Below, piece by piece: positions 1-64,000 of a stretch of 64,000 nt of DNA; position 1 is the stretch's first letter; each line of letters begins with the position of its first letter. The translations under genes and the position numbers were made by a program. Under the pieces are notes generated by a model. It was not told the origin of the DNA. It saw nothing but the letters and a program-made list of their open reading frames with translations, and did not search any database. Origin of the DNA: Chrysomallon squamiferum (taxonomy: Eukaryota > Animalia > Mollusca); contig CM022679.1 of NCBI GenBank assembly GCA_012295275.1, positions 25,792,001-25,856,000 of the forward strand, given 5' to 3'.

Positions 1-1636
1 CCGACTCTGTGAATTACTATACGCACCAAACTTTATTTTGAAGACATTAATATCAAGGAATCTATAAGAGATCCCATGTGGCTTGCAACTGAAAATAAAA
101 AGAATTAACATGCAGGAAACGTTTTTATATTTCCAAGTAATAATTATAACAATGGTATGTCACCAAGAACAATAAACAATTTATTATATACAAATTTAAC
201 AAACTTTAAAGTGATACAGTAGTAAATAAATACAATTATTAAGGTTGAAATTATCAAATGGGGTGAATGTTTAAAAATACATTTTCACTGTTGAAAACAC
301 TATTGAAAAAAATATTGATAAATATAACAATTCATGATAAATCAAATATTCAATATAAGGTAATTATAAATAAAATTATACTTCCACGGTGATTTATGAT
401 TACAATACTAAACATTTTCATTATGAATCTGTTATGCATCTGAAGATATTACCGATATGTTGATGTTTTAATAGCATAGATATATTTTTTCTTCTTTTTT
501 TAATGTTGTTGTTTATAATGATCATTATTATTAACAAATGATAAACAGTAGGCAATTTTAGTAGATCATTTTAAGTATATAACAGATAAATGTACAACTT
601 TGTATGAAATATCATGACATAAAAAATTAAATAAATAAATAAGTCTTTAAAAAGGATAATCTGAATCAGTGTTGTAACTTCTTTATCAAAAGAACACACA
701 TCATATTCATATTTACATGGCCTGTTTATCTTTTGCTCGGCGATTCTGAAAAATTAAAACTGAATGCATCAAAATAAAATTGTTTTATCAAGTTATTTTG
801 ACTTTTAACCTTATATAATATAGTTTATGTCTGATAAATAAAATACAAGCACGCTTTCTAAACTAGTCAAAAAAACTATTTGATGAAAATATAACAACAT
901 AATGAAAATTAAAAACTGTGATGATAATCACTCGATACTGAATGACACTTTAATAGTTTAAACGCATGTTTTATAAATAAATATTATTTTTTAGTTTTCA
1001 CACTTTGTCTTTGAGTTTGTCTGTGTACATTATGAAGTTAAGTTGGCGTTTGACAGCTACATTGAGCGCTTGGTGTTTCTGGGACGACAAGCTTCATCAG
1101 TCGTATGAAACAGGGTGACCTGCCAAACCTAAGTAGTTCAGACAGTTTCAGGTAATCCTGTAGTGTATGTCTCGACAAGCGTTTTACTGAATACTTTTCT
1201 ACGATTTGTTGTTCTGTAGCAATTTCAGACATTAAAAAGTAACACTTTAAACTAACATTCTTTTGTCAATTCAGTAAATTTTCCCCGACACATGATAATG
1301 TTGTCAGTCTCCAATACATCGAAAATGTGAACATAATTTTGTAGAGAGATCTCACATTATATTTCATCTTTGTACTATTATTTACTTTTTCCGTAAACAT
1401 AATTAATTATTATTATTTTTAATAAATACTTTCTTAAGTCTGAACATTTGTTTAACTTTTCCTTAAATATGTTTTGTTGTATGCTCTTAAATATTTTTAC
1501 CTGACTGGTACACATGACTCATGAATTAATAATTTACCAAAATGAGTACAGCATTCACGGCATTTACTTCAATACAGACTGCAGAAATTTAAACGGTGTC
1601 CAGTAATATTTCGTTAGATCATTTCATAGCAAAAAA

Positions 1637-1707
1637 TCGACCGGGCGGCTACTCGTAACTAGAACATTTCGTAACTTGGGGAACTCATAAGTCGAGGTAC
1701 CACTGTA
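1637..1707. mobile_element. Tc1/mariner-pogo (Tigger-like) DNA transposon terminal remnant; a second copy lies at 49531-49554
   Basis: Ends ...CTCATAAGTCGAGGTACCACTG|TA; reverse complement TA|CAGTGGTACCTCGACTTA is a typical TIR with a TA target. Confidence 0.65.
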
Positions 1708-3008
1708 AATATATATATATATAACATGAAAAAGTTTAAACTAACACTCGTTTGTGAAACCAACGAATTTTTCCTTCTCATGATGTTGTTCGAAATTGCG
1801 AATATTTATTTATTTATTTATTATTTATTATTTATTATTTTAAATAATATCTTTTCATAAATATCTTTAGAGAAAGATTTCACAATATATTTTATGTTTG
1901 CATTATGGCTTAGTTGTTGTTGGGTTTTTTTTATTTTTTATTTTTTATTTTTTTTTTAGAATATCTTTCACAAACTTTGTAAGTTATTTATTTTGCCTGT
2001 TTGTAAAACAAATTTGAGCTAGGTTGACCTTCGAGATAGTTGTGCATGATTCGTTGAATTAATAATATTTCAATGTGAATAGTGTATTTACTGTACTCAG
2101 TTTGAAGCAGAAAGCACGAATACAATCATACTACAGCGATATTTCGTTACATCATTTCACACTAAACGATATACGAACGTGGTATACATTAATGCGCATG
2201 TGTATAGGACACTTAACCCAGAATTCTGAGGTATGAAATAAACCAAATGAAATAACACTCCAGTGTGTATGTGATCTCTTGTTATACCGTGAACAGTTGG
2301 TAGCATTCACTAATAATAATAATAATAAGAAGAAGAAGAAGAATAAAAGAATGTGATGAGGTACATGCGTACTCTGTTGACAGAAACTTCAGGAAATCGT
2401 TTCCAGCTCCAGAGAAAACTAATAAAGAAAAAATGAAATAAAAACTAATTATAATAATAAATTAAAATAACATAAAATAAAATAAAATAAAACAAAATAA
2501 AAACAGAATATATAATTTAGATGTATTCAGTGTGCTAAACAATAGAAATTTATCTAGACATCATATCTTGCCACTACGAACATACCTGTATAATACATGC
2601 AATTTATGGTCGGTTTGTTTGTTTCTGATTTAACGAAAAACAATAATTTTTTAGCTGAAATGGAACGGACAGCATATTAATGTTTTTTGTGATTTAGGCT
2701 CAATAAATGGCTGTTATAATACCATAATTCAACACTAATAATTCAAACAATGCAATCAAAAATTTGTTTAATACATAAATTCGAAGTTTGTTATCTAATA
2801 ATTTTGTTCTCTTTGTCTTCTCAGCTTGTAAATTTATTAAAAGTTAACCAATGTTCAGATTGCTAGAAAGAGCACCTGGATAAGACATTTTCTTATATAA
2901 AAAATGTTTTATATATACATACGTACACACACATGCACATTTATTTTTTTGTAGTCTGTAAATGCTGTGTTAATGTTTCTGATTATTAGTTTTTAAACTA
3001 ACTCCCCC

Positions 3009-3094
<86 letters not shown>

Positions 3095-3218
3095 ACACAA
3101 CAGAAACAAACGAAGATACACATACAGACACATTAAAAAATCTTAATAAGATAAAATAAAATAAAATATAAATAATCCATAAAATAAATTTTAAAAAATA
3201 TTATGAAATGAAATGGAA

Positions 3219-3281
<63 letters not shown>

Positions 3282-4670
3282 AGGTACTAAATAATTAATA
3301 ACTACAGCAAGATTTACAAGTTTTGATAAAGCACTTAACATTATATAATTATTATGTGTCACATATACTTTGTTCTGAACAAGTAATAGTCCCCAGGAAT
3401 CTCTTTTACATGAATAATAGCTGTTTGTACAGGTATTTCTCTGGGAAAAATAAAACAATAAAAAATTGCGCTGAATCATTTTCTTAATCAGTGACATCTG
3501 ACAACTGCTCCGAGGTATGAAAGAGACAAAAACAAAAAGATAACGTTTTAAGACTATAGCAAGATTTATGTATTGCGATAAACCTCTGAACCTGCACAAG
3601 TAAGTCATGTGACACTCACCACACGTGGAGTATCGGAAGATCGTCTTACAGTTAGCGTACAGAGCAGTACAAAGACATCAGTTTGTGTTTTCAGATTTCA
3701 AGGCGATAGACTCAGAGCGTGATTCAACTCTAAACACGAAACTAATATACATTTCACAGTTTTGTTTTATATATATAAAGATCAAATCCAAAGATAATTT
3801 ATTATATTATTATTATTATTATAATTTTAATGTTTTTCTTTTATTTAGATAATGAGTCTATTGAGATTATGAATTACTACACGTACCAATCTTTATTCTG
3901 AAGTTACTTATATCAGGGAATCAATAAGAGATCGCATGTGGTTTGAAACTGAAAATACAAAGACTTAACATGAAATTTCTAGTGGAAACGTTTTAATATT
4001 TCCAAGTGATAATAATAATGATAAGTCACCAATAACAATAAACCAATTTAATATAAAAAAAAATGTTAACAAACTACTTTAAAGTGATAGAGGACTAAAT
4101 AAATAAAATTATTAAGCTTGAAGTTAACAAATAGGATGAAATTTTAAAAATACATTATCACTGTAAAAGACTAATGAAAAAAATTCATGATAATCAAATA
4201 TTCAACCTAACACAGTAATGTAAACTAATAGTAAATAAAAAATATATTTCCACAGTTATTTATGATTACAATACTAATAGTTTTCATTATGGGTCTGTTA
4301 TGCATCTGAAGGTATTACTGATATGTTAATGTTTTAATACTAATGGGTTTTTTTTATTCGTTTTTTAAAATCTTTTTATAATGATCATTATTATTAACAA
4401 ATGAGAAACAGTAGACAGTTTTAGTAGATCATTTTAAGTAGATAACAGGACAATGCACAACCTTGTATGAAATATCGTGATATAAAAAATTAAATGAATA
4501 AATAAGACTTTTAAAAGGAAAATCTGAATGAGTCTTGGAATTTCTATATCAAAAGAGCAGACATCATATTCATCTTTTGCCCGGCGTTGCAGAAAAATTA
4601 AAACTGAATGCATCAAAATAAAATTGTTTTTATCATAGCCAAGTTATTTTGACTTTTAACCTTATATAAT
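1684..4670 (+). repeat. Segmental duplicate of ~49531-52273; sub-modules recur at 1-1030, 10630-13400, 24050-24510 and 33480-35030, and inverted at ~30610-33210 and ~62530-62995
   Basis: Recurring blocks such as CTGCACAAGTAAGTCATGT, GCATCAAAATAAAATTGTTTT and CATATCTTGCCACTACG (reverse complement CGTAGTGGCAAGATATG at ~30882 and ~62873). Confidence 0.9.
3019..3090. repeat. (TC)n microsatellite
   Basis: Seen directly. Confidence 0.98.
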
Positions 4671-4976
4671 ATAGTTTATATAGTTACTATAATATAGTAA
4701 AAGTTTATGTCTGATAAATAAAATACAAGAGTACTTTCTAACGTAGTGAAAGAAACTATCTGAAGAAAATATAACATTTCATGATAAATCAAATATTCAG
4801 CCTAACTCAGTAATGTAAACTGATAGTAAATAGAAATATACTAGAAATATATATATATATAGCATATTATTTTGTATAATCTAAAGAATATTCTGTCAAG
4901 CTAACTTATTAAAATCTGCTAAAAATGAAGAAAACAAATAGAATGATAAAAGATTTAGATAATTTTTAAAAATACC

Positions 4977-5019
<43 letters not shown>

Positions 5020-5333
5020 TAACATCAAGAATAGATAAATAAATATATTACAGGGACATATTTAGCATATATTATTTTGTATAATTTAAAGAATATTCTG
5101 TTAAGCTAACTTTTAAAAATCTTCTAACAATGAAGAAAACAAATAGAATGAAAAAACAATTAAAATAATTTTCTCAATTACTTAATAATAATAATAATAA
5201 TAAATATCTGAAGTGTATCTATATAATTATTAATAAACGTTTAATCTACACAAATAAACCAAGAAAAACGTTTCATGTTGCATATCTGAATTATATTCAT
5301 TGTCGGATCTAGGTTGTTATAAACAAGTGGCAG

Positions 5334-5518
5334 TTCCCGAGAAATCACCACGACTGTATAAATTCTTAATCCGTGTACGAGGTCTTTGTTACTTTTTAAT
5401 TATATTCATTGACGGATCTACGTTGTTGTAAACACGTAAGAGTTCTCGAGAAATAACACACTGTATTAAATTCACAGTACATGTGTACGAAGTCTTTGTA
5501 CGTATATTTTCCCGGGAA
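5334..5518. promoter_or_regulatory. Three TTC-N4-GAA (STAT-like) palindromes upstream of chimeric gene A; two equivalents upstream of gene B (13692, 13754)
   Basis: TTCCCGAGAA (5334), TTCTCGAGAA (5443), TTCCCGGGAA (5509); TTCAACGGAA (13692), TTCCCGGGAA (13754). Confidence 0.4.
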
Positions 5519-5688
5519 ATCTACGATAGCAGTTACGCTGGATAGGTTTGTTTATTAGCAACGACTCCGAGTTATAAGAAGAGACGAGCGCTTTACTGTT
5601 GTATTACATGATTGGTGCGTACAATATCGTGCACTGTTAACGAGCCAGCCGAAAATCGTGGGAATGAAGTAAAGAACTGAAGCAAAGA

Positions 5689-7927
5689 ATGGAGCGTTTA
5701 ACTGATTTGTTAGTGTTATTTTTATTGTTGTTGTTGTTGTTGTTGTTGTTGTTATTATTATTATTTACATTAATAGTAAGAGTTAATATTAACTTATTAA
5801 TTAATTAATTAAATAACTATATAATTAATTTATGATTAAATTTTAAAACATACAAAACATATTTAAAATCTGGCTTCCATACTTTGCATAATAAAATCAG
5901 CTTTGGTTAATTATAATTGGTTACATGTTATTCATCTCAGAAAATTGTGAAGAAAAAAGAAAGAAAAAGATCCTATGTTTATTATCTTAATGAGAGATAT
6001 TTTATTTGTGTTTTTATGAGTTTTAAAAACAGGTGGAATAATGGTGCGGAATATGTTTTGGGAACTACTAAATTCTCCGAAAGATTCCGATCTCTGGAAA
6101 TTGAGGTTCATAATAAAACAAACAGCATCCTCCATTTAAAATCAACTCATTTTGAAGAAGGAGAATGGTTTACTTATCCTCTCCCCCGAGACATCAAACC
6201 CGGTCAGAAAAGCTTTGGACGTGTCGCAAATCGTCAAGCTACAATGGAAGGTGTGAAAGGTGGCGTCGAGTTTGAAATAGGAAGCACTGGGATGAACTTT
6301 TACATTGGGTTTGAGAATCCTTTTAAAGGTGACTACAAGTCTTTCATTGCTGTTGATAGGAATGAATCAGCAAAGTGGGCTTGTGAGAAAAACAGTGAAG
6401 GTTCTAGTAAGACTCTGAGAGGTCGCGGTTACAGTTTGTCATGTTCCCCACAAAATCCAACGGAATCGGAGTTTAAGAAATTCGTTTTCACTATTAAAAA
6501 GGTCAGTTTAATATGCTACCCCTACATGTATATATGTATAAACAAAAAGCAGTTTTTGGACTAATATAAAATTATTGAATGTTGTAATAAATAAATAAAT
6601 AAATAAATAAAGATATTAAGAAACTTTAAAAAAGAAAAGAAAAAAGAAACCGTCAAATAAATAAAATAATAATAATAATAATTATAAATAAAACAAATAA
6701 AAAATTAAGAATCAACGACATTAGTTTTATAATTCAGACAGCTCAATACAAAAATTAATAATGATGGTCTACATTTGCTAAGCCTGTTTTTAATCAGGTA
6801 TTTTAAACATTGTGCATAGTTATATACACACATACACCTCAAGTACCAAAACAGGAATCTTAAACAGGTACCAAAACAGGAATCAGTACGTTTCAACATT
6901 ATATTGCAGTTATTTTAATCAGTGTTACATGACCTCTAATAAAATAACTGAGATCTCTATGTATATATGAAAATGAGTACTCTGTCGTTAAATTTATTGT
7001 GAGAAATAATAGGTTTAGTTTACGTCATTTTTATTAATCTGACAATTGTTTTTAATTTTACATTTAATATACTAACTCTTGCTGTACTGTTGCTGAGTAA
7101 CACTAGTGTAAATAAGGTCCGCTATTTACCTCTATCTCTTCTCTTAATAGGTTCGAATGATCCATTAAAAGAAAAGGTGTTACTGGAAAAAATTACATAA
7201 TAACAATAATAGTGAAAATTTTATATTATTTGTTACGGAATGAATAAATCAATAAATTAATGATTAAAACAAACTAATATTATTATATTATTTTTTTACA
7301 GGATACACTAAATATTAAGATTACCAACACAACTCCCTATGATCTATGTTACAAAAATAAATTCGTGGAACCTGAAAGTACTTTGGTTAAGCCATGCACC
7401 ATTGCAGCTAATAAAACCGAAACCATCGTTTTGACACATTCTAGTGGATGTTTAGGAAAAGTGGCTGGTGGATTCAAATATACCCTCTTAAAAGGACAAA
7501 AATTAATCTTGTACATTGGCTTTCGTAAGACAACAGTGAAAAGTCTTGGGACATTCATTGACATAAAGAACGATAAAACAGCTGAATGGGCCTGCAAAAA
7601 AGCAGTCATTAAACGCCAAACCAAAAAGAATCGTGGCTACACTTTGCTTGCTTCCACAGACTATAAAAAACAAACTTTCTATTACACTATTAAAAATGTT
7701 GTAAGCAAAACTTATTTTCATTTTCTAACTTTATTTCATATCATCATCGGTATTATTTGTTGCGCGAGTGACCCCGTGTTTGTGTGTGTGTGTTTCATTC
7801 ACTCGGAAGAAATCCATTAGCATAGTACATAATAACTAATAATAATGTAAATTAATTTGATTACACTATGAAAGTATGCCTCTGATCATTATGTTTAACA
7901 GTTTTATGTCTTTTAGAATACTACTGC

Positions 7928-7962
<35 letters not shown>

Positions 7963-8311
7963 TAAAAAAGCTATTTTTTAATTCTGCTGCAGGATATTTA
8001 TTTCTGGAATGTCATGCACCAGTTTTAATGAACTTAACCTTACTTTTATCATTTATTTCACTGGACATCCCTGAAAATGAGCAAAACCTGTTTTTTATTT
8101 ATTTATTATAATTTTTCTTTTCATTTTAAAAAAAAAAAAAAACGCGAAAAATAATTTATTTCTCAAAATGAATTTTAAAAGTGCATGCTTTTTCCCCCTT
8201 TTTTTTCAGCTGTTCACTGACTCTCAAAAACTACGTCCCCGTCAGAGATGTTTACCACGACAGAAACGAAGAGTTTCCAAGAGAGGCAGAGAACGATGTA
8301 GAACAGGCTGA
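5689..8311 (+). CDS. Chimeric gene A (~329 aa): two aegerolysin/actinoporin-like beta-sandwich domains plus a GAR1-exon-5-derived basic tail; exons 5689-5708, 6033-6501, 7302-7700, 8210-8311
   Basis: GT-AG introns, phases 2/0/0, open frame: MERLTDL-WNNGAEY...[11 protein letters not shown]...GEWF...P..I.PG...GVKGGVEF...[10 protein letters not shown]...TIKK / DTLNIKITNTTPYDL...LYIGF...KTAEWAC...YTIKNV / LFTDSQKLRPRQRCLPRQKRRVSKRGRERCRTG*. The last exon aligns with GAR1 56012-56110. Confidence 0.75.
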
Positions 8312-9315
8312 TGAACTGGACCAGTTAACTTCAAATGAATTTCCGTTTTTTATACTGGTTAAAATAACTAAAATAACTAAAACATTATATATAATTTAAA
8401 GTTTGATAAACTCATGAGAATGAATAACACGATATAATTTAACAAGCATATAATTTTGTAACTCGGTCTTTCAGCTTTACAACATCATTTACATGTGTCC
8501 TTGTGGTATTGGTTTTGATACCTTTTTAATGCTTTATTTGGTAAGTAAACAAAAACTTACGTTAACAAAATCTTCACCATGTTACATCATGGCTTGTTTT
8601 TTTGGGGGGAGGGTTAATTATTTAACGAAGGTGATTCAAAACCCAGCGTCAAAATACATACCGAGACGATACATAATCACAATAAATGTTATCACAGGAT
8701 TAGTGCAGTCTATGAGTATCATTGGAAAGAGAAACATACAAATCTTGATCTGTTATCACAAAAGAAAACAGCTCTTCTTTTCAGAATTGCATTTTTATTT
8801 TATAAATATTCAAACCTAGTTGATTATTGCACAGTATTATGATATAGAAAAAACCGTAATCTGAAGAATACACAAACGTAGATGTAGTCCACATTTTACT
8901 TCATTTCCAGCTGACTTTCCAATCCTGTTATTAGACTGGAAATAATCCATATAAGAATCCAATACATCCTTATAAAATTGGATAAGGGGGATAACAATAT
9001 TTGTCGTTTTTAGATACTAAGTCAAAATTAACCATCATAGAAATGTGCAACATCATGTCTAAAATGTATTGTTTCATTAAAAAAATAATGATAGTAATAA
9101 ATAAATAAATCATCAAGAAAAATGTAAGTATCTGAGAAGACAACACAGAATAAATATGCATTGCAAAAACACAGATGTTAATTTTACCGGTATTGTATGA
9201 ATATCAAAGTATCCATGCTAATTATTATATTTTATTTTATTTATTCATTTATTTATTTGTTATTTCTTTCTTTCTTTATCCCATATTTCTTCGAGTTCAT
9301 TATATAGAAATCCTG

Positions 9316-10622
9316 CTTGCAGTGGGGTAAATGCTATATTGTTACTGCCACCTGTTTCTTTACAGTCGTACTGTCTGCACAAACACAGATTGCTTGCCTA
9401 ACTTTTGCTTTGTTGGGAGAGAGAAAAAAAACATTACAGAATCAACATATGTAGTATAATTTTGCAAGGTGAGGGACAAATAAAAAAAATCATCAGTTTA
9501 AAAGTTAATTTTGACAATTGCTATTGTGAAAATATAACTGCAGATTGTATAGACTATTGTAAAATAAATAAATAAATAGAAAGTAAAACATTTACAGTTT
9601 CTATACAAAATTTTCTATTATGAAAATGTAATATCAAACTGTATAAGATATCCTTAAACAAACAAATAAATAGATAGATATATATTAACATATTTTTATA
9701 AAATAAAATGCGAATTTTCATTCAAGCATAGTAATTAAGAGTTTAGAGAAGATGGACTATATTATGTAATCCTTTATTTTTAATCACGTATTTTTTATAT
9801 TTTTACATGCTTACGTAGATACGTAGACGTAAAATAATAAAACAGAACTCTTAAATACAACCAGTACGTTTCTTCATTATAGAGCAATTACTGTAGTCTG
9901 TGTTAGACGACTAAATCTTGATTTTTTTCTAATATACTATATTTTAAGAAATGTTGATTAAAAAGGAGAAAAAAGGAACATTTTAAAAATATTTTCTATA
10001 GTGGCTTAGATGATACATACCTTTTTCTGAATATAAACAAACAGTTTTTAGATATTCTTCCTTTAGTCTTGGCATCAACGCTTGGATCATATATTTTGCC
10101 TAATGATTTGCCCAGTGTACGAAGACAAAATCTAACAACTTCCTGATATGCATCTTGCTCTCTGTCTATAGAAGTACAGATTAATAAAGTTAATCTGTTC
10201 ACTTATCTGAACAATGTCAGATTAATGATCTGTTGCGCGAAAGAGACGGATATTCAAACTAATTTTTAAAATGTATTAAACAATTAAAAACTTATGAAAA
10301 CTGAAACGAAAATAAGAAAAGAAAAAAGAAAATGAAAAAAGAAAACAAGTTTAACATTTCAGAAAATGGACTGTTGATCTGATTCACATTCTTTTAGCAT
10401 TAGCATTAGGTTTCTCGAGATTCATAATATAACTATCTCACTTAACTTACTAACTAAATTTATAAACAAATGAGAAAATGACGAAAAGAAGAGAAAAGAG
10501 AAAATTTTGAATCCAAAATTACCTTCTTCCTCCTTTATTTTTCCATGATGTCTCAGCTGGAGCAGGCTGATGTTTCAGTTTTTTCTGGTGGAATTCAGTC
10601 ATATTGGTAATTTTCCTTTTCA
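9316..10622 (-). pseudogene. PRPF31: Degenerate PRPF31 C-terminal exons (~10622-10523, ~10167-10045, ~9408-9316)
   Basis: EQDAYQEVVRFCLRTLGKS...VDAKTKGRISKN resembles Prp31 EEDAYQEDLGFSLGHLGKS...NEATKARISKT. IAFTPLQ and a PP.K...PAP exon remnant are also present, with stops and frameshifts. Confidence 0.8.
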
Positions 10623-10793
10623 CTGAATAAAGCTAAACGATATACGAATGCGTATACTTTAATGCGTATATGTGTAGGACACTTAACCTAGTACTGTGAG
10701 TATGAAATAAACAAAATGAAATAACATTCCAGGGTGTATGTGATCTGTTATAAATTTCATATTTATATATATAAAAAGACTAAATCAAGATAA

Positions 10794-10854
<61 letters not shown>

Positions 10855-11913
10855 TAAATGTTTGGTTTTTTTTTTTTTTTTTTTTAGTTTATAAGTCTAT
10901 TGAGATTATGAATTAAACACGCACCAAACTTTTTATTCTGAAGTCACTTATATCAGGAAATCAATAAGAGATCGCGTGTGGCTTGCAACTGAAAATACAA
11001 AGAATTAACATGCAGTTTATGATGGAAACATTTTAATATTTCTAAGGAATGATAATGACGATAAGTCACCAAGAACAATAAGCCAGTTTAATATAACAAA
11101 ATGTAAAAAAAAAAAAACTACTTTAAAGTGATACAGGAGTAAATAAATAAAATTATTAAGCTTGAAATTTCAAAAATAAATTGTCAAAAAAAGAAAACTT
11201 ACGAAAATAATAAAATTGATAAATATAACAACTCATGATCAATCAAATATTTAACCCAGAAATTTAAACTAATAGTAAACAAAAATATACTTCCATAGTG
11301 ATTTATGATTAAAATACTATAAACGTTCATTATGGATCTGCTATGCATGTGAAGGTATTACTGATATGTTGATGTTTTAACAGCATTCATTTTTTTGTAA
11401 TGATCATTATTGTTAACAAATGAGAAACAATAGACAATTTTAGTAGATCATTTTAAGTATATAACAAGTAAATGCACAACCTTGTATGAAATATGTGATA
11501 TAAAAAATTAAATGAATAAATAAGTCTTTAGAAAGGAAAATCTGAATTAGTCTTGGAATTTTTTTATCAAAAGAACAGACATCATATTCATATTTACATG
11601 GCCTGTTTATCTTTTGCCCAGCGTTTCAGAAAAATTAAAACTGAATGCATCAAAATACAATTGTTTTTATCATAGCCAAGTTATTTTGACTTTTAACCTT
11701 ATATAACATAGTTTATGTCTGATAAATAAAATACAAGAATGTTTTCTAAACTAGTGAAAGAAACTATTTGATGAAAATAAAACAACATAATGAAAATTAA
11801 AAACTGTGATGATAAACACTCGATACAGAATGACACTTTAATAGTTCGAAAGCATGTATTATAAATGAACATTATTTACAAATTTTCACACTTTGTTTTT
11901 GAGTACGACTATG

Positions 11914-11944
<31 letters not shown>

Positions 11945-12625
11945 TCGTTTGTGAAACCAACTAATTTTTTCTTCTCATGATCATGTTCTCAAATGCGAAA
12001 ATAATTTAGTAGAGAGAAAGATTTCACCTTATATTTTTTCTTTGTATTATGGATTTAGATGTTTCTGTGTTGGTTCTTGTCGTGTTTATTTAGTTATTAT
12101 TATTTTTTATTTAATTTTATTTAATTTATTTATTTATTGTTGTTTTAAAGAATATCTTTTCATAATGCAGAGAGAGAGAAAGATTTCACGTTATATTTTA
12201 TGTTTGCATTATGGATTAGTTATTTGTGTTGTTATTGTTGTTTTAAAAATATCTGTTCACAAACTTTGTAAGTTAGTTATTTTGCTTGTCTGTAAAAATA
12301 TTTTTGTTGATGAGCTGGGTTGACCTCCCTGATTGTTGTGCATGATTGGTGGAATTAATAATATTTCACTGAGAGTAGTGTATTTACTATACTTACTTTG
12401 ATACACAAAGCAGAAATACAATCGTACTATAGCGATCATTCGTTAGAACATTTCTCACTAAACACCATACGAACGTGATTCTGCATAGTTTAAAGCGCAT
12501 TTGCATAGGACACGTAACCTAGTATTGTGATGTATGAAATAAACAAAATGAAATAACATTCCAGGGTCAATAGTAGGTAATAATAATAATAATAATAATA
12601 AGAAGAAGAAGAAGAAGAAGAAGAA

Positions 12626-12671
<46 letters not shown>

Positions 12672-13512
12672 CATAATAATAATAATAATAATAAATAAAC
12701 CAGCAATTGAACACAGAAAGAAATAACTTTTAGCAATATATAATTTACATTTATTTGTCGAAGTAAATTAAATGTCCGAAACAATAGAAATTTATCTAGT
12801 CAGCATATCTTGCCACTACGTACTTGCGTGACTACATATATTATGGTCGGTTTGTTTCTTTATGATTTAACGAATGAACAACAATTTGTGAGCTCAAATG
12901 AAACGGACAGCATTATATGCATAATGAAACAATCAAAATTTGAGATCTGCACATATTACTTGGTTCTTTATGTGTTAGGCACGTTTCTGTGTAAAATTAA
13001 ATGACAAATGATTTTAATAATTCACACCAATGCAATCAAGAATTTGTTAACACATAAATTCAGTTTGTTTTCTAATAATTTTGTTCTCTTTGTCTTCTCA
13101 GTTGGCAAATTTATTAAAAGTTAATCAATGTTCAGACTGACAGAAAGAGCACTGGACAAGATATTTTCTCATATAAAAAATGTTGTATGTACACACACAT
13201 ACATACATACATACGCACATTGTTTTTGTGGGTTTTTTTTGTTTTCAATTTGTTTTCTTTTTGTTGTTTTTTTGTTGTTCATAAATGCTGTTTTAATGTT
13301 TCTGATTATCAGTTTTTAAACTAACTCCTCTCTCTCTCTCACACACACAGAGACAAACGAACATAAACATACAGACATATTAAAAAATATTAATAAGATA
13401 ACATAAAATAACACGATTTTAAGAATAATTAATTTTCATGTGATTTTTGTCTCTTCCATGGAATTTTTAAACACCTCCCCGACATGACGAAACAGCAATA
13501 TTAATTTAAGAG

Positions 13513-13564
<52 letters not shown>

Positions 13565-13930
13565 TCTGAAGTGTATCTATATAATTATTTATAAACGTTT
13601 AATCTAGATAAATAAATCAAGAAAAACGTTTCATGTCGCATATCTGAATTATATTCATTGTCGGATCTACGTTGTTATAAACAGGTAGCAGTTCAACGGA
13701 AATAACATGTATAAATTCACATGACAGGTGTATTAAGTCTTTGTACGTATATTTTCCCGGGAAATCTACGATAGCAGTTACGCTGGATAGGTTTCTTTAT
13801 TAGCAGTGTCTCAGAGTTTAAAAAAAAAGAGACAAACTCTTTACGATTTAATTACATGATTGCTAAATAAATATCAGTGTTAATGAACAAGCCGAAGATC
13901 GGAGGAAAAGAAGAAATCGAGAAAAGATTA

Positions 13931-14046
13931 ATGGAAAGAATGAACTACATTAGAAATTTACCGTGGTTTATTGCAACTGCTTTTACATGGTTAGTGTTAA
14001 TTTTTTTTGGTTATTATTATTATCATCATCATCATCATCATTATCA

Positions 14047-14120
<74 letters not shown>

Positions 14121-17100
14121 TGTACTTTTATGATTTTAAAAAACAGGTGGAACAATGGTGCGGAATATGTTTTGGGAACTACTAAATTCTCCAAAAGATT
14201 CCGATCTCTGGAAATTGAGGTTCATAATAAAACAAACAGCGTCCTCCATTTAAAATCAAGTCATTTTGCAGAAGGAGAATGGTTTACTGGTCTCGAACCC
14301 GAAGAAATCGATCCAAATCAGAAAAGCTTTGGACGTGTCGCAAATCATCAACGTACATGGGAAGGTGTGAAAGGTGGTGTCGAGTTTGAAATAGAAAGCA
14401 CTGGGATGAACTTTTACACTGGGTTTGAGAATCCTTTTAAAGGTGACTACAAGTCTTTCATTGCTATTGATGAGAATAAATCAGCAAAGTGGGCTTGTGA
14501 GAAAAACAGTGAAGGTTCTAGTAAGACTGTGAAAGTTCAAGATTACGATCTGTCATGTTCCCCACAAAATCCAACAGAATCGGAGTTTAAGAAATTCGTT
14601 TTCACTATTAAAAAGGTCAGTTTAATATGCTTCCCCTACATGTATATATGTATAAACAAAAAGCAGTTTCTGGACTAATATAAAATTATTGAATGTTGTA
14701 ATAAATAAATAAATAAATAAATAAATAAAGATATTAATAAAAATTTAAAAAAAAGAAAAGAATCAACGACATTAGTTTTATAATTCAGACATTAGTTTTA
14801 TAAATCAAAAAATTAATAATGATGGTCTACATTTGCTAAGCCTGTTTTTTAATCAGGTATTTTAAACATTGTGCATAGTTATATACACACATACACCTCA
14901 AGTACCAAAACAGGAATCTCGAATTAATCAGTATGTTTCAACATTACATTGCAACTATTTTAATCAGTGTTACATGACCTCTAATAAAATAACTGAGATC
15001 TCTGTGTATATATGAAAATGAGTATTCTGTCGTTAAATTTATTGTGAGAAATAATAGGTTTAGTTTACGTCATTTTTATGAACTTGACAATTTTTTTAAT
15101 TTTACTTTTAATATACTTACTCTTGCTGTACTGTTGCTGAGTAACACTAATGTAATTAAGGTCTTATATTTTGAATTTCTGTGCTCTTAACAGGTTCAAA
15201 TGATCCATTAAAACAAAAGCTGTTTAATATATTAGTTTATTAACTGGAAAAAATATGTTAAAGAACTAAATATATAGATAGCCGTTATAACAACAACAAA
15301 CAGCACATAATAGTAATAATGAAATTTTATATTATTTATTGAAGAATGAATAAATCAATAAATTAATGATTAAAACAAACATAATATTATATACAGGATA
15401 TAGTATTTTTAAATATTATCAACAAAACTTCCTATGATCTATGTTACAAAAATAAATTCGTCGAACGTAAAACTGTTTTGGTGGAGCCACGCACCATTGC
15501 AGAAAATAAAACCGAAACCATCGTTTTGACACATTCTAGAGGATGTTTAGGAAAAGTGGCTGGTGGATTCAAATATACCATCTTAAAAGGACAAAAATTA
15601 ATCTTGTACATTGGTTTTCGTAAGACAAAAGTGAAAAGTCTTAGGACATTCATTGACATAAAGAACGATAAAACAGCTGAATGGGCCTGCAAAAAAGCAG
15701 TCAATAAACGCGAAACCAAAAAGAATCGTGGCTACACTTTGCTTGCTTCCACAGACTATAAAAACCAAACTTTCTATTACACTATTAAAAAGGTCGTAAG
15801 CAAAACTTATTTTCATTTTCTAACTTTATTTCAAATCATCATCAACATGATCTGTCGCGCGCGTTCCCCCGTGTTTGTGTGTGTGTGTTTCAATCACTCG
15901 GAAGAAATCTATTAGCATAGTACATAATAACTAATAATATTGTAAATTAATTTGATTACACTATGAAAGTATCCCTCTGACATTATGTTTAACAGTTTTA
16001 TGTTATTTAGAATACTACTTCTAATATAATAATAATAAGAAGAAGAAGAAGAAGAAAACCGATACCGAAAGCTACAAAATCTTTCATCAATTATAACTTT
16101 ATATTAATTTTTATCTCAACCTTTAAAGAAAAGTCCTGAACATGAGAAAATAATGTAACTATTTCTTTTTAGACTTGTCTGTATTAAAAAGCTATTTTTT
16201 AATTCTGCTGCGGGATATTTATTTCTAGAATATCATGTTTCAGTTATAATGAACTTAACGTTCGATTTTAACATTTATTTTATTTTTATTTATTATTATT
16301 ATTTAAATTAATTTTTATTTATTTATTAATACTTTTCTTGTTATTGAAAATAAAAAGAAAAAAAAACATGAAAAAAAACGATTTATTTCTCAAAATGAGT
16401 TTTAAAAGTGCATATTTATTATTTTACTTGCTTTATTATTATTATTATTATTATTTTTTTTTTTTTCAGCGTTCCACTGACCCTCAAACAGTACTTCCCA
16501 CGCAAGCAAGAGGCGGTACAGTCTACATCTAATCAATTTTAGCTAGATGGCTAGTTTCTAACATACAATAACTGCCAGAGAATCATTAGGCTAGAATTGG
16601 TAAAAACAGATGGGGGTTTTTATTTTTAAAAATCATCATTATAATATATATATTTAAAAAGTGACAAAATATTATTAGAAACCTTGATTTTAACTTAAAT
16701 ACTGCTGTGTTACTATGGCTGATCCATGGCTTATATTTCAGCTAACGTTTGTAGGGTACGGAACCCTTGGGTTTTAACTCCAGCTGAGCTATTGGTTTCA
16801 GTTTTTATATAGTTGGTTATAGGTTATTGTTTATTTGGCCTGTTGGTTTTAAGCTAATTGTATAGAGATACATGTTACTGGAATATTTGGTTTCAACTTT
16901 AATGTGATTGTTTGCACGAAGCTGAATTCTTTTTTATTTATGTTTACATGTTATTGGAAACTTCAATTTTATATCATATAAGCATGTATTTTTATACAGT
17001 AGTGGCAACTTCTTGCCATATCTAGTAATTTCCAGATAATTACTTGGCATTTATCCTGTATTCGGGATAAAAGTATGTAGAAATTACTAACAGTTTTTCA

Positions 17101-18486
17101 GTGGTAGAAAAAGATAATAAGACTTTAATTATTACCGGACACCTTGATTTTAACTTTAATGTGTCCACTAAGGAACCCTTGTTTTTTTCAGAATTTTGAT
17201 TCTTGTTTACCAATGAAAAATAAATTTGTATACTTCTGTATCATTTATTATAAATGACAGATCTCTTAACATAATTACAGGTGGCCGAGGAGGACTCAGG
17301 GGAGGAAGAGGAGGGGACAGGGGTGGAAGAGGTGGAGGTTCCCTGAGCAGAAGGAGAGGAGACAACAGAGGTGATGGTGATATTAATTCTAGAAAAGCCT
17401 TTGACTGAAAACAGTTTTATTTTGCAAAACTCTGACTTCAAAAGATCTTTGTTTATTCTGCTTCTTCTTTTTCTTTTTTTGGGGCTTTTTCTTACTTTTT
17501 TTTTTTTTTTTAAAACTTTAAGCTTCGGGATTTTTATGAATTTTTGTTTTTCTTCTTGTTTATCAATGAAAAATAAATTTGTATATTTCTGTATCATTTA
17601 TTATAAATGACAGATCTCTTAACATAATTACGGGTGGCCGAGGAGGACTCAGGGGAGGAAGAGGAGGGGACAGGGGTGGGAGAGGTGGAGGTTCCCTGGG
17701 CAGAGGGAGAGGAGACAACAACAGAGGTGATGGTGATATTAATTCTAGAAAAAACCTGGTATAACTGAAAACAGTTTTATTTTGAGAAACTCTGACTTCA
17801 AAACATCTTTGTTTATTCTGGGGGTTTTTTGGTGTGTGTTTTTTTTTTTTTTTTTTTTTTTTTTTGTAAAACAGATGTACCCGTGTTTTGGGGTTTTTTT
17901 AAATGAATTTTTGTTTGTTTTTCTTCTTGTGTATCAATGAAAAATAAATTTGTATATTTCTGTATCATTTATTATAAATGACAGATCTCTTAACATAATT
18001 ACAGGTGGCCGAGGAGGACTCAGGGGAGGAAGAGGAGGAGACAGGGGTGGGAGAGGAAGAGGAGGACTCAGGGGAGGAAGAGGAGGAGACAGGGGAGGGG
18101 GAGGAAGAGGAGGACTCAGGGGAGGAAGAGGAGGAGACAGGGGAGGGGGAGGAAGAGGAGGGGAAAGGGGAGGAAAAGGAGGACTCAGGGGAGGAAGAGG
18201 AGGGGAAAGGGGAGGGGGAGGAAGAGGAGGGGAAAGGGGAGGAAAAGGAGGACTCAGGGGAGGAAGAGGAGGGGAAAGGGGAGGAAGAGGAGGGGAAAGG
18301 GGAGGGGGAGGAAGAGGAGGACTCAGGGGAGGAAGAGGAGGGGAAAGGGGAGGGGGAGGAAGAGGAGGACTCAGGGGAGGAAGAGGAGGGGACAGGGATG
18401 GTAGAGGTGGAGGTTTTCGGGGCAGAGGGAGAGGAGACAACAACAGAGGAGGAGGAGATTTTAATTCTACAAAAAGCTTTCACTGA
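13931..18486 (+). CDS. Chimeric gene B: two beta-sandwich domains plus GAR1-derived linker and RGG tail; exons 13931-13989, 14147-14615, 15397-15795, 16470-16515, then 17281-17408 (~366 aa) or 18005-18486 (~484 aa)
   Basis: Domain exons are the same size as in copy A (469 and 399 nt). Exon 16470-16515 ([16 protein letters not shown]) ends in the GAR1 donor G|GTACAGTCTAC (phase 1) and joins in frame to ACAG|GTGGCCGAGGAGG terminal exons. GAR1-like 3'UTR follows 18486. An upstream in-frame ATG exists at 13883. Confidence 0.75.
14011..14120. repeat. (TAT)n/(CAT)n microsatellite in intron 1 of gene B
   Basis: Seen directly. Confidence 0.98.
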
Positions 18487-20461
18487 AGAAAAGTCTGTTA
18501 TTTTTTATTTCTCATTGAAAACAGTTTTACTTTGAGAAACTCAAAAGATGAAAAGATGTGGAGCAATTTCGTTTATGAAAATGAAGAGTGCCTGTCATAT
18601 TCCGTTTTGCCTGCTAAAAAGTCGAGCATCTCAGTGAAAATGGATTGGCACAGTTGACTTAATGTGTAAGAAGAAGTTCTCTGCTGGAAAAGTATTTTCA
18701 CAAATTTTGAACCTGTTTTCACTGATGAGAAGAAATCATGCTGCCACAAATAAGAAAATTAAAAGAAATATTCTCTTGTTGGTGCTGTGAGAGAAAAAAA
18801 AATTGTGTTCTTTGCATCATGCATCTTTAAAAAAATCTTCTTTTATTAGCTGATAAAATGTCTTAAGAACTGTATTTACATTTCTGGGAGGCCAAAGCCC
18901 AAGTAAAAATTTCTTAATTAATGTCTAAATCATGTGCAGATTAATGTTGGATTGACAAAATGAAACTGTTGGAACATCTAAGAAAAGTTAGATAAATTTA
19001 TATATTTATCAAATGAAATATTTAGTAATAAAACATCAAGTAAGAAAAACCTGTTTCTAATTTTATTTATTATTTTTTCACATTTTACATATTGCAATTT
19101 GTATTTTTAACAGTGTATTCATGAATTTTTGTTGTTAGGTAATTTATTTTAACATTCTAAAAATAATTTAGTTTTTTTTTTTTAATGGCAGAAATTTTAA
19201 TTTTTATAATCATGGTTTGTATGGATCCAGTTTGTTAGAGATAAAAAAGAAAAACATGAAACATTGTTAATTATTACCATCAATAAACTGTATGGAAGGT
19301 CTTCAGTTGTTTGTTTTCATTGTTGTATTTGTTTTTCATGAACATGTGTATTAGTTATTATTATTCAAATCTGTTTTGGATGTCGTGGGAAGAAAAATGT
19401 ATTAAATGAACAGTAACTCGAGGGTGATGGTGTACTGTAATACTGAAAGGCTAGTTCATAATCTAAAATAACACTGGATGCAGAATCAAACTAACTTTCA
19501 GTTACCTAGATATTGAATGTCAATTTTGGAAAATTCCTTTATAAAAATACCTTGATTGCCAGCCATTTTAAAAAGTCCCTTTTCCATTAAATTTGTGTTA
19601 AAAATAAGCAAAAAAGTAGACTAAAAGATTAGCAGCAAAGAGTTTTTTTCATATTTGTTTTAGAGATGGTGACAAATAAGACTGTCATAATCTTTAATGA
19701 ATCTTTAATATGGACATACATGGGATCGATCACACAAACTGTTGTATGTCAGTTCATTAACTATGTACTACATATCATTTTATACGCTCATTTAACAACA
19801 TGTATGACCAATGCAAGAGGACTGCCACACTAGCAAGTTGCTAGGTTATCTGCATCAGTATTGTCCCAGTCATCTTGCTTAAAAAAAACCACAGAATAAT
19901 AATAATAAGAAGAAGAAGAAGTAGAAGAAGAAGAAAGAAAATATTTGCCAAAATATATACAATGTGTAATGAGACAAATTCAAGTAATATTGCTTACATG
20001 ACAGCTGAAGTTTCCCTGTTGACATCTGATATTGATATCAGCATGACTGCAGAAATATTTAATACATTTTAGTAATATACGTTTTTAAATTAATCAAACT
20101 GATATTTTTGCTTATACAGATCACGAATGATATCTTTAAATTTAACGTTTGTCTTTATAAATGGGAAATACGATGCTATTTAAGCCCATTTTTAAATCCA
20201 ATAATCAATTCCTTTGTACCCCGTTTAAAATATAACATTCTCCATCTCTCTGTTTTCAAAACTTAGTGCTGCTTGATAGCTTTGTTATTTGTTGTTTGCT
20301 AATTCTACCCAAGATCGTTCTGTTAGATCCCTCATAACAACGATGTTTTAGCCATGACATGAACCATATAATGCAGTATTATCGAGTCTTTTGATAAAAT
20401 GCAGGCGTTGTGTTGGTGCTTGTCTTGGCAAATTGTTTCTTGACAAACAGCTCTGGTTTAA
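16460..20461 (+). repeat. Segmental duplicate of the GAR1 3' half and downstream DNA (~56000-58987)
   Basis: Shared intron 5 (ACTATGGCTGATCCATGGCTTATATTTC), 3'UTR (GAGAAACTCAAAAGATGAAAAGATGTGGAGCAATTTCG) and downstream blocks in the same order. Confidence 0.95.
17200..18486 (+). repeat. Three tandem copies of the GAR1 terminal RGG exon (17281-17408, 17634-17764, 18005-18486); the third has an in-frame GA-rich repeat expansion
   Basis: Each unit is preceded by ATCATTTATTATAAATGACAGATCTCTTAACATAATTAC. The acceptor is AG in copies 1 and 3 but GG in copy 2. Confidence 0.9.
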
Positions 20462-23400
20462 GTGATATACACAGTGGATTAATTTGCTCTAAATTCTTTT
20501 CTGAAAGAATAATAAAACTATCAATCTGCCAAATTTATTGTGTTTTATAAGAATAAATCAGCTAATACTGATAGCAAGAATAATTCAGTTGATTATAAAA
20601 ATAATGAAGGCAGCATCAATAGCCATTTCAGTAATTAGCAAATGCAGCAATACACAATTAAAATCAGGAGGTAATTTCAATAATTGTCAGTAAACTCTTT
20701 AAATAATTAATTTTGTGTCAGTGAATAGTTCTGGTGATGTCAAGGACTGTTTGAATATATCTCATCAGACTAACAGTTTGATCTAATTTTTTATTTAAAC
20801 ACTTACCATTCCACAAACTTCCATACTTTCAAATCTGACTGAAACTTTATTTTGGTTAGAATTAGTATTTGTCTTGAAATTCCATGACATATGCACACAG
20901 TCAGCATAAGTTTTTGATTCAAAGTCTTACTATGATTAGTTCTTTTGCTGCTTGTTCAAACATAAAACTATCTATGCTTACATCTGTTATCAAAACCAAC
21001 AAGTTTGTCCTTTCCATCATCAAAAACATTTTATTTACTTTTTTAATTTATTGTTTTTAAATCATTAGTTAGCAACAAGGCTCAAAGAAAAATTACAAAA
21101 TTTCCCATAAATTACAAAATATGTTTTCATAACCTTAAATATATTCATAATCTGAATAAATAAGTATGTAGAACAAGTGAACATACAATGATGTTAATGT
21201 AATAATTCATTTTACTAATTCAGTTGTTGTAAAAAGAAGACTATAAATTTGTATAATGCATAAAAGTTTTGTTACTGGGAAATACATACCCTTGTGTTGT
21301 TGATGCTGTTACACTAACTACCATGATTGTTGCTGGGGTAAGGATATCTTGAAGGAAAGTATTCTTTTTGGAATTTGTAAAAATGTCATTTCCCAGTTTC
21401 TGAAATAAAAATAACATAAAGAAACAATTACTGGTGAAAAAACAAAACAAAAAAAAACAAAAAACAAATGCTATTCAAATGACTTTAAGAAGAAAATGAT
21501 TTGTTATTTATATTAATTAATAACATTGTAGCATTTATTTAACTCTTACAAATTTCATATTTGTATAAACAGTGAGGGAAAAAAGAAATTACTTTATGTA
21601 GAAACAGAGAATGCAATATATACAATATGCTTTAAATTATGAATGAAAAACTGATAAAATACCTTCACTGTGTATATATATTCCATAGATGTCTGAACCA
21701 AAGATTCTAATTCTGGAAAACATTTAGAATACAGATCTTGTGTGAACTTGCGAATTACATTTGAAAAAAGAAGAAAATGAAAACAACAATATTAATTAAC
21801 AAAATAATATCGTTAACATCAAAATGATAAATCAAATATTTATACAGTTCAGTATTCTATAAATATGATTATGCTATCAATCCCAAATTCAAATCTGATA
21901 ATGTGTATTTTATAATTTTTTGCCACATCAACCATGACCCTTGATGTATGATTGTGTTTCTTCTATACCTAAGGTAGAAACAAGCTTTAGAAACAATGAA
22001 AAATAGGGTAAATAATGACTAGATAGAAATTGATTTGTCTGGGACTGAGATAGTATATATGTCTGCTAACAAAGCACATACTTTCAGAAGTGTTTAAGTA
22101 CTTCTCAGGTAACAGATAATAAGGTGTTATGACTTTTATAACAGATCATGGAGCACTGTGGATTTATAGCCATCAGATGGGAGATAATTAATCAACATGT
22201 ACTGAGCATTATTTCTAAATCTTTGCATATCCTTGTTGATTACAAACATGTTAAATATCAACAGTTCATCTAGTATTTTTGTACTGATTTAAAACTCATT
22301 ATCTGATATTGTCAATAAAAAAAAATGTCCAGCTGTGTGGATAATTTTTATTCTGAACTTGGATAAATACTTTTTATTTACAGTGAATCCTACATTAAAT
22401 TCCAAAACACAGAGTTATTTTAATAAGCCTGATATCCAAAACTGAAAATGAAAGATAAAAAAAATATATATCACCAAATGACAATTGAAAGTTGAAAAGA
22501 AAAGAAGAAGACTATTATAGAGCAATTTATTATTTGTGATGCAAGCAACAAATCTTTATCTGGTGTTTGAAGAAACTCACTAATTTCATTGTCAATCTCT
22601 ACAGTCAACATGTCCTCAGGATCAGCTTCGACAGGTTCAGGAACTGAAAAACTAAAAGAAAACAAATAAATACATACATAATTTCTTTTTATTATTCTTC
22701 AGTGTCTATAAACTGTTTTTGTTTCATGAAAAGAATAAAGCTATCTTATTTATATTTAATGTTGTGTACTAATACATGGTTCACATGATGGGCAACACGG
22801 GCAAAAAACTTGACATACTGTACTGTGCTTTACTTTAAATCCACAGTGTTCTGTTATTTCTGTCAAATTATATTTATTAATAAATCATGTAATCAACTGT
22901 ATGAATACCTGCAAAAATGCATTTTGATTAGAAGTTAAGAATAAGCTCAGGCATACAATCAGATGAAACCTCGCATGAATCCTATAATATCAGTTTACTT
23001 TTCAGAATAATGTATTAAGAAAGCAGACAATGTCCATTAACCTACCACTGTCTCTTCTTGAAGTCTTCGAGTATTTCCATACATTGCCTGTGATCTTAGG
23101 CAGCTGAACAAAATGGGAGAAAAAAGAAAAAATAATGCATAAAATATATTTAATATTATTATCATTAAAAGTGTTATAATCTAAAAAGAAGTTTTAATTC
23201 TAAAACCATATACATCTATATGTTCCTGTGAAGACTGAAGGACCTGTTTTGTCCTCTGTATTATATTTATAGTATTTACTCATTTCAGCAAACCTATAGT
23301 TGAATCAATAAATCATTATTATAATGAATTTATATGTATCTGTCTTACAGACTGTTTTCACCTCTTTACTGTCTCTCAGCTTGTCCACACAGCTGACTGA

Positions 23401-23501
23401 GGAGTACTGTTTATCCAGATCCACGTAACCTCTTCCACATTGGCAATCTCAGCCTGAACCTCTTCTTCATCTTGTTCAACATCTTCACCCCCTTCCTCTT
23501 T
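20462..23501 (-). pseudogene. PRPF31: PRPF31 (U4/U6 snRNP Prp31) partial unprocessed pseudogene, N-terminal exons
   Basis: Exons translate to PVEADPE..TVEIDNEI, VIRKFTQDLYSKCFPELESLVQ and KLGNDI...LQDILTPATIMVVSVTASTTQG, matching Prp31 (GPVEAAPEY..TVEIENEL, YSKRFPELESLV, ILTNATIMVVSVTASTTQG). Frameshifts, a deletion and a mutated acceptor are present. Confidence 0.9.
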
Positions 23502-24045
23502 CTGAAATAAAGTGAACATTAAAATACTCATTTAAATAAATACAAGATATATTACTTGACATACTGGCAGGAATGACATAATTTAATATAAATAATAAAC
23601 AAATGATATTCCATCAAGATAATATTTATGGTTAAAATTATTTCCATTGCATGTCAATCCATTATATTCAGATAAAATGCTAAAAGTGAAGTTCGTTATG
23701 TTTGCTTTAGATGTCATAAATTAAAATAAAATATTAAACCTGAACGTATCAATCATTCAATGAGTTTTAACTTAATAACAACAGTAATACTATTTATAAT
23801 AAAGTCTGATATTATATAATAATATCTATAATCAGTTTGTATTTTGTGAATGCTTTTTATACTGAAGAAAGAAACTAAAATTACGAAGATAATCATAATA
23901 ATATAAAAGTTAACACAAGCTAAAAATTTCAAGTTTGATAATCTCTCGGGACTGAATCATTGCAAAAGCATATACTATATATTCATAATATTGTGATGAA
24001 TATCTTTTCTAAATTTTGTAACTCGGTCTTTGAGCTTGAGTGCAT
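20510..24045 (+). repeat. Segmental duplicate of ~39525-43148 (PRPF31 pseudogene block)
   Basis: Colinear, near-identical stretches, e.g. 22980-24045 vs 42094-43148. Confidence 0.95.
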
Positions 24046-24273
24046 GTATGATAAACCTGTGAATCTGCACAAGTAAGTCATGTAACACTCAACACACGTG
24101 AAGTATTGGAAGATCGTCTTACAGTTAACGTGTGCAGCAGTACAAAGACATCAGTTTTTGTTTTCAGATTACAAGGCAATAGACTCAGAGCGTGATCCAA
24201 CTCTAAATACGAAACCAATATACATTTCACAGTTTTTGTTTTATATATATAAAGACTAAATCCAAAGATAATC

Positions 24274-24351
<78 letters not shown>

Positions 24352-26269
24352 TTTTGTTTTTGTTTTATTTAGTTAATAAGTCTGTTGAGATTATGAGTTA
24401 CTACACACACCAAAGTTTTTATTTTGAAATCACTAATATCAGGGAATCAATAAGAGATCACATGTGGTTTGTAGCTGAAAATACAAAGAATTAACATGCA
24501 ATTTCTGATTTAACAGTCCTACTGCTTCCATCAGTAAATGTTCTTTCATAAAAAAGTTGTTCAACATTTTCTTCAAAATAATCATGTCTTTGTTCTGAAA
24601 TAAACATCCTTGGTAAGCATAGAGCAAATACAAGGAGCCTGTTTCTTGTCATGAAGACTGGGATCAGTGACAGAGGTTGACTGGAAATTCACTGACACAT
24701 TATGAATTACCTTAGTCAGTAGCTTCAGGAATATTAATTATGTCAAATTAATTTAGTATCAAAATGTACATTTCTGTTAAACATTTTCAAACAACGTCAA
24801 ACTAATCAGTTTAGTAAACTGTCCATTTTAAAAGATTATAAACTTTATTATTCAGTAGAAGCAAAGAGTTTGCATTGTAAGTATTTAATATTTTTCCACT
24901 AATATTTCCATAAAATTCTGTTTTTCATAATGAATTAACCTTTGTTGATCACTCTTCAATATATCAAATATATTGATTATATACAATAAAATATTTATGT
25001 TAAATCGTTATGATTAACCAAATTTTATATTTCTTCCATAGAAATAACCTCCAGCAAATGTTTAGTCATAATGAATTCCATGAGCTTTCAATTTCATAGA
25101 ACACTGCTAAGTAATTGTTTGTTAAAGTAACTGTACTATTACAACCTAGAATCAGATCAAAATTATTAAATAATGTTATAAGACTAAAAAAACATAACCG
25201 TCTCTTGAATTAATCATTTAATGCCAAATGTATTATAATCAGACTGCAAACTCATAACAGTGTATTTCAGAGAAATGCTTGGTCAGAATTTAACAAACAA
25301 CTATGCAGACTGTACTTAAAAAGCCAACCTGAGATTTGAAAGATTACATGGTCAATCCTTCTCGAAGCACCAGTTTAGCTACTTTCAGTCTTTGCCATAT
25401 GACAAGTTTATCAGTCTGTTTCTTTCCAATCTATGGGACGTTGCTTCCAAAAGATACATTACTGCTAACTGAAATGAATAATCCATATTATCATAAGCTC
25501 ACAAGGAATAAGGTTTGTGTTTACATATATCATCATTACCGAGGAACATATAAGAACATTTTAATCTAGTGGAACATAATTGCAACATACTCTTAATGTG
25601 ATTAGTAATGAATTTTATTTATATTCAATTTTAATTATTTGATATTACCGTCTCCACTAATTCATCCATCACTCTTTTGAAAGCTGCTAATGGCATACAA
25701 TTAGCTTTATTGCTTATGTGATATGACTTCCAAACATATTCATTAATTTCTGTCACAGCCAGAACAGATCAAATAACCCGTTTTGGATGCCTCACGTTTG
25801 AAACAAAACTAGGATTCATGATATACAGTTTAATACATAATATTAAATAATAAATATATATAGTTATATACTATAGCATGTGTACACTATTTTTGTTGTT
25901 GCTATTGTTGTAACAGTGCAGTTTAGCTGTATCGCTTGTTAACCACAGCTTTGTCGTATGTTCCAGTTATTTGATGTAATACTCGGAAAAGATGTGACTG
26001 ACTATTTATTACAGTTACTACTAGTAGTAGTAGTACTTGTTTCCATTTAAGAAAGACAAGAACTATTAATTTAATAATTATAATAGACAGTAAAAAGTCT
26101 TTCGTTTATTTATTTATTTATTATTATTATTATTATTCTACCCTTATTGTTAAAGTAACAAATAATCAAAGAGGCAAAATCGGCAAAATCAACAAAATCA
26201 ACAAAATCCTCTCTTTAAATTTCGAAATATACTGATTGCAACTGAAATGTTTGCTGGTTTCAACACAAA

Positions 26270-27533
26270 ACACGAATTACCGGAAATTAATAATATTCTG
26301 CTCTTACCAAACAAAAGAGTTATCTTTCGGTTTGTTTGTAAATCCCTTTCTGCATCAGGACGACCTAACATTACCATTCGTTGCGGTAAGTGTAAGATAA
26401 GCAGTTTTGATTAGATCTACTAATAGAGGTTTTAACTGAAAATTTATAATACAGTTATTACAAAACGAGGGACATATTCGACCACCACAGGTGAATGACT
26501 CATAAACCGTTAGAGGTTTTACTATGATTTATTGCTGTTCAGCTATTTCAGATACAGAAAAGTCATTTGAAACTGTTTAAACTAACATTCGTTTGTCAAA
26601 TATACACATTTTTCCTTCTCGTGATCATAAGACTTTCTATTGCAATAAAAGAGTTGGATTTTTATTTATTATATATTTTTTTTTATTTTAATCTTCAGTA
26701 ATTGATGGACTATCAAAAAACCTTCCTTCGAATGGCAGTAGCTTTGAAAGATGTTTACAAATATGGACATTTAATTGATAGGAGAAAAGACTATCGAAAT
26801 ATCAAAGATGATTACAAACTTTTACCAGTTTTCAAAGTGAAACCTCTTGAACAAGTATTTTATAACAAGAGTTGATACTAACCAATAAAAGATAACAACG
26901 ATTTATGTATTTGTAATTATTTATTACATATAGTAATCATTCTCATTTCTAGTTATACAATCAGAAGACGAACCTGAAGACATATGTGATGTGTTCACAT
27001 CAATATCAAGAAACTGTACATTGAAATCCATCGTCCGCTGCTGATGGTACAACACGTAAATTTTGATATTTTTTTAAGGTGTTTCTTCATATCTTGAAAA
27101 TCCTTATCATACTACGGGTTTAGTATATTCCATTTATTATGTTTTTTTTTTCCTCATTTTTTTATCCATTAAATCATAAATTTTGTTTAAATCATACAGT
27201 AAGTAAATTCTTTTAAACAAAACTTCTATAATTTTTTAATTTCATAATATCTGGTGGAACTGGTGGTAATTTTTTTATCGTCCATAATCATGGACTTTTG
27301 TTTTTTTTTTCGTTGTCTCATTTTATTTGATAAAATTTAATTCCATTTACAAAATAAAATTCCATTAAAAATATTTTATAAATAACAATTAGACAAAAAC
27401 GGTGCAATGGAGGAAATTAAAGATAATAATTTTAAAAAAAAAGCATTGAATTATGTCCCCTTAAATAATAAATGCCTGATTATTGAAACCTGGCAGACGA
27501 CTCTTCCGACCTTATCAGCACCCAAGAGTTATT

Positions 27534-27582
<49 letters not shown>

Positions 27583-27703
27583 ATATACACAACGACTATT
27601 TCGAAGTAAAGAAAAATACATAAATTCCTCACAACTAAGGATTTACATTGTGCGAACATAGGAAGGGGTGAATGTCGCAGCTGATAACATATATTATTGC
27701 ATT

Positions 27704-27734
<31 letters not shown>

Positions 27735-28056
27735 TTTTTCGACGATAATTGTTTTTCAGTGCCTCATTAAGGCATGGACTTTAATGATGCATTCCAGGAG
27801 CCTCGAGAGATTAAGTGAAAAACTATTTCATTCTCGCTCTCTCTTTTTATTTGATAATTTTACGGCGGTAGGGGGGCTCACTGTACTTATAGCACATGGG
27901 CCTACAAAATCTTAATAAGACACTGAAACAGCTCAAATAATTTTCTTTTTATTGTTTAAGAAACTGTTAAGAGAGACCGAAATGAAAAGAATGGACATTC
28001 CTAATATAAACAAATAAATGAAACAATTCGTAAATATAGTATTTCTTGTTCTTCTT

Positions 28057-28089
<33 letters not shown>

Positions 28090-28611
28090 TTTTAAACTTC
28101 AAATTGTACCTTCTCTTCCTCTTATTCTACACATTTAAATCTGTTTTCATATTATTCTGTTAAGAACTGGTAGATCTCTCTCTCTCTCCTCAAAAGTCTC
28201 ATTTATTTGCTAGCAATAAAATGTTAACAAAATACTGTGTTGGTGAGTTGCTGATATTTGTTTATTTTTATTGTGACTCATTCTGATACAAAAATCTCTG
28301 AAAACAAAAACTTTAACAGTAATTGCTAAGTATACGTATCCTCTACATTAAACGTTTTTATTCATAAACATTATTCATTTCATAGCAGTAGAGATGCATT
28401 TTAATTGTTTTTATTTGTCACAGTATTAATATATAGAACAAACCGCAATCTGTTGAATACCCAAAAGTAGTAATCCAACTTTTACTTATTTCCAGCTGTT
28501 TTTCCAACGCAGTTAGTAGACAGGAAGTAATCCATTGCTTTTACGTCTGTAGATTTCGATCACAGGTAAATTGTATTCTGAATTGTACAGATTACGATTT
28601 TCCTGTAAACT

Positions 28612-28691
<80 letters not shown>

Positions 28692-29760
28692 ATAATAATA
28701 ATAATGAACTGACTATGATAATAAAAATGATAATTGATGATAATAACGATGATGATGAAGATGATTAACAGATTATCATAGAAGTCCGCGTAACTGTTAC
28801 TTAAGGCGAGACCTGTTTTTATTTTTTTTTTTATATTTTTTTTTTTTTACTGTTATTATTTTTTAAAGAGGAGAGAGGAGAAGATACCGAGGGAACACGT
28901 GGGAAGGTGGAGTAGGCAACTGTGTTAGTAACTATGTTTTGTGTTATCTTTGTTTCAGTCTGAAGCAGGGACAAATGTTTATCCTCTTTCTGTATGTTCT
29001 GTTTTATATGTTGATAAGTTTGATGCAAGCTCCATACAGAGTTTGATTTGTGTATATTTCTAACGTAAGCTGTTAGCGAAAATTAAAGCTATAGGAATTA
29101 TAATATTTCATTTAACGCCAACTCCCACATCCTCCACCATTAAATAAATATACACGTGTCCAATAAATAATTATCCTAGTAACAAATATTGTGTTTTGTG
29201 TTCGTGGTGGATACTTGATACTATATATAGCTTATACCTATAGTATGCAAATACATGTTGTCTAATAATCAACAGTCACAGACTTTAATTGCAGGGTCAG
29301 CGGGTTCACCAAAGGCGCAATCCCTAGACAGGAAACGAGCAGTATTTTGATAGAGTCGTTAGCATTTGAAAGCTAACACCTCTTTTGCGCTGAGCCCGTG
29401 ACAAATTGCTAGAACGGCATTTTAGTCACGAACAGCGTATTCTGAAATGATTTGAAAAATTTGACTCGATTTTAATAATGACAGACTGGAGACTTTGGGC
29501 CAAGAAACCACGGTGCGAAAATTTAATAGAATATTCACAAAAAAAACACGACCTTGTTCCCTTCTTTATTTATTAAATAAAAGTAGAACGTCTCTGAAAT
29601 ATTGGCATTGATAAAGATTTTATTTTTATTATTATTTTTCTCTTCTTCTTATTTTTTTTAATAATAAATGTATAAACTTTAGTCAATTTACGAAGAACGG
29701 TATGGATTATAATCCCCTGGCTTACAGCCCGGTCAGCCCATGTATGAATCCTACAGAACC
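26270..29760 (+). repeat. Patchy segmental duplicate of ~43440-45700
   Basis: Shared ordered blocks (AGAGTTATCTTTCGGTTTG; CATAGGAAGGGGTG; CAGGAAGTAATCCA; CGGCATTTTAG.CACGAACA; ACAGCCCGGTC). Confidence 0.85.
28612..28705. repeat. (TAC)n(TAA)n microsatellite
   Basis: Seen directly. Confidence 0.98.
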
Positions 29761-29849
29761 ACGTTGTTATTGTTAAAACATGGGCTTTTTTTTTCATTAT
29801 AGCATTGTTCTCCGGTGTTACACACATAAAAACATATAAAATTAAATGG

Positions 29850-30000
29850 AAAGTCAGTCTTTTCGGCAATTTTCATTTTCACTCAATGAAGCCTGTGTGT
29901 GTTGAGAATGGCAGTTTCCACGTCTGTGCTCCAAGAACGAGAATGTTACAAGCTGCCTTTTTTTTTTTTTTTTTTTTTTTGACAAGTTTTATAGACATCA
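29850..30000 (-). pseudogene. PRPF31: PRPF31 exon remnant
   Basis: AACNILVLGAQ...HTGFI resembles Prp31 PACNIMLLGAQ...HTGYI; homologous to 48770-48905. Confidence 0.7.
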
Positions 30001-30149
30001 TCCTCTAATATCTGAATATATATTATTATTATATTTTATTTATTTTATTTTATTTATTTATTTATTTATTTATTTATCGATGTTGTTGTTGCTGCTGCAA
30101 TTGTTCTATATTATTACTCTTTGTTACTGTTATCATTATCATCACTATT

Positions 30150-30208
<59 letters not shown>

Positions 30209-30432
30209 AATATTATGTCTAAAGAAATATAATTTTCTTCATGTCTGAACGATGTTTATAAATATCGTGGAAGAAAACAAAATATCTGAGAGCAACATTA
30301 ATTATTCCGAAAATTATTCGGAACTGTATTAATTGTATTTATTTATTTTTAATTTTTAAAATTTTTATTTTATTTAATCTTATTAACATTTTGTAATATG
30401 TCTTTATGCGTATGTTCGTTTGTCTGTCTGTC

Positions 30433-30482
<50 letters not shown>

Positions 30483-32102
30483 TGTGAGAGAAGAGAGAGA
30501 AAAAGAGAACAGTCAGAAACATTAGAAAGTTTAAAATCACAAAAATCTGACAGTCAGAAACATTATCATCATATATCTATCTATCTATCTATCTATCTAT
30601 ATATATATATATTCGGGTTCATGTGTTAACAAATTCTTGATTGCATGGTTTCAGTTATTACTGTTGTTATTATTAAAATCATCTATCATTTACTTTTTCA
30701 CAGAAACATGAGCGTAAAACGTTAAAAAAAAACAATCCAGTAATATGTGGAAATCTCAAATTTTCATTGTTTCATTATGCATATAATGCTGTCCGTTTCA
30801 TTTCAGCTCACAAATTGTTGTTTATTCGTTAAATCAGAAAGGAACAAACGCACCATAATATTACATGTAGTCACGTATGTACGTAGTGGCAAGATATGAT
30901 GACTAGATAAATTTCTATTGTTTCGGACAAGTTCATAATATTGACTTCGTTAACCATTCAACAGTATTGATTTCATAAGTTTACAAATTACTAGCTTATT
31001 ATCAAGATGAGTAACTTAAAATTGTTAGCTAGCTTCTGCATATAAATTAAGAAAAAATATGTTTTATTAAACTTCATATTGTAAATCAGGTTTAAACAGA
31101 TAAACAGAAAAGAAACCTACTACTACAACACACAGCTGTTCATTTTCCATTAGCAGCTTGAGATCTTTTCAAGCAAATACCTTTAACAAAATGATCATGG
31201 GGCAATAGTTGGATTGTTTTATGTGAAAATGTCTTAACTGGATGCTCTTTCTAGCAAGCTGAACATCGATTAACTTTTAATAAATTTACCAACACCAATT
31301 GAACAAACAAAGATAATAAAATTATTAGAAAACAAATTTCGGATTCATGTGTTAAAAAAGTGTGGATTGCATGGTTTCAGTTATTAGTGTTGTTGTTATT
31401 GTTAAAATCATCTATCGTTTAATTTTTCACAGAAACATGAGCTTAAAAGGTTAAAAAAAACACACACACACATACACACAAAAAAAACATTAATATGTGG
31501 AAATCTGAAATTTTGATTGTTTGATTATGCATACAATGCTGTCCGTTTCATTTCAGCTCACAAATTGTTGTTTATTGGTTGAGTCAGAAAGAAACAAACC
31601 GACCATAATATTACATGTATTACACACGCATGTACGTAGTGACAAGATATGCTGACTAGATAAATTTCTAGTTTCGGACACTGAATTTACTTCGACAAAT
31701 ACATGTAAATTATACACAGTTAAAAGTTATTTCTTTCTGTGTGCAGTTGCTGGTTTAGATCTTAAAAGTCCATTCTGAAAATAGTTTTCATTTTAAAAAT
31801 AATAAATAAATTGTCGTTATTTATTCTATGATCTGTATATTAATTCAACTGGCAAAAACCAAATTTGTTGTTTCTTTTATACTGCTTTTATACATTTTTG
31901 TTTTAATTTGTTTTAATTTAAAACCAAATTTGTTCTTTCTTTTTTCTTCTTTTATCTTCTTTTTCTTCTTTGTTTGTTTTCTTCTTCTTCTTTCTTCTTC
32001 TTATTATTATTATTATTATTATTTTATCAGCCGAAGCAGGACTCAATTTCCAAAAAGTTTCTGTCAATAGAGAACGCATATACTCATCATCATTTTCTAT
32101 TA

Positions 32103-32146
<44 letters not shown>

Positions 32147-32617
32147 GTTATTATTACTGAATGCTACCAACTATTCACTGTGTGATAACAGATCACACAC
32201 ACCCTGGAATGTTGTTTCATTGTGTTTATTTCATACCTCACAATATCAGGTTAACTGTCCTGTACACATGCGCATTACTGTACACAGTATCACGTACTGA
32301 GAAATGTTCTAATGAAATATCGCCATAGTATTGGGTTGAGGAATAAGTCATTGAGGTTACATTAAATTTAATCATCACATAGAAGAAAACTTAAGCTTAA
32401 TTGATAACAAGATGTAATTTAATCAATAATCTATTCTCCGTTGTTATTTACCACTTTTTCCCAATGGTCAACAAGTTTTTCTGCAATAAATTTGAATCAA
32501 ATATGAACCGCAATGACTTATTTCTCAACCCAAAATATTCAGCAAAAATTATTTACACACAAGCAAAATAAATAACTAAAAATTGTGAAAAGAAAAACAA
32601 AAAAATACATGAATAGC

Positions 32618-32664
<47 letters not shown>

Positions 32665-34022
32665 TTGTTTGTTTAAAAATTAACCATAATACAAAGATGA
32701 AATCAATTTTTTTTTTGAAATCAAAATCTCTCTGAAGAACAACATTTCATATAAAATATTCAGTAAAACGTTTGTCGTAGATCTAAGCTACAAGATTACC
32801 TAAAACTGTGTAAGTTACTTTGCCTGTCTAATCAACCTGTTTCCTAAGATTTATCAGTTATTCAATGCTCCAGCGAAGCTTGTCGTCTCAAAAAGACTAA
32901 ACGCTCACTGTTACCAGTCAAACAACAACTTCACTTCATTATGTGCATAGTCAAACTCAAAGACAAAGTGTCAAAATTATAAAATCATATTCATCATGAT
33001 ACATGTTTTAAACTATTACACGTGTTTATTATTTCATGTTGTTATGATGTTTTCATTAGTTTCTTTCACCAGTTTAAAAGCATTTTCATATTATGTTCGT
33101 TATCGGACACAAACTGTGTAACATCAGGGATAACGCGACGTGGGAGAAACACTCGCTCTGTTGAACTAAACTTCACCTTATTTTTAACCCATGCCGAAGT
33201 TTAACTTGCCTGTTTTTTTTTTTTTTTTTTTTTTAAAGATTTATTTAGGATATTTTATAGAAGGTCTTTAAAACAAGGTGTGCACATTCATATTTTATTA
33301 ACTTAATACTACTAACATTTTATTTCTTCTTCTTTTCTTAATTCATGTATCTATCTATCTATCTATCTATGATGATGATGATGATTTGATAATGATGATA
33401 ATGATAACAGTATACAAGATTAATCATGTAGAAGAATAGAAACAACAACAACAAGATCGACAATAAATAAATAAATAAATAAATAATAACTACAGAAAGA
33501 TTTACATATTTTGATAAAGCACTTAACATCATTTAGTTACTAAGTGTCGGATATACGTTGTTCTGAACACGTAGCAGTTCCCAAGAATATCTTCTATTGT
33601 TTTACCTGAATAACAGCTCTTAGTATACGTATTTCTCCGTGAAAGATAAAACATAGTAAAAATTGTGCTGAATCATTAAATTTATCACTCACCTCGAACG
33701 TCTCCGAAGTATAAAAAGAGAAAAAAACAACAAGGTGACCTTTTAAGGTCATTCAAGATTTATATTTTGTGATAAAACCTCTGAACTGCACAAGTAAGTC
33801 ATGTAAAACTCATCAACTTGAAAAAGTTTTTATATTCGTTTACAGTTAGCGTACAGAGCAGTACAAAGACATCAATTTTTGTTTTCAGATTATTAGACAT
33901 AGACTGTAATCATCCAACTCTAAACACGGATACAATATACATTTCATAGTTTTTATTTTATATATATAAAACACTAAATCCAAGATAATTTTATATTTTT
34001 TGTATTATTATTGTTGTTGTTG

Positions 34023-34054
<32 letters not shown>

Positions 34055-35201
34055 TTAATTATTTTGTTTTTTAGTTTTTGTTTTGTTTAGCTAATGAGTC
34101 TATTAAGTACCAAACTTTATTTTGAAGTCACTTATGTCAGTAGATCAATAAGAGATTGTGGTTTGCAGCTGAAAATACAAAGAATTAACATGCATTCTAT
34201 GACGGAAACGTTTTAATATTTCCAAATAATAATAATAATGATAAGTCACCAAGAACAATAAACCAATTTGATATATAAAAATGTTAACAAAACCACGTTG
34301 AAGTGAAACATGAGTAAATAAATAAAATGATTAAGCCTGAATATTACAATTTAAAAAAATAAATTGTGAATATAAAAGACTAATGAAAAAAACAAAATTG
34401 ATAAATACAACAATTCATGACAAAAGCAAATATTCAACCTAACTCAGTAATGTAAACTAATAGTAAACAAAAATATTCTTCCATCCTGATTTATGATCAT
34501 AATACTAAAAACGTTCATTATGGATTTGAAAGTATTACCGATATGTTTGGTTTTAATAGCATTCATTGTCTTTGTATTTATTTTTATAATGAACATTATT
34601 ATGAACAATTCTGGAAACAGTAGATCATTTGAAGCAAATAACAGGTAAATGCAACCTTGTATTAAATATCTAGATATAAATAAATAAATAAATAAATAAG
34701 TCTTTAAAGAGGAAAATCTGAATCAGTCTTGAAACTTCTTAATCAAAAGAATTCATATCATGAGCATATTTACATAATCAATTTTTCTTTTATCGAAAAT
34801 AATAAAAATAATATCAAAAAGAAACTGTGTTATCAAGAGGAAGGTATTTTGACTTTTAACAAAAAAAATACAACAATGCAAACAACAAAACAACAATGAA
34901 AATAAAACAACATAATGAAAATTAAAAAATGTTGATAAACGCTCGATACTGAATGACACTTTAATATTTAAAAACATTTTTTATAAATAAATATTATTTT
35001 TAGTTTTCAAGTTTGTCTGTGTACATTATGAAACTAAAATTTGACAACATCGAGCGCTTGGTTTTCTGGGACGACAAGTTCATCATCGTATTAAAAGATA
35101 CCTATCAAACCTTGTAGTTTAGACAGGATCATTTAATTCTAGAATATCATGTCTCGACAAGCGTTTTAATAAATAACCTTCTACGATTTGTTTATTTGTA
35201 G

Positions 35202-36692
35202 GACATTCCTGACATTAAAAAGAAATATGAAACACTTTAAACTAACATTCTTTTGTCAATTTTCTCCTGTTCAAAGAAAAATTCTTCCCATCAAAAGCAT
35301 GGGTCATTTCTCATTCTGATCCACCAGATTCAGAAATAAAACCATGCGAACCAAAAGACGTCATGACTGCAGAGCTTCGTGGTTTACGATCCGAAATTAA
35401 AGTTGGCCTGGAATTTGAAATTAAAAACTCTAAACTGAGTTTGTACATCGGCTTCTACAAGCCACCAGAAGGCAAAGAAAAATATTTCATGAAGGTTGCT
35501 CAGGGTAAAACGGCCGTATGGGCCGCGGAAAAATGTTTTCAGAATTCAGATGTGACACCGAGTGAAAAACATTTTCAGTTCTGCCATCAAAGCAACAGCG
35601 AAGAACAGCGTACAGTTTTTACATATACCATTAAATATGTATGTATATAGTATGTATTTCTGTCTGTGCGTGTGTGTGTGTGTCCGTGTGTTTTGTTTCC
35701 ATGTTTGTATATATACAAATGTATGTGATATGGACGTATATATGTAAATATATGCTTGTACGTTTGTGCATTGTTTTTTAAATTTGAAATGGGGTGATAA
35801 AAAATAAAAAAATGTTCTTCTTACATTTAATGAGATGTTATTTCTAGTAAGATATGAAATATTTTTGCCAAAATATACAAGAAAATTACTGTATCTTAAG
35901 TGAATACTTTCAAAACTGAAACCCACATATTTCATTTGAAAGAAAAATAAGTAAATAATCAAAATTTCAAAAAATTAAAACCACAAATTAATCATTCATA
36001 TTAACACAGTACATTCAAACCAAAAATAGAAAATAAGAAATGTTCTGTTTATAGTATTAAATTATTTCTTCTCAACTTTGCGAAAGCCTAAAGTAGATGA
36101 GAAATATTTCTGATTACCTGTTTGTACTTTCTTTTTTGACAATTTCAAGTCCCTACAGAAGATATAAATATTACTTTTTAGACTTGTCTATATTAAAAAC
36201 CAATTTTCTAATTATACTGCAGGATATTTACTTCTGGAATATCATGTCAGTTTTAATGAATTTAACCTTCGATTTTAACATTTATTTACAGGACATACCT
36301 GAAAATGAGAAAAAGCTGGCTTTTCTGCTCATAAATACAATCTTGAAACTTCTCATCAAAAACATGGGCACTTCCTCTTTCTGAACCATCAAATCCAGAT
36401 AAAGACTATACGTAATTAAAATTGGGCTGGAATTTGAAATGAAAAAATACTAAACTGAGTTTGTACATCGGCTACTACAAGCCACCAGATGGCGAAGAAA
36501 AATATTTCATGGTGGTTGCTGATAAAAAAAAACCCAGCTGAATGGGCTGCCAAACAATGTTTAGACAATTCAGAAAAGTTGATGAGCGATGAAACCTATC
36601 AGCTTCGTAAGCCATCTGACAATGAAAGTAAGCCTCCAACTTACAAACACACCATTGCATATAAAAGAATTTCGTGTGGTTGCCTCGGCTAA
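35202..36692 (+). pseudogene. Two further, disrupted beta-sandwich domain exons of the same family (35202-35638 and 36292-36692)
   Basis: Motifs IKVGLEFEI..LSLYIGFYKPPEG..KYF...KTAVWAAEKC...FTYTIKY and IKIGLEFEM..LSLYIGYYKPPDG..KYF...PAEWAAKQC match the [18 protein letters not shown] pattern of genes A and B. Both exons contain frameshifts or stops relative to their acceptors. Confidence 0.7.
36062..36152 (-). pseudogene. PRPF31: PRPF31 last-exon remnant lying antisense inside the intron of the beta-sandwich pseudogene
   Basis: GLEIV...KKVQTGNQKYFSSTLGFRKVEKK*; homologous to 38780-38884 with an internal deletion. Confidence 0.8.
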
Positions 36693-37048
36693 ACTAAATA
36701 AACTAAAACATAATAGACATAAATAACTGATTTCGACAAGAAACGTTAAAGCAGTTTTTTTCATTTGTACAATTTATATTTTAATAATTCTTCTTTCAGA
36801 TTTAGTCTACACAAATATGTTGTTTAGTCAAAAGTAGAAATTTCAAGAAAAAACCAAAATCAAAAAAAAACCAAAGGAAAAACGAAGAAGAAATATTAAT
36901 CTGCATGTTTAGCATTGTTCTAAATTATTGTCAATGGTATTCTGGTATAATGAAAATGGTATTCTAATACGCAAGTTTATTAACACCTGCTAAATAAAAA
37001 TGAAGAAAACAATCGGAATAACAATATAAAATATATTTTTTAAATTCT

Positions 37049-37107
<59 letters not shown>

Positions 37108-37614
37108 CAATTTGAAGGCTATTGCGAGATTTTGATATATTCATAACATTTAACTCGTATAAATAACACATATGGTGTGGTGTACTAATTCTTATAAATA
37201 CGTAGCAGTTCCCGAGATATCAATACTACTGTGTTAAATTCATACTACGTGGTCATTTTGCTGTGTAGATTTGTTTATTAGCAGCTACTGACAACGGTAA
37301 CCGACTCCAAGTTTGAAAGGAGTAAAAATCTTTACCGCTATTTTATCACATGATGATGCAGTTAGATCACTGCAACTGTATTTAAATCTTTAAATAAAAT
37401 TATATTTAATATAAATATTAATAGGTTGGGAATTTCTTATCCAAAATACCTGGAACGTGAAGTGTTTAGATTTGGGAATGTAGGGAAATAGAATCGAACA
37501 TTGCACATGAAATAAAAATAAATTCCCTATACATTTTATTTTTGATATAATATTTTTAATAACTTCGTGCATGAAATAAAGTTTGTATACTCTCGTAAAA
37601 ATGTAAAATATCAC

Positions 37615-37662
37615 CATTTCCACTGCTCCAAAGGATTACGGATAAGGGATCCTCAGCCTGTG
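37615..37662. mobile_element. Tigger/MER46-like TIR remnant
   Basis: Reverse complement CAGGCTGAGGATCCCTTATCCGTAATCCTTTGG resembles the CAGGTTGAGTATCCCTTATCCGAAAT-type terminus. Confidence 0.55.
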
Positions 37663-38779
37663 ATGGTTTATTTTGTATACAGTTCTGTTGTTTACCTTCA
37701 CGAATCAGACAACAATTATTATTTATTTTAAATAGATACAGAACAGACTTGTCGTTTCAAGAACAAAAATAAGTGTCGAGATTTAAAATAAAATACTTAG
37801 ACTAATTTTTTTTTTTTTTTTTTTTTTTTTTTTGGACGTACTGCCATACTTAGAAAATATGTTTGCAACTATTTAGAAAGTTATAAACTGAACACGAGCA
37901 ACGGTCAGTCTGATGTTAGTTCAAGTCGACAAATTTTTTTTGTGGTTTGAATAAAAATAAAATTCTTGAAAATACAAGTTTTTGGATTTGTTATATATAA
38001 AAACTAAATTCAAAGATAATGTTTTAATTCTTTCTTTGTTTTTGGGGGGTTTTTTGTTTTGTTTTTTTTTTCTGTTGCTGTTATTTAGCTAATGAGTCTA
38101 CTGAGATTATGAATTACTATCTGCACTAAACTTTACCTTGAAGTCACTTGCATCAGAGAATCAATAAGAGGTTGCCTGTGGTTTGCAATTAACATGTAAT
38201 TTTTAATGGGAACGTTCTAATACCTCCAAATAATAAAACTATTAAAAGAAATAAAAACTTTGTTTTGCAGTAAAATTGAGAAAATTGATGGTTTTAAAAA
38301 AATAAAAAACCTATCAATACTGAATGAATATTTTGGTCATAAAAGGGGACGGAGTATAACACATACAACTTCTATCATAAAATTTAATCTAGGAATTTAA
38401 CCTCAAAGTGTTTTGAAATGGGGTGATGAAAAATAAAAAGAGAACGAAATCACTATCAGAACTTTATTTTAAAAATACAGATAAACGTCTATTTATTTCT
38501 ATTAACATTTTATAAAATTCTCTTCCTATACTTAATGTGATTTTTTTGAAAATGTAAAATAAAAATTACTGCTAAATTAAAATTTGTAATTATAAGTAAA
38601 AAGTTTCAAAACTGAAACTCACTTATTTTTTATTTGAAAGAAAGATATGAAAATCATAAAAATAAAAATATAAGAACCACCAATTATATCAATATCAATT
38701 GATATCAATATCATGCATTAAAATAATTTTTTTTTTTTTTTTTAAAACAGAGATTTTTCTAATGTTTATAGTTTTCAAA

Positions 38780-41700
38780 TTATTTCTTCTCAACTTTGCA
38801 AAAACCTGCAGTAGATGAAAAATATTTCTGATTGGATACTTGTACTTTCTTTTCTGCTGCTTGTGGGCTGAAAATTTCAAGACCCTAGAAAAAATATAAT
38901 AAAAATAAATAGGGTAAGTATTTGAAAAGCCGAAAGATAATGATGCATTGCAAGTCAGTATTCATGAAACAGCATGTCCATCAAAGTATCCATCCTAATT
39001 TTTATTTATTTATAGGTTTTTAAAAAATGCTTAAAATTTTAAATTTTTATTTAAGATTTAAAATTTTCTTTATTTTCTCATTGTTCAATGAACTCAGTAT
39101 ATAGAAAACCTACCTGCAGTGGTGTAAATGCTATACTGGATGATGTTCCTGCCACCTGATTCTTCACAGTTGTACTGCCTCCCCAAACACCGTTTGACTG
39201 CTTGCTTAACTTTTGCTGTGTTTGGGAGGGAGAGAGGAAAAAAACATCACAGCATCAACATATGTAATATAAATATATTATTATTCACAACAGAAAAATC
39301 ATCAGTGCAAAAGTCAATCCTGACGATTCTGATTGTGAAAATGTAATTGCAGACTTCGTATAAAAAATTCAAAAATAAATAAACACAGAGGAAAAAAGTA
39401 CAATTTCAATATATGTAGTTTATTATATAGATTGAATTACAACAGAAAAATTACCAGTTTAAAAGTGTATCTTGACTAGCTTTTACAAAATTATTGTGTA
39501 AATATAACAGTAAACTGAGTAAAATAAGAATAAATCAGCTTATACTGATAGCAAGAATAATCCAGTTGAGTATAAAAACTATTAAGATAGAATCAATAAC
39601 CATTACAGTAATTAGTAATTGAAGCAATATGCAATTAAAATCATGAGGTAATTTGAATAATTCATTTGAAGTCAGTAAAGTATTTAAATAATTCATTTTG
39701 TGCCAGTAAATTATTTGAATAGTTCTGTTGACATCAGGGACTTTTAAAAATAACCCATCAGACTAATGTAAATTTGCAGTTAACCATTTACCATTTGAAA
39801 ATCTTCCATAACGACACTGAAACTTTATAGTGTCAACACAGTACTATACAATAAAAATTAAAAAAACGAAGAAGAAGAAAAAAAAAAAAAAACGAGAAAA
39901 AACCAAACATATTTAGCTTTCAAATCTGACTCAAATTTTATATTGGTTAAAAATAAAATTTGTTTAATTCTGATTTTTTTCAATTTCCATTACATCTACA
40001 ACATAGTTAGCAGAAGTTTGATTCAAAGTCTTACAATGATTAGTTCTTGTTTCTGGTTCAAACATAAAACAATCTACGCTTACATCTGTTTATCAAAATC
40101 AACAAGTTTATCCTTTCCCTCATCATAAACATTTTATTTACTTTATTAAAATTTATTGTTTTTAAATCAAGAGAAATTATTTACTGACAAAATACCCTTG
40201 TGTTGTTGATGCTGTTACACTAACTACCATGATTGTTGCTGGAGTAAGGATTTCTTGAAGGAAAGTATTGTTTTTGGAATTGGTAAAAATGCCATTTCCC
40301 AGTTCCTGAAATAAAAATAATATAAAGAAACAATTACAGGATTAACAAAATGCTATCCAAATGATTTTAGTGATAATAAAATGAAGAAAAAGAAAAAAAT
40401 GATTTATTATTTATATTAATTAATAACACTGTTGCATTTATTTAACTTTTACAAATTTCATAACGTATATTTCTATAAATAGTGAGGGAAAAAATTAATG
40501 AGTTCATATAAAAACAGAGAATGTAATATATACAGTATTCTTTAAACTATGAATTAAAAAAATGACAAAATACCCTTACTGTTTATATGTGCTCCATAGA
40601 TGTCTGAACCAAAGATTCTAATTCTGGAAACCATTTTGAAAACAGATCTCATTTGAACTTGTGAATTACATCTGAAAAAATAAAAAAATAAGAACAATAT
40701 TAATTATCAAAATAATATCCTAAACATCAAAACGGTAAATCAAATATTTTTACAGTTCACTATTCTATAAATATCATTCTACTGTTAGTTCAAGATAATA
40801 AATTAAAATTTGATAATCCATCTTTTTACTAATATTTGTAATATTATGACCTTTAAAGTATTACTGGGTTTCTTCTCTTCCTAAGGTAGAAACAAGCAGT
40901 AAAAACAATGACAAAGAGGGTAAATAGGATGAGCTATATAATTACTAGATAGAAACTGATTTGCCTGGGACTGAGATAGTATATATGTCTGTTAAGAAAC
41001 CACTAGTACTTTCAGCAATGTGTATGTACTTCTCAGGTAATAGATCATGAGGTGCTATGACTCTTATAACATATCATGAAGCACTGTGATTTTATAACCA
41101 TCAGATGGGAGATAATTCTTCAACATGTACAGTGCATTATTTCTAAATCTCTATGTATCCCAGTTTATTAGTAGAAAATCAGATAAAGCCACACATTACA
41201 AACATGAAGCTAGATATCAACCGATCATCTGGTATTTCTCTACTGATCTGCTGCCATCAGTTTAAAATGATTAAATACATTATCTGATTATATCAATGGA
41301 AATAACTGCCCTCTGTGGGTAATTCTTAGTCTGAACTTAGATAAATACTTTTTATTTACAGTGTATACATCAAATTTCAAAAGAGAGAGTTATTTTAATA
41401 AGCCTGATATCTGAAACTGAAAATGAAAGATAAGAAAAACATCAGCAAATGACAATTAAAAGTCAAGAGAAAAAGAAGAAGACTATTATAGAGCAACTTA
41501 TTATTTGAGATGCAAGCAATAAATCGTTATCTGGTGTTTTAAGAAACTCACTAATCTCATTGTCAATCTCTACAGTCATATTGTTAATGCTACAATCAAC
41601 ATGTACTCAGGATCAGCTTCGACAGGTCCAGAAACTGAAAAATTAAAAGAAACAACAAATAAATACATGCAGAATTTCTATTTATAATCTTCAGTGTCTG

Positions 41701-42616
41701 TAAACTGTTTTTGTTTTATGAAAAGAATAAAGCTATCTGATTTATATTTACTGTTGTATACTAATTCATGGTTCACAGTACAGTAAAGATTACAGTTAAC
41801 AAACCAGTGTAAGAATAGGTCCGAGACTCAAGAAAACAGACAGCAAGTGATCATAAACAAACATAAAAATAAAACTTTTGTTGAATAATTTTATCATTTA
41901 TGGCATGAGTGTGTTTAAAATATTTTATTAAAGGCCCTGTTTTATTAGAAACAAAATATCAGTGCATACAAGTAGATGATTAATTTGATGTTGGTGACAA
42001 TGGCTTGGTTGTTGCATTTTTTCATTTCACCTTTACAAAATGTCTAAATGTGTCTAGAGTGAGAAGTGACTTCTCCCTATTTTTCTGTCCTCCCCTATAA
42101 TATCAGTTTACTTTTCAAAATAATGTATTAAGAAATCAGACAAGGTGCATTAACCTACCATTGTTTCTTCTTGAAGTCTTGGAGTATTTCCATACATTGC
42201 CTATGATCTTAGGCAGCTGAACAAAATGGGAGAAAAAAGAAGAAATAATGAATAAAATATATTTAATATTATTATCATTAAAAGTGTTATAATCTTAAAA
42301 GAAGTTTTAATTCTAAAACCATCTACATCTACATGTTCCTGTCAAGACTGAAGGACATGTTTTGTCCTCTGAATTATATTTATAGTGTATTACTCATTTC
42401 AGCAAACCTATAGTTGAATCAATAAATCATTATTATAATGAATTTGTATGTATCTGTCTTACAGACTGTTTTCACCTCTTTACTGTCTCTCAGCTTGTCC
42501 ACACAGCTGACTGAGGAGTACTGTTTATCCAGATCCACGTAACGTCTTCCACACTGGCAATCTTAGCCTGAACCTCTTCTTTATCTTGTTCAACATCTTC
42601 ACCCTCTTCCTCTTTT
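38780..42616 (-). pseudogene. PRPF31: PRPF31 pseudogene: N-terminal exons joined by an internal deletion to the last two exons (39215-39114, 38884-38780)
   Basis: VSGPVEADPEYMLIVA, FPELESLVQ, TPATIMVVSVTASTTQG, then QKLSKQSNGVWGGSTTVKNQVAGTSSSIAFTPLQ and GLEIFSPQAAEKKVQVSNQKYFSSTAGFCKVEKK*. Nop-domain exons are missing and the 5' exons are frameshifted. Confidence 0.9.
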
Positions 42617-44710
42617 CTGAAATAAAGTGAACATTAAAAAATTCATTTTAATAAATATAAGATATATTACTTGACATACTGGCAGGAGTGACATAATTTA
42701 ATATAAATAATAAACAAATGATATTCCATCAAGATAACATTTATGGTTAAAACTATTTCCATTACATGTCAATAAAATGCTAAAAGTGAAGTTCGTTATG
42801 TTTCCTTAAGATGTCATGAATTAAAATAAAATATTAAACCTGAATGTATTAATCATTCAATAAGTTTTAACTTAACAACAACAGTAATACTATTTATAAT
42901 AAATTCTGATATTATATAATAATATCTATAATCACAGTTTATATTTTGTGAATGCTTTTTATACTGAAGAAAGAAACTAAAACTACGAAGATAATCATAA
43001 TAATATAAAAGTTAACACAAGATACAAATTTCAAGTTTGATAATCTCTCGGGACTGAATCATTGCAAAAGTATATACTATATATTCATAATATTGTGATG
43101 AATATCTTTTCTAAATTTTGTAACTCGGTCTTTGAGCTTGAGTGCATGTCCATAATAATAATAATAATAATCATTATAATGGCTATCAGTATCATATAAC
43201 TATCACATTCACAGTATGAGTATCATGAGTACGAGTATCACTGTCACTGTCAGTATCAATGCCGTCTAGTCTACTCGTTAGTATCATTTATCTTTTTTTA
43301 ATTTGGCATTGGAAGGAGTAACATACAAATCTGAATCTGTTATCAAAAAAGAAAACAACTGGTCTTTTCAGAACCGCATTTTTATTTTGTAAATATTCAA
43401 ACCTGTTTGGTCGTTATAGATGCCAAAAACAACAAAACACGGATAACCGGAAATTATTAAAGAGTTATCTTTCGGTTTGGTTTTGCAAATTCCTTTCTGC
43501 ATCAGGGAGACCTAACATTATCGATCGCTCCAGATAAGCAGTTTTGATTAGGTCTGCTGATAGGGGTTTTATTGACTATTTATACTACATTTATTATAAA
43601 ACGAGAGACATTTTCGCAATCACCTGCGAATGACTCGCGAACCTTCAGAGGTTTTACTACGACTAGTTGTTGTCAGACTTCTATTTCTTGTTTTTGCTTG
43701 TTTTGTGTCTATATTTATATATTTTATTAGTAGTAATTTTTAATTTTAATTTCAGATAATAATAATAATAATAATAATAATTAAAAATTAAAAAATATAA
43801 TCACATTTCCCGTGCTATTATTAATGAACTTTTAGTCCTTCTAATAATTATATTATTTCAATACCCCACATAACAAGAAAGAAAAATACCGGGAAGGATA
43901 ATTATATCGATATGCAACGACTGTTTCAAAGAAAATCAAAATATATAAATTCCTCACAAATAAGGTGGATTTTCATAAACTAAACGCCATTCTAACCCTA
44001 GAATTTTGGTACATAAAATATTCCGAGTGTACGACATAGGAAGGGGTGGAGATAACAACTGATATCAGATATTACTGGACATATATATATGAATATTGTT
44101 TTTGGACGATAATTGTTTTTCAGGGCCGCATCAGTGACGCTGCCCAGGAGCCTCGAAAAACTATTTCATTCTCTCGCTCTTTTTTATTTGATAATTTTAC
44201 GGAGATAGGGAGGCATCACTATAGTTATAAAACGTCGAACTACAAAACTGTTAAAATAAACCGAAATGAAAATAATGAAAGTTCGTAATATAAACAAATG
44301 AATGGAACAACAACAAACATATTTAAAAATTATTTTTTATTACATCAAACACTGTGTCTATCAGGTAGAAAGAAGTAAGTAGAAGTATTGCAATCATACA
44401 AACATTGTTATTTTGAGACCTCTACTCTTTTTAAAATAAACTCTATTTTTTTCCCCTCCTATATTGTATTTCTTGTCTTTTTAACTTCAAATTGTACCTT
44501 CTCTGCTTCGTAGTCTAGACATTACAACAAGTATTTTTCATGTTACTGGGTTGAGAACTGCTAAATCTCTCATTAACGGTCTTATTTATTTGCTAACAAT
44601 AAAATCTTAACAAAATAAATACTTGATAAATTTTCGTACGCTCCACATTAGATATTTATATTCATAAATATCACTCGTTTCACAGCAGGAGAGAGGCATT
44701 TTATCAGTTT

Positions 44711-44905
44711 TTATTTTGTCACAGTATTAAGTTGTAGAGAAATAACCGCAGTCTGAAGAATAACCAAAAGTAGTGCAACTTTTAGGTCATTTCCGGCTGA
44801 TTTTCCAATGCAGTTAACAGACAGGAAGTAATCCACTGCTTTTACGTGTGTAGAGTTCATGTCGTACACCATTGTCTTCTGTACTCTGCGGTTGTGATGA
44901 CATCC
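44711..44905 (-). other. Orphan terminal-exon-like ORF with a hydrophobic C-terminus; decayed copies near 8820-8960 and 28420-28602
   Basis: Poly-T tract and ACAG| then GCHHNRRVQKTMVYDMNSTHVKAVDYFLSVNCIGKSAGNDLKVALLLVILQTAVISLQLNTVTK* (65 codons). Confidence 0.4.
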
Positions 44906-45854
44906 CTGTAAAAAAAAAAAAAAAAAAAAAAATAATAATAATAATAATAATAATAAAAATAATAATGTTGATGATAATTATATTATTTATGATAATTATG
45001 AACCGATTGTGATAATAAAAATGATAACTAATGAAAACAGCGATGATGATGAAGATGATTATCATAAACGATGGAATGATTAATGCTACTACTGCTACAG
45101 AACCGTTTTTTTTTTTTTTTTTTTTTGACAAAGTATTGATTAGAAACTGAGTCAGGCATCTCGAAACATTTGTTCGTGACTACCAGGACAGCTAGAATCG
45201 GCATTTTAGCCACGAACAACGAATTCTGAACACATTTAAATAATTTGACTCGGTTTTAATAATGCCAGACTTGACGACTTGAAACCATGGTGCCCGAAAC
45301 AAAACCTCGTTCCCTTCATTATCTATTAAATAAAGTAGAACATCTCTGAAATGTTGGCACTAATAAAGATTTTATTTTTTTATTATTTTCCTCCTTATTC
45401 TTCCTAGTTTGGATAATAAACGTATAAACGTTAGTCAGTTTACCAGCAAGGGTATTGAATTAATTAACATGTTCATATAGAGTATTACAGAGTGTACCAG
45501 ATCAGAACAGTTTCTTTCGAGGTATTTTTTTTAAGCAAATTAATCGTTAAAAATGAAATAAAATTAATGGTACATTTAAACAACAACAACAGATTTTGGC
45601 TGGAGGCTGAGTTACTTCTAGATTATGATCCCCTGAGCCACAGCCCGGTCCTCCCACATGTAAATCCGATGTTGATTCCGTCACAACCATATTGTTATAA
45701 TCAATTTTTTTTTTTTTCGTTGTTGCAATTAGATCGCGCGCGCGGGTGTTGTCCTCACCAGGCCGGAACTACTCTTTCAAGCCGCGTGGCGTTCATTCAC
45801 TCGCCGTATTGTTTACGGGTCGAGTCGCCACAGTTATGTATCATCAATTTTCTT

Positions 45855-47017
45855 TATATTTTTAATTTTGAAATGTTTAGATACGTATTTAGATGCCTTG
45901 GTAACAGAACACCGGAAAATCCAGAAATCCGGAAAAACTCAGGCCCCATGGATAATTGGCCCGGTACCTGTATTTCTCTTGAAAGTTGAAAGCATCTTTA
46001 CATTTTGCCACAGTTTCGTCCAGTCACCGCATGGATAGTGATGGGCTAGCGGGCTTTCGCTGTTTCCATCAAATTATACTTTTTAAATAATCATGTAATC
46101 AAATTTTTGAATATCTGCAAAATGCATGTGATCAGAATCAGACAATAAACCCAGTTCTTTTAAGTTGTATACAAAGTATATTAATTGAGATGGACATAAG
46201 AAAATGACTGTACAGAATTACATGTTTTCTTAAAGGCCCTGTCTTAACAAAATATCAGCGCTTACAAATTATTACTTTTATGATGGAGACAATGGCTTCG
46301 TTGTGTTGCATTGTTTAATTTCGCCCTTTCAAAATAACACTTTGCTCTAATGTGTTTATTTTTCTAGCCCAGCGTGAACATGTAATATCAGTTTACTTTT
46401 CAGAAGAATGTATTAAAGAAACATCACAATGTGCATTAACCTACCACTATTTCTACTTCAAGTCCTGCAATATTTCCAAACACTGTCCATGTTCTTAGCC
46501 AGCTGAAACAAAATGGGAGGAAAAAGACGAAATAAGCAATGAAAAGATATTTAACATTTTTATCATTAAAAGTGTTATAACCTGAAAACCAAGTTTTAAT
46601 GCTAAAACCATCTACATCTACCTGTTCCTTTGAAGACTCAAGGACACTTTTCAGCTTTTTTTTGCTTTATAGTATATTTATGTACTCATTTCAGCACAAC
46701 TGTCATTAAATCAATAAATCGTTATATGTTTCTGTTTGCCATACTGTTTTCACCTCACTGCTTGGCCATACATCTAACTGAGGAGTATTGTTTATCCAGA
46801 TCCATGGTAAACTCTTCCACATTAGCAACCTCAACCTGGATCTCTTTTTCGTCTTGTTCTGCTGATTAGGGTTTTACTGAATATTGATACAGGTACCGGA
46901 TCTTTTATCCGGACTCCTTGGGGCCTGAGTCATTACGGGTTTATGGATTTTCCGGTTTTCTGGTACCAAGGCGTCTAAATATGTAAATAATTAAGTATAA
47001 GCATTTTAAAATTAAAA

Positions 47018-47020
<3 letters not shown>
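45855..47020. mobile_element. Pair of inverted MITE-like ends (45855-45972 and 46888-47020) flanking a PRPF31 fragment
   Basis: ...CCGGTACCTG|TA and TA|CAGGTACCGG..., with ~110 nt of imperfect inverted identity (TTTAGATGCCTTGGTAACAGAACACCGGAAAATCC vs GGATTTTCCGGTTTTCTGGTACCAAGGCGTCTAAA). Confidence 0.65.
46445..46860 (-). pseudogene. PRPF31: Third, more diverged copy of two PRPF31 N-terminal exons
   Basis: EQDEKEIQVEVANVEEFTMDLDKQYSSVRCMAKQ*; nucleotide homology to 23040-23480 and 42160-42600. Confidence 0.75.

Positions 47021-47021
<1 letters not shown>

Positions 47022-47098
<77 letters not shown>
47022..47098. repeat. (AG)n microsatellite
   Basis: Seen directly. Confidence 0.98.
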
Positions 47099-47102
<4 letters not shown>

Positions 47103-48089
47103 TATTTTTTTAAAAGCGCCACATAATATAATCATATCGACATACACACATAGACACACACAACAACAACAACAACAACAGCAACAACTGTTTCAAAGTA
47201 AATTAAAATACATAAATTCCTCACAAATAAGGAGAATTTACATAAACAAAACGTAATACTAATATCATACTATTCAATAATTATTTGAGAGATAAAATAT
47301 TATAATTGTAGAACATAATTCATCGAGAAGAAACAGACCTTCCCTGTCAACACATTTCTCTGTGTTACCTTTTTTCTTTTTATTGTTAAAATAATTCACC
47401 TGTTTTTATCTAGGCAGATTATAGTGGTTTCAGTATTTCGTTTGAATGCAATTCATTCTTAATTAAGTCGTTTGGATATAACATGTTAAATTGGTTCTAT
47501 GTTTTTCATGTCAATACTTTCGAGTTAAAGAATGAAAATGTAATTCAGTCGTATGAACTCTGTTGTAGAATGGGTAAACTGTTTCTAACGCTGATGTGAG
47601 AATATAAGATAAACAGATAATTTTGATATATTAATTAAGATTTCTGTAATTAATATCAAGTATTTTATAAATTCAGATTATTTTATATTTTTATTATTTC
47701 ATATTAAACGGCCCATTTGGCTACTTTGTTATTTTGTTTCTCTTATTACTTCAAAGAATATAACTCATAAGTCATAAGGGGAATAACTCTTATTGTCTTA
47801 TACAGATATTAACATAAAATTGTCCATCTCGTAATTGAGCAACATCAAGTTGAAAATGTATTGTTAAGGAAGTAAATAGTAGAAAAAACAAAATATTACA
47901 GCATCAAATGTATTATTATTTGCAAGTTGTGTCACAAAAGAAAAATCATCAGTTTAAAAATTAGTCTTGACAATTCTTTGCATAAACTATTCTAATCCTG
48001 TGTTTTATTATTTTAATCACGTATTTAAATATTTTACATGCTTACGTATGCACATTTTCTGCAATGGCTCAGACAATGAATAAACATTT

Positions 48090-48905
48090 TCTGAATGTAA
48101 AGTTTTTGATATTCTTATTTTAGTCTTGGCATCAACGACTGGATCACGATTCTTGTCTGATGCTGATTTGCACAGCAGCCAACATCTTCCTGATATACAT
48201 TTTGCGCTCTCTATCTATAGAAATACAGATTAATTTAATTAATATGTTCACTTATCTAAACATGGTAGATTAATAATCTCGTATATTTTAATCACTGGTA
48301 ATACACAAGAGTTTACAGGTTTCTGTAAAGTATTTAATAACATTTTAAAACGATATTAAATATACCTTTGCAATGTGTGTGTGTGTGTGTGTGTGTTTCA
48401 AATGTATTTTTAATGTAGAATTAATTTATTAAAAATTAAGAAATAAAAACTTATGAAAGCTGAAACGTAAATAGAAGAAAAAAAAAGAAAAGAAATTTAA
48501 CATTTTAGAAAATGGACTGTTGATCTTAATCAAATTCTTTTAAATTAACAAGTAAACAAACGTAATTAATTTTAAATAATATAGGTTTCTCGAGATTCAT
48601 AACTGACTAACTTACTAACTAAATTAATAAATAAATAACAAAATGAGGAAAAGAAAAAGAAGACAACTTCTAATGCTAAATTACCTTTTTCCTCTTCTCT
48701 TATTCTTTGATGTCTACATTGGAGCAGGCAGAGGTTTTACAGTTTTCACTGGTGGAAATTCAGTCTTTTTAGCAATTTTCATTCTCACTCAGTAAACCCT
48801 GTGTGTGTTGAGAATGACTCTTCTTGAAGACCCATACAATGTCCGCTACAGTGCTCTAAGAATGAGAATTTTACAGTTTTGCATTTTTAATGTTTGTAGA
48901 CATCC
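48090..48905 (-). pseudogene. PRPF31: Degenerate PRPF31 middle and C-terminal exons
   Basis: CKILILRAL*RTLYGSS..IL.HTG fused to IAKKTEFPPVKTVKPLPAPM*TSKNKRRGKR (Prp31 EPPPVKQVKPLPAPLDGQRKKRGGRR), and YQEDVG...VDAKTKIRISKTL. Confidence 0.8.
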
Positions 48906-48918
48906 CTGTAAATTTAAA

Positions 48919-48950
<32 letters not shown>

Positions 48951-51491
48951 TAATAATAATAATAATAATAATAATAATATAAATAAATAAATTAATTAAT
49001 TAATTAAAAAATGAAAAACGAAGGCAATTTGGAACCTGGTTAAAAATAAGGTGAAGTTTAGTTCGACAGGGCGAGTTTTTCTCCCGCGTTGCCCCCCACC
49101 CCTATCTAATGATCCCTGGTATTAAACAGTTTATGTCCAATAAATAAAATAATATGAAAATGCTTTTTAAACTTGTGAAAGAAACTAATGAAATCTAATC
49201 ATAACAACATAAAATTAAAAAAATATGAAATTAAAAATAAGATGATAACAACTCGAGACTGAGTGAAACTGTGATAGTTTTAAAAAACATGTAACATGAT
49301 GACAATGATTTAAAAAATGTTGACACTTTGTTTTAGAGTCTGATTAGATACATTATGATGTGAAGTTGTTGTTTGACTGGTTACAGTGAGCGCTTGATCT
49401 TTTCGGGTCAATAAGCTTCGCTGGAGCAGTTGAATAACTGATAAATCTTAGGAAACAGGTTGACTAGACAAGCAAAATAATTTAGTTTTATATAATTGTG
49501 GAGTTTAAGTCTACGACAAACGATTTGTCACTCATAAGTCGAGATACCACTGTAAGTATATATATATATAACATGAAACTGTTTAAACTGACACTCGTTT
49601 GTGAAACCAACGAATTTTTCCTTCTCATGATCTTGTTTGAAAATGCCAATATTTTGTTTTTTTTAATAATATCTTTTCATAAAGAAGAGAGAGAAAGAAA
49701 GATTTCATGTTATATTTTATGTTTGCATTATGGCTTAGTTGGGGATTTTGGGGTTTTTTTTAAAAGAATATCTTTAAAAAAATTTGGGGGCGATGAGCTA
49801 GGTTGACCTTCGTGATAGTTGTGCATGATTCGTGGAATTAATACTATTTCAATGTGAGTAGTGTATTTACTGTACTTAGTTTGAAGCAGAAAGCATAAAT
49901 ACAATCATACTATAGCGATATTTCGTTACATCATTTCTCACTAAACGATATACGAACGTGGTACTGTATACATTAATGCGCATGTGTATAGGACACTTAA
50001 CCTAGAATTCTGAGGTATGAAATAAACAAAATATATAACATTCCAGGGTCTATCTGATCTGTTGTTATGCCGTGAACAGTTGGTAGCATTCACTAATAAT
50101 AATAATAAGAAGAAGAAGAAGAAGAAGAAGAAGAATAGAATAAAAGAATGTGATGAGGTACATGCGTACTCTGTTGACAGAAACTTTAGGAAATCGTTTC
50201 CAGCTCCAGAGAAAACTAATATAGAAAAAATGAAATAAAAACTACTAATAATAATAAATTAAAATAACATAAATGAAATAAAATAAAACAAAATAAAAAA
50301 AGAAAGAAGTAACTTTAAACAATATACAATTTAGATGTATTCAGTGTCCAAAACAATAGAAATTTATTTAGTCAGCATATCTTGCCACTACGTACATACG
50401 TGTATACTACATGTAACATTATGGTCGGTTTGTTTCTTTCTGATTTAACGAATGGACATCAGTTTGTGAGCTGAAATGGAACGGACAGCATTATATGCAT
50501 AATCGTACAATCAAAATCTTTGATCTCTACATATTACAGTTTTTTATGTTTTAGGCTCAATAAATGGTTGTTATAATACCAACACTAATAATTCAAACCA
50601 TGCAATCAACAATTTGTTAATACATAAATTCGAAGTTAGTTTTCTAATAATTTTGTTATCTTTTTCTTTTCAGTTGGTAAATTTATCAAAAGTTAATCAA
50701 TGTTCAGATTGCTAGAAAGAGCACTGGATAAGACATTTTCTCATATAAAAAGTTTTATATACACATACACACACAGAAACATGCATATTTTTTTTTTGTG
50801 GTCTGTAAATGCTGCGTTAATGTTTCTGATTATCAGTTTTTAAACTAACTCCTCTCTCTCTCTCACAGAAACACACAGAGACACATATAGACATATTAAA
50901 AAATCTTAATAACATAAAATAAAATAAAATATAAATAACCTATCAAATAAATTTTTAATAATTATTATAAAAGGAAAAAAATAAATAAATAAAGGTATTA
51001 AATAATTAATAAGTACAAGAAGATTTACAAGTTTTGATAAAGCACTTAACATTATATAATTATTATGTGTCACGTATACGTAGCTCTGAACAAGTAATAG
51101 TTCCCAGGGATCTGTTTTACATCAATAATAGCTCTTTCTATAGGTATTACTCTGGGAAAAATAAAACAATAAAAATTGCGCTGAATCATTTTCTTAATCA
51201 GTGACATCTGACAACTGCTCCGAGGTATGAAAGAGACAAAAACAAAAAGATAACGTTTTAAGACTATAGCAAGATTTATGTATTGTGTTAAACCGCTGAA
51301 TCTGCACAAGTAAGTCATGTAACACTCACCACACGTGAAGTTTCGGAAGATCGGCTTACAGTTAACGTTTACAGCAATTCAAAGATGACAAGGCGACTGA
51401 CTCGAGAGCGTGATCCAGGTCTAAACACGAAACCAATATACATTTCAAAGTTTTTGTTTTAGATATATATAAAGACTAAATCCAAAGATAT

Positions 51492-51551
<60 letters not shown>

Positions 51552-52273
51552 TTAATGTTTTTGTTTTGTTTAGTTAATGAGTCTATTGAAACTATGAATT
51601 ATTACATGCACCAAACTTTTTATTCTGAAGTTACTTATATCAGGGAATCAATAAGAGATTGCATGTGGTTTGCAACTGAAAATAAAAAGACTTAACATGC
51701 AGTTTCTGATGGAAACGTTTTAATATTTCCGAGTAATAATAATAATGATAAGTCACCAAAAACAATAATCAATTTAATATATACAAATTTAACTAGCTTT
51801 AAAGTGATACAGGAGTAAAAAATTATAATTATTAAGCTTGAAGTTAACAAATAGGGTGAAATTTTAAAAATAAATTGTCAGTATAAAAGACTAATGAAAA
51901 AACAAAATTCATAAATATAACAATTCATGATAAATAAAATATTGAAACTAACTCTGTAATGTAAGCTAATAGTATATAAAAAACATACTTCCACAGTCAT
52001 TTATGATTACAATACTAAACATTTTCATTATGGATAACCATCAAATGCAGACAGTGTATGAAATATTGTGATATAAAAAATTAAGTAAATAAATAAGTCT
52101 TTAAAAAGGAAAAGCTGAATCAGTCTTGAAAGTTCTTTATCAAAAGAACAGACATCATGTTCATATTTACATGGCCTGTTTATCTTTTGCCCGGCGTTTC
52201 AAAAAAATTAAAACTGAATGCATCAAAATAAGATTGTTTTTAATCAAAGCCAAGTTATTTTGACTTTTAACCT

Positions 52274-52473
52274 NNNNNNNNNNNNNNNNNNNNNNNNNNN
52301 NNNNNNNNNNNNNNNNNNNNNNNNNNNNNNNNNNNNNNNNNNNNNNNNNNNNNNNNNNNNNNNNNNNNNNNNNNNNNNNNNNNNNNNNNNNNNNNNNNNN
52401 NNNNNNNNNNNNNNNNNNNNNNNNNNNNNNNNNNNNNNNNNNNNNNNNNNNNNNNNNNNNNNNNNNNNNNNNN
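52274..52473. other. Assembly gap (200 N)
   Basis: Run of N. Confidence 1.
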
Positions 52474-52484
52474 CTAAGACATAC

Positions 52485-53492
52485 TTTCTGTTTCTGTCTC
52501 TGATCTTTTGACTTTGATCTCTTTCTTCTGTCCCTATCACGATCCCAATCTCTGTCCCTTTCTCGATCTCTTTTTTCCCTGTCACGTGATCTACTTCTGA
52601 CCTCCGCCTGTCACGTGATCGAGATCGCTTCAATCGATCCTTTGATCGCGACCTCCTTGACCTTTACTGGACTACGAGATCGACTTCTTTTCTACGATCT
52701 CTGTCTCTGTCCCTTGATGAACTTCTACGACGATAGGATCTGAAATGAAAAAAAAAATATTTGAGAAAATGTACAATTTAATGTTTTCATTTTGCTAATA
52801 AAACATTTAAAAAATTTAGTTTTTTTATTAAAAGAGGACTGACTTTTTAATTAAAAAAGGAATAGTAATATTTTATGACAAATATATTGTCGTCATACAA
52901 TCAACTCATTTTTTAAAATGGACTATAATTTTCTAAATAATTATGAATGTTTATCACTTTATGCATTTAAATGATACGCTAATAGAAGTTATTTAAGAAA
53001 GATAAATTGGAAACAAATTTCTAAATTCTTTTTGCTTTTGATCATTATATGTATGTATGTATGTATATATATATTTACATAGTTATGTATGTATGTATGT
53101 ACCTTGCATTTATTATGTAAAATAAATTTATGAAGTATGATTAGGGATTAATAATAATATAATATCACCGTGACACTGACTATTGCATGACATAATCATA
53201 ATGTTATCTTTGTTGAACAGAACTATGATACTATCAGAATCTGAGAATGCTTTAATTATTCTGATGAAAACATGCCGTGCATAACCCAGGCCTACGTGAA
53301 ATCACCATGCAGCAACAGTAAATTAATAACGAATGAAGTAAACACTTGTATAATTTGGTACTTGGTCAAGTGACTTGGACTAGAGTTAATACAATTTGTA
53401 CTGAAAAAAAACGAAGTACAAAATACTAAAATAGGGTTCCACGTGTTAATTAATTAGTATATGAATTTTATTCACCTGTTTTCTCTTGGCAT
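52485..53492 (-). CDS. DDX46: 5' end (exons 53492-53476 and 52739-52485) of an RS-rich protein, probably DEAD-box helicase DDX46/Prp5; exon 2 has apparent frameshifts and the gene is cut by the gap
   Basis: ATG CCA AGA GAA AAC AG|GTGAAT joins tttcag|A TCC TAT CGT..., giving MPRENRSYRRRSSSRDRDRDRRK(R)SRSRSP, which resembles the DDX46 N-terminus MGRESRHYRKRSASR. The RS/RD-rich reading needs several 1-nt shifts. No helicase core is visible, so the identity is tentative. Confidence 0.6.
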
Positions 53493-53599
53493 AATGCATT
53501 AACTTGTTAAAGCAATAAGTCAGTATCTTCAGTTCTAATTAAAATTAAAATAATAATTTTTAAAAACATTCAATCCATTATGATTACAACAATAACGAT

Positions 53600-53830
53600 A
53601 AATCGGCGTTTGTGTTACGCCATTAAAGTGCTTTCCGGTTGTCGTGCCATATATAAGTTTTAGTAATATACACTTTAAATAACAAATTTTTGCAGAAATT
53701 AAATTAATATATATTATTTGCCAAATTTATAATATAATGAGGTAATAATACTAATTAATGGGATGAATACGACAAACATAAATGAAATTAAACGCATGCG
53801 CATGTGGGCAGGAACCACGTGCTCTTATAA
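53600..53830. promoter_or_regulatory. Likely bidirectional housekeeping promoter between the DDX46-like gene and GAR1
   Basis: ATGs are head-to-head ~1.06 kb apart. Locally CpG-richer, with YY1-like CGCCATT (53618), ETS-like TTCCGG (53633), NRF1-like CGCATGCGCATG (53793) and E-box CACGTG (53816). Confidence 0.55.
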
Positions 53831-54554
53831 AATAACAACAGCAATGGTTTAAAACAGCAAAGAAGACATACAGTTTTTTTAAATAGCAAAGTATAATTTT
53901 CTATTATATAGCAATTTTACTTTTTAATTTGTATGAGTCGATATCACTTAAATGTATCAAATAATGAGGAAAACGTGTTATGATGTTGAAGCGCGAATTT
54001 CTTCTATGCTTCATTGCTTACAAGTTCAAGAAGTTACACTTTACAATACTGAATTATTATTATAGTGAATACAACTACCAGAGCTAGACAAATTTTGAAG
54101 TCGATTTAATAATATACAAATTTTAAGTTAAATATAATTGAAAATATAATAGACTTTCTTTTCTATTTTGCACCATTTTCCTAACGAAAGAGAAAAGGTA
54201 TAATATACTATCGCTACTCGCGTACTCTGCATTGCATTTGCAGTGCATGAAATTTACGATAACGATCTCGACGAACTGATGAATGATCGTTATCAATATG
54301 AATATCATTATCATGATTAAAAAATCTTTATCAACATATATAAAATGATACATTAATCTGTATTTATGCATTAGCGTGCAGTATTTTAAAATAAAACGTA
54401 CACTCAAGTAACATGAATCATCTACTGTAGTGAAATGTAAAAATAAAAAGTGTAAGTCTTAATTATTATTAGCAGCATTACCCGTAACCTAGTTTTGCCA
54501 TATAATAAATAAAACAGACTTGTTTTCAGATCTGAATCTACAGATACATCTAAA

Positions 54555-56894
54555 ATGTCATTTCGAGGTCGTGGAGGGGGTGGACGTAGTTTTCGTGGTG
54601 GAGGAGGAAGAGGTAACGTAATATTTGAATTAAGAAAATATATGTATTTTAATAAATATATATTTCTTTTGCTTTGATATAAATTTTAGAAAGTACCCTT
54701 TTTTGGATTCCTAGATTATAGATAGAAATATTTTTAATTATTAAAGAAAAACACATTTGTTATGATAAAACATTAATGCAATTATTAAACTTGTTGCTGT
54801 TGTTGTTTCAGGTGGTGGTAGAGGTGGGGGACGGGGTGGTTACCGGGGTGGTGGAGGTGGAAGATTTTATCAGGATCAAGGACCCCCAGAGGAGGTTGTA
54901 GGTATGTATTTCAGTGTCTTTGTTTATTTAATACTTTTTACATTTGCCTCAGAGTTTCTTTTTTTGTTCTTTTATTCAATATAAGTTTATATTAAATAAA
55001 AGAATGAAAATTAAACTTGTGGAAAATATTGTTATTTCTATTTTCTAAATACCGAAAGTCGCATAAATAAAGTTTAGATAACCTGGAGTTTGTAAAATTG
55101 CTAGTCCATTTATCAGTATCTGTCAAATGCTAATAATTGTTTTTTTTTGTTTTCTTGTTCTTTCAGAAATGGGTTTTTTTACCCACCCTTGTGAAGATGA
55201 CTTAGTGTGCAAATCAACCAATGAAAAAATTCCTTACTTTAATGCACCGATTTTTCTCGATAACAAGCAGCAAGTTGGAAAAGTGGATGAAATATTTGGT
55301 CAGATCAAAGATGTTGTATCTTTTCTTCAAATAAGAACATTAAGTAATAATGTTAATGATAAATTACCACGAGCTTTCATATTACTAATTTATTACCTCT
55401 TATTAAAATGACTAAAACTCTCTTTTATGTAAATTTCCTTACCTTTTGAAGTATTTTTCTGTTAAACTTTCTGGGTACATGAAAGCAACTTCTTTCTCCA
55501 AGGCCACAAAAGTAAGTAGTTGATTTTATTTAAAAAAAAAAATTATATACAATAGTTTTAAGCAATTTATGTATGACATATTTATTTTGAATTACAATAA
55601 TTTATTTTAAAAATGAAATGTTTAAAAAATCGGAGTCTGGAATTTTTGTGGGACTGACTTCTGATGTCATAACAAATATTTAACTTTCATATTATTGTCA
55701 GTTTTGGTGTTTAAAAAACCCTCTGAAATAAACAACAAGACCAAAGGGGAATTAATGTAGCTGCTGAAATAAAATGTTAAGATGGCTGAGGGTAGAATCA
55801 ATTTACAAAATTTTATAATTCAGTTTATTCTATAGCCAAAGCTAATTTTGAAAAACACCTTTTCAAAACAACTACGAAAAGTTAAAGTGTACTATTTTGT
55901 AAAATTCACGAATTCTAAAATACACAGGCATGAAAGTCTGTTCATTATTACTTTTTAAATTATATTTGTATTTATTATTATTTATGTTATACGTTTTATT
56001 TATTTTTTCAGTTGTTCATTGACCCTCAAAAACTACTTCCCCTGCAGAGGTTTCTACCAAGGCCACCAGGACAGAAACGAGGCGTTTCCAAGGGAGACAG
56101 AGGACGAGGTGGAGGGGGCAGAGGATTTGGTACAGTCTACTTCAAATCAGTCTCAGCTGGTTTCTTTTCACTGAGTTTCACTCTTGTTGTTTTACATGTT
56201 GCTGGGACTATATCAGTTTTTATGAAGGGGGTCGCTAGTTCCTAACATTCAGTAATTGCCAGAGAATCATTGGGTATTATTTTATCCAATAGTTAGGCTA
56301 GAATTGGTAGAGACAGATAATGTATTTAAAAATCATCACTATAATGTATATATTTAAAAAGTGACAATATGTTACTAGAAACCTTTAATACAGTTGTCTT
56401 ACTATGGCTGATCCATGGCTTATATTTCTGCTAATGTTTCCAGTGGAAGCTGTTAATTTCAACTTTTGTGTAGTTGTTTATATGTTATGGTTTTAATTTT
56501 ATTACATCTCCATGCATGTTACTGGAGTATTTGGTTTCAACTTAAATGTTGATTGTTTGCATGAATCTGAACAATTTTGTATTTAATTACATTTGCCTAC
56601 ATGTCGGTGGAAACTTCAGTTTTGTAAGTGTGGATTTCTATGCAGTAGTGACTAGTTTCTAAAACTTCTGGTAATTTCCATTTATTGTAAACATCAAATC
56701 TCTCATCATAATTTACAGGTGGCCGAGGAGGTGGATTTAGAGGCGGGCGAGGAGGATTCAGGGGAGGAAGAGGAGGGGACAGGGGTGGCAGAGGTGGAGG
56801 TTTTCGGGGCAGAGGGAGAGGAGACAACAACAGAGGTGGTGGAGGTGGATTCAGAGGAGGAGGAGGTTTTAATTCTAGAAAAAGTTTTGACTGA
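54555..56894 (+). CDS. GAR1: H/ACA ribonucleoprotein complex subunit 1 (GAR1), intact, ~216 aa; coding exons 54555-54612, 54812-54901, 55167-55315, 55452-55511, 56012-56129, 56719-56894
   Basis: Spliced translation [10 protein letters not shown]...[102 protein letters not shown]...RGG tail. This is the canonical Gar1 core between two GAR domains. All introns are GT-AG and phases are compatible (651 nt total). Confidence 0.97.
55316..55451 (+). other. Probable U12-type (minor spliceosome) GT-AG intron in GAR1
   Basis: 5' site GTATCTTTT (U12 consensus GTATCCTT). Branch-like TTTCCTTAC at 55434-55442, ~10 nt from the AG, with no real polypyrimidine tract after it. Confidence 0.75.
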
Positions 56895-58872
56895 AGACAA
56901 GTTTTGTTATTTTTTTTCATTTCTCATTGAAAACAGTTATATTTTGAGAAACTCAAAAGATGAAAAGATGTGGAGCAATTTCGTTTATGAAAATGAAGAG
57001 TGCCTGTCACATTCATTTTTGCCTGCTAAGAAGTCGTGCGTCTCAGTGAAAATGGATTGGCTCTGTGGACTTAATGTGTAACAAGAAGCTCTCTGCTTGA
57101 AAAAGTGTTTTCAGAAATTTTATAAGAAAATTAAAAGAAATATTCTCGTTTGGTGCTGTGAGAAAGAAGAAATTTCTATTCTTTGTATCATGCATCTTTA
57201 AAAATTTAAACTTGTTTTTTTTTCTTCTTTAATTTCATTAAATAAGTCATTTGGGGACCAGTACAAAACTCTGTGATTGTTACCAATTTAGTTAACATTA
57301 TTAGTAACATCGGGTTAAAATTTAGTTACATGGAATTATGTAAAACGAAACAGACTTTTTAGCAATTATTATTAGCTAATAAAATAGCTTAAGAACTGCT
57401 CTTACATTTCTGGGAGACCAAAGACTAAGTAAAAGTTTCTTAATATCTAAATCATGCGTAGTTTAATGTTGGATTGAAAAAAATGAAACACTTGGAACAG
57501 TTAAGAAAAATTAAATACATTTTGATGTATTTATTTAAATGAAATATTTAATAATAAAATATCAACAAGTAAGAAAAACTTATTTCTAATTTTATATTAA
57601 TGGATTTTCTTTTTTTTTCACCACTTACATAATATTGCAATTTGTATTTTTAACAGTATATTCATGGATTTTTGTTTGTTAGGTATATTATTTTAACAAT
57701 CTAAAAATTATTTAAAAAATTTAATGGCAGAAATTTTAATTTTTATAATTATTATTTTTACCGATCCAGTTTGTTAGAGATAAAAAAGAAAAACGTCATG
57801 AAACATTGTTAATTATTACCATCAATAAACTATGAAAGGTCTTCAGTTGTTTGTTGTTCATTGTTGTATTTGTTTTTCATGAACATCTGTATTAGTTATT
57901 ATTATTCAAATCTGTCTGTGATGTGCTGGGAAGAAAAATGTATTAAATGAACAGTAACTTAAAGGGTGATGAAAGCTATTTCATGATGTAAAATAACATT
58001 GGTTTCAGAATCAAACTAACTGTTAGTAGTCAGAAGTCTAATGTCAATTTGGGAAAAATTTTCATAAAAATACCTTGGTTGCCAGCCGTTTTTAAAATCC
58101 CTTTGCATTAAATTCATGTTAAAAATAAGCAAACAAATAGACTAAATTAGCAGCAAAGAATTGTTTTCATATTCCATTTTGGAGATGGCGACAGGTAAGA
58201 TTATCATAATCTTTAATAAACCAGTTGGACATACATGAGATCGATCACAGAAACTATTGTACCTCAGATCATTAACTATGTGCTACAACTCATTTTACAC
58301 GACAATTTTACAACGTATGACCAATGCAAGAGGACTGCCACTTTACCAAGTCGTCAGCTTTTCTGCATCAGTATTGTCCCAGTGATCTTGCTTAAAAAAC
58401 CCACAATATAATAATAATAATAAAGAAAATAATTCCAAAATAATTTATAATGAGACAAATTCAAGAAATATCGCTAACATGACAGCTGAATTTTCCATAT
58501 TGACATCTGTGATATTGATATCAGCATGGCTGCAGAAATCTTTACTACATTTTAGTAATATACGTTTTTAAATTAATCACACTGATATTTTTTATGACGA
58601 ATGACATCTTTATATTTAACATTTGTCTTTTCAATTAGGTCTGTTAATTTTCATTTTGAAATAGGATGCTATTTAAGCCCATTTTTTTTAAAATCCAGTA
58701 ACCGATCCGGCTGAACCCCGTTTAAAATGTAACATCCTCCATCTCTCTGTTTTCAAAACTTAGTGCTGCTTGAAAAACGTTTTTGCTTAATAATATCTTT
58801 GTTATTTGTCGCTTACTAATTCTTCCCAAGGTCGTTCTTGTTGACTGTTAGGTCCCTCATAACAACGATGTT

Positions 58873-59110
58873 TTAGCCATGAAATGAACCATACAATGCA
58901 GTATTATTGAGTCTTTTGATAAAATGCATGCGTTGAGTTGGTACTTGTCTTGGGAAACTGTCTCTTGACAAACAACTCTGGTTCAGGCGTCTGTAGTAGC
59001 CACTGAATGTTGATGTAAATACTTGGCCGCGGTTTAAATCAGTTAATAACACTTCAAGAAGAATGGGATGTGGTGGCTCCAAAGGTAAGTTGTTCGGTGA
59101 CCAGCTCAGA
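58873..59110 (-). other. Probable terminal coding exon (or remnant) of an unidentified gene convergent with GAR1
   Basis: Reads LSWSPNNLPLEPPHPILLEVLLTDLNRGQVFTSTFSGYYRRLNQSCLSR...HFIKRLNNTALYGSFHG*. The duplicate at 20348-20461 keeps the frame and stop with several silent changes. An in-frame TAA lies just upstream. Confidence 0.45.
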
Positions 59111-60374
59111 AATTATTGCAAATTAAAAAAATCGTATTTTCTGTTTGACTTTAATTTTTAACAAGTCAAAATAAAATAAATTATGTATATTAGAGTATCT
59201 TAGATTAGTTGTTTAAGAAAGTTAATGATGCTTTGTGTATTTGTATTATTATATACTACTTTTTAAACCTTTTTTTTTACTGTTTATGATAATTTAAAAA
59301 AAAAAAAAACACACACACATTTAAAAGCTATTTGTAACCTGACACTGAACACCCGTTTATTCCTAACTCTAATTATTTGAATCTTGTTGAGAATGTACTG
59401 ATCATTTTTAATTCATTATTACTGTTATTATATTTAATTTTTTTAAATGTAGAAATTATAGAATAAACACACACACAACACGATGTTCATGTAATATTCG
59501 TTATTCACCAAGTGCTGTTTCTAGCCTTATGCAACTGTCATCTGTAATTATATATTTTATTTTATTTTTAAAATTTATATTCAAACGTCTAAAATAAAAC
59601 AAAAATGGACGTCTTTAACTACATATACAAGAAAGTAAGATTTTTGTTATAGTATTAGGTTTTTTTTTAATCTTTTATAGTTATTTCTCTTTTCCACTTA
59701 TAAATTACGCTCATTGTGGTTATAGAAGACGAGCGAATTTTAAGATTATCATTTTGTTTATTTTATATACATATATTTTTCTTATCGATGATTTTATATT
59801 ATTTGCATTCCTGTTTTATCTTCCATTCATTCATTATATATACCTGAATGCTTTTTATTCTCTCGAAAATAATGAGATTTCTGTCATGGCAGCTTTTCCT
59901 GTAAAGACATTTTTGTTTATTTCGAATAAGCTACAACACCTTACGCGTTATAAACACAGTATTAAAACACTTACAAATGCCATTCTTTCGTTAATTCTTT
60001 CATAAAACCACTTCGACAATGAACATTTCTATATTTAGATATAACGGTGGTCAGAAACTTCATGTGGTCAATGTTTCCATGACGTCTATTGTAGATGTGT
60101 CGGGACCTTGCCGTTCTGGCCTTCTGCTTTCTTTCTCATTACAATAACATGCACTGAATTAATTATTTTGCTTTGGTTACAGACGGCTTATGTACATATA
60201 CACACTGTTTCGTTGCGGTCAGTGACCTTCAGTTATCATTACATTATAACGCTATATTCCTTAGACATATATCAATGCTACATGCTCATGCACACTCATA
60301 TACATACACATCCTTATAATGAATATACTCTAGGCTCATTTATATTGATGAGATCAAAGAATTCAGTACGTAAA

Positions 60375-60421
<47 letters not shown>

Positions 60422-60639
60422 TTTATATATAGATTTTTAGGTTTCTCTGCATTTCTTAGCTAACAACAACAACAAAAAAGATGAATGAACGAATGAATTA
60501 ATATATAAATAAAATAAGATAATAAATAAAGATAAAAAATTTTTAAAAATATAAATTTTAAAATGAAATAAATGTTTATTATTAATTTAACGCAATATTA
60601 ATTGATATATATATTTTTTTTTTCTTTCAAATCAAACAG

Positions 60640-60785
60640 GGTTTTTTAAAGGTGGCAAAGGAGGATGTGGTGGACTGGGAAAAATGTGTGGTTCGGACAG
60701 ACCTCATTCTGGGAAAGGCCACAAAGGTCATGGCAAAAGCAAAGGTCACAAACGTAGGGGAAGTCACTCTTCAAATTCTAGCTAA
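60640..60785 (+). other. Exon-like segment encoding a Gly/Lys/His-rich peptide
   Basis: Pyrimidine tract and CAG| then (x)FFKGGKGGCGGLGKMCGSDRPHSGKGHKGHGKSKGHKRRGSHSSNSS*. It is a GC-richer island in AT-rich DNA. Confidence 0.4.
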
Positions 60786-62016
60786 TTTGTGTTGTAATTT
60801 CTCGGCAACGAAAAGACGCGCAGAAAAACAAGCGTTGACGGATCTTCAGTGTACCCATCAAAACAATAATTTGACTTTCGATTTACTTAGATTAAATAAC
60901 AGAACTGAAACCGTAGTTGTGATATTTAAAAGTTTACCAAGATTGTATGTAGTTAATAAAAAAAGGAAAAACGATTTGGAAATTACTTGTTTATTTATGT
61001 ATTTATTTATTAAACAACAGCAGTAGCAGCAGCAGCAGCAACAACAACAGCAAACATAACAATAATAACAAAAAGCCATTACTTAAACATACAGCTCTCG
61101 AGCAGAAACAATAACAAGGCTGGACAAGTAAAAATAAAACCGCAGGTGTTCTTCGTAGCAAAGAAGGCTAAACCAATGAATTTCGATTGGTTTTATCACT
61201 CAGATACCGGTACATTAACACTGATCATGCAGGCTTTCTTGTACTGGTTGTGTTTTCTTCCTACTAAATGTTTTGAATGTAATATAAGCATTTTATTAAG
61301 TTATATGATAAACATGTTAAAATTAATAATTCAATTATTTAAAACCAAAGCATGTACATTATTTGAAATTAACGAATATTTTATTCAAAAGAGTGGATTA
61401 CAATTATAAAGGGAGAACAGTTATTTAGCCTTACGAAAATCAGAACTAAATTTAAAAAAAAAAAAAAAAAATTATTATTATACAGGAAAACAGTTAGTTT
61501 TATATATTGACTTTAAATGGCATAAATTAAAATTATATAGTCACTATTCAATAAAAAAATCAACGTGTATTCAAGTTAAAATTTAACAACTAAGAATTAT
61601 TATTTGAACAAATTTTGTTAAGCTTTGGGAAAAGTATTATCAATAATATTTTAAATTATTTTAATCTGTTTATATACATTACAAAGATTTGTGGCGTGTA
61701 ATGTAACATATTTACTGTACTCATGAATTTTAATACACATGTAATTATGTCGAATTTTTGTGTTATTAATACTAATTATGTAAACTATTTATCATCAAAC
61801 TTGAAACAATCTCCAAAACAGTCTGCATGTGTATATCAAAAATGTGATGCTATTGAATTAGATACCTCAGAAACTTATTGTGTGGGGTTTTCCACACTCG
61901 CACAAAAAATGACCTCGGCATTTAAAAAAAATATAATAATAAAATAAATAAATAAATAAATAAATAAATAACAACAACAACAACAACAACAACAATAACA
62001 ATAACAATAATAATAA

Positions 62017-62082
<66 letters not shown>

Positions 62083-62992
62083 CATAATCATAATAAATAA
62101 ATAAATAAATAAGATTGATATCCATGTGTGTAATACAAACAAGAAAAACACACACACAAAAAAACCTGCCTTCCAACCATAATCTCCAGTGTTACTGGAA
62201 CTATATCTGTTTCACTGCCTCATGAAAACGACCCGAACGGAAGAAAAGCAGACTCGCAGTAAAAATATTTATTTTTTCGGAGTAGCTTCCCTTGATATCT
62301 TCAGCGCTTGAATCTGGGTTGAAATGATATCGGGGCTTATTATGTGTACATTGTCTGACTGTTCCTCCACCTTGGATAATAAATTATCAAAGTTATTTAG
62401 GAACATCACTTTTCGGTATAATGTTAGTTATAGACTGTGTGGAAGAGACCTACTGCTAAAAGTTTTTTTTGTTAGCATTTTGTTTATTTCTGATGCCTAA
62501 AAAAGCAAGACATCCGCAATCTAGCAATATGAGCATTGATTAACTTCCAGCAAATCTACGAACACCAATTGAACAGACAGAGATATAAAAAGTGTTAGAA
62601 AACAAACTTATGTGTTAACAAATTCTTGGTGGCACATTTTTAATTATTAGTGTTGATATTATTACAATCATCTATCAGTTGATTTTACACAAAAACATAA
62701 GCCTAACACATAAAAAACAACAACAAAAAACCCCATTAATATGCAGAGCTCTCAAGTTTTGATTGTTTGATTATGGACTTAATATTGTTCGTTCGATTTT
62801 AGCACCCAAATTGTTGTTCATTCGTTAAATCAGAAAGAAACAAACCGACCATAATATTACATGTATTATGTACGTAGTGGCAAGATATGCTGACTAAAAA
62901 CATTTCTGTTGTTTCGGACACTGAATTGACTTCGATAAATACATGTGAATTATATATTACCAAAAGTTATTTCTTTCTGTGTGCAGTTGCTG

Positions 62993-62994
<2 letters not shown>

Positions 62995-63078
<84 letters not shown>
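62995..63078. repeat. (TTA)n microsatellite (one of many TAA/TAAA/CA/TG tracts in the window)
   Basis: Seen directly. Confidence 0.98.
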
Positions 63079-63080
<2 letters not shown>

Positions 63081-63779
63081 TAATTAATTAATTAATTAAA
63101 ATTAATTAAACAATTTATTTATTTATTTATTTGTTTATTTATTTGTGTAATTTTCTCCTTTTTAATCAACATTTCTTAAAATACTGTATAGTAGAAAAAA
63201 TAAGAATTTAGTCTTCTAACACTGACTATACTAATTGCTGTATAATGCGGTAACGTACTGATTGAATTTAAGATGTCTGTTTTGGTATTTCAGGTGTATG
63301 TATGTAAGCATTTAAAATATTTAAAATACGTGATAAACTAAAAATTAAAAAATACACGATTAACTAATACAGACCATCTTTACTAAACTCTTAATTAGGA
63401 TGCCTTAATGAATTTTTTTTAATTTTTAAAATTTTTTTTATATGTGTTATATATCTATTTATTTATTTGTTTGTTTAAGGATATTTTATATTAGTTTGAT
63501 ATTACATTTTCATAATAACTGGTTTTGTAAAAGCTAATCATGAATCACTTTCAAACTGGCGATTTTACTGTTGTACTTTACACTATGTAAATCACATACA
63601 TAGAAACTTTTACTCTTTTACGATGTTGATACCAATGGTTAATTGGTGGTTCTTACATTATTTTTATTTTTATGATTTACATATTTTTCTTTCAGATAAA
63701 AAATAAGTGGGTTTCAGTTTTGAAACATTTTACTTATAATTACAAAATTAATTTAGCTGTAATTTTTATTTTAAAAAGA

Positions 63780-63990
63780 GAATTTTATAAAATTTTAATA
63801 GAAATAAATAGACGTTTATATGTATTTCTAAAATAAAGTTCTGATAGTGATGTCGTTTTTTAATTTTTATTTTTCTTCACCCCATTTCAAAATTTTTTAA
63901 GCTTAAAGTCCTAGATTAAATTTTATGATAGAAGTTGTATGTGTTATACTCCGTCCCCTTTTATGACCAGAATATTCATTCAGTATTGAA
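63780..63990 (-). repeat. Inverted copy of ~38314-38520
   Basis: GGTCATAAAAGGGGACGGAGTATAACACATACAACTTCTATCATAAAATTTAATCTAGG at 38335 appears as its reverse complement at ~63910-63968. Confidence 0.9.
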
Positions 63991-64000
63991 AAAAAATATA

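Follow-up and report, generated by a model that had tools for sequence, protein, structure and literature searches.

Aegerolysins are single-domain proteins of ~13-20 kDa that often have a partner protein, and chimeric new genes, jingwei and TRIM5-CypA among them, are known to arise by exon capture after duplication. Mussel mytiporins represent a lineage-specific tandem expansion with many pseudogenes, in which the signal peptide is often absent; their porin domain always lies at the C-terminus, which in such proteins is usually set by the last strand (PMC9645577). The locus described here lies in a window of 64 kb (the whole stretch of DNA analysed) and comprises two tandem genes, A and B, whose features are collected in Table 1. 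The reading that we favour, with a probability of about 0.6, is that they are paralogues encoding two aegerolysin/actinoporin-fold domains (D1 and D2) followed by a predicted tail taken from GAR1 exon 5 in gene A, or from GAR1 exons 5 and 6 in gene B. They probably form a lineage-specific chimeric gene pair. An RGG or GAR1-like tail is absent from all 67 homologues, and full-text searches of the literature for actinoporins with RGG or aegerolysins with a glycine-arginine-rich region yielded no relevant paper, in agreement with the preliminary description, which knew of no account of this architecture.

Table 1. Features of genes A and B, of their relatives and of the GAR1 parent, numbered from the first letter of the window
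Feature	Position	Strand	Remarks
Gene A, overall	6016-8311	+	two open domain exons, then GAR1-exon-5 copy
Gene A candidate 5' mini-exon	5689..5708	+	ATG...; donor GTTAGT; phase-2 compatible with acceptor 6032/6033
Gene A exon 1, beta-sandwich domain D1	6016..6501	+	162 aa from ATG 6016; phase 0 end (AAG|GTCAGT)
Gene A exon 2, beta-sandwich domain D2	7302..7700	+	133 aa; phase 0 to 0
Gene A former third-domain exon, relic of start (DIPENEQNL)	8066..8095	+	acceptor ACAG now ACTG
Gene A predicted terminal coding exon, GAR1-exon-5-derived	8210..8311	+	33 aa, then TGA
Gene B, overall	14130-18486	+	two open domain exons, then GAR1 exon-5 copy and three exon-6 copies
Gene B candidate 5' mini-exon	13931..13989	+	in frame with acceptor 14146/14147
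Gene B exon 1, D1	14130..14615	+	83% aa identity to gene A
Gene B exon 2, D2	15397..15795	+	83% aa identity to gene A
Gene B GAR1-exon-5-derived exon	16470..16515	+	46 nt; donor G|GTACAG kept; phase 1 as in GAR1
Gene B GAR1-exon-6 copy 1	17281..17408	+	acceptor intact; RGG-rich; stop at parental position
Gene B GAR1-exon-6 copy 2	17634..17764	+	acceptor AG mutated to GG
Gene B GAR1-exon-6 copy 3	18005..18486	+	acceptor intact; RGG array expanded
D3-like open exon, further family copy	35277..35638	+	best match Gigantopelta D3, E 7.5e-8
Degenerate D3-type exon	36292..36690	+	stops, frameshifts; acceptor still present
PRPF31-like Nop exon copy	40556-40696		two stops
Parent GAR1, intact	54555..56894	+	six coding exons: 54555-54612, 54812-54901, 55167-55315, 55452-55511, 56012-56129, 56719-56894

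The window is a mosaic of duplicated blocks with a run of N (an assembly gap) at ~52.2-52.5 kb, and neither Rfam models at their gathering thresholds nor a tRNA scan revealed an RNA gene anywhere in it. For gene A, the ATG at 6016 is an alternative start to the candidate mini-exon.

The AF2 model of D1, of moderate confidence (pLDDT 68.7), was compared with 48,161 chains by VIA-align, and the nine best matches included bryoporin (Z 11.3, rmsd 3.2, 138 aligned), Fav (10.9), FraC (10.8), HALT-1 (9.2), Nakanori (9.0), the S. rolfsii lectin (8.8), Cry34Ab1 (8.5) and TDH (7.4). Foldseek searches of the PDB returned nothing at E <=0.001; actinoporins and Nakanori came up at E ~3e-3 (TM 0.5-0.59), among adaptin-ear domains whose TM was lower. 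In sequence, Cry34Ab1 (4JOX) was matched at E 9.6e-4 by phmmer, at 1.2e-4 with a profile of five sequences and at 2.4e-8 with a family profile of 35 sequences, while actinoporin similarity by family profile was marginal (E 0.056-0.11). The Z values of 10.8-11.3 for bryoporin, Fav and FraC together with the 35-sequence Cry34Ab1 match uphold the fold class named earlier, and we assign the domains to an aegerolysin/actinoporin-like fold with moderate confidence, as model and profiles suggest. The D2 model (pLDDT 42) was unusable, and the fold of D2 is assigned only via its homology to D1 (27% identity; tblastn 4e-6) and language-model features. The domains of the window did not match Aegerolysin (PF06355), Anemone_cytotox (PF06369) or Nakanori (PF21230) at E up to 1, the sole Pfam match in that range being a sub-threshold one to DUF5001, an unrelated model; within the family, two of 35 members match Nakanori (best E 1.5e-4) and one matches Anemone_cytotox (E 0.0084, 16.2 bits vs a cut-off of 25). 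Since no Pfam model is matched above threshold, the family falls outside current Pfam models. Word-indexed protein searches with D1, in the near and longer length classes, gave no match, a result of little weight because that collection lacks the source species. By DSSP the D1 model has one helix (119-127) and none at the N-terminus, where residues 1-11 have pLDDT <50; homologues with a single domain have an N-terminus longer by 25-50 residues, an extension missing from A, B and the gastropod protein described below.

The closest of the 67 homologues is a 464-aa three-domain protein of the gastropod Gigantopelta aegis. Best matches to this protein are collinear, with D1 matching D1 (4e-20; 31% identity for gene A), D2 matching D2 (2e-11) and the open exon of the 35-kb copy matching D3 (7.5e-8). 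Gene A keeps a 27-nt relic of a lost third-domain exon, and the intron piece ahead of the degenerate D3-type exon (36162-36291) is 83-87% identical to 7960-8096 in gene A and to 16153-16280 in gene B. We conclude from these alignments that the ancestral gene consisted of three tandem domains, each in one phase-0 exon, and that its third-domain exon was disrupted by a rearrangement, which placed the leftover intron next to the 3' portion of a duplicate of the GAR1 locus. The relic in gene A means that the GAR1 piece replaced a domain and was not added to a complete gene, so that to speak of domains "fused to" GAR1 tails, as had been done, understates the event, in which the lost third domain was replaced.

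A stretch of about 100 nt, running from the relic up to the exon-5 acceptor, is common to A and B; the shared intron piece at the junction has a K of about 0.24. Because the junction is common to both genes, the comparison of the two copies establishes that GAR1 capture happened once, as a single fusion event, and that the unit was duplicated afterwards. Comparison of these ~100 nt with GAR1 intron 4 and other sequence, in order to trace their origin, gave matches of low complexity only, which are uninformative. One might suspect, in a window that is a patchwork of duplicated blocks with a run of N, that a region so rich in repeats, and with a gap, was wrongly assembled and that the two parts are not truly adjacent. 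This is hardly credible, since the junction is present twice, in copies that have diverged to that same K of ~0.24, carry deletions of 9 nt (A) vs 72 nt (B) and continue into differing downstream sequence, and two such diverged versions are not the product of a collapse or a chimeric join.

The parent GAR1 does lie intact in the same window, as the preliminary description had it, and Pfam Gar1 is matched by the core exon with E 1.8e-19. A control search of the word-indexed protein collection with GAR1 gave a best identity of 86%, with bivalves as the best named matches, which shows that the source species is absent from that collection. The claimed GAR1 origin of the downstream exons of A and B is borne out by DNA alignments to GAR1 exons 5 and 6: positions 8201-8336 match 56003-56147 at 74%, 16550-17034 align with 56234-56680 in the GAR1 region, and 18362-20458 match 56749-58983 at 79-80%, the copied GAR1 3' UTR and flank following exon-6 copy 3 up to ~20458. 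Gene B in fact sits within a duplicate of the entire GAR1 neighbourhood (9991-13411 corresponding to 48054-50927, and 16550-20458 to 56234-58983). Only exons 5 and 6 were copied into the genes, and a Pfam search found the Gar1/Naf1 core (PF04410) in none of the exons of A and B. The GAR1-derived parts stand at K ~0.09-0.35 from the parent and gene A at 0.08-0.39 from gene B, by segment, so that "young", the word first used for the family, holds in a relative sense.

A GT donor and an AG acceptor were found at each of 7700^8210, 15795^16470, 16515^17281 and 16515^18005. The phases match, exons 1 and 2 ending in phase 0 and the exon-5-like piece of gene B in phase 1, as its GAR1 counterpart does. 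No other acceptor in the locus is as strong as the polypyrimidine-CAG acceptors ahead of the captured exon. The two parent genes thus contribute exons that lie on a single strand and are compatible in their splice sites and phases. The exon shuffling, the four junctions and the GAR1, A and B peptides given at the outset all stand, and so does the disruption of the neighbouring third-domain-type and PRPF31-like copies. In gene A the captured exon has a 9-nt deletion and the old GAR1 donor downstream of it is gone; in gene B the exon-5 copy has a net deletion of 72 nt relative to GAR1, which is in frame and spares the donor. Exon-6 copy 2 is probably unusable because of its mutated acceptor.

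The D1 and D2 exons of the two genes differ by 75 substitutions in 885 nt without a stop, an outcome that only 1.2% of neutral simulations (n=5000) retained. They also differ by no indel in these 885 nt, where about 11 would be expected from the introns, which show 14 events in 1135 columns (P about 2e-5, or about 1e-3 when only the non-repetitive part of the introns, with 2 indels in 260 columns, is used). We conclude from this comparison of the copies that the two-domain frames have been kept open by selection, with amino acids that change fast: dN/dS is 1.39 (12 synonymous, 63 nonsynonymous), a value that alone is indistinguishable from neutrality. The early remark that both frames are open is informative for these two domain exons and uninformative for the tail exons, which are short and compositionally biased. 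D3 is missing from both copies, so that the gene must still have had a functioning 3' end once D3 was lost.

The same divergence can be read otherwise, A and B being pseudogenes that died recently, derived from a broken three-domain gene and open by luck or by gene conversion between copies. The dN/dS of ~1.4 would fit, as would the divergence of exons (K 0.08-0.10), equal to that of introns (0.085-0.09), the loss of the third domain, the degeneration of neighbouring family copies and a region that is a duplication graveyard. The rarity of stop-free simulations and the missing indels speak against it, and gene conversion homogenises copies and does not clear stops or frameshifts from both. We hold it to be very unlikely.

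The predicted tail of gene A (LFTDSQKLRPRQRCLPR...) has a pI of 12.0 and 13 R+K, and contains 0 RGG; that of gene B would contain 6 RGG through exon-6 copy 1 and 34 through copy 3. An RGG tail, as initially proposed for both, is therefore right for gene B, with clustered RGG if the exons are used, and wrong for gene A. Constraint on tail coding does not appear clearly in the alignments. The first 36 nt of the exon-5-like piece differ between A and B at K 0.39, where the neighbouring introns stand at 0.08-0.09, and comparison of the tail exons with GAR1, over too few sites for a dN/dS, gives pS 0.29 and pN 0.18 for gene A and pS 0.24 and pN 0.31 for gene B. The conserved GAR1 motif is eroded in both. 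Open RGG frames were also considered as a sign of coding and rejected, since all three forward frames are open there.

The two-domain genes might instead be functional with the GAR1 exons unused, through read-through into intron 2 or an unrecognised exon, the GAR1 pieces being dead pseudo-exons. Past the exon-2 donor the frame is open for 40 codons in both genes and stops at the same place (7820/15915) without an indel, which would add ~40 hydrophobic residues; the GAR1-derived tail exons evolve at about the pace of introns or faster, and one of the three exon-6 copies is without an acceptor. However, the read-through stretch is a TG-rich tract, which the 35-kb copy also has behind its donor, there with a frame that closes at 3 codons, and intron 2 of gene A has neither AATAAA nor ATTAAA in its 509 nt (the window averages 6.7 per kb). 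Moreover, the very strong polypyrimidine-CAG acceptors are kept in both copies despite a surrounding K of 0.24-0.39, and the exon-5 deletion of gene B is in frame with its donor preserved. Weighing both sides, we find an unused GAR1 end somewhat unlikely.

If, as we favour, the genes have captured a GAR1 end, the exon-2 donor would splice to the strong GAR1 exon-5 acceptor and the stop codon, 3' UTR and polyadenylation site would come from the captured exon or exons; gene A would then have a polybasic tail of 33 residues and gene B one rich in RGG. The proteins would likely be effectors that lack a leader and bind lipids or membranes, a kind that has expanded in molluscs. Any function of the tail is speculative; it may be mainly a replacement 3' end, with at most an electrostatic attraction to anionic membranes or nucleic acids. 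It seems distinctly doubtful that a double lipid-binding module swapped its third domain for an arginine-rich tail that functions, as a cationic or RGG tail, in steering the protein to anionic microbial membranes, RNA granules or the nucleolus, with the pair under diversifying selection. The RNA-binding or nucleolar role envisaged in the preliminary description is unsupported, because the GAR1 motif is degraded in both copies and gene A lacks RGG.

If chimeric transcripts exist, the locus would offer a clean, datable case of gene rescue by exon capture, in which a gene short of its last domain exon stayed under selection by borrowing from a duplicated housekeeping gene its acceptor, stop codon and 3' end, and whose intermediates (what is left of the lost exon, the parent still intact and the decayed sister copies) are all visible in one 64-kb window. 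It opens no question of long standing, and the case for a function of the tail is weak. The analysis defines a family of aegerolysin-fold proteins outside Pfam, with 67 representatives that include multi-domain molluscan forms, and adds to the lineage-specific expansions of actinoporin-like genes known in molluscs. New here are the three-domain Gigantopelta relative, the third-domain relic, the single fusion followed by duplication, the selection on the two-domain frames and the absence of such tails among the homologues.

Among known proteins, that of Gigantopelta (LOC121377950; XP_041361978.1; P0102) is the only match below E 1e-30 (6e-48) and belongs to the same domain family. It shares with A and B the collinear D1 and D2, tandem domains that each end in a TIKK-like strand, the lack of an evident signal peptide and a short N-terminus that aligns with the start of both. 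Identity is only 27-31%, and it has three domains and ends 27 residues past the third with a short hydrophobic tail, whereas A and B have two domains and a predicted GAR1-derived tail. Cry34Ab1, the closest solved aegerolysin, resembles D1 as a small beta-sandwich (24% identity over 110 aligned residues at the above Z of 8.5), but A and B, unlike aegerolysins, hold two domains in one chain. The actinoporins FraC, Fav, bryoporin and HALT-1 are the best structural matches (Z 9.2-11.3), although sequence similarity is marginal and the D1 model shows no N-terminal helix, in a stretch modelled with low confidence. The mytiporins, like the coluporins molluscan actinoporin-like proteins, resemble the present family in tandem expansion within a lineage, a signal peptide that is often missing and numerous pseudogenes; A and B differ from them in the predicted tail after the domain. 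GAR1 shares with gene B the acceptor, donor, phase and RGG repeats, but A and B lack the Gar1 core, have a degraded motif and, in gene A, no RGG, and are not members of the GAR1 family. Finally, in comparison with genes of the jingwei and TRIM5-CypA type, the captured piece is a low-complexity C-terminal region and not a folded domain, and the chimeric transcript is predicted; as in those genes, part of a duplicated housekeeping gene would serve as new terminal exons and the parent copy is intact.

The exons downstream of the second beta-sandwich domain (D2) in the tandem genes A and B derive from GAR1 at the DNA level. Positions 8201-8336 of A match 56003-56147 of the intact parent GAR1; in B, 16550-17034 matches GAR1 intron 5, the RGG-coding exons match GAR1 exon 6, and 18362-20458 matches the GAR1 3' UTR and flank. 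The wider neighbourhood of GAR1 has been duplicated around B: 9991-13411 corresponds to sequence upstream of GAR1, and 16550-20458 to its 3' half and flank. A unit of ~360 nt (end of GAR1 intron 5, exon 6 and start of the 3' UTR) has been triplicated locally at 17194-18091, and in the third unit the RGG array has grown from ~176 to ~480 nt by slippage in 3-nt multiples.

Exons and captured pieces are listed in the table. The junctions and peptides proposed in the preliminary description all proved correct when checked against the sequence. Every donor is GT and every acceptor AG, with the middle RGG copy as sole exception, and, read from the sequence, exons 1 and 2 end in phase 0 and the short captured piece of B in phase 1, which is the phase of GAR1 exon 5 (118 nt long in the parent).

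Coordinates of the exons of genes A and B and of the parent GAR1
Feature	Position	Remarks
A exon 1	6016-6501	open, 162 aa from ATG
A exon 2	7302-7700	133 aa
A GAR1-exon-5-derived piece	8210-8311	strong acceptor 8209/8210, 33 codons, then TGA
B exon 1	14130-14615	
B exon 2	15397-15795	
B GAR1-exon-5-derived piece	16470-16515	46 nt, donor retained at 16516
B RGG-coding exon, copy 1	17281-17408	
B RGG-coding exon, copy 2	17634-17764	acceptor AG changed to GG
B RGG-coding exon, copy 3	18005-18486	
Parent GAR1	54555-56894	six exons, intact; core exon vs Pfam Gar1 E 1.8e-19

There are two candidate starts, an in-frame ATG (6016 in A, 14130 in B) located 17 nt before a potential acceptor, and an upstream mini-exon (5689-5708 or 13931-13989, donor GTTAGT) with an in-frame splice to 6033 or 14147. 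The start of the closest related protein, from the gastropod Gigantopelta aegis (LOC121377950, XP_041361978.1), aligns to A residue 9. A has no evident signal peptide, and the B mini-exon, if used, would contribute a short hydrophobic stretch. A TG-rich tract, which may be a splicing element of the intron or simply a microsatellite, lies immediately 3' of the domain-exon donor in all three family copies (7740-7800, 15835-15890 and 35660-35700), the exons of which are only ~25-30% identical to each other.

The first domain (D1) and D2 are homologous (27% identity; tblastn E 4e-6 to 1e-9) and neither matches a Pfam family. D1 alone matched Cry34Ab1, of the aegerolysin family, with E 9.6e-4, a five-sequence profile with 1.2e-4 and a 35-sequence family profile with 2.4e-8, the next matches of the latter being bryoporin (0.056) and FraC (0.11). 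AlphaFold modelled D1 with moderate confidence (pLDDT 68.7, pTM 0.69), and in Foldseek this model gave only weak matches. In an exhaustive structural alignment, eight of its nine top rows were bryoporin (Z 11.3), Fav (10.9), FraC (10.8), HALT-1 (9.2), Nakanori (9.0), a fungal fruit-body lectin (8.8), Cry34Ab1 (8.5) and TDH (7.4). The structure model of D2 is poor (pLDDT 42); language-model features point, for D1 as for D2, to the clan of these structural matches (0.94 each). The initial call of aegerolysin/actinoporin-like domains is therefore right at the superfamily level. Since the D1 model shows no N-terminal helix, in a region that is poorly predicted, we do not call A and B actinoporins proper. 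When 1.84 billion representatives were searched exhaustively with a profile (cut-off E <=1e-3), 67 relatives were retrieved, 25 at <=1e-10 and one at <=1e-30. The family lies outside current Pfam models. Two Xanthomonas members, P0149 and P0161, are longer by ~120 residues at the C-terminus; the pattern 'NG.YVA...G.LV.Y' recurs in this extension, and we take it to be reminiscent of bulb-type lectins.

The best relative (E 6e-48) is the Gigantopelta protein, 464 aa long with three tandem domains, and the best matches to it are collinear: D1 of A and B matches its D1 (E 4e-20) and D2 of B its D2 (2e-11). An open domain exon at 35277-35638, in a further family copy, matches best its third domain, D3 (E 7.5e-8). 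An intron piece of this copy (36162-36291) shares 83-87% identity with A 7960-8096 and with B 16153-16280; it leads through a preserved acceptor to another D3-type exon (DIPENEKKL...), which has many stops and frameshifts. A retains the first 27 nt of such an exon (DIPENEQNL), its acceptor changed from ACAG to ACTG, and homology ends there. Beyond this point A and B have in common ~100 nt of AT-rich sequence, which gave only low-complexity matches when its origin was sought, as well as the polypyrimidine-CAG that belongs to GAR1 exon 5.

In the simplest history, an ancestral D1-D2-D3 gene would have suffered a single rearrangement that broke exon 3 and linked the gene to the 3' part of a duplicated GAR1, thereby producing B; partial duplication of B as far as the exon-5 piece would have given A, and the captured exon would then have decayed independently in both. 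In A it has been shortened by 9 nt, meets a stop five codons ahead of the former donor and has lost that donor; in B it has a 72-nt in-frame deletion with the donor kept, together with the triplication of exon 6 and expansion of the RGG array. Divergence (K) is uneven. A and B differ by 0.08-0.10 from exon 1 to mid-intron 2, by 0.24 over the remainder of intron 2 and by 0.39 over the opening 36 nt of the exon-5-like piece; B and GAR1 differ by 0.28 across intron 5 and by 0.09-0.13 across the 3' flank. Parts of the locus have probably been homogenised by gene conversion.

The window is eukaryotic DNA, AT-rich (GC 24-36% in stretches of 2 kb, mostly 26-31%), and is made up of a patchwork of duplicated blocks. 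A ~1 kb block is repeated at least five times with 73-89% identity (10-1030, 3799-4776, 10826-11918, 33936-34999, 51458-52273 and others); it may be a transposable element or a segmental-duplication core, and perhaps mediated the rearrangements. PRPF31-like 5' exons (Nop-domain exon, Pfam E 1.8e-6) occur in two minus-strand copies, one with its visible exons open (21244-23531) and one with two stops in the Nop exon (40180-42633); the 3' half of the gene was not seen near either copy in the window. The GAR1 core exon is closest to bivalve GAR1 (named matches 78-82% identity, best overall 86%, none identical); together with the gastropod relative of A and B, this makes a molluscan source probable. 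An assembly gap (~52218-52511) lies 2 kb upstream of GAR1, adjoined by a minus-strand arginine/serine-rich open frame (52167-52663).

The D1+D2 reading frames of A and B are conserved. The two genes differ there by 75 substitutions in 885 coding nt (12 synonymous, 63 nonsynonymous; dN/dS 1.39), and this divergence equals that of the introns, so the amino-acid sequence is not conserved. Nevertheless, just 1.2% of 5000 simulations with the intron substitution spectrum left the copies free of stops. The introns contain 14 indel events in 1135 aligned columns, two of them multiples of three, against none in the D1+D2 exons, where ~11 are expected (P ~2e-5; ~1e-3 by hand arithmetic from a non-repetitive 260-nt intron stretch alone, with 2 indels in 260 columns). 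Such rapid amino-acid change under strict frame upkeep is the pattern of rapidly evolving effector families. The actinoporin-like genes of mussels are described as a lineage-specific tandem expansion, often without signal peptide and with many pseudogenes (PMC9645577).

Because A and B both lack D3 and have a common junction, frame upkeep post-dates the loss of the original 3' end, and therefore some new 3' end must work. We infer, with a probability of about 0.6, that at least one of the two genes uses the captured exon as its last coding exon. Several features favour this: both genes keep the ancestral phase-0 donor after D2 intact, no acceptor in the locus is stronger than those that come next, and the 509-nt intron 2 of A contains neither AATAAA nor ATTAAA (average 6.7 per kb); in B the exon-5 deletion is in frame with its donor retained, and the parental 3' UTR is present in exon-6 copy 3, where an ATTAAA ~270 nt past the stop is conserved. 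Against it, comparison of divergence and substitutions among A, B and GAR1 reveals no visible constraint on the tail, the GAR1 motif [10 protein letters not shown] is eroded, and the RGG region is open in every frame. The genes could alternatively end by read-through past that intact D2 donor, both being open for 40 codons beyond it, to a common stop. If the captured exon is used, the predicted tail of A has 33 aa (pI 12.0, 13 R+K) and that of B 57 or 175 aa (pI ~12, 6 or 34 RGG motifs); the proposed basic/RGG tails would thus be strongly basic in both genes, with RGG motifs in B and none in A. By hand count from the alignment, 5 of 12 substitutions in the A tail relative to GAR1 create arginine, the numbers being small. 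We prefer the reading that capture mainly rescued a truncated gene by supplying it with a stop codon and 3' end. Added affinity for anionic membranes could result where a membrane-binding module bears a cationic tail; that the tail directs the protein to the nucleus or to RNA is possible but unsupported.

Exon capture after segmental duplication is a well-known process, and the A/B domain family adds a new branch to an established superfamily. The architecture itself is new, since none of the 67 relatives has a comparable tail (at least two RGG motifs or a GAR1-like motif), and full-text searches yielded no relevant report joining actinoporin with RGG and none joining aegerolysin with 'glycine-arginine-rich'. 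The profile extends to the end of the domain in 31 relatives; 20 of these terminate no more than 12 residues beyond it, and seven have unrelated tails of at least 25 residues, some charged and of low complexity. The Gigantopelta protein has three domains and ends 27 residues past the third, whereas A and B have two domains followed by a predicted GAR1-derived tail.
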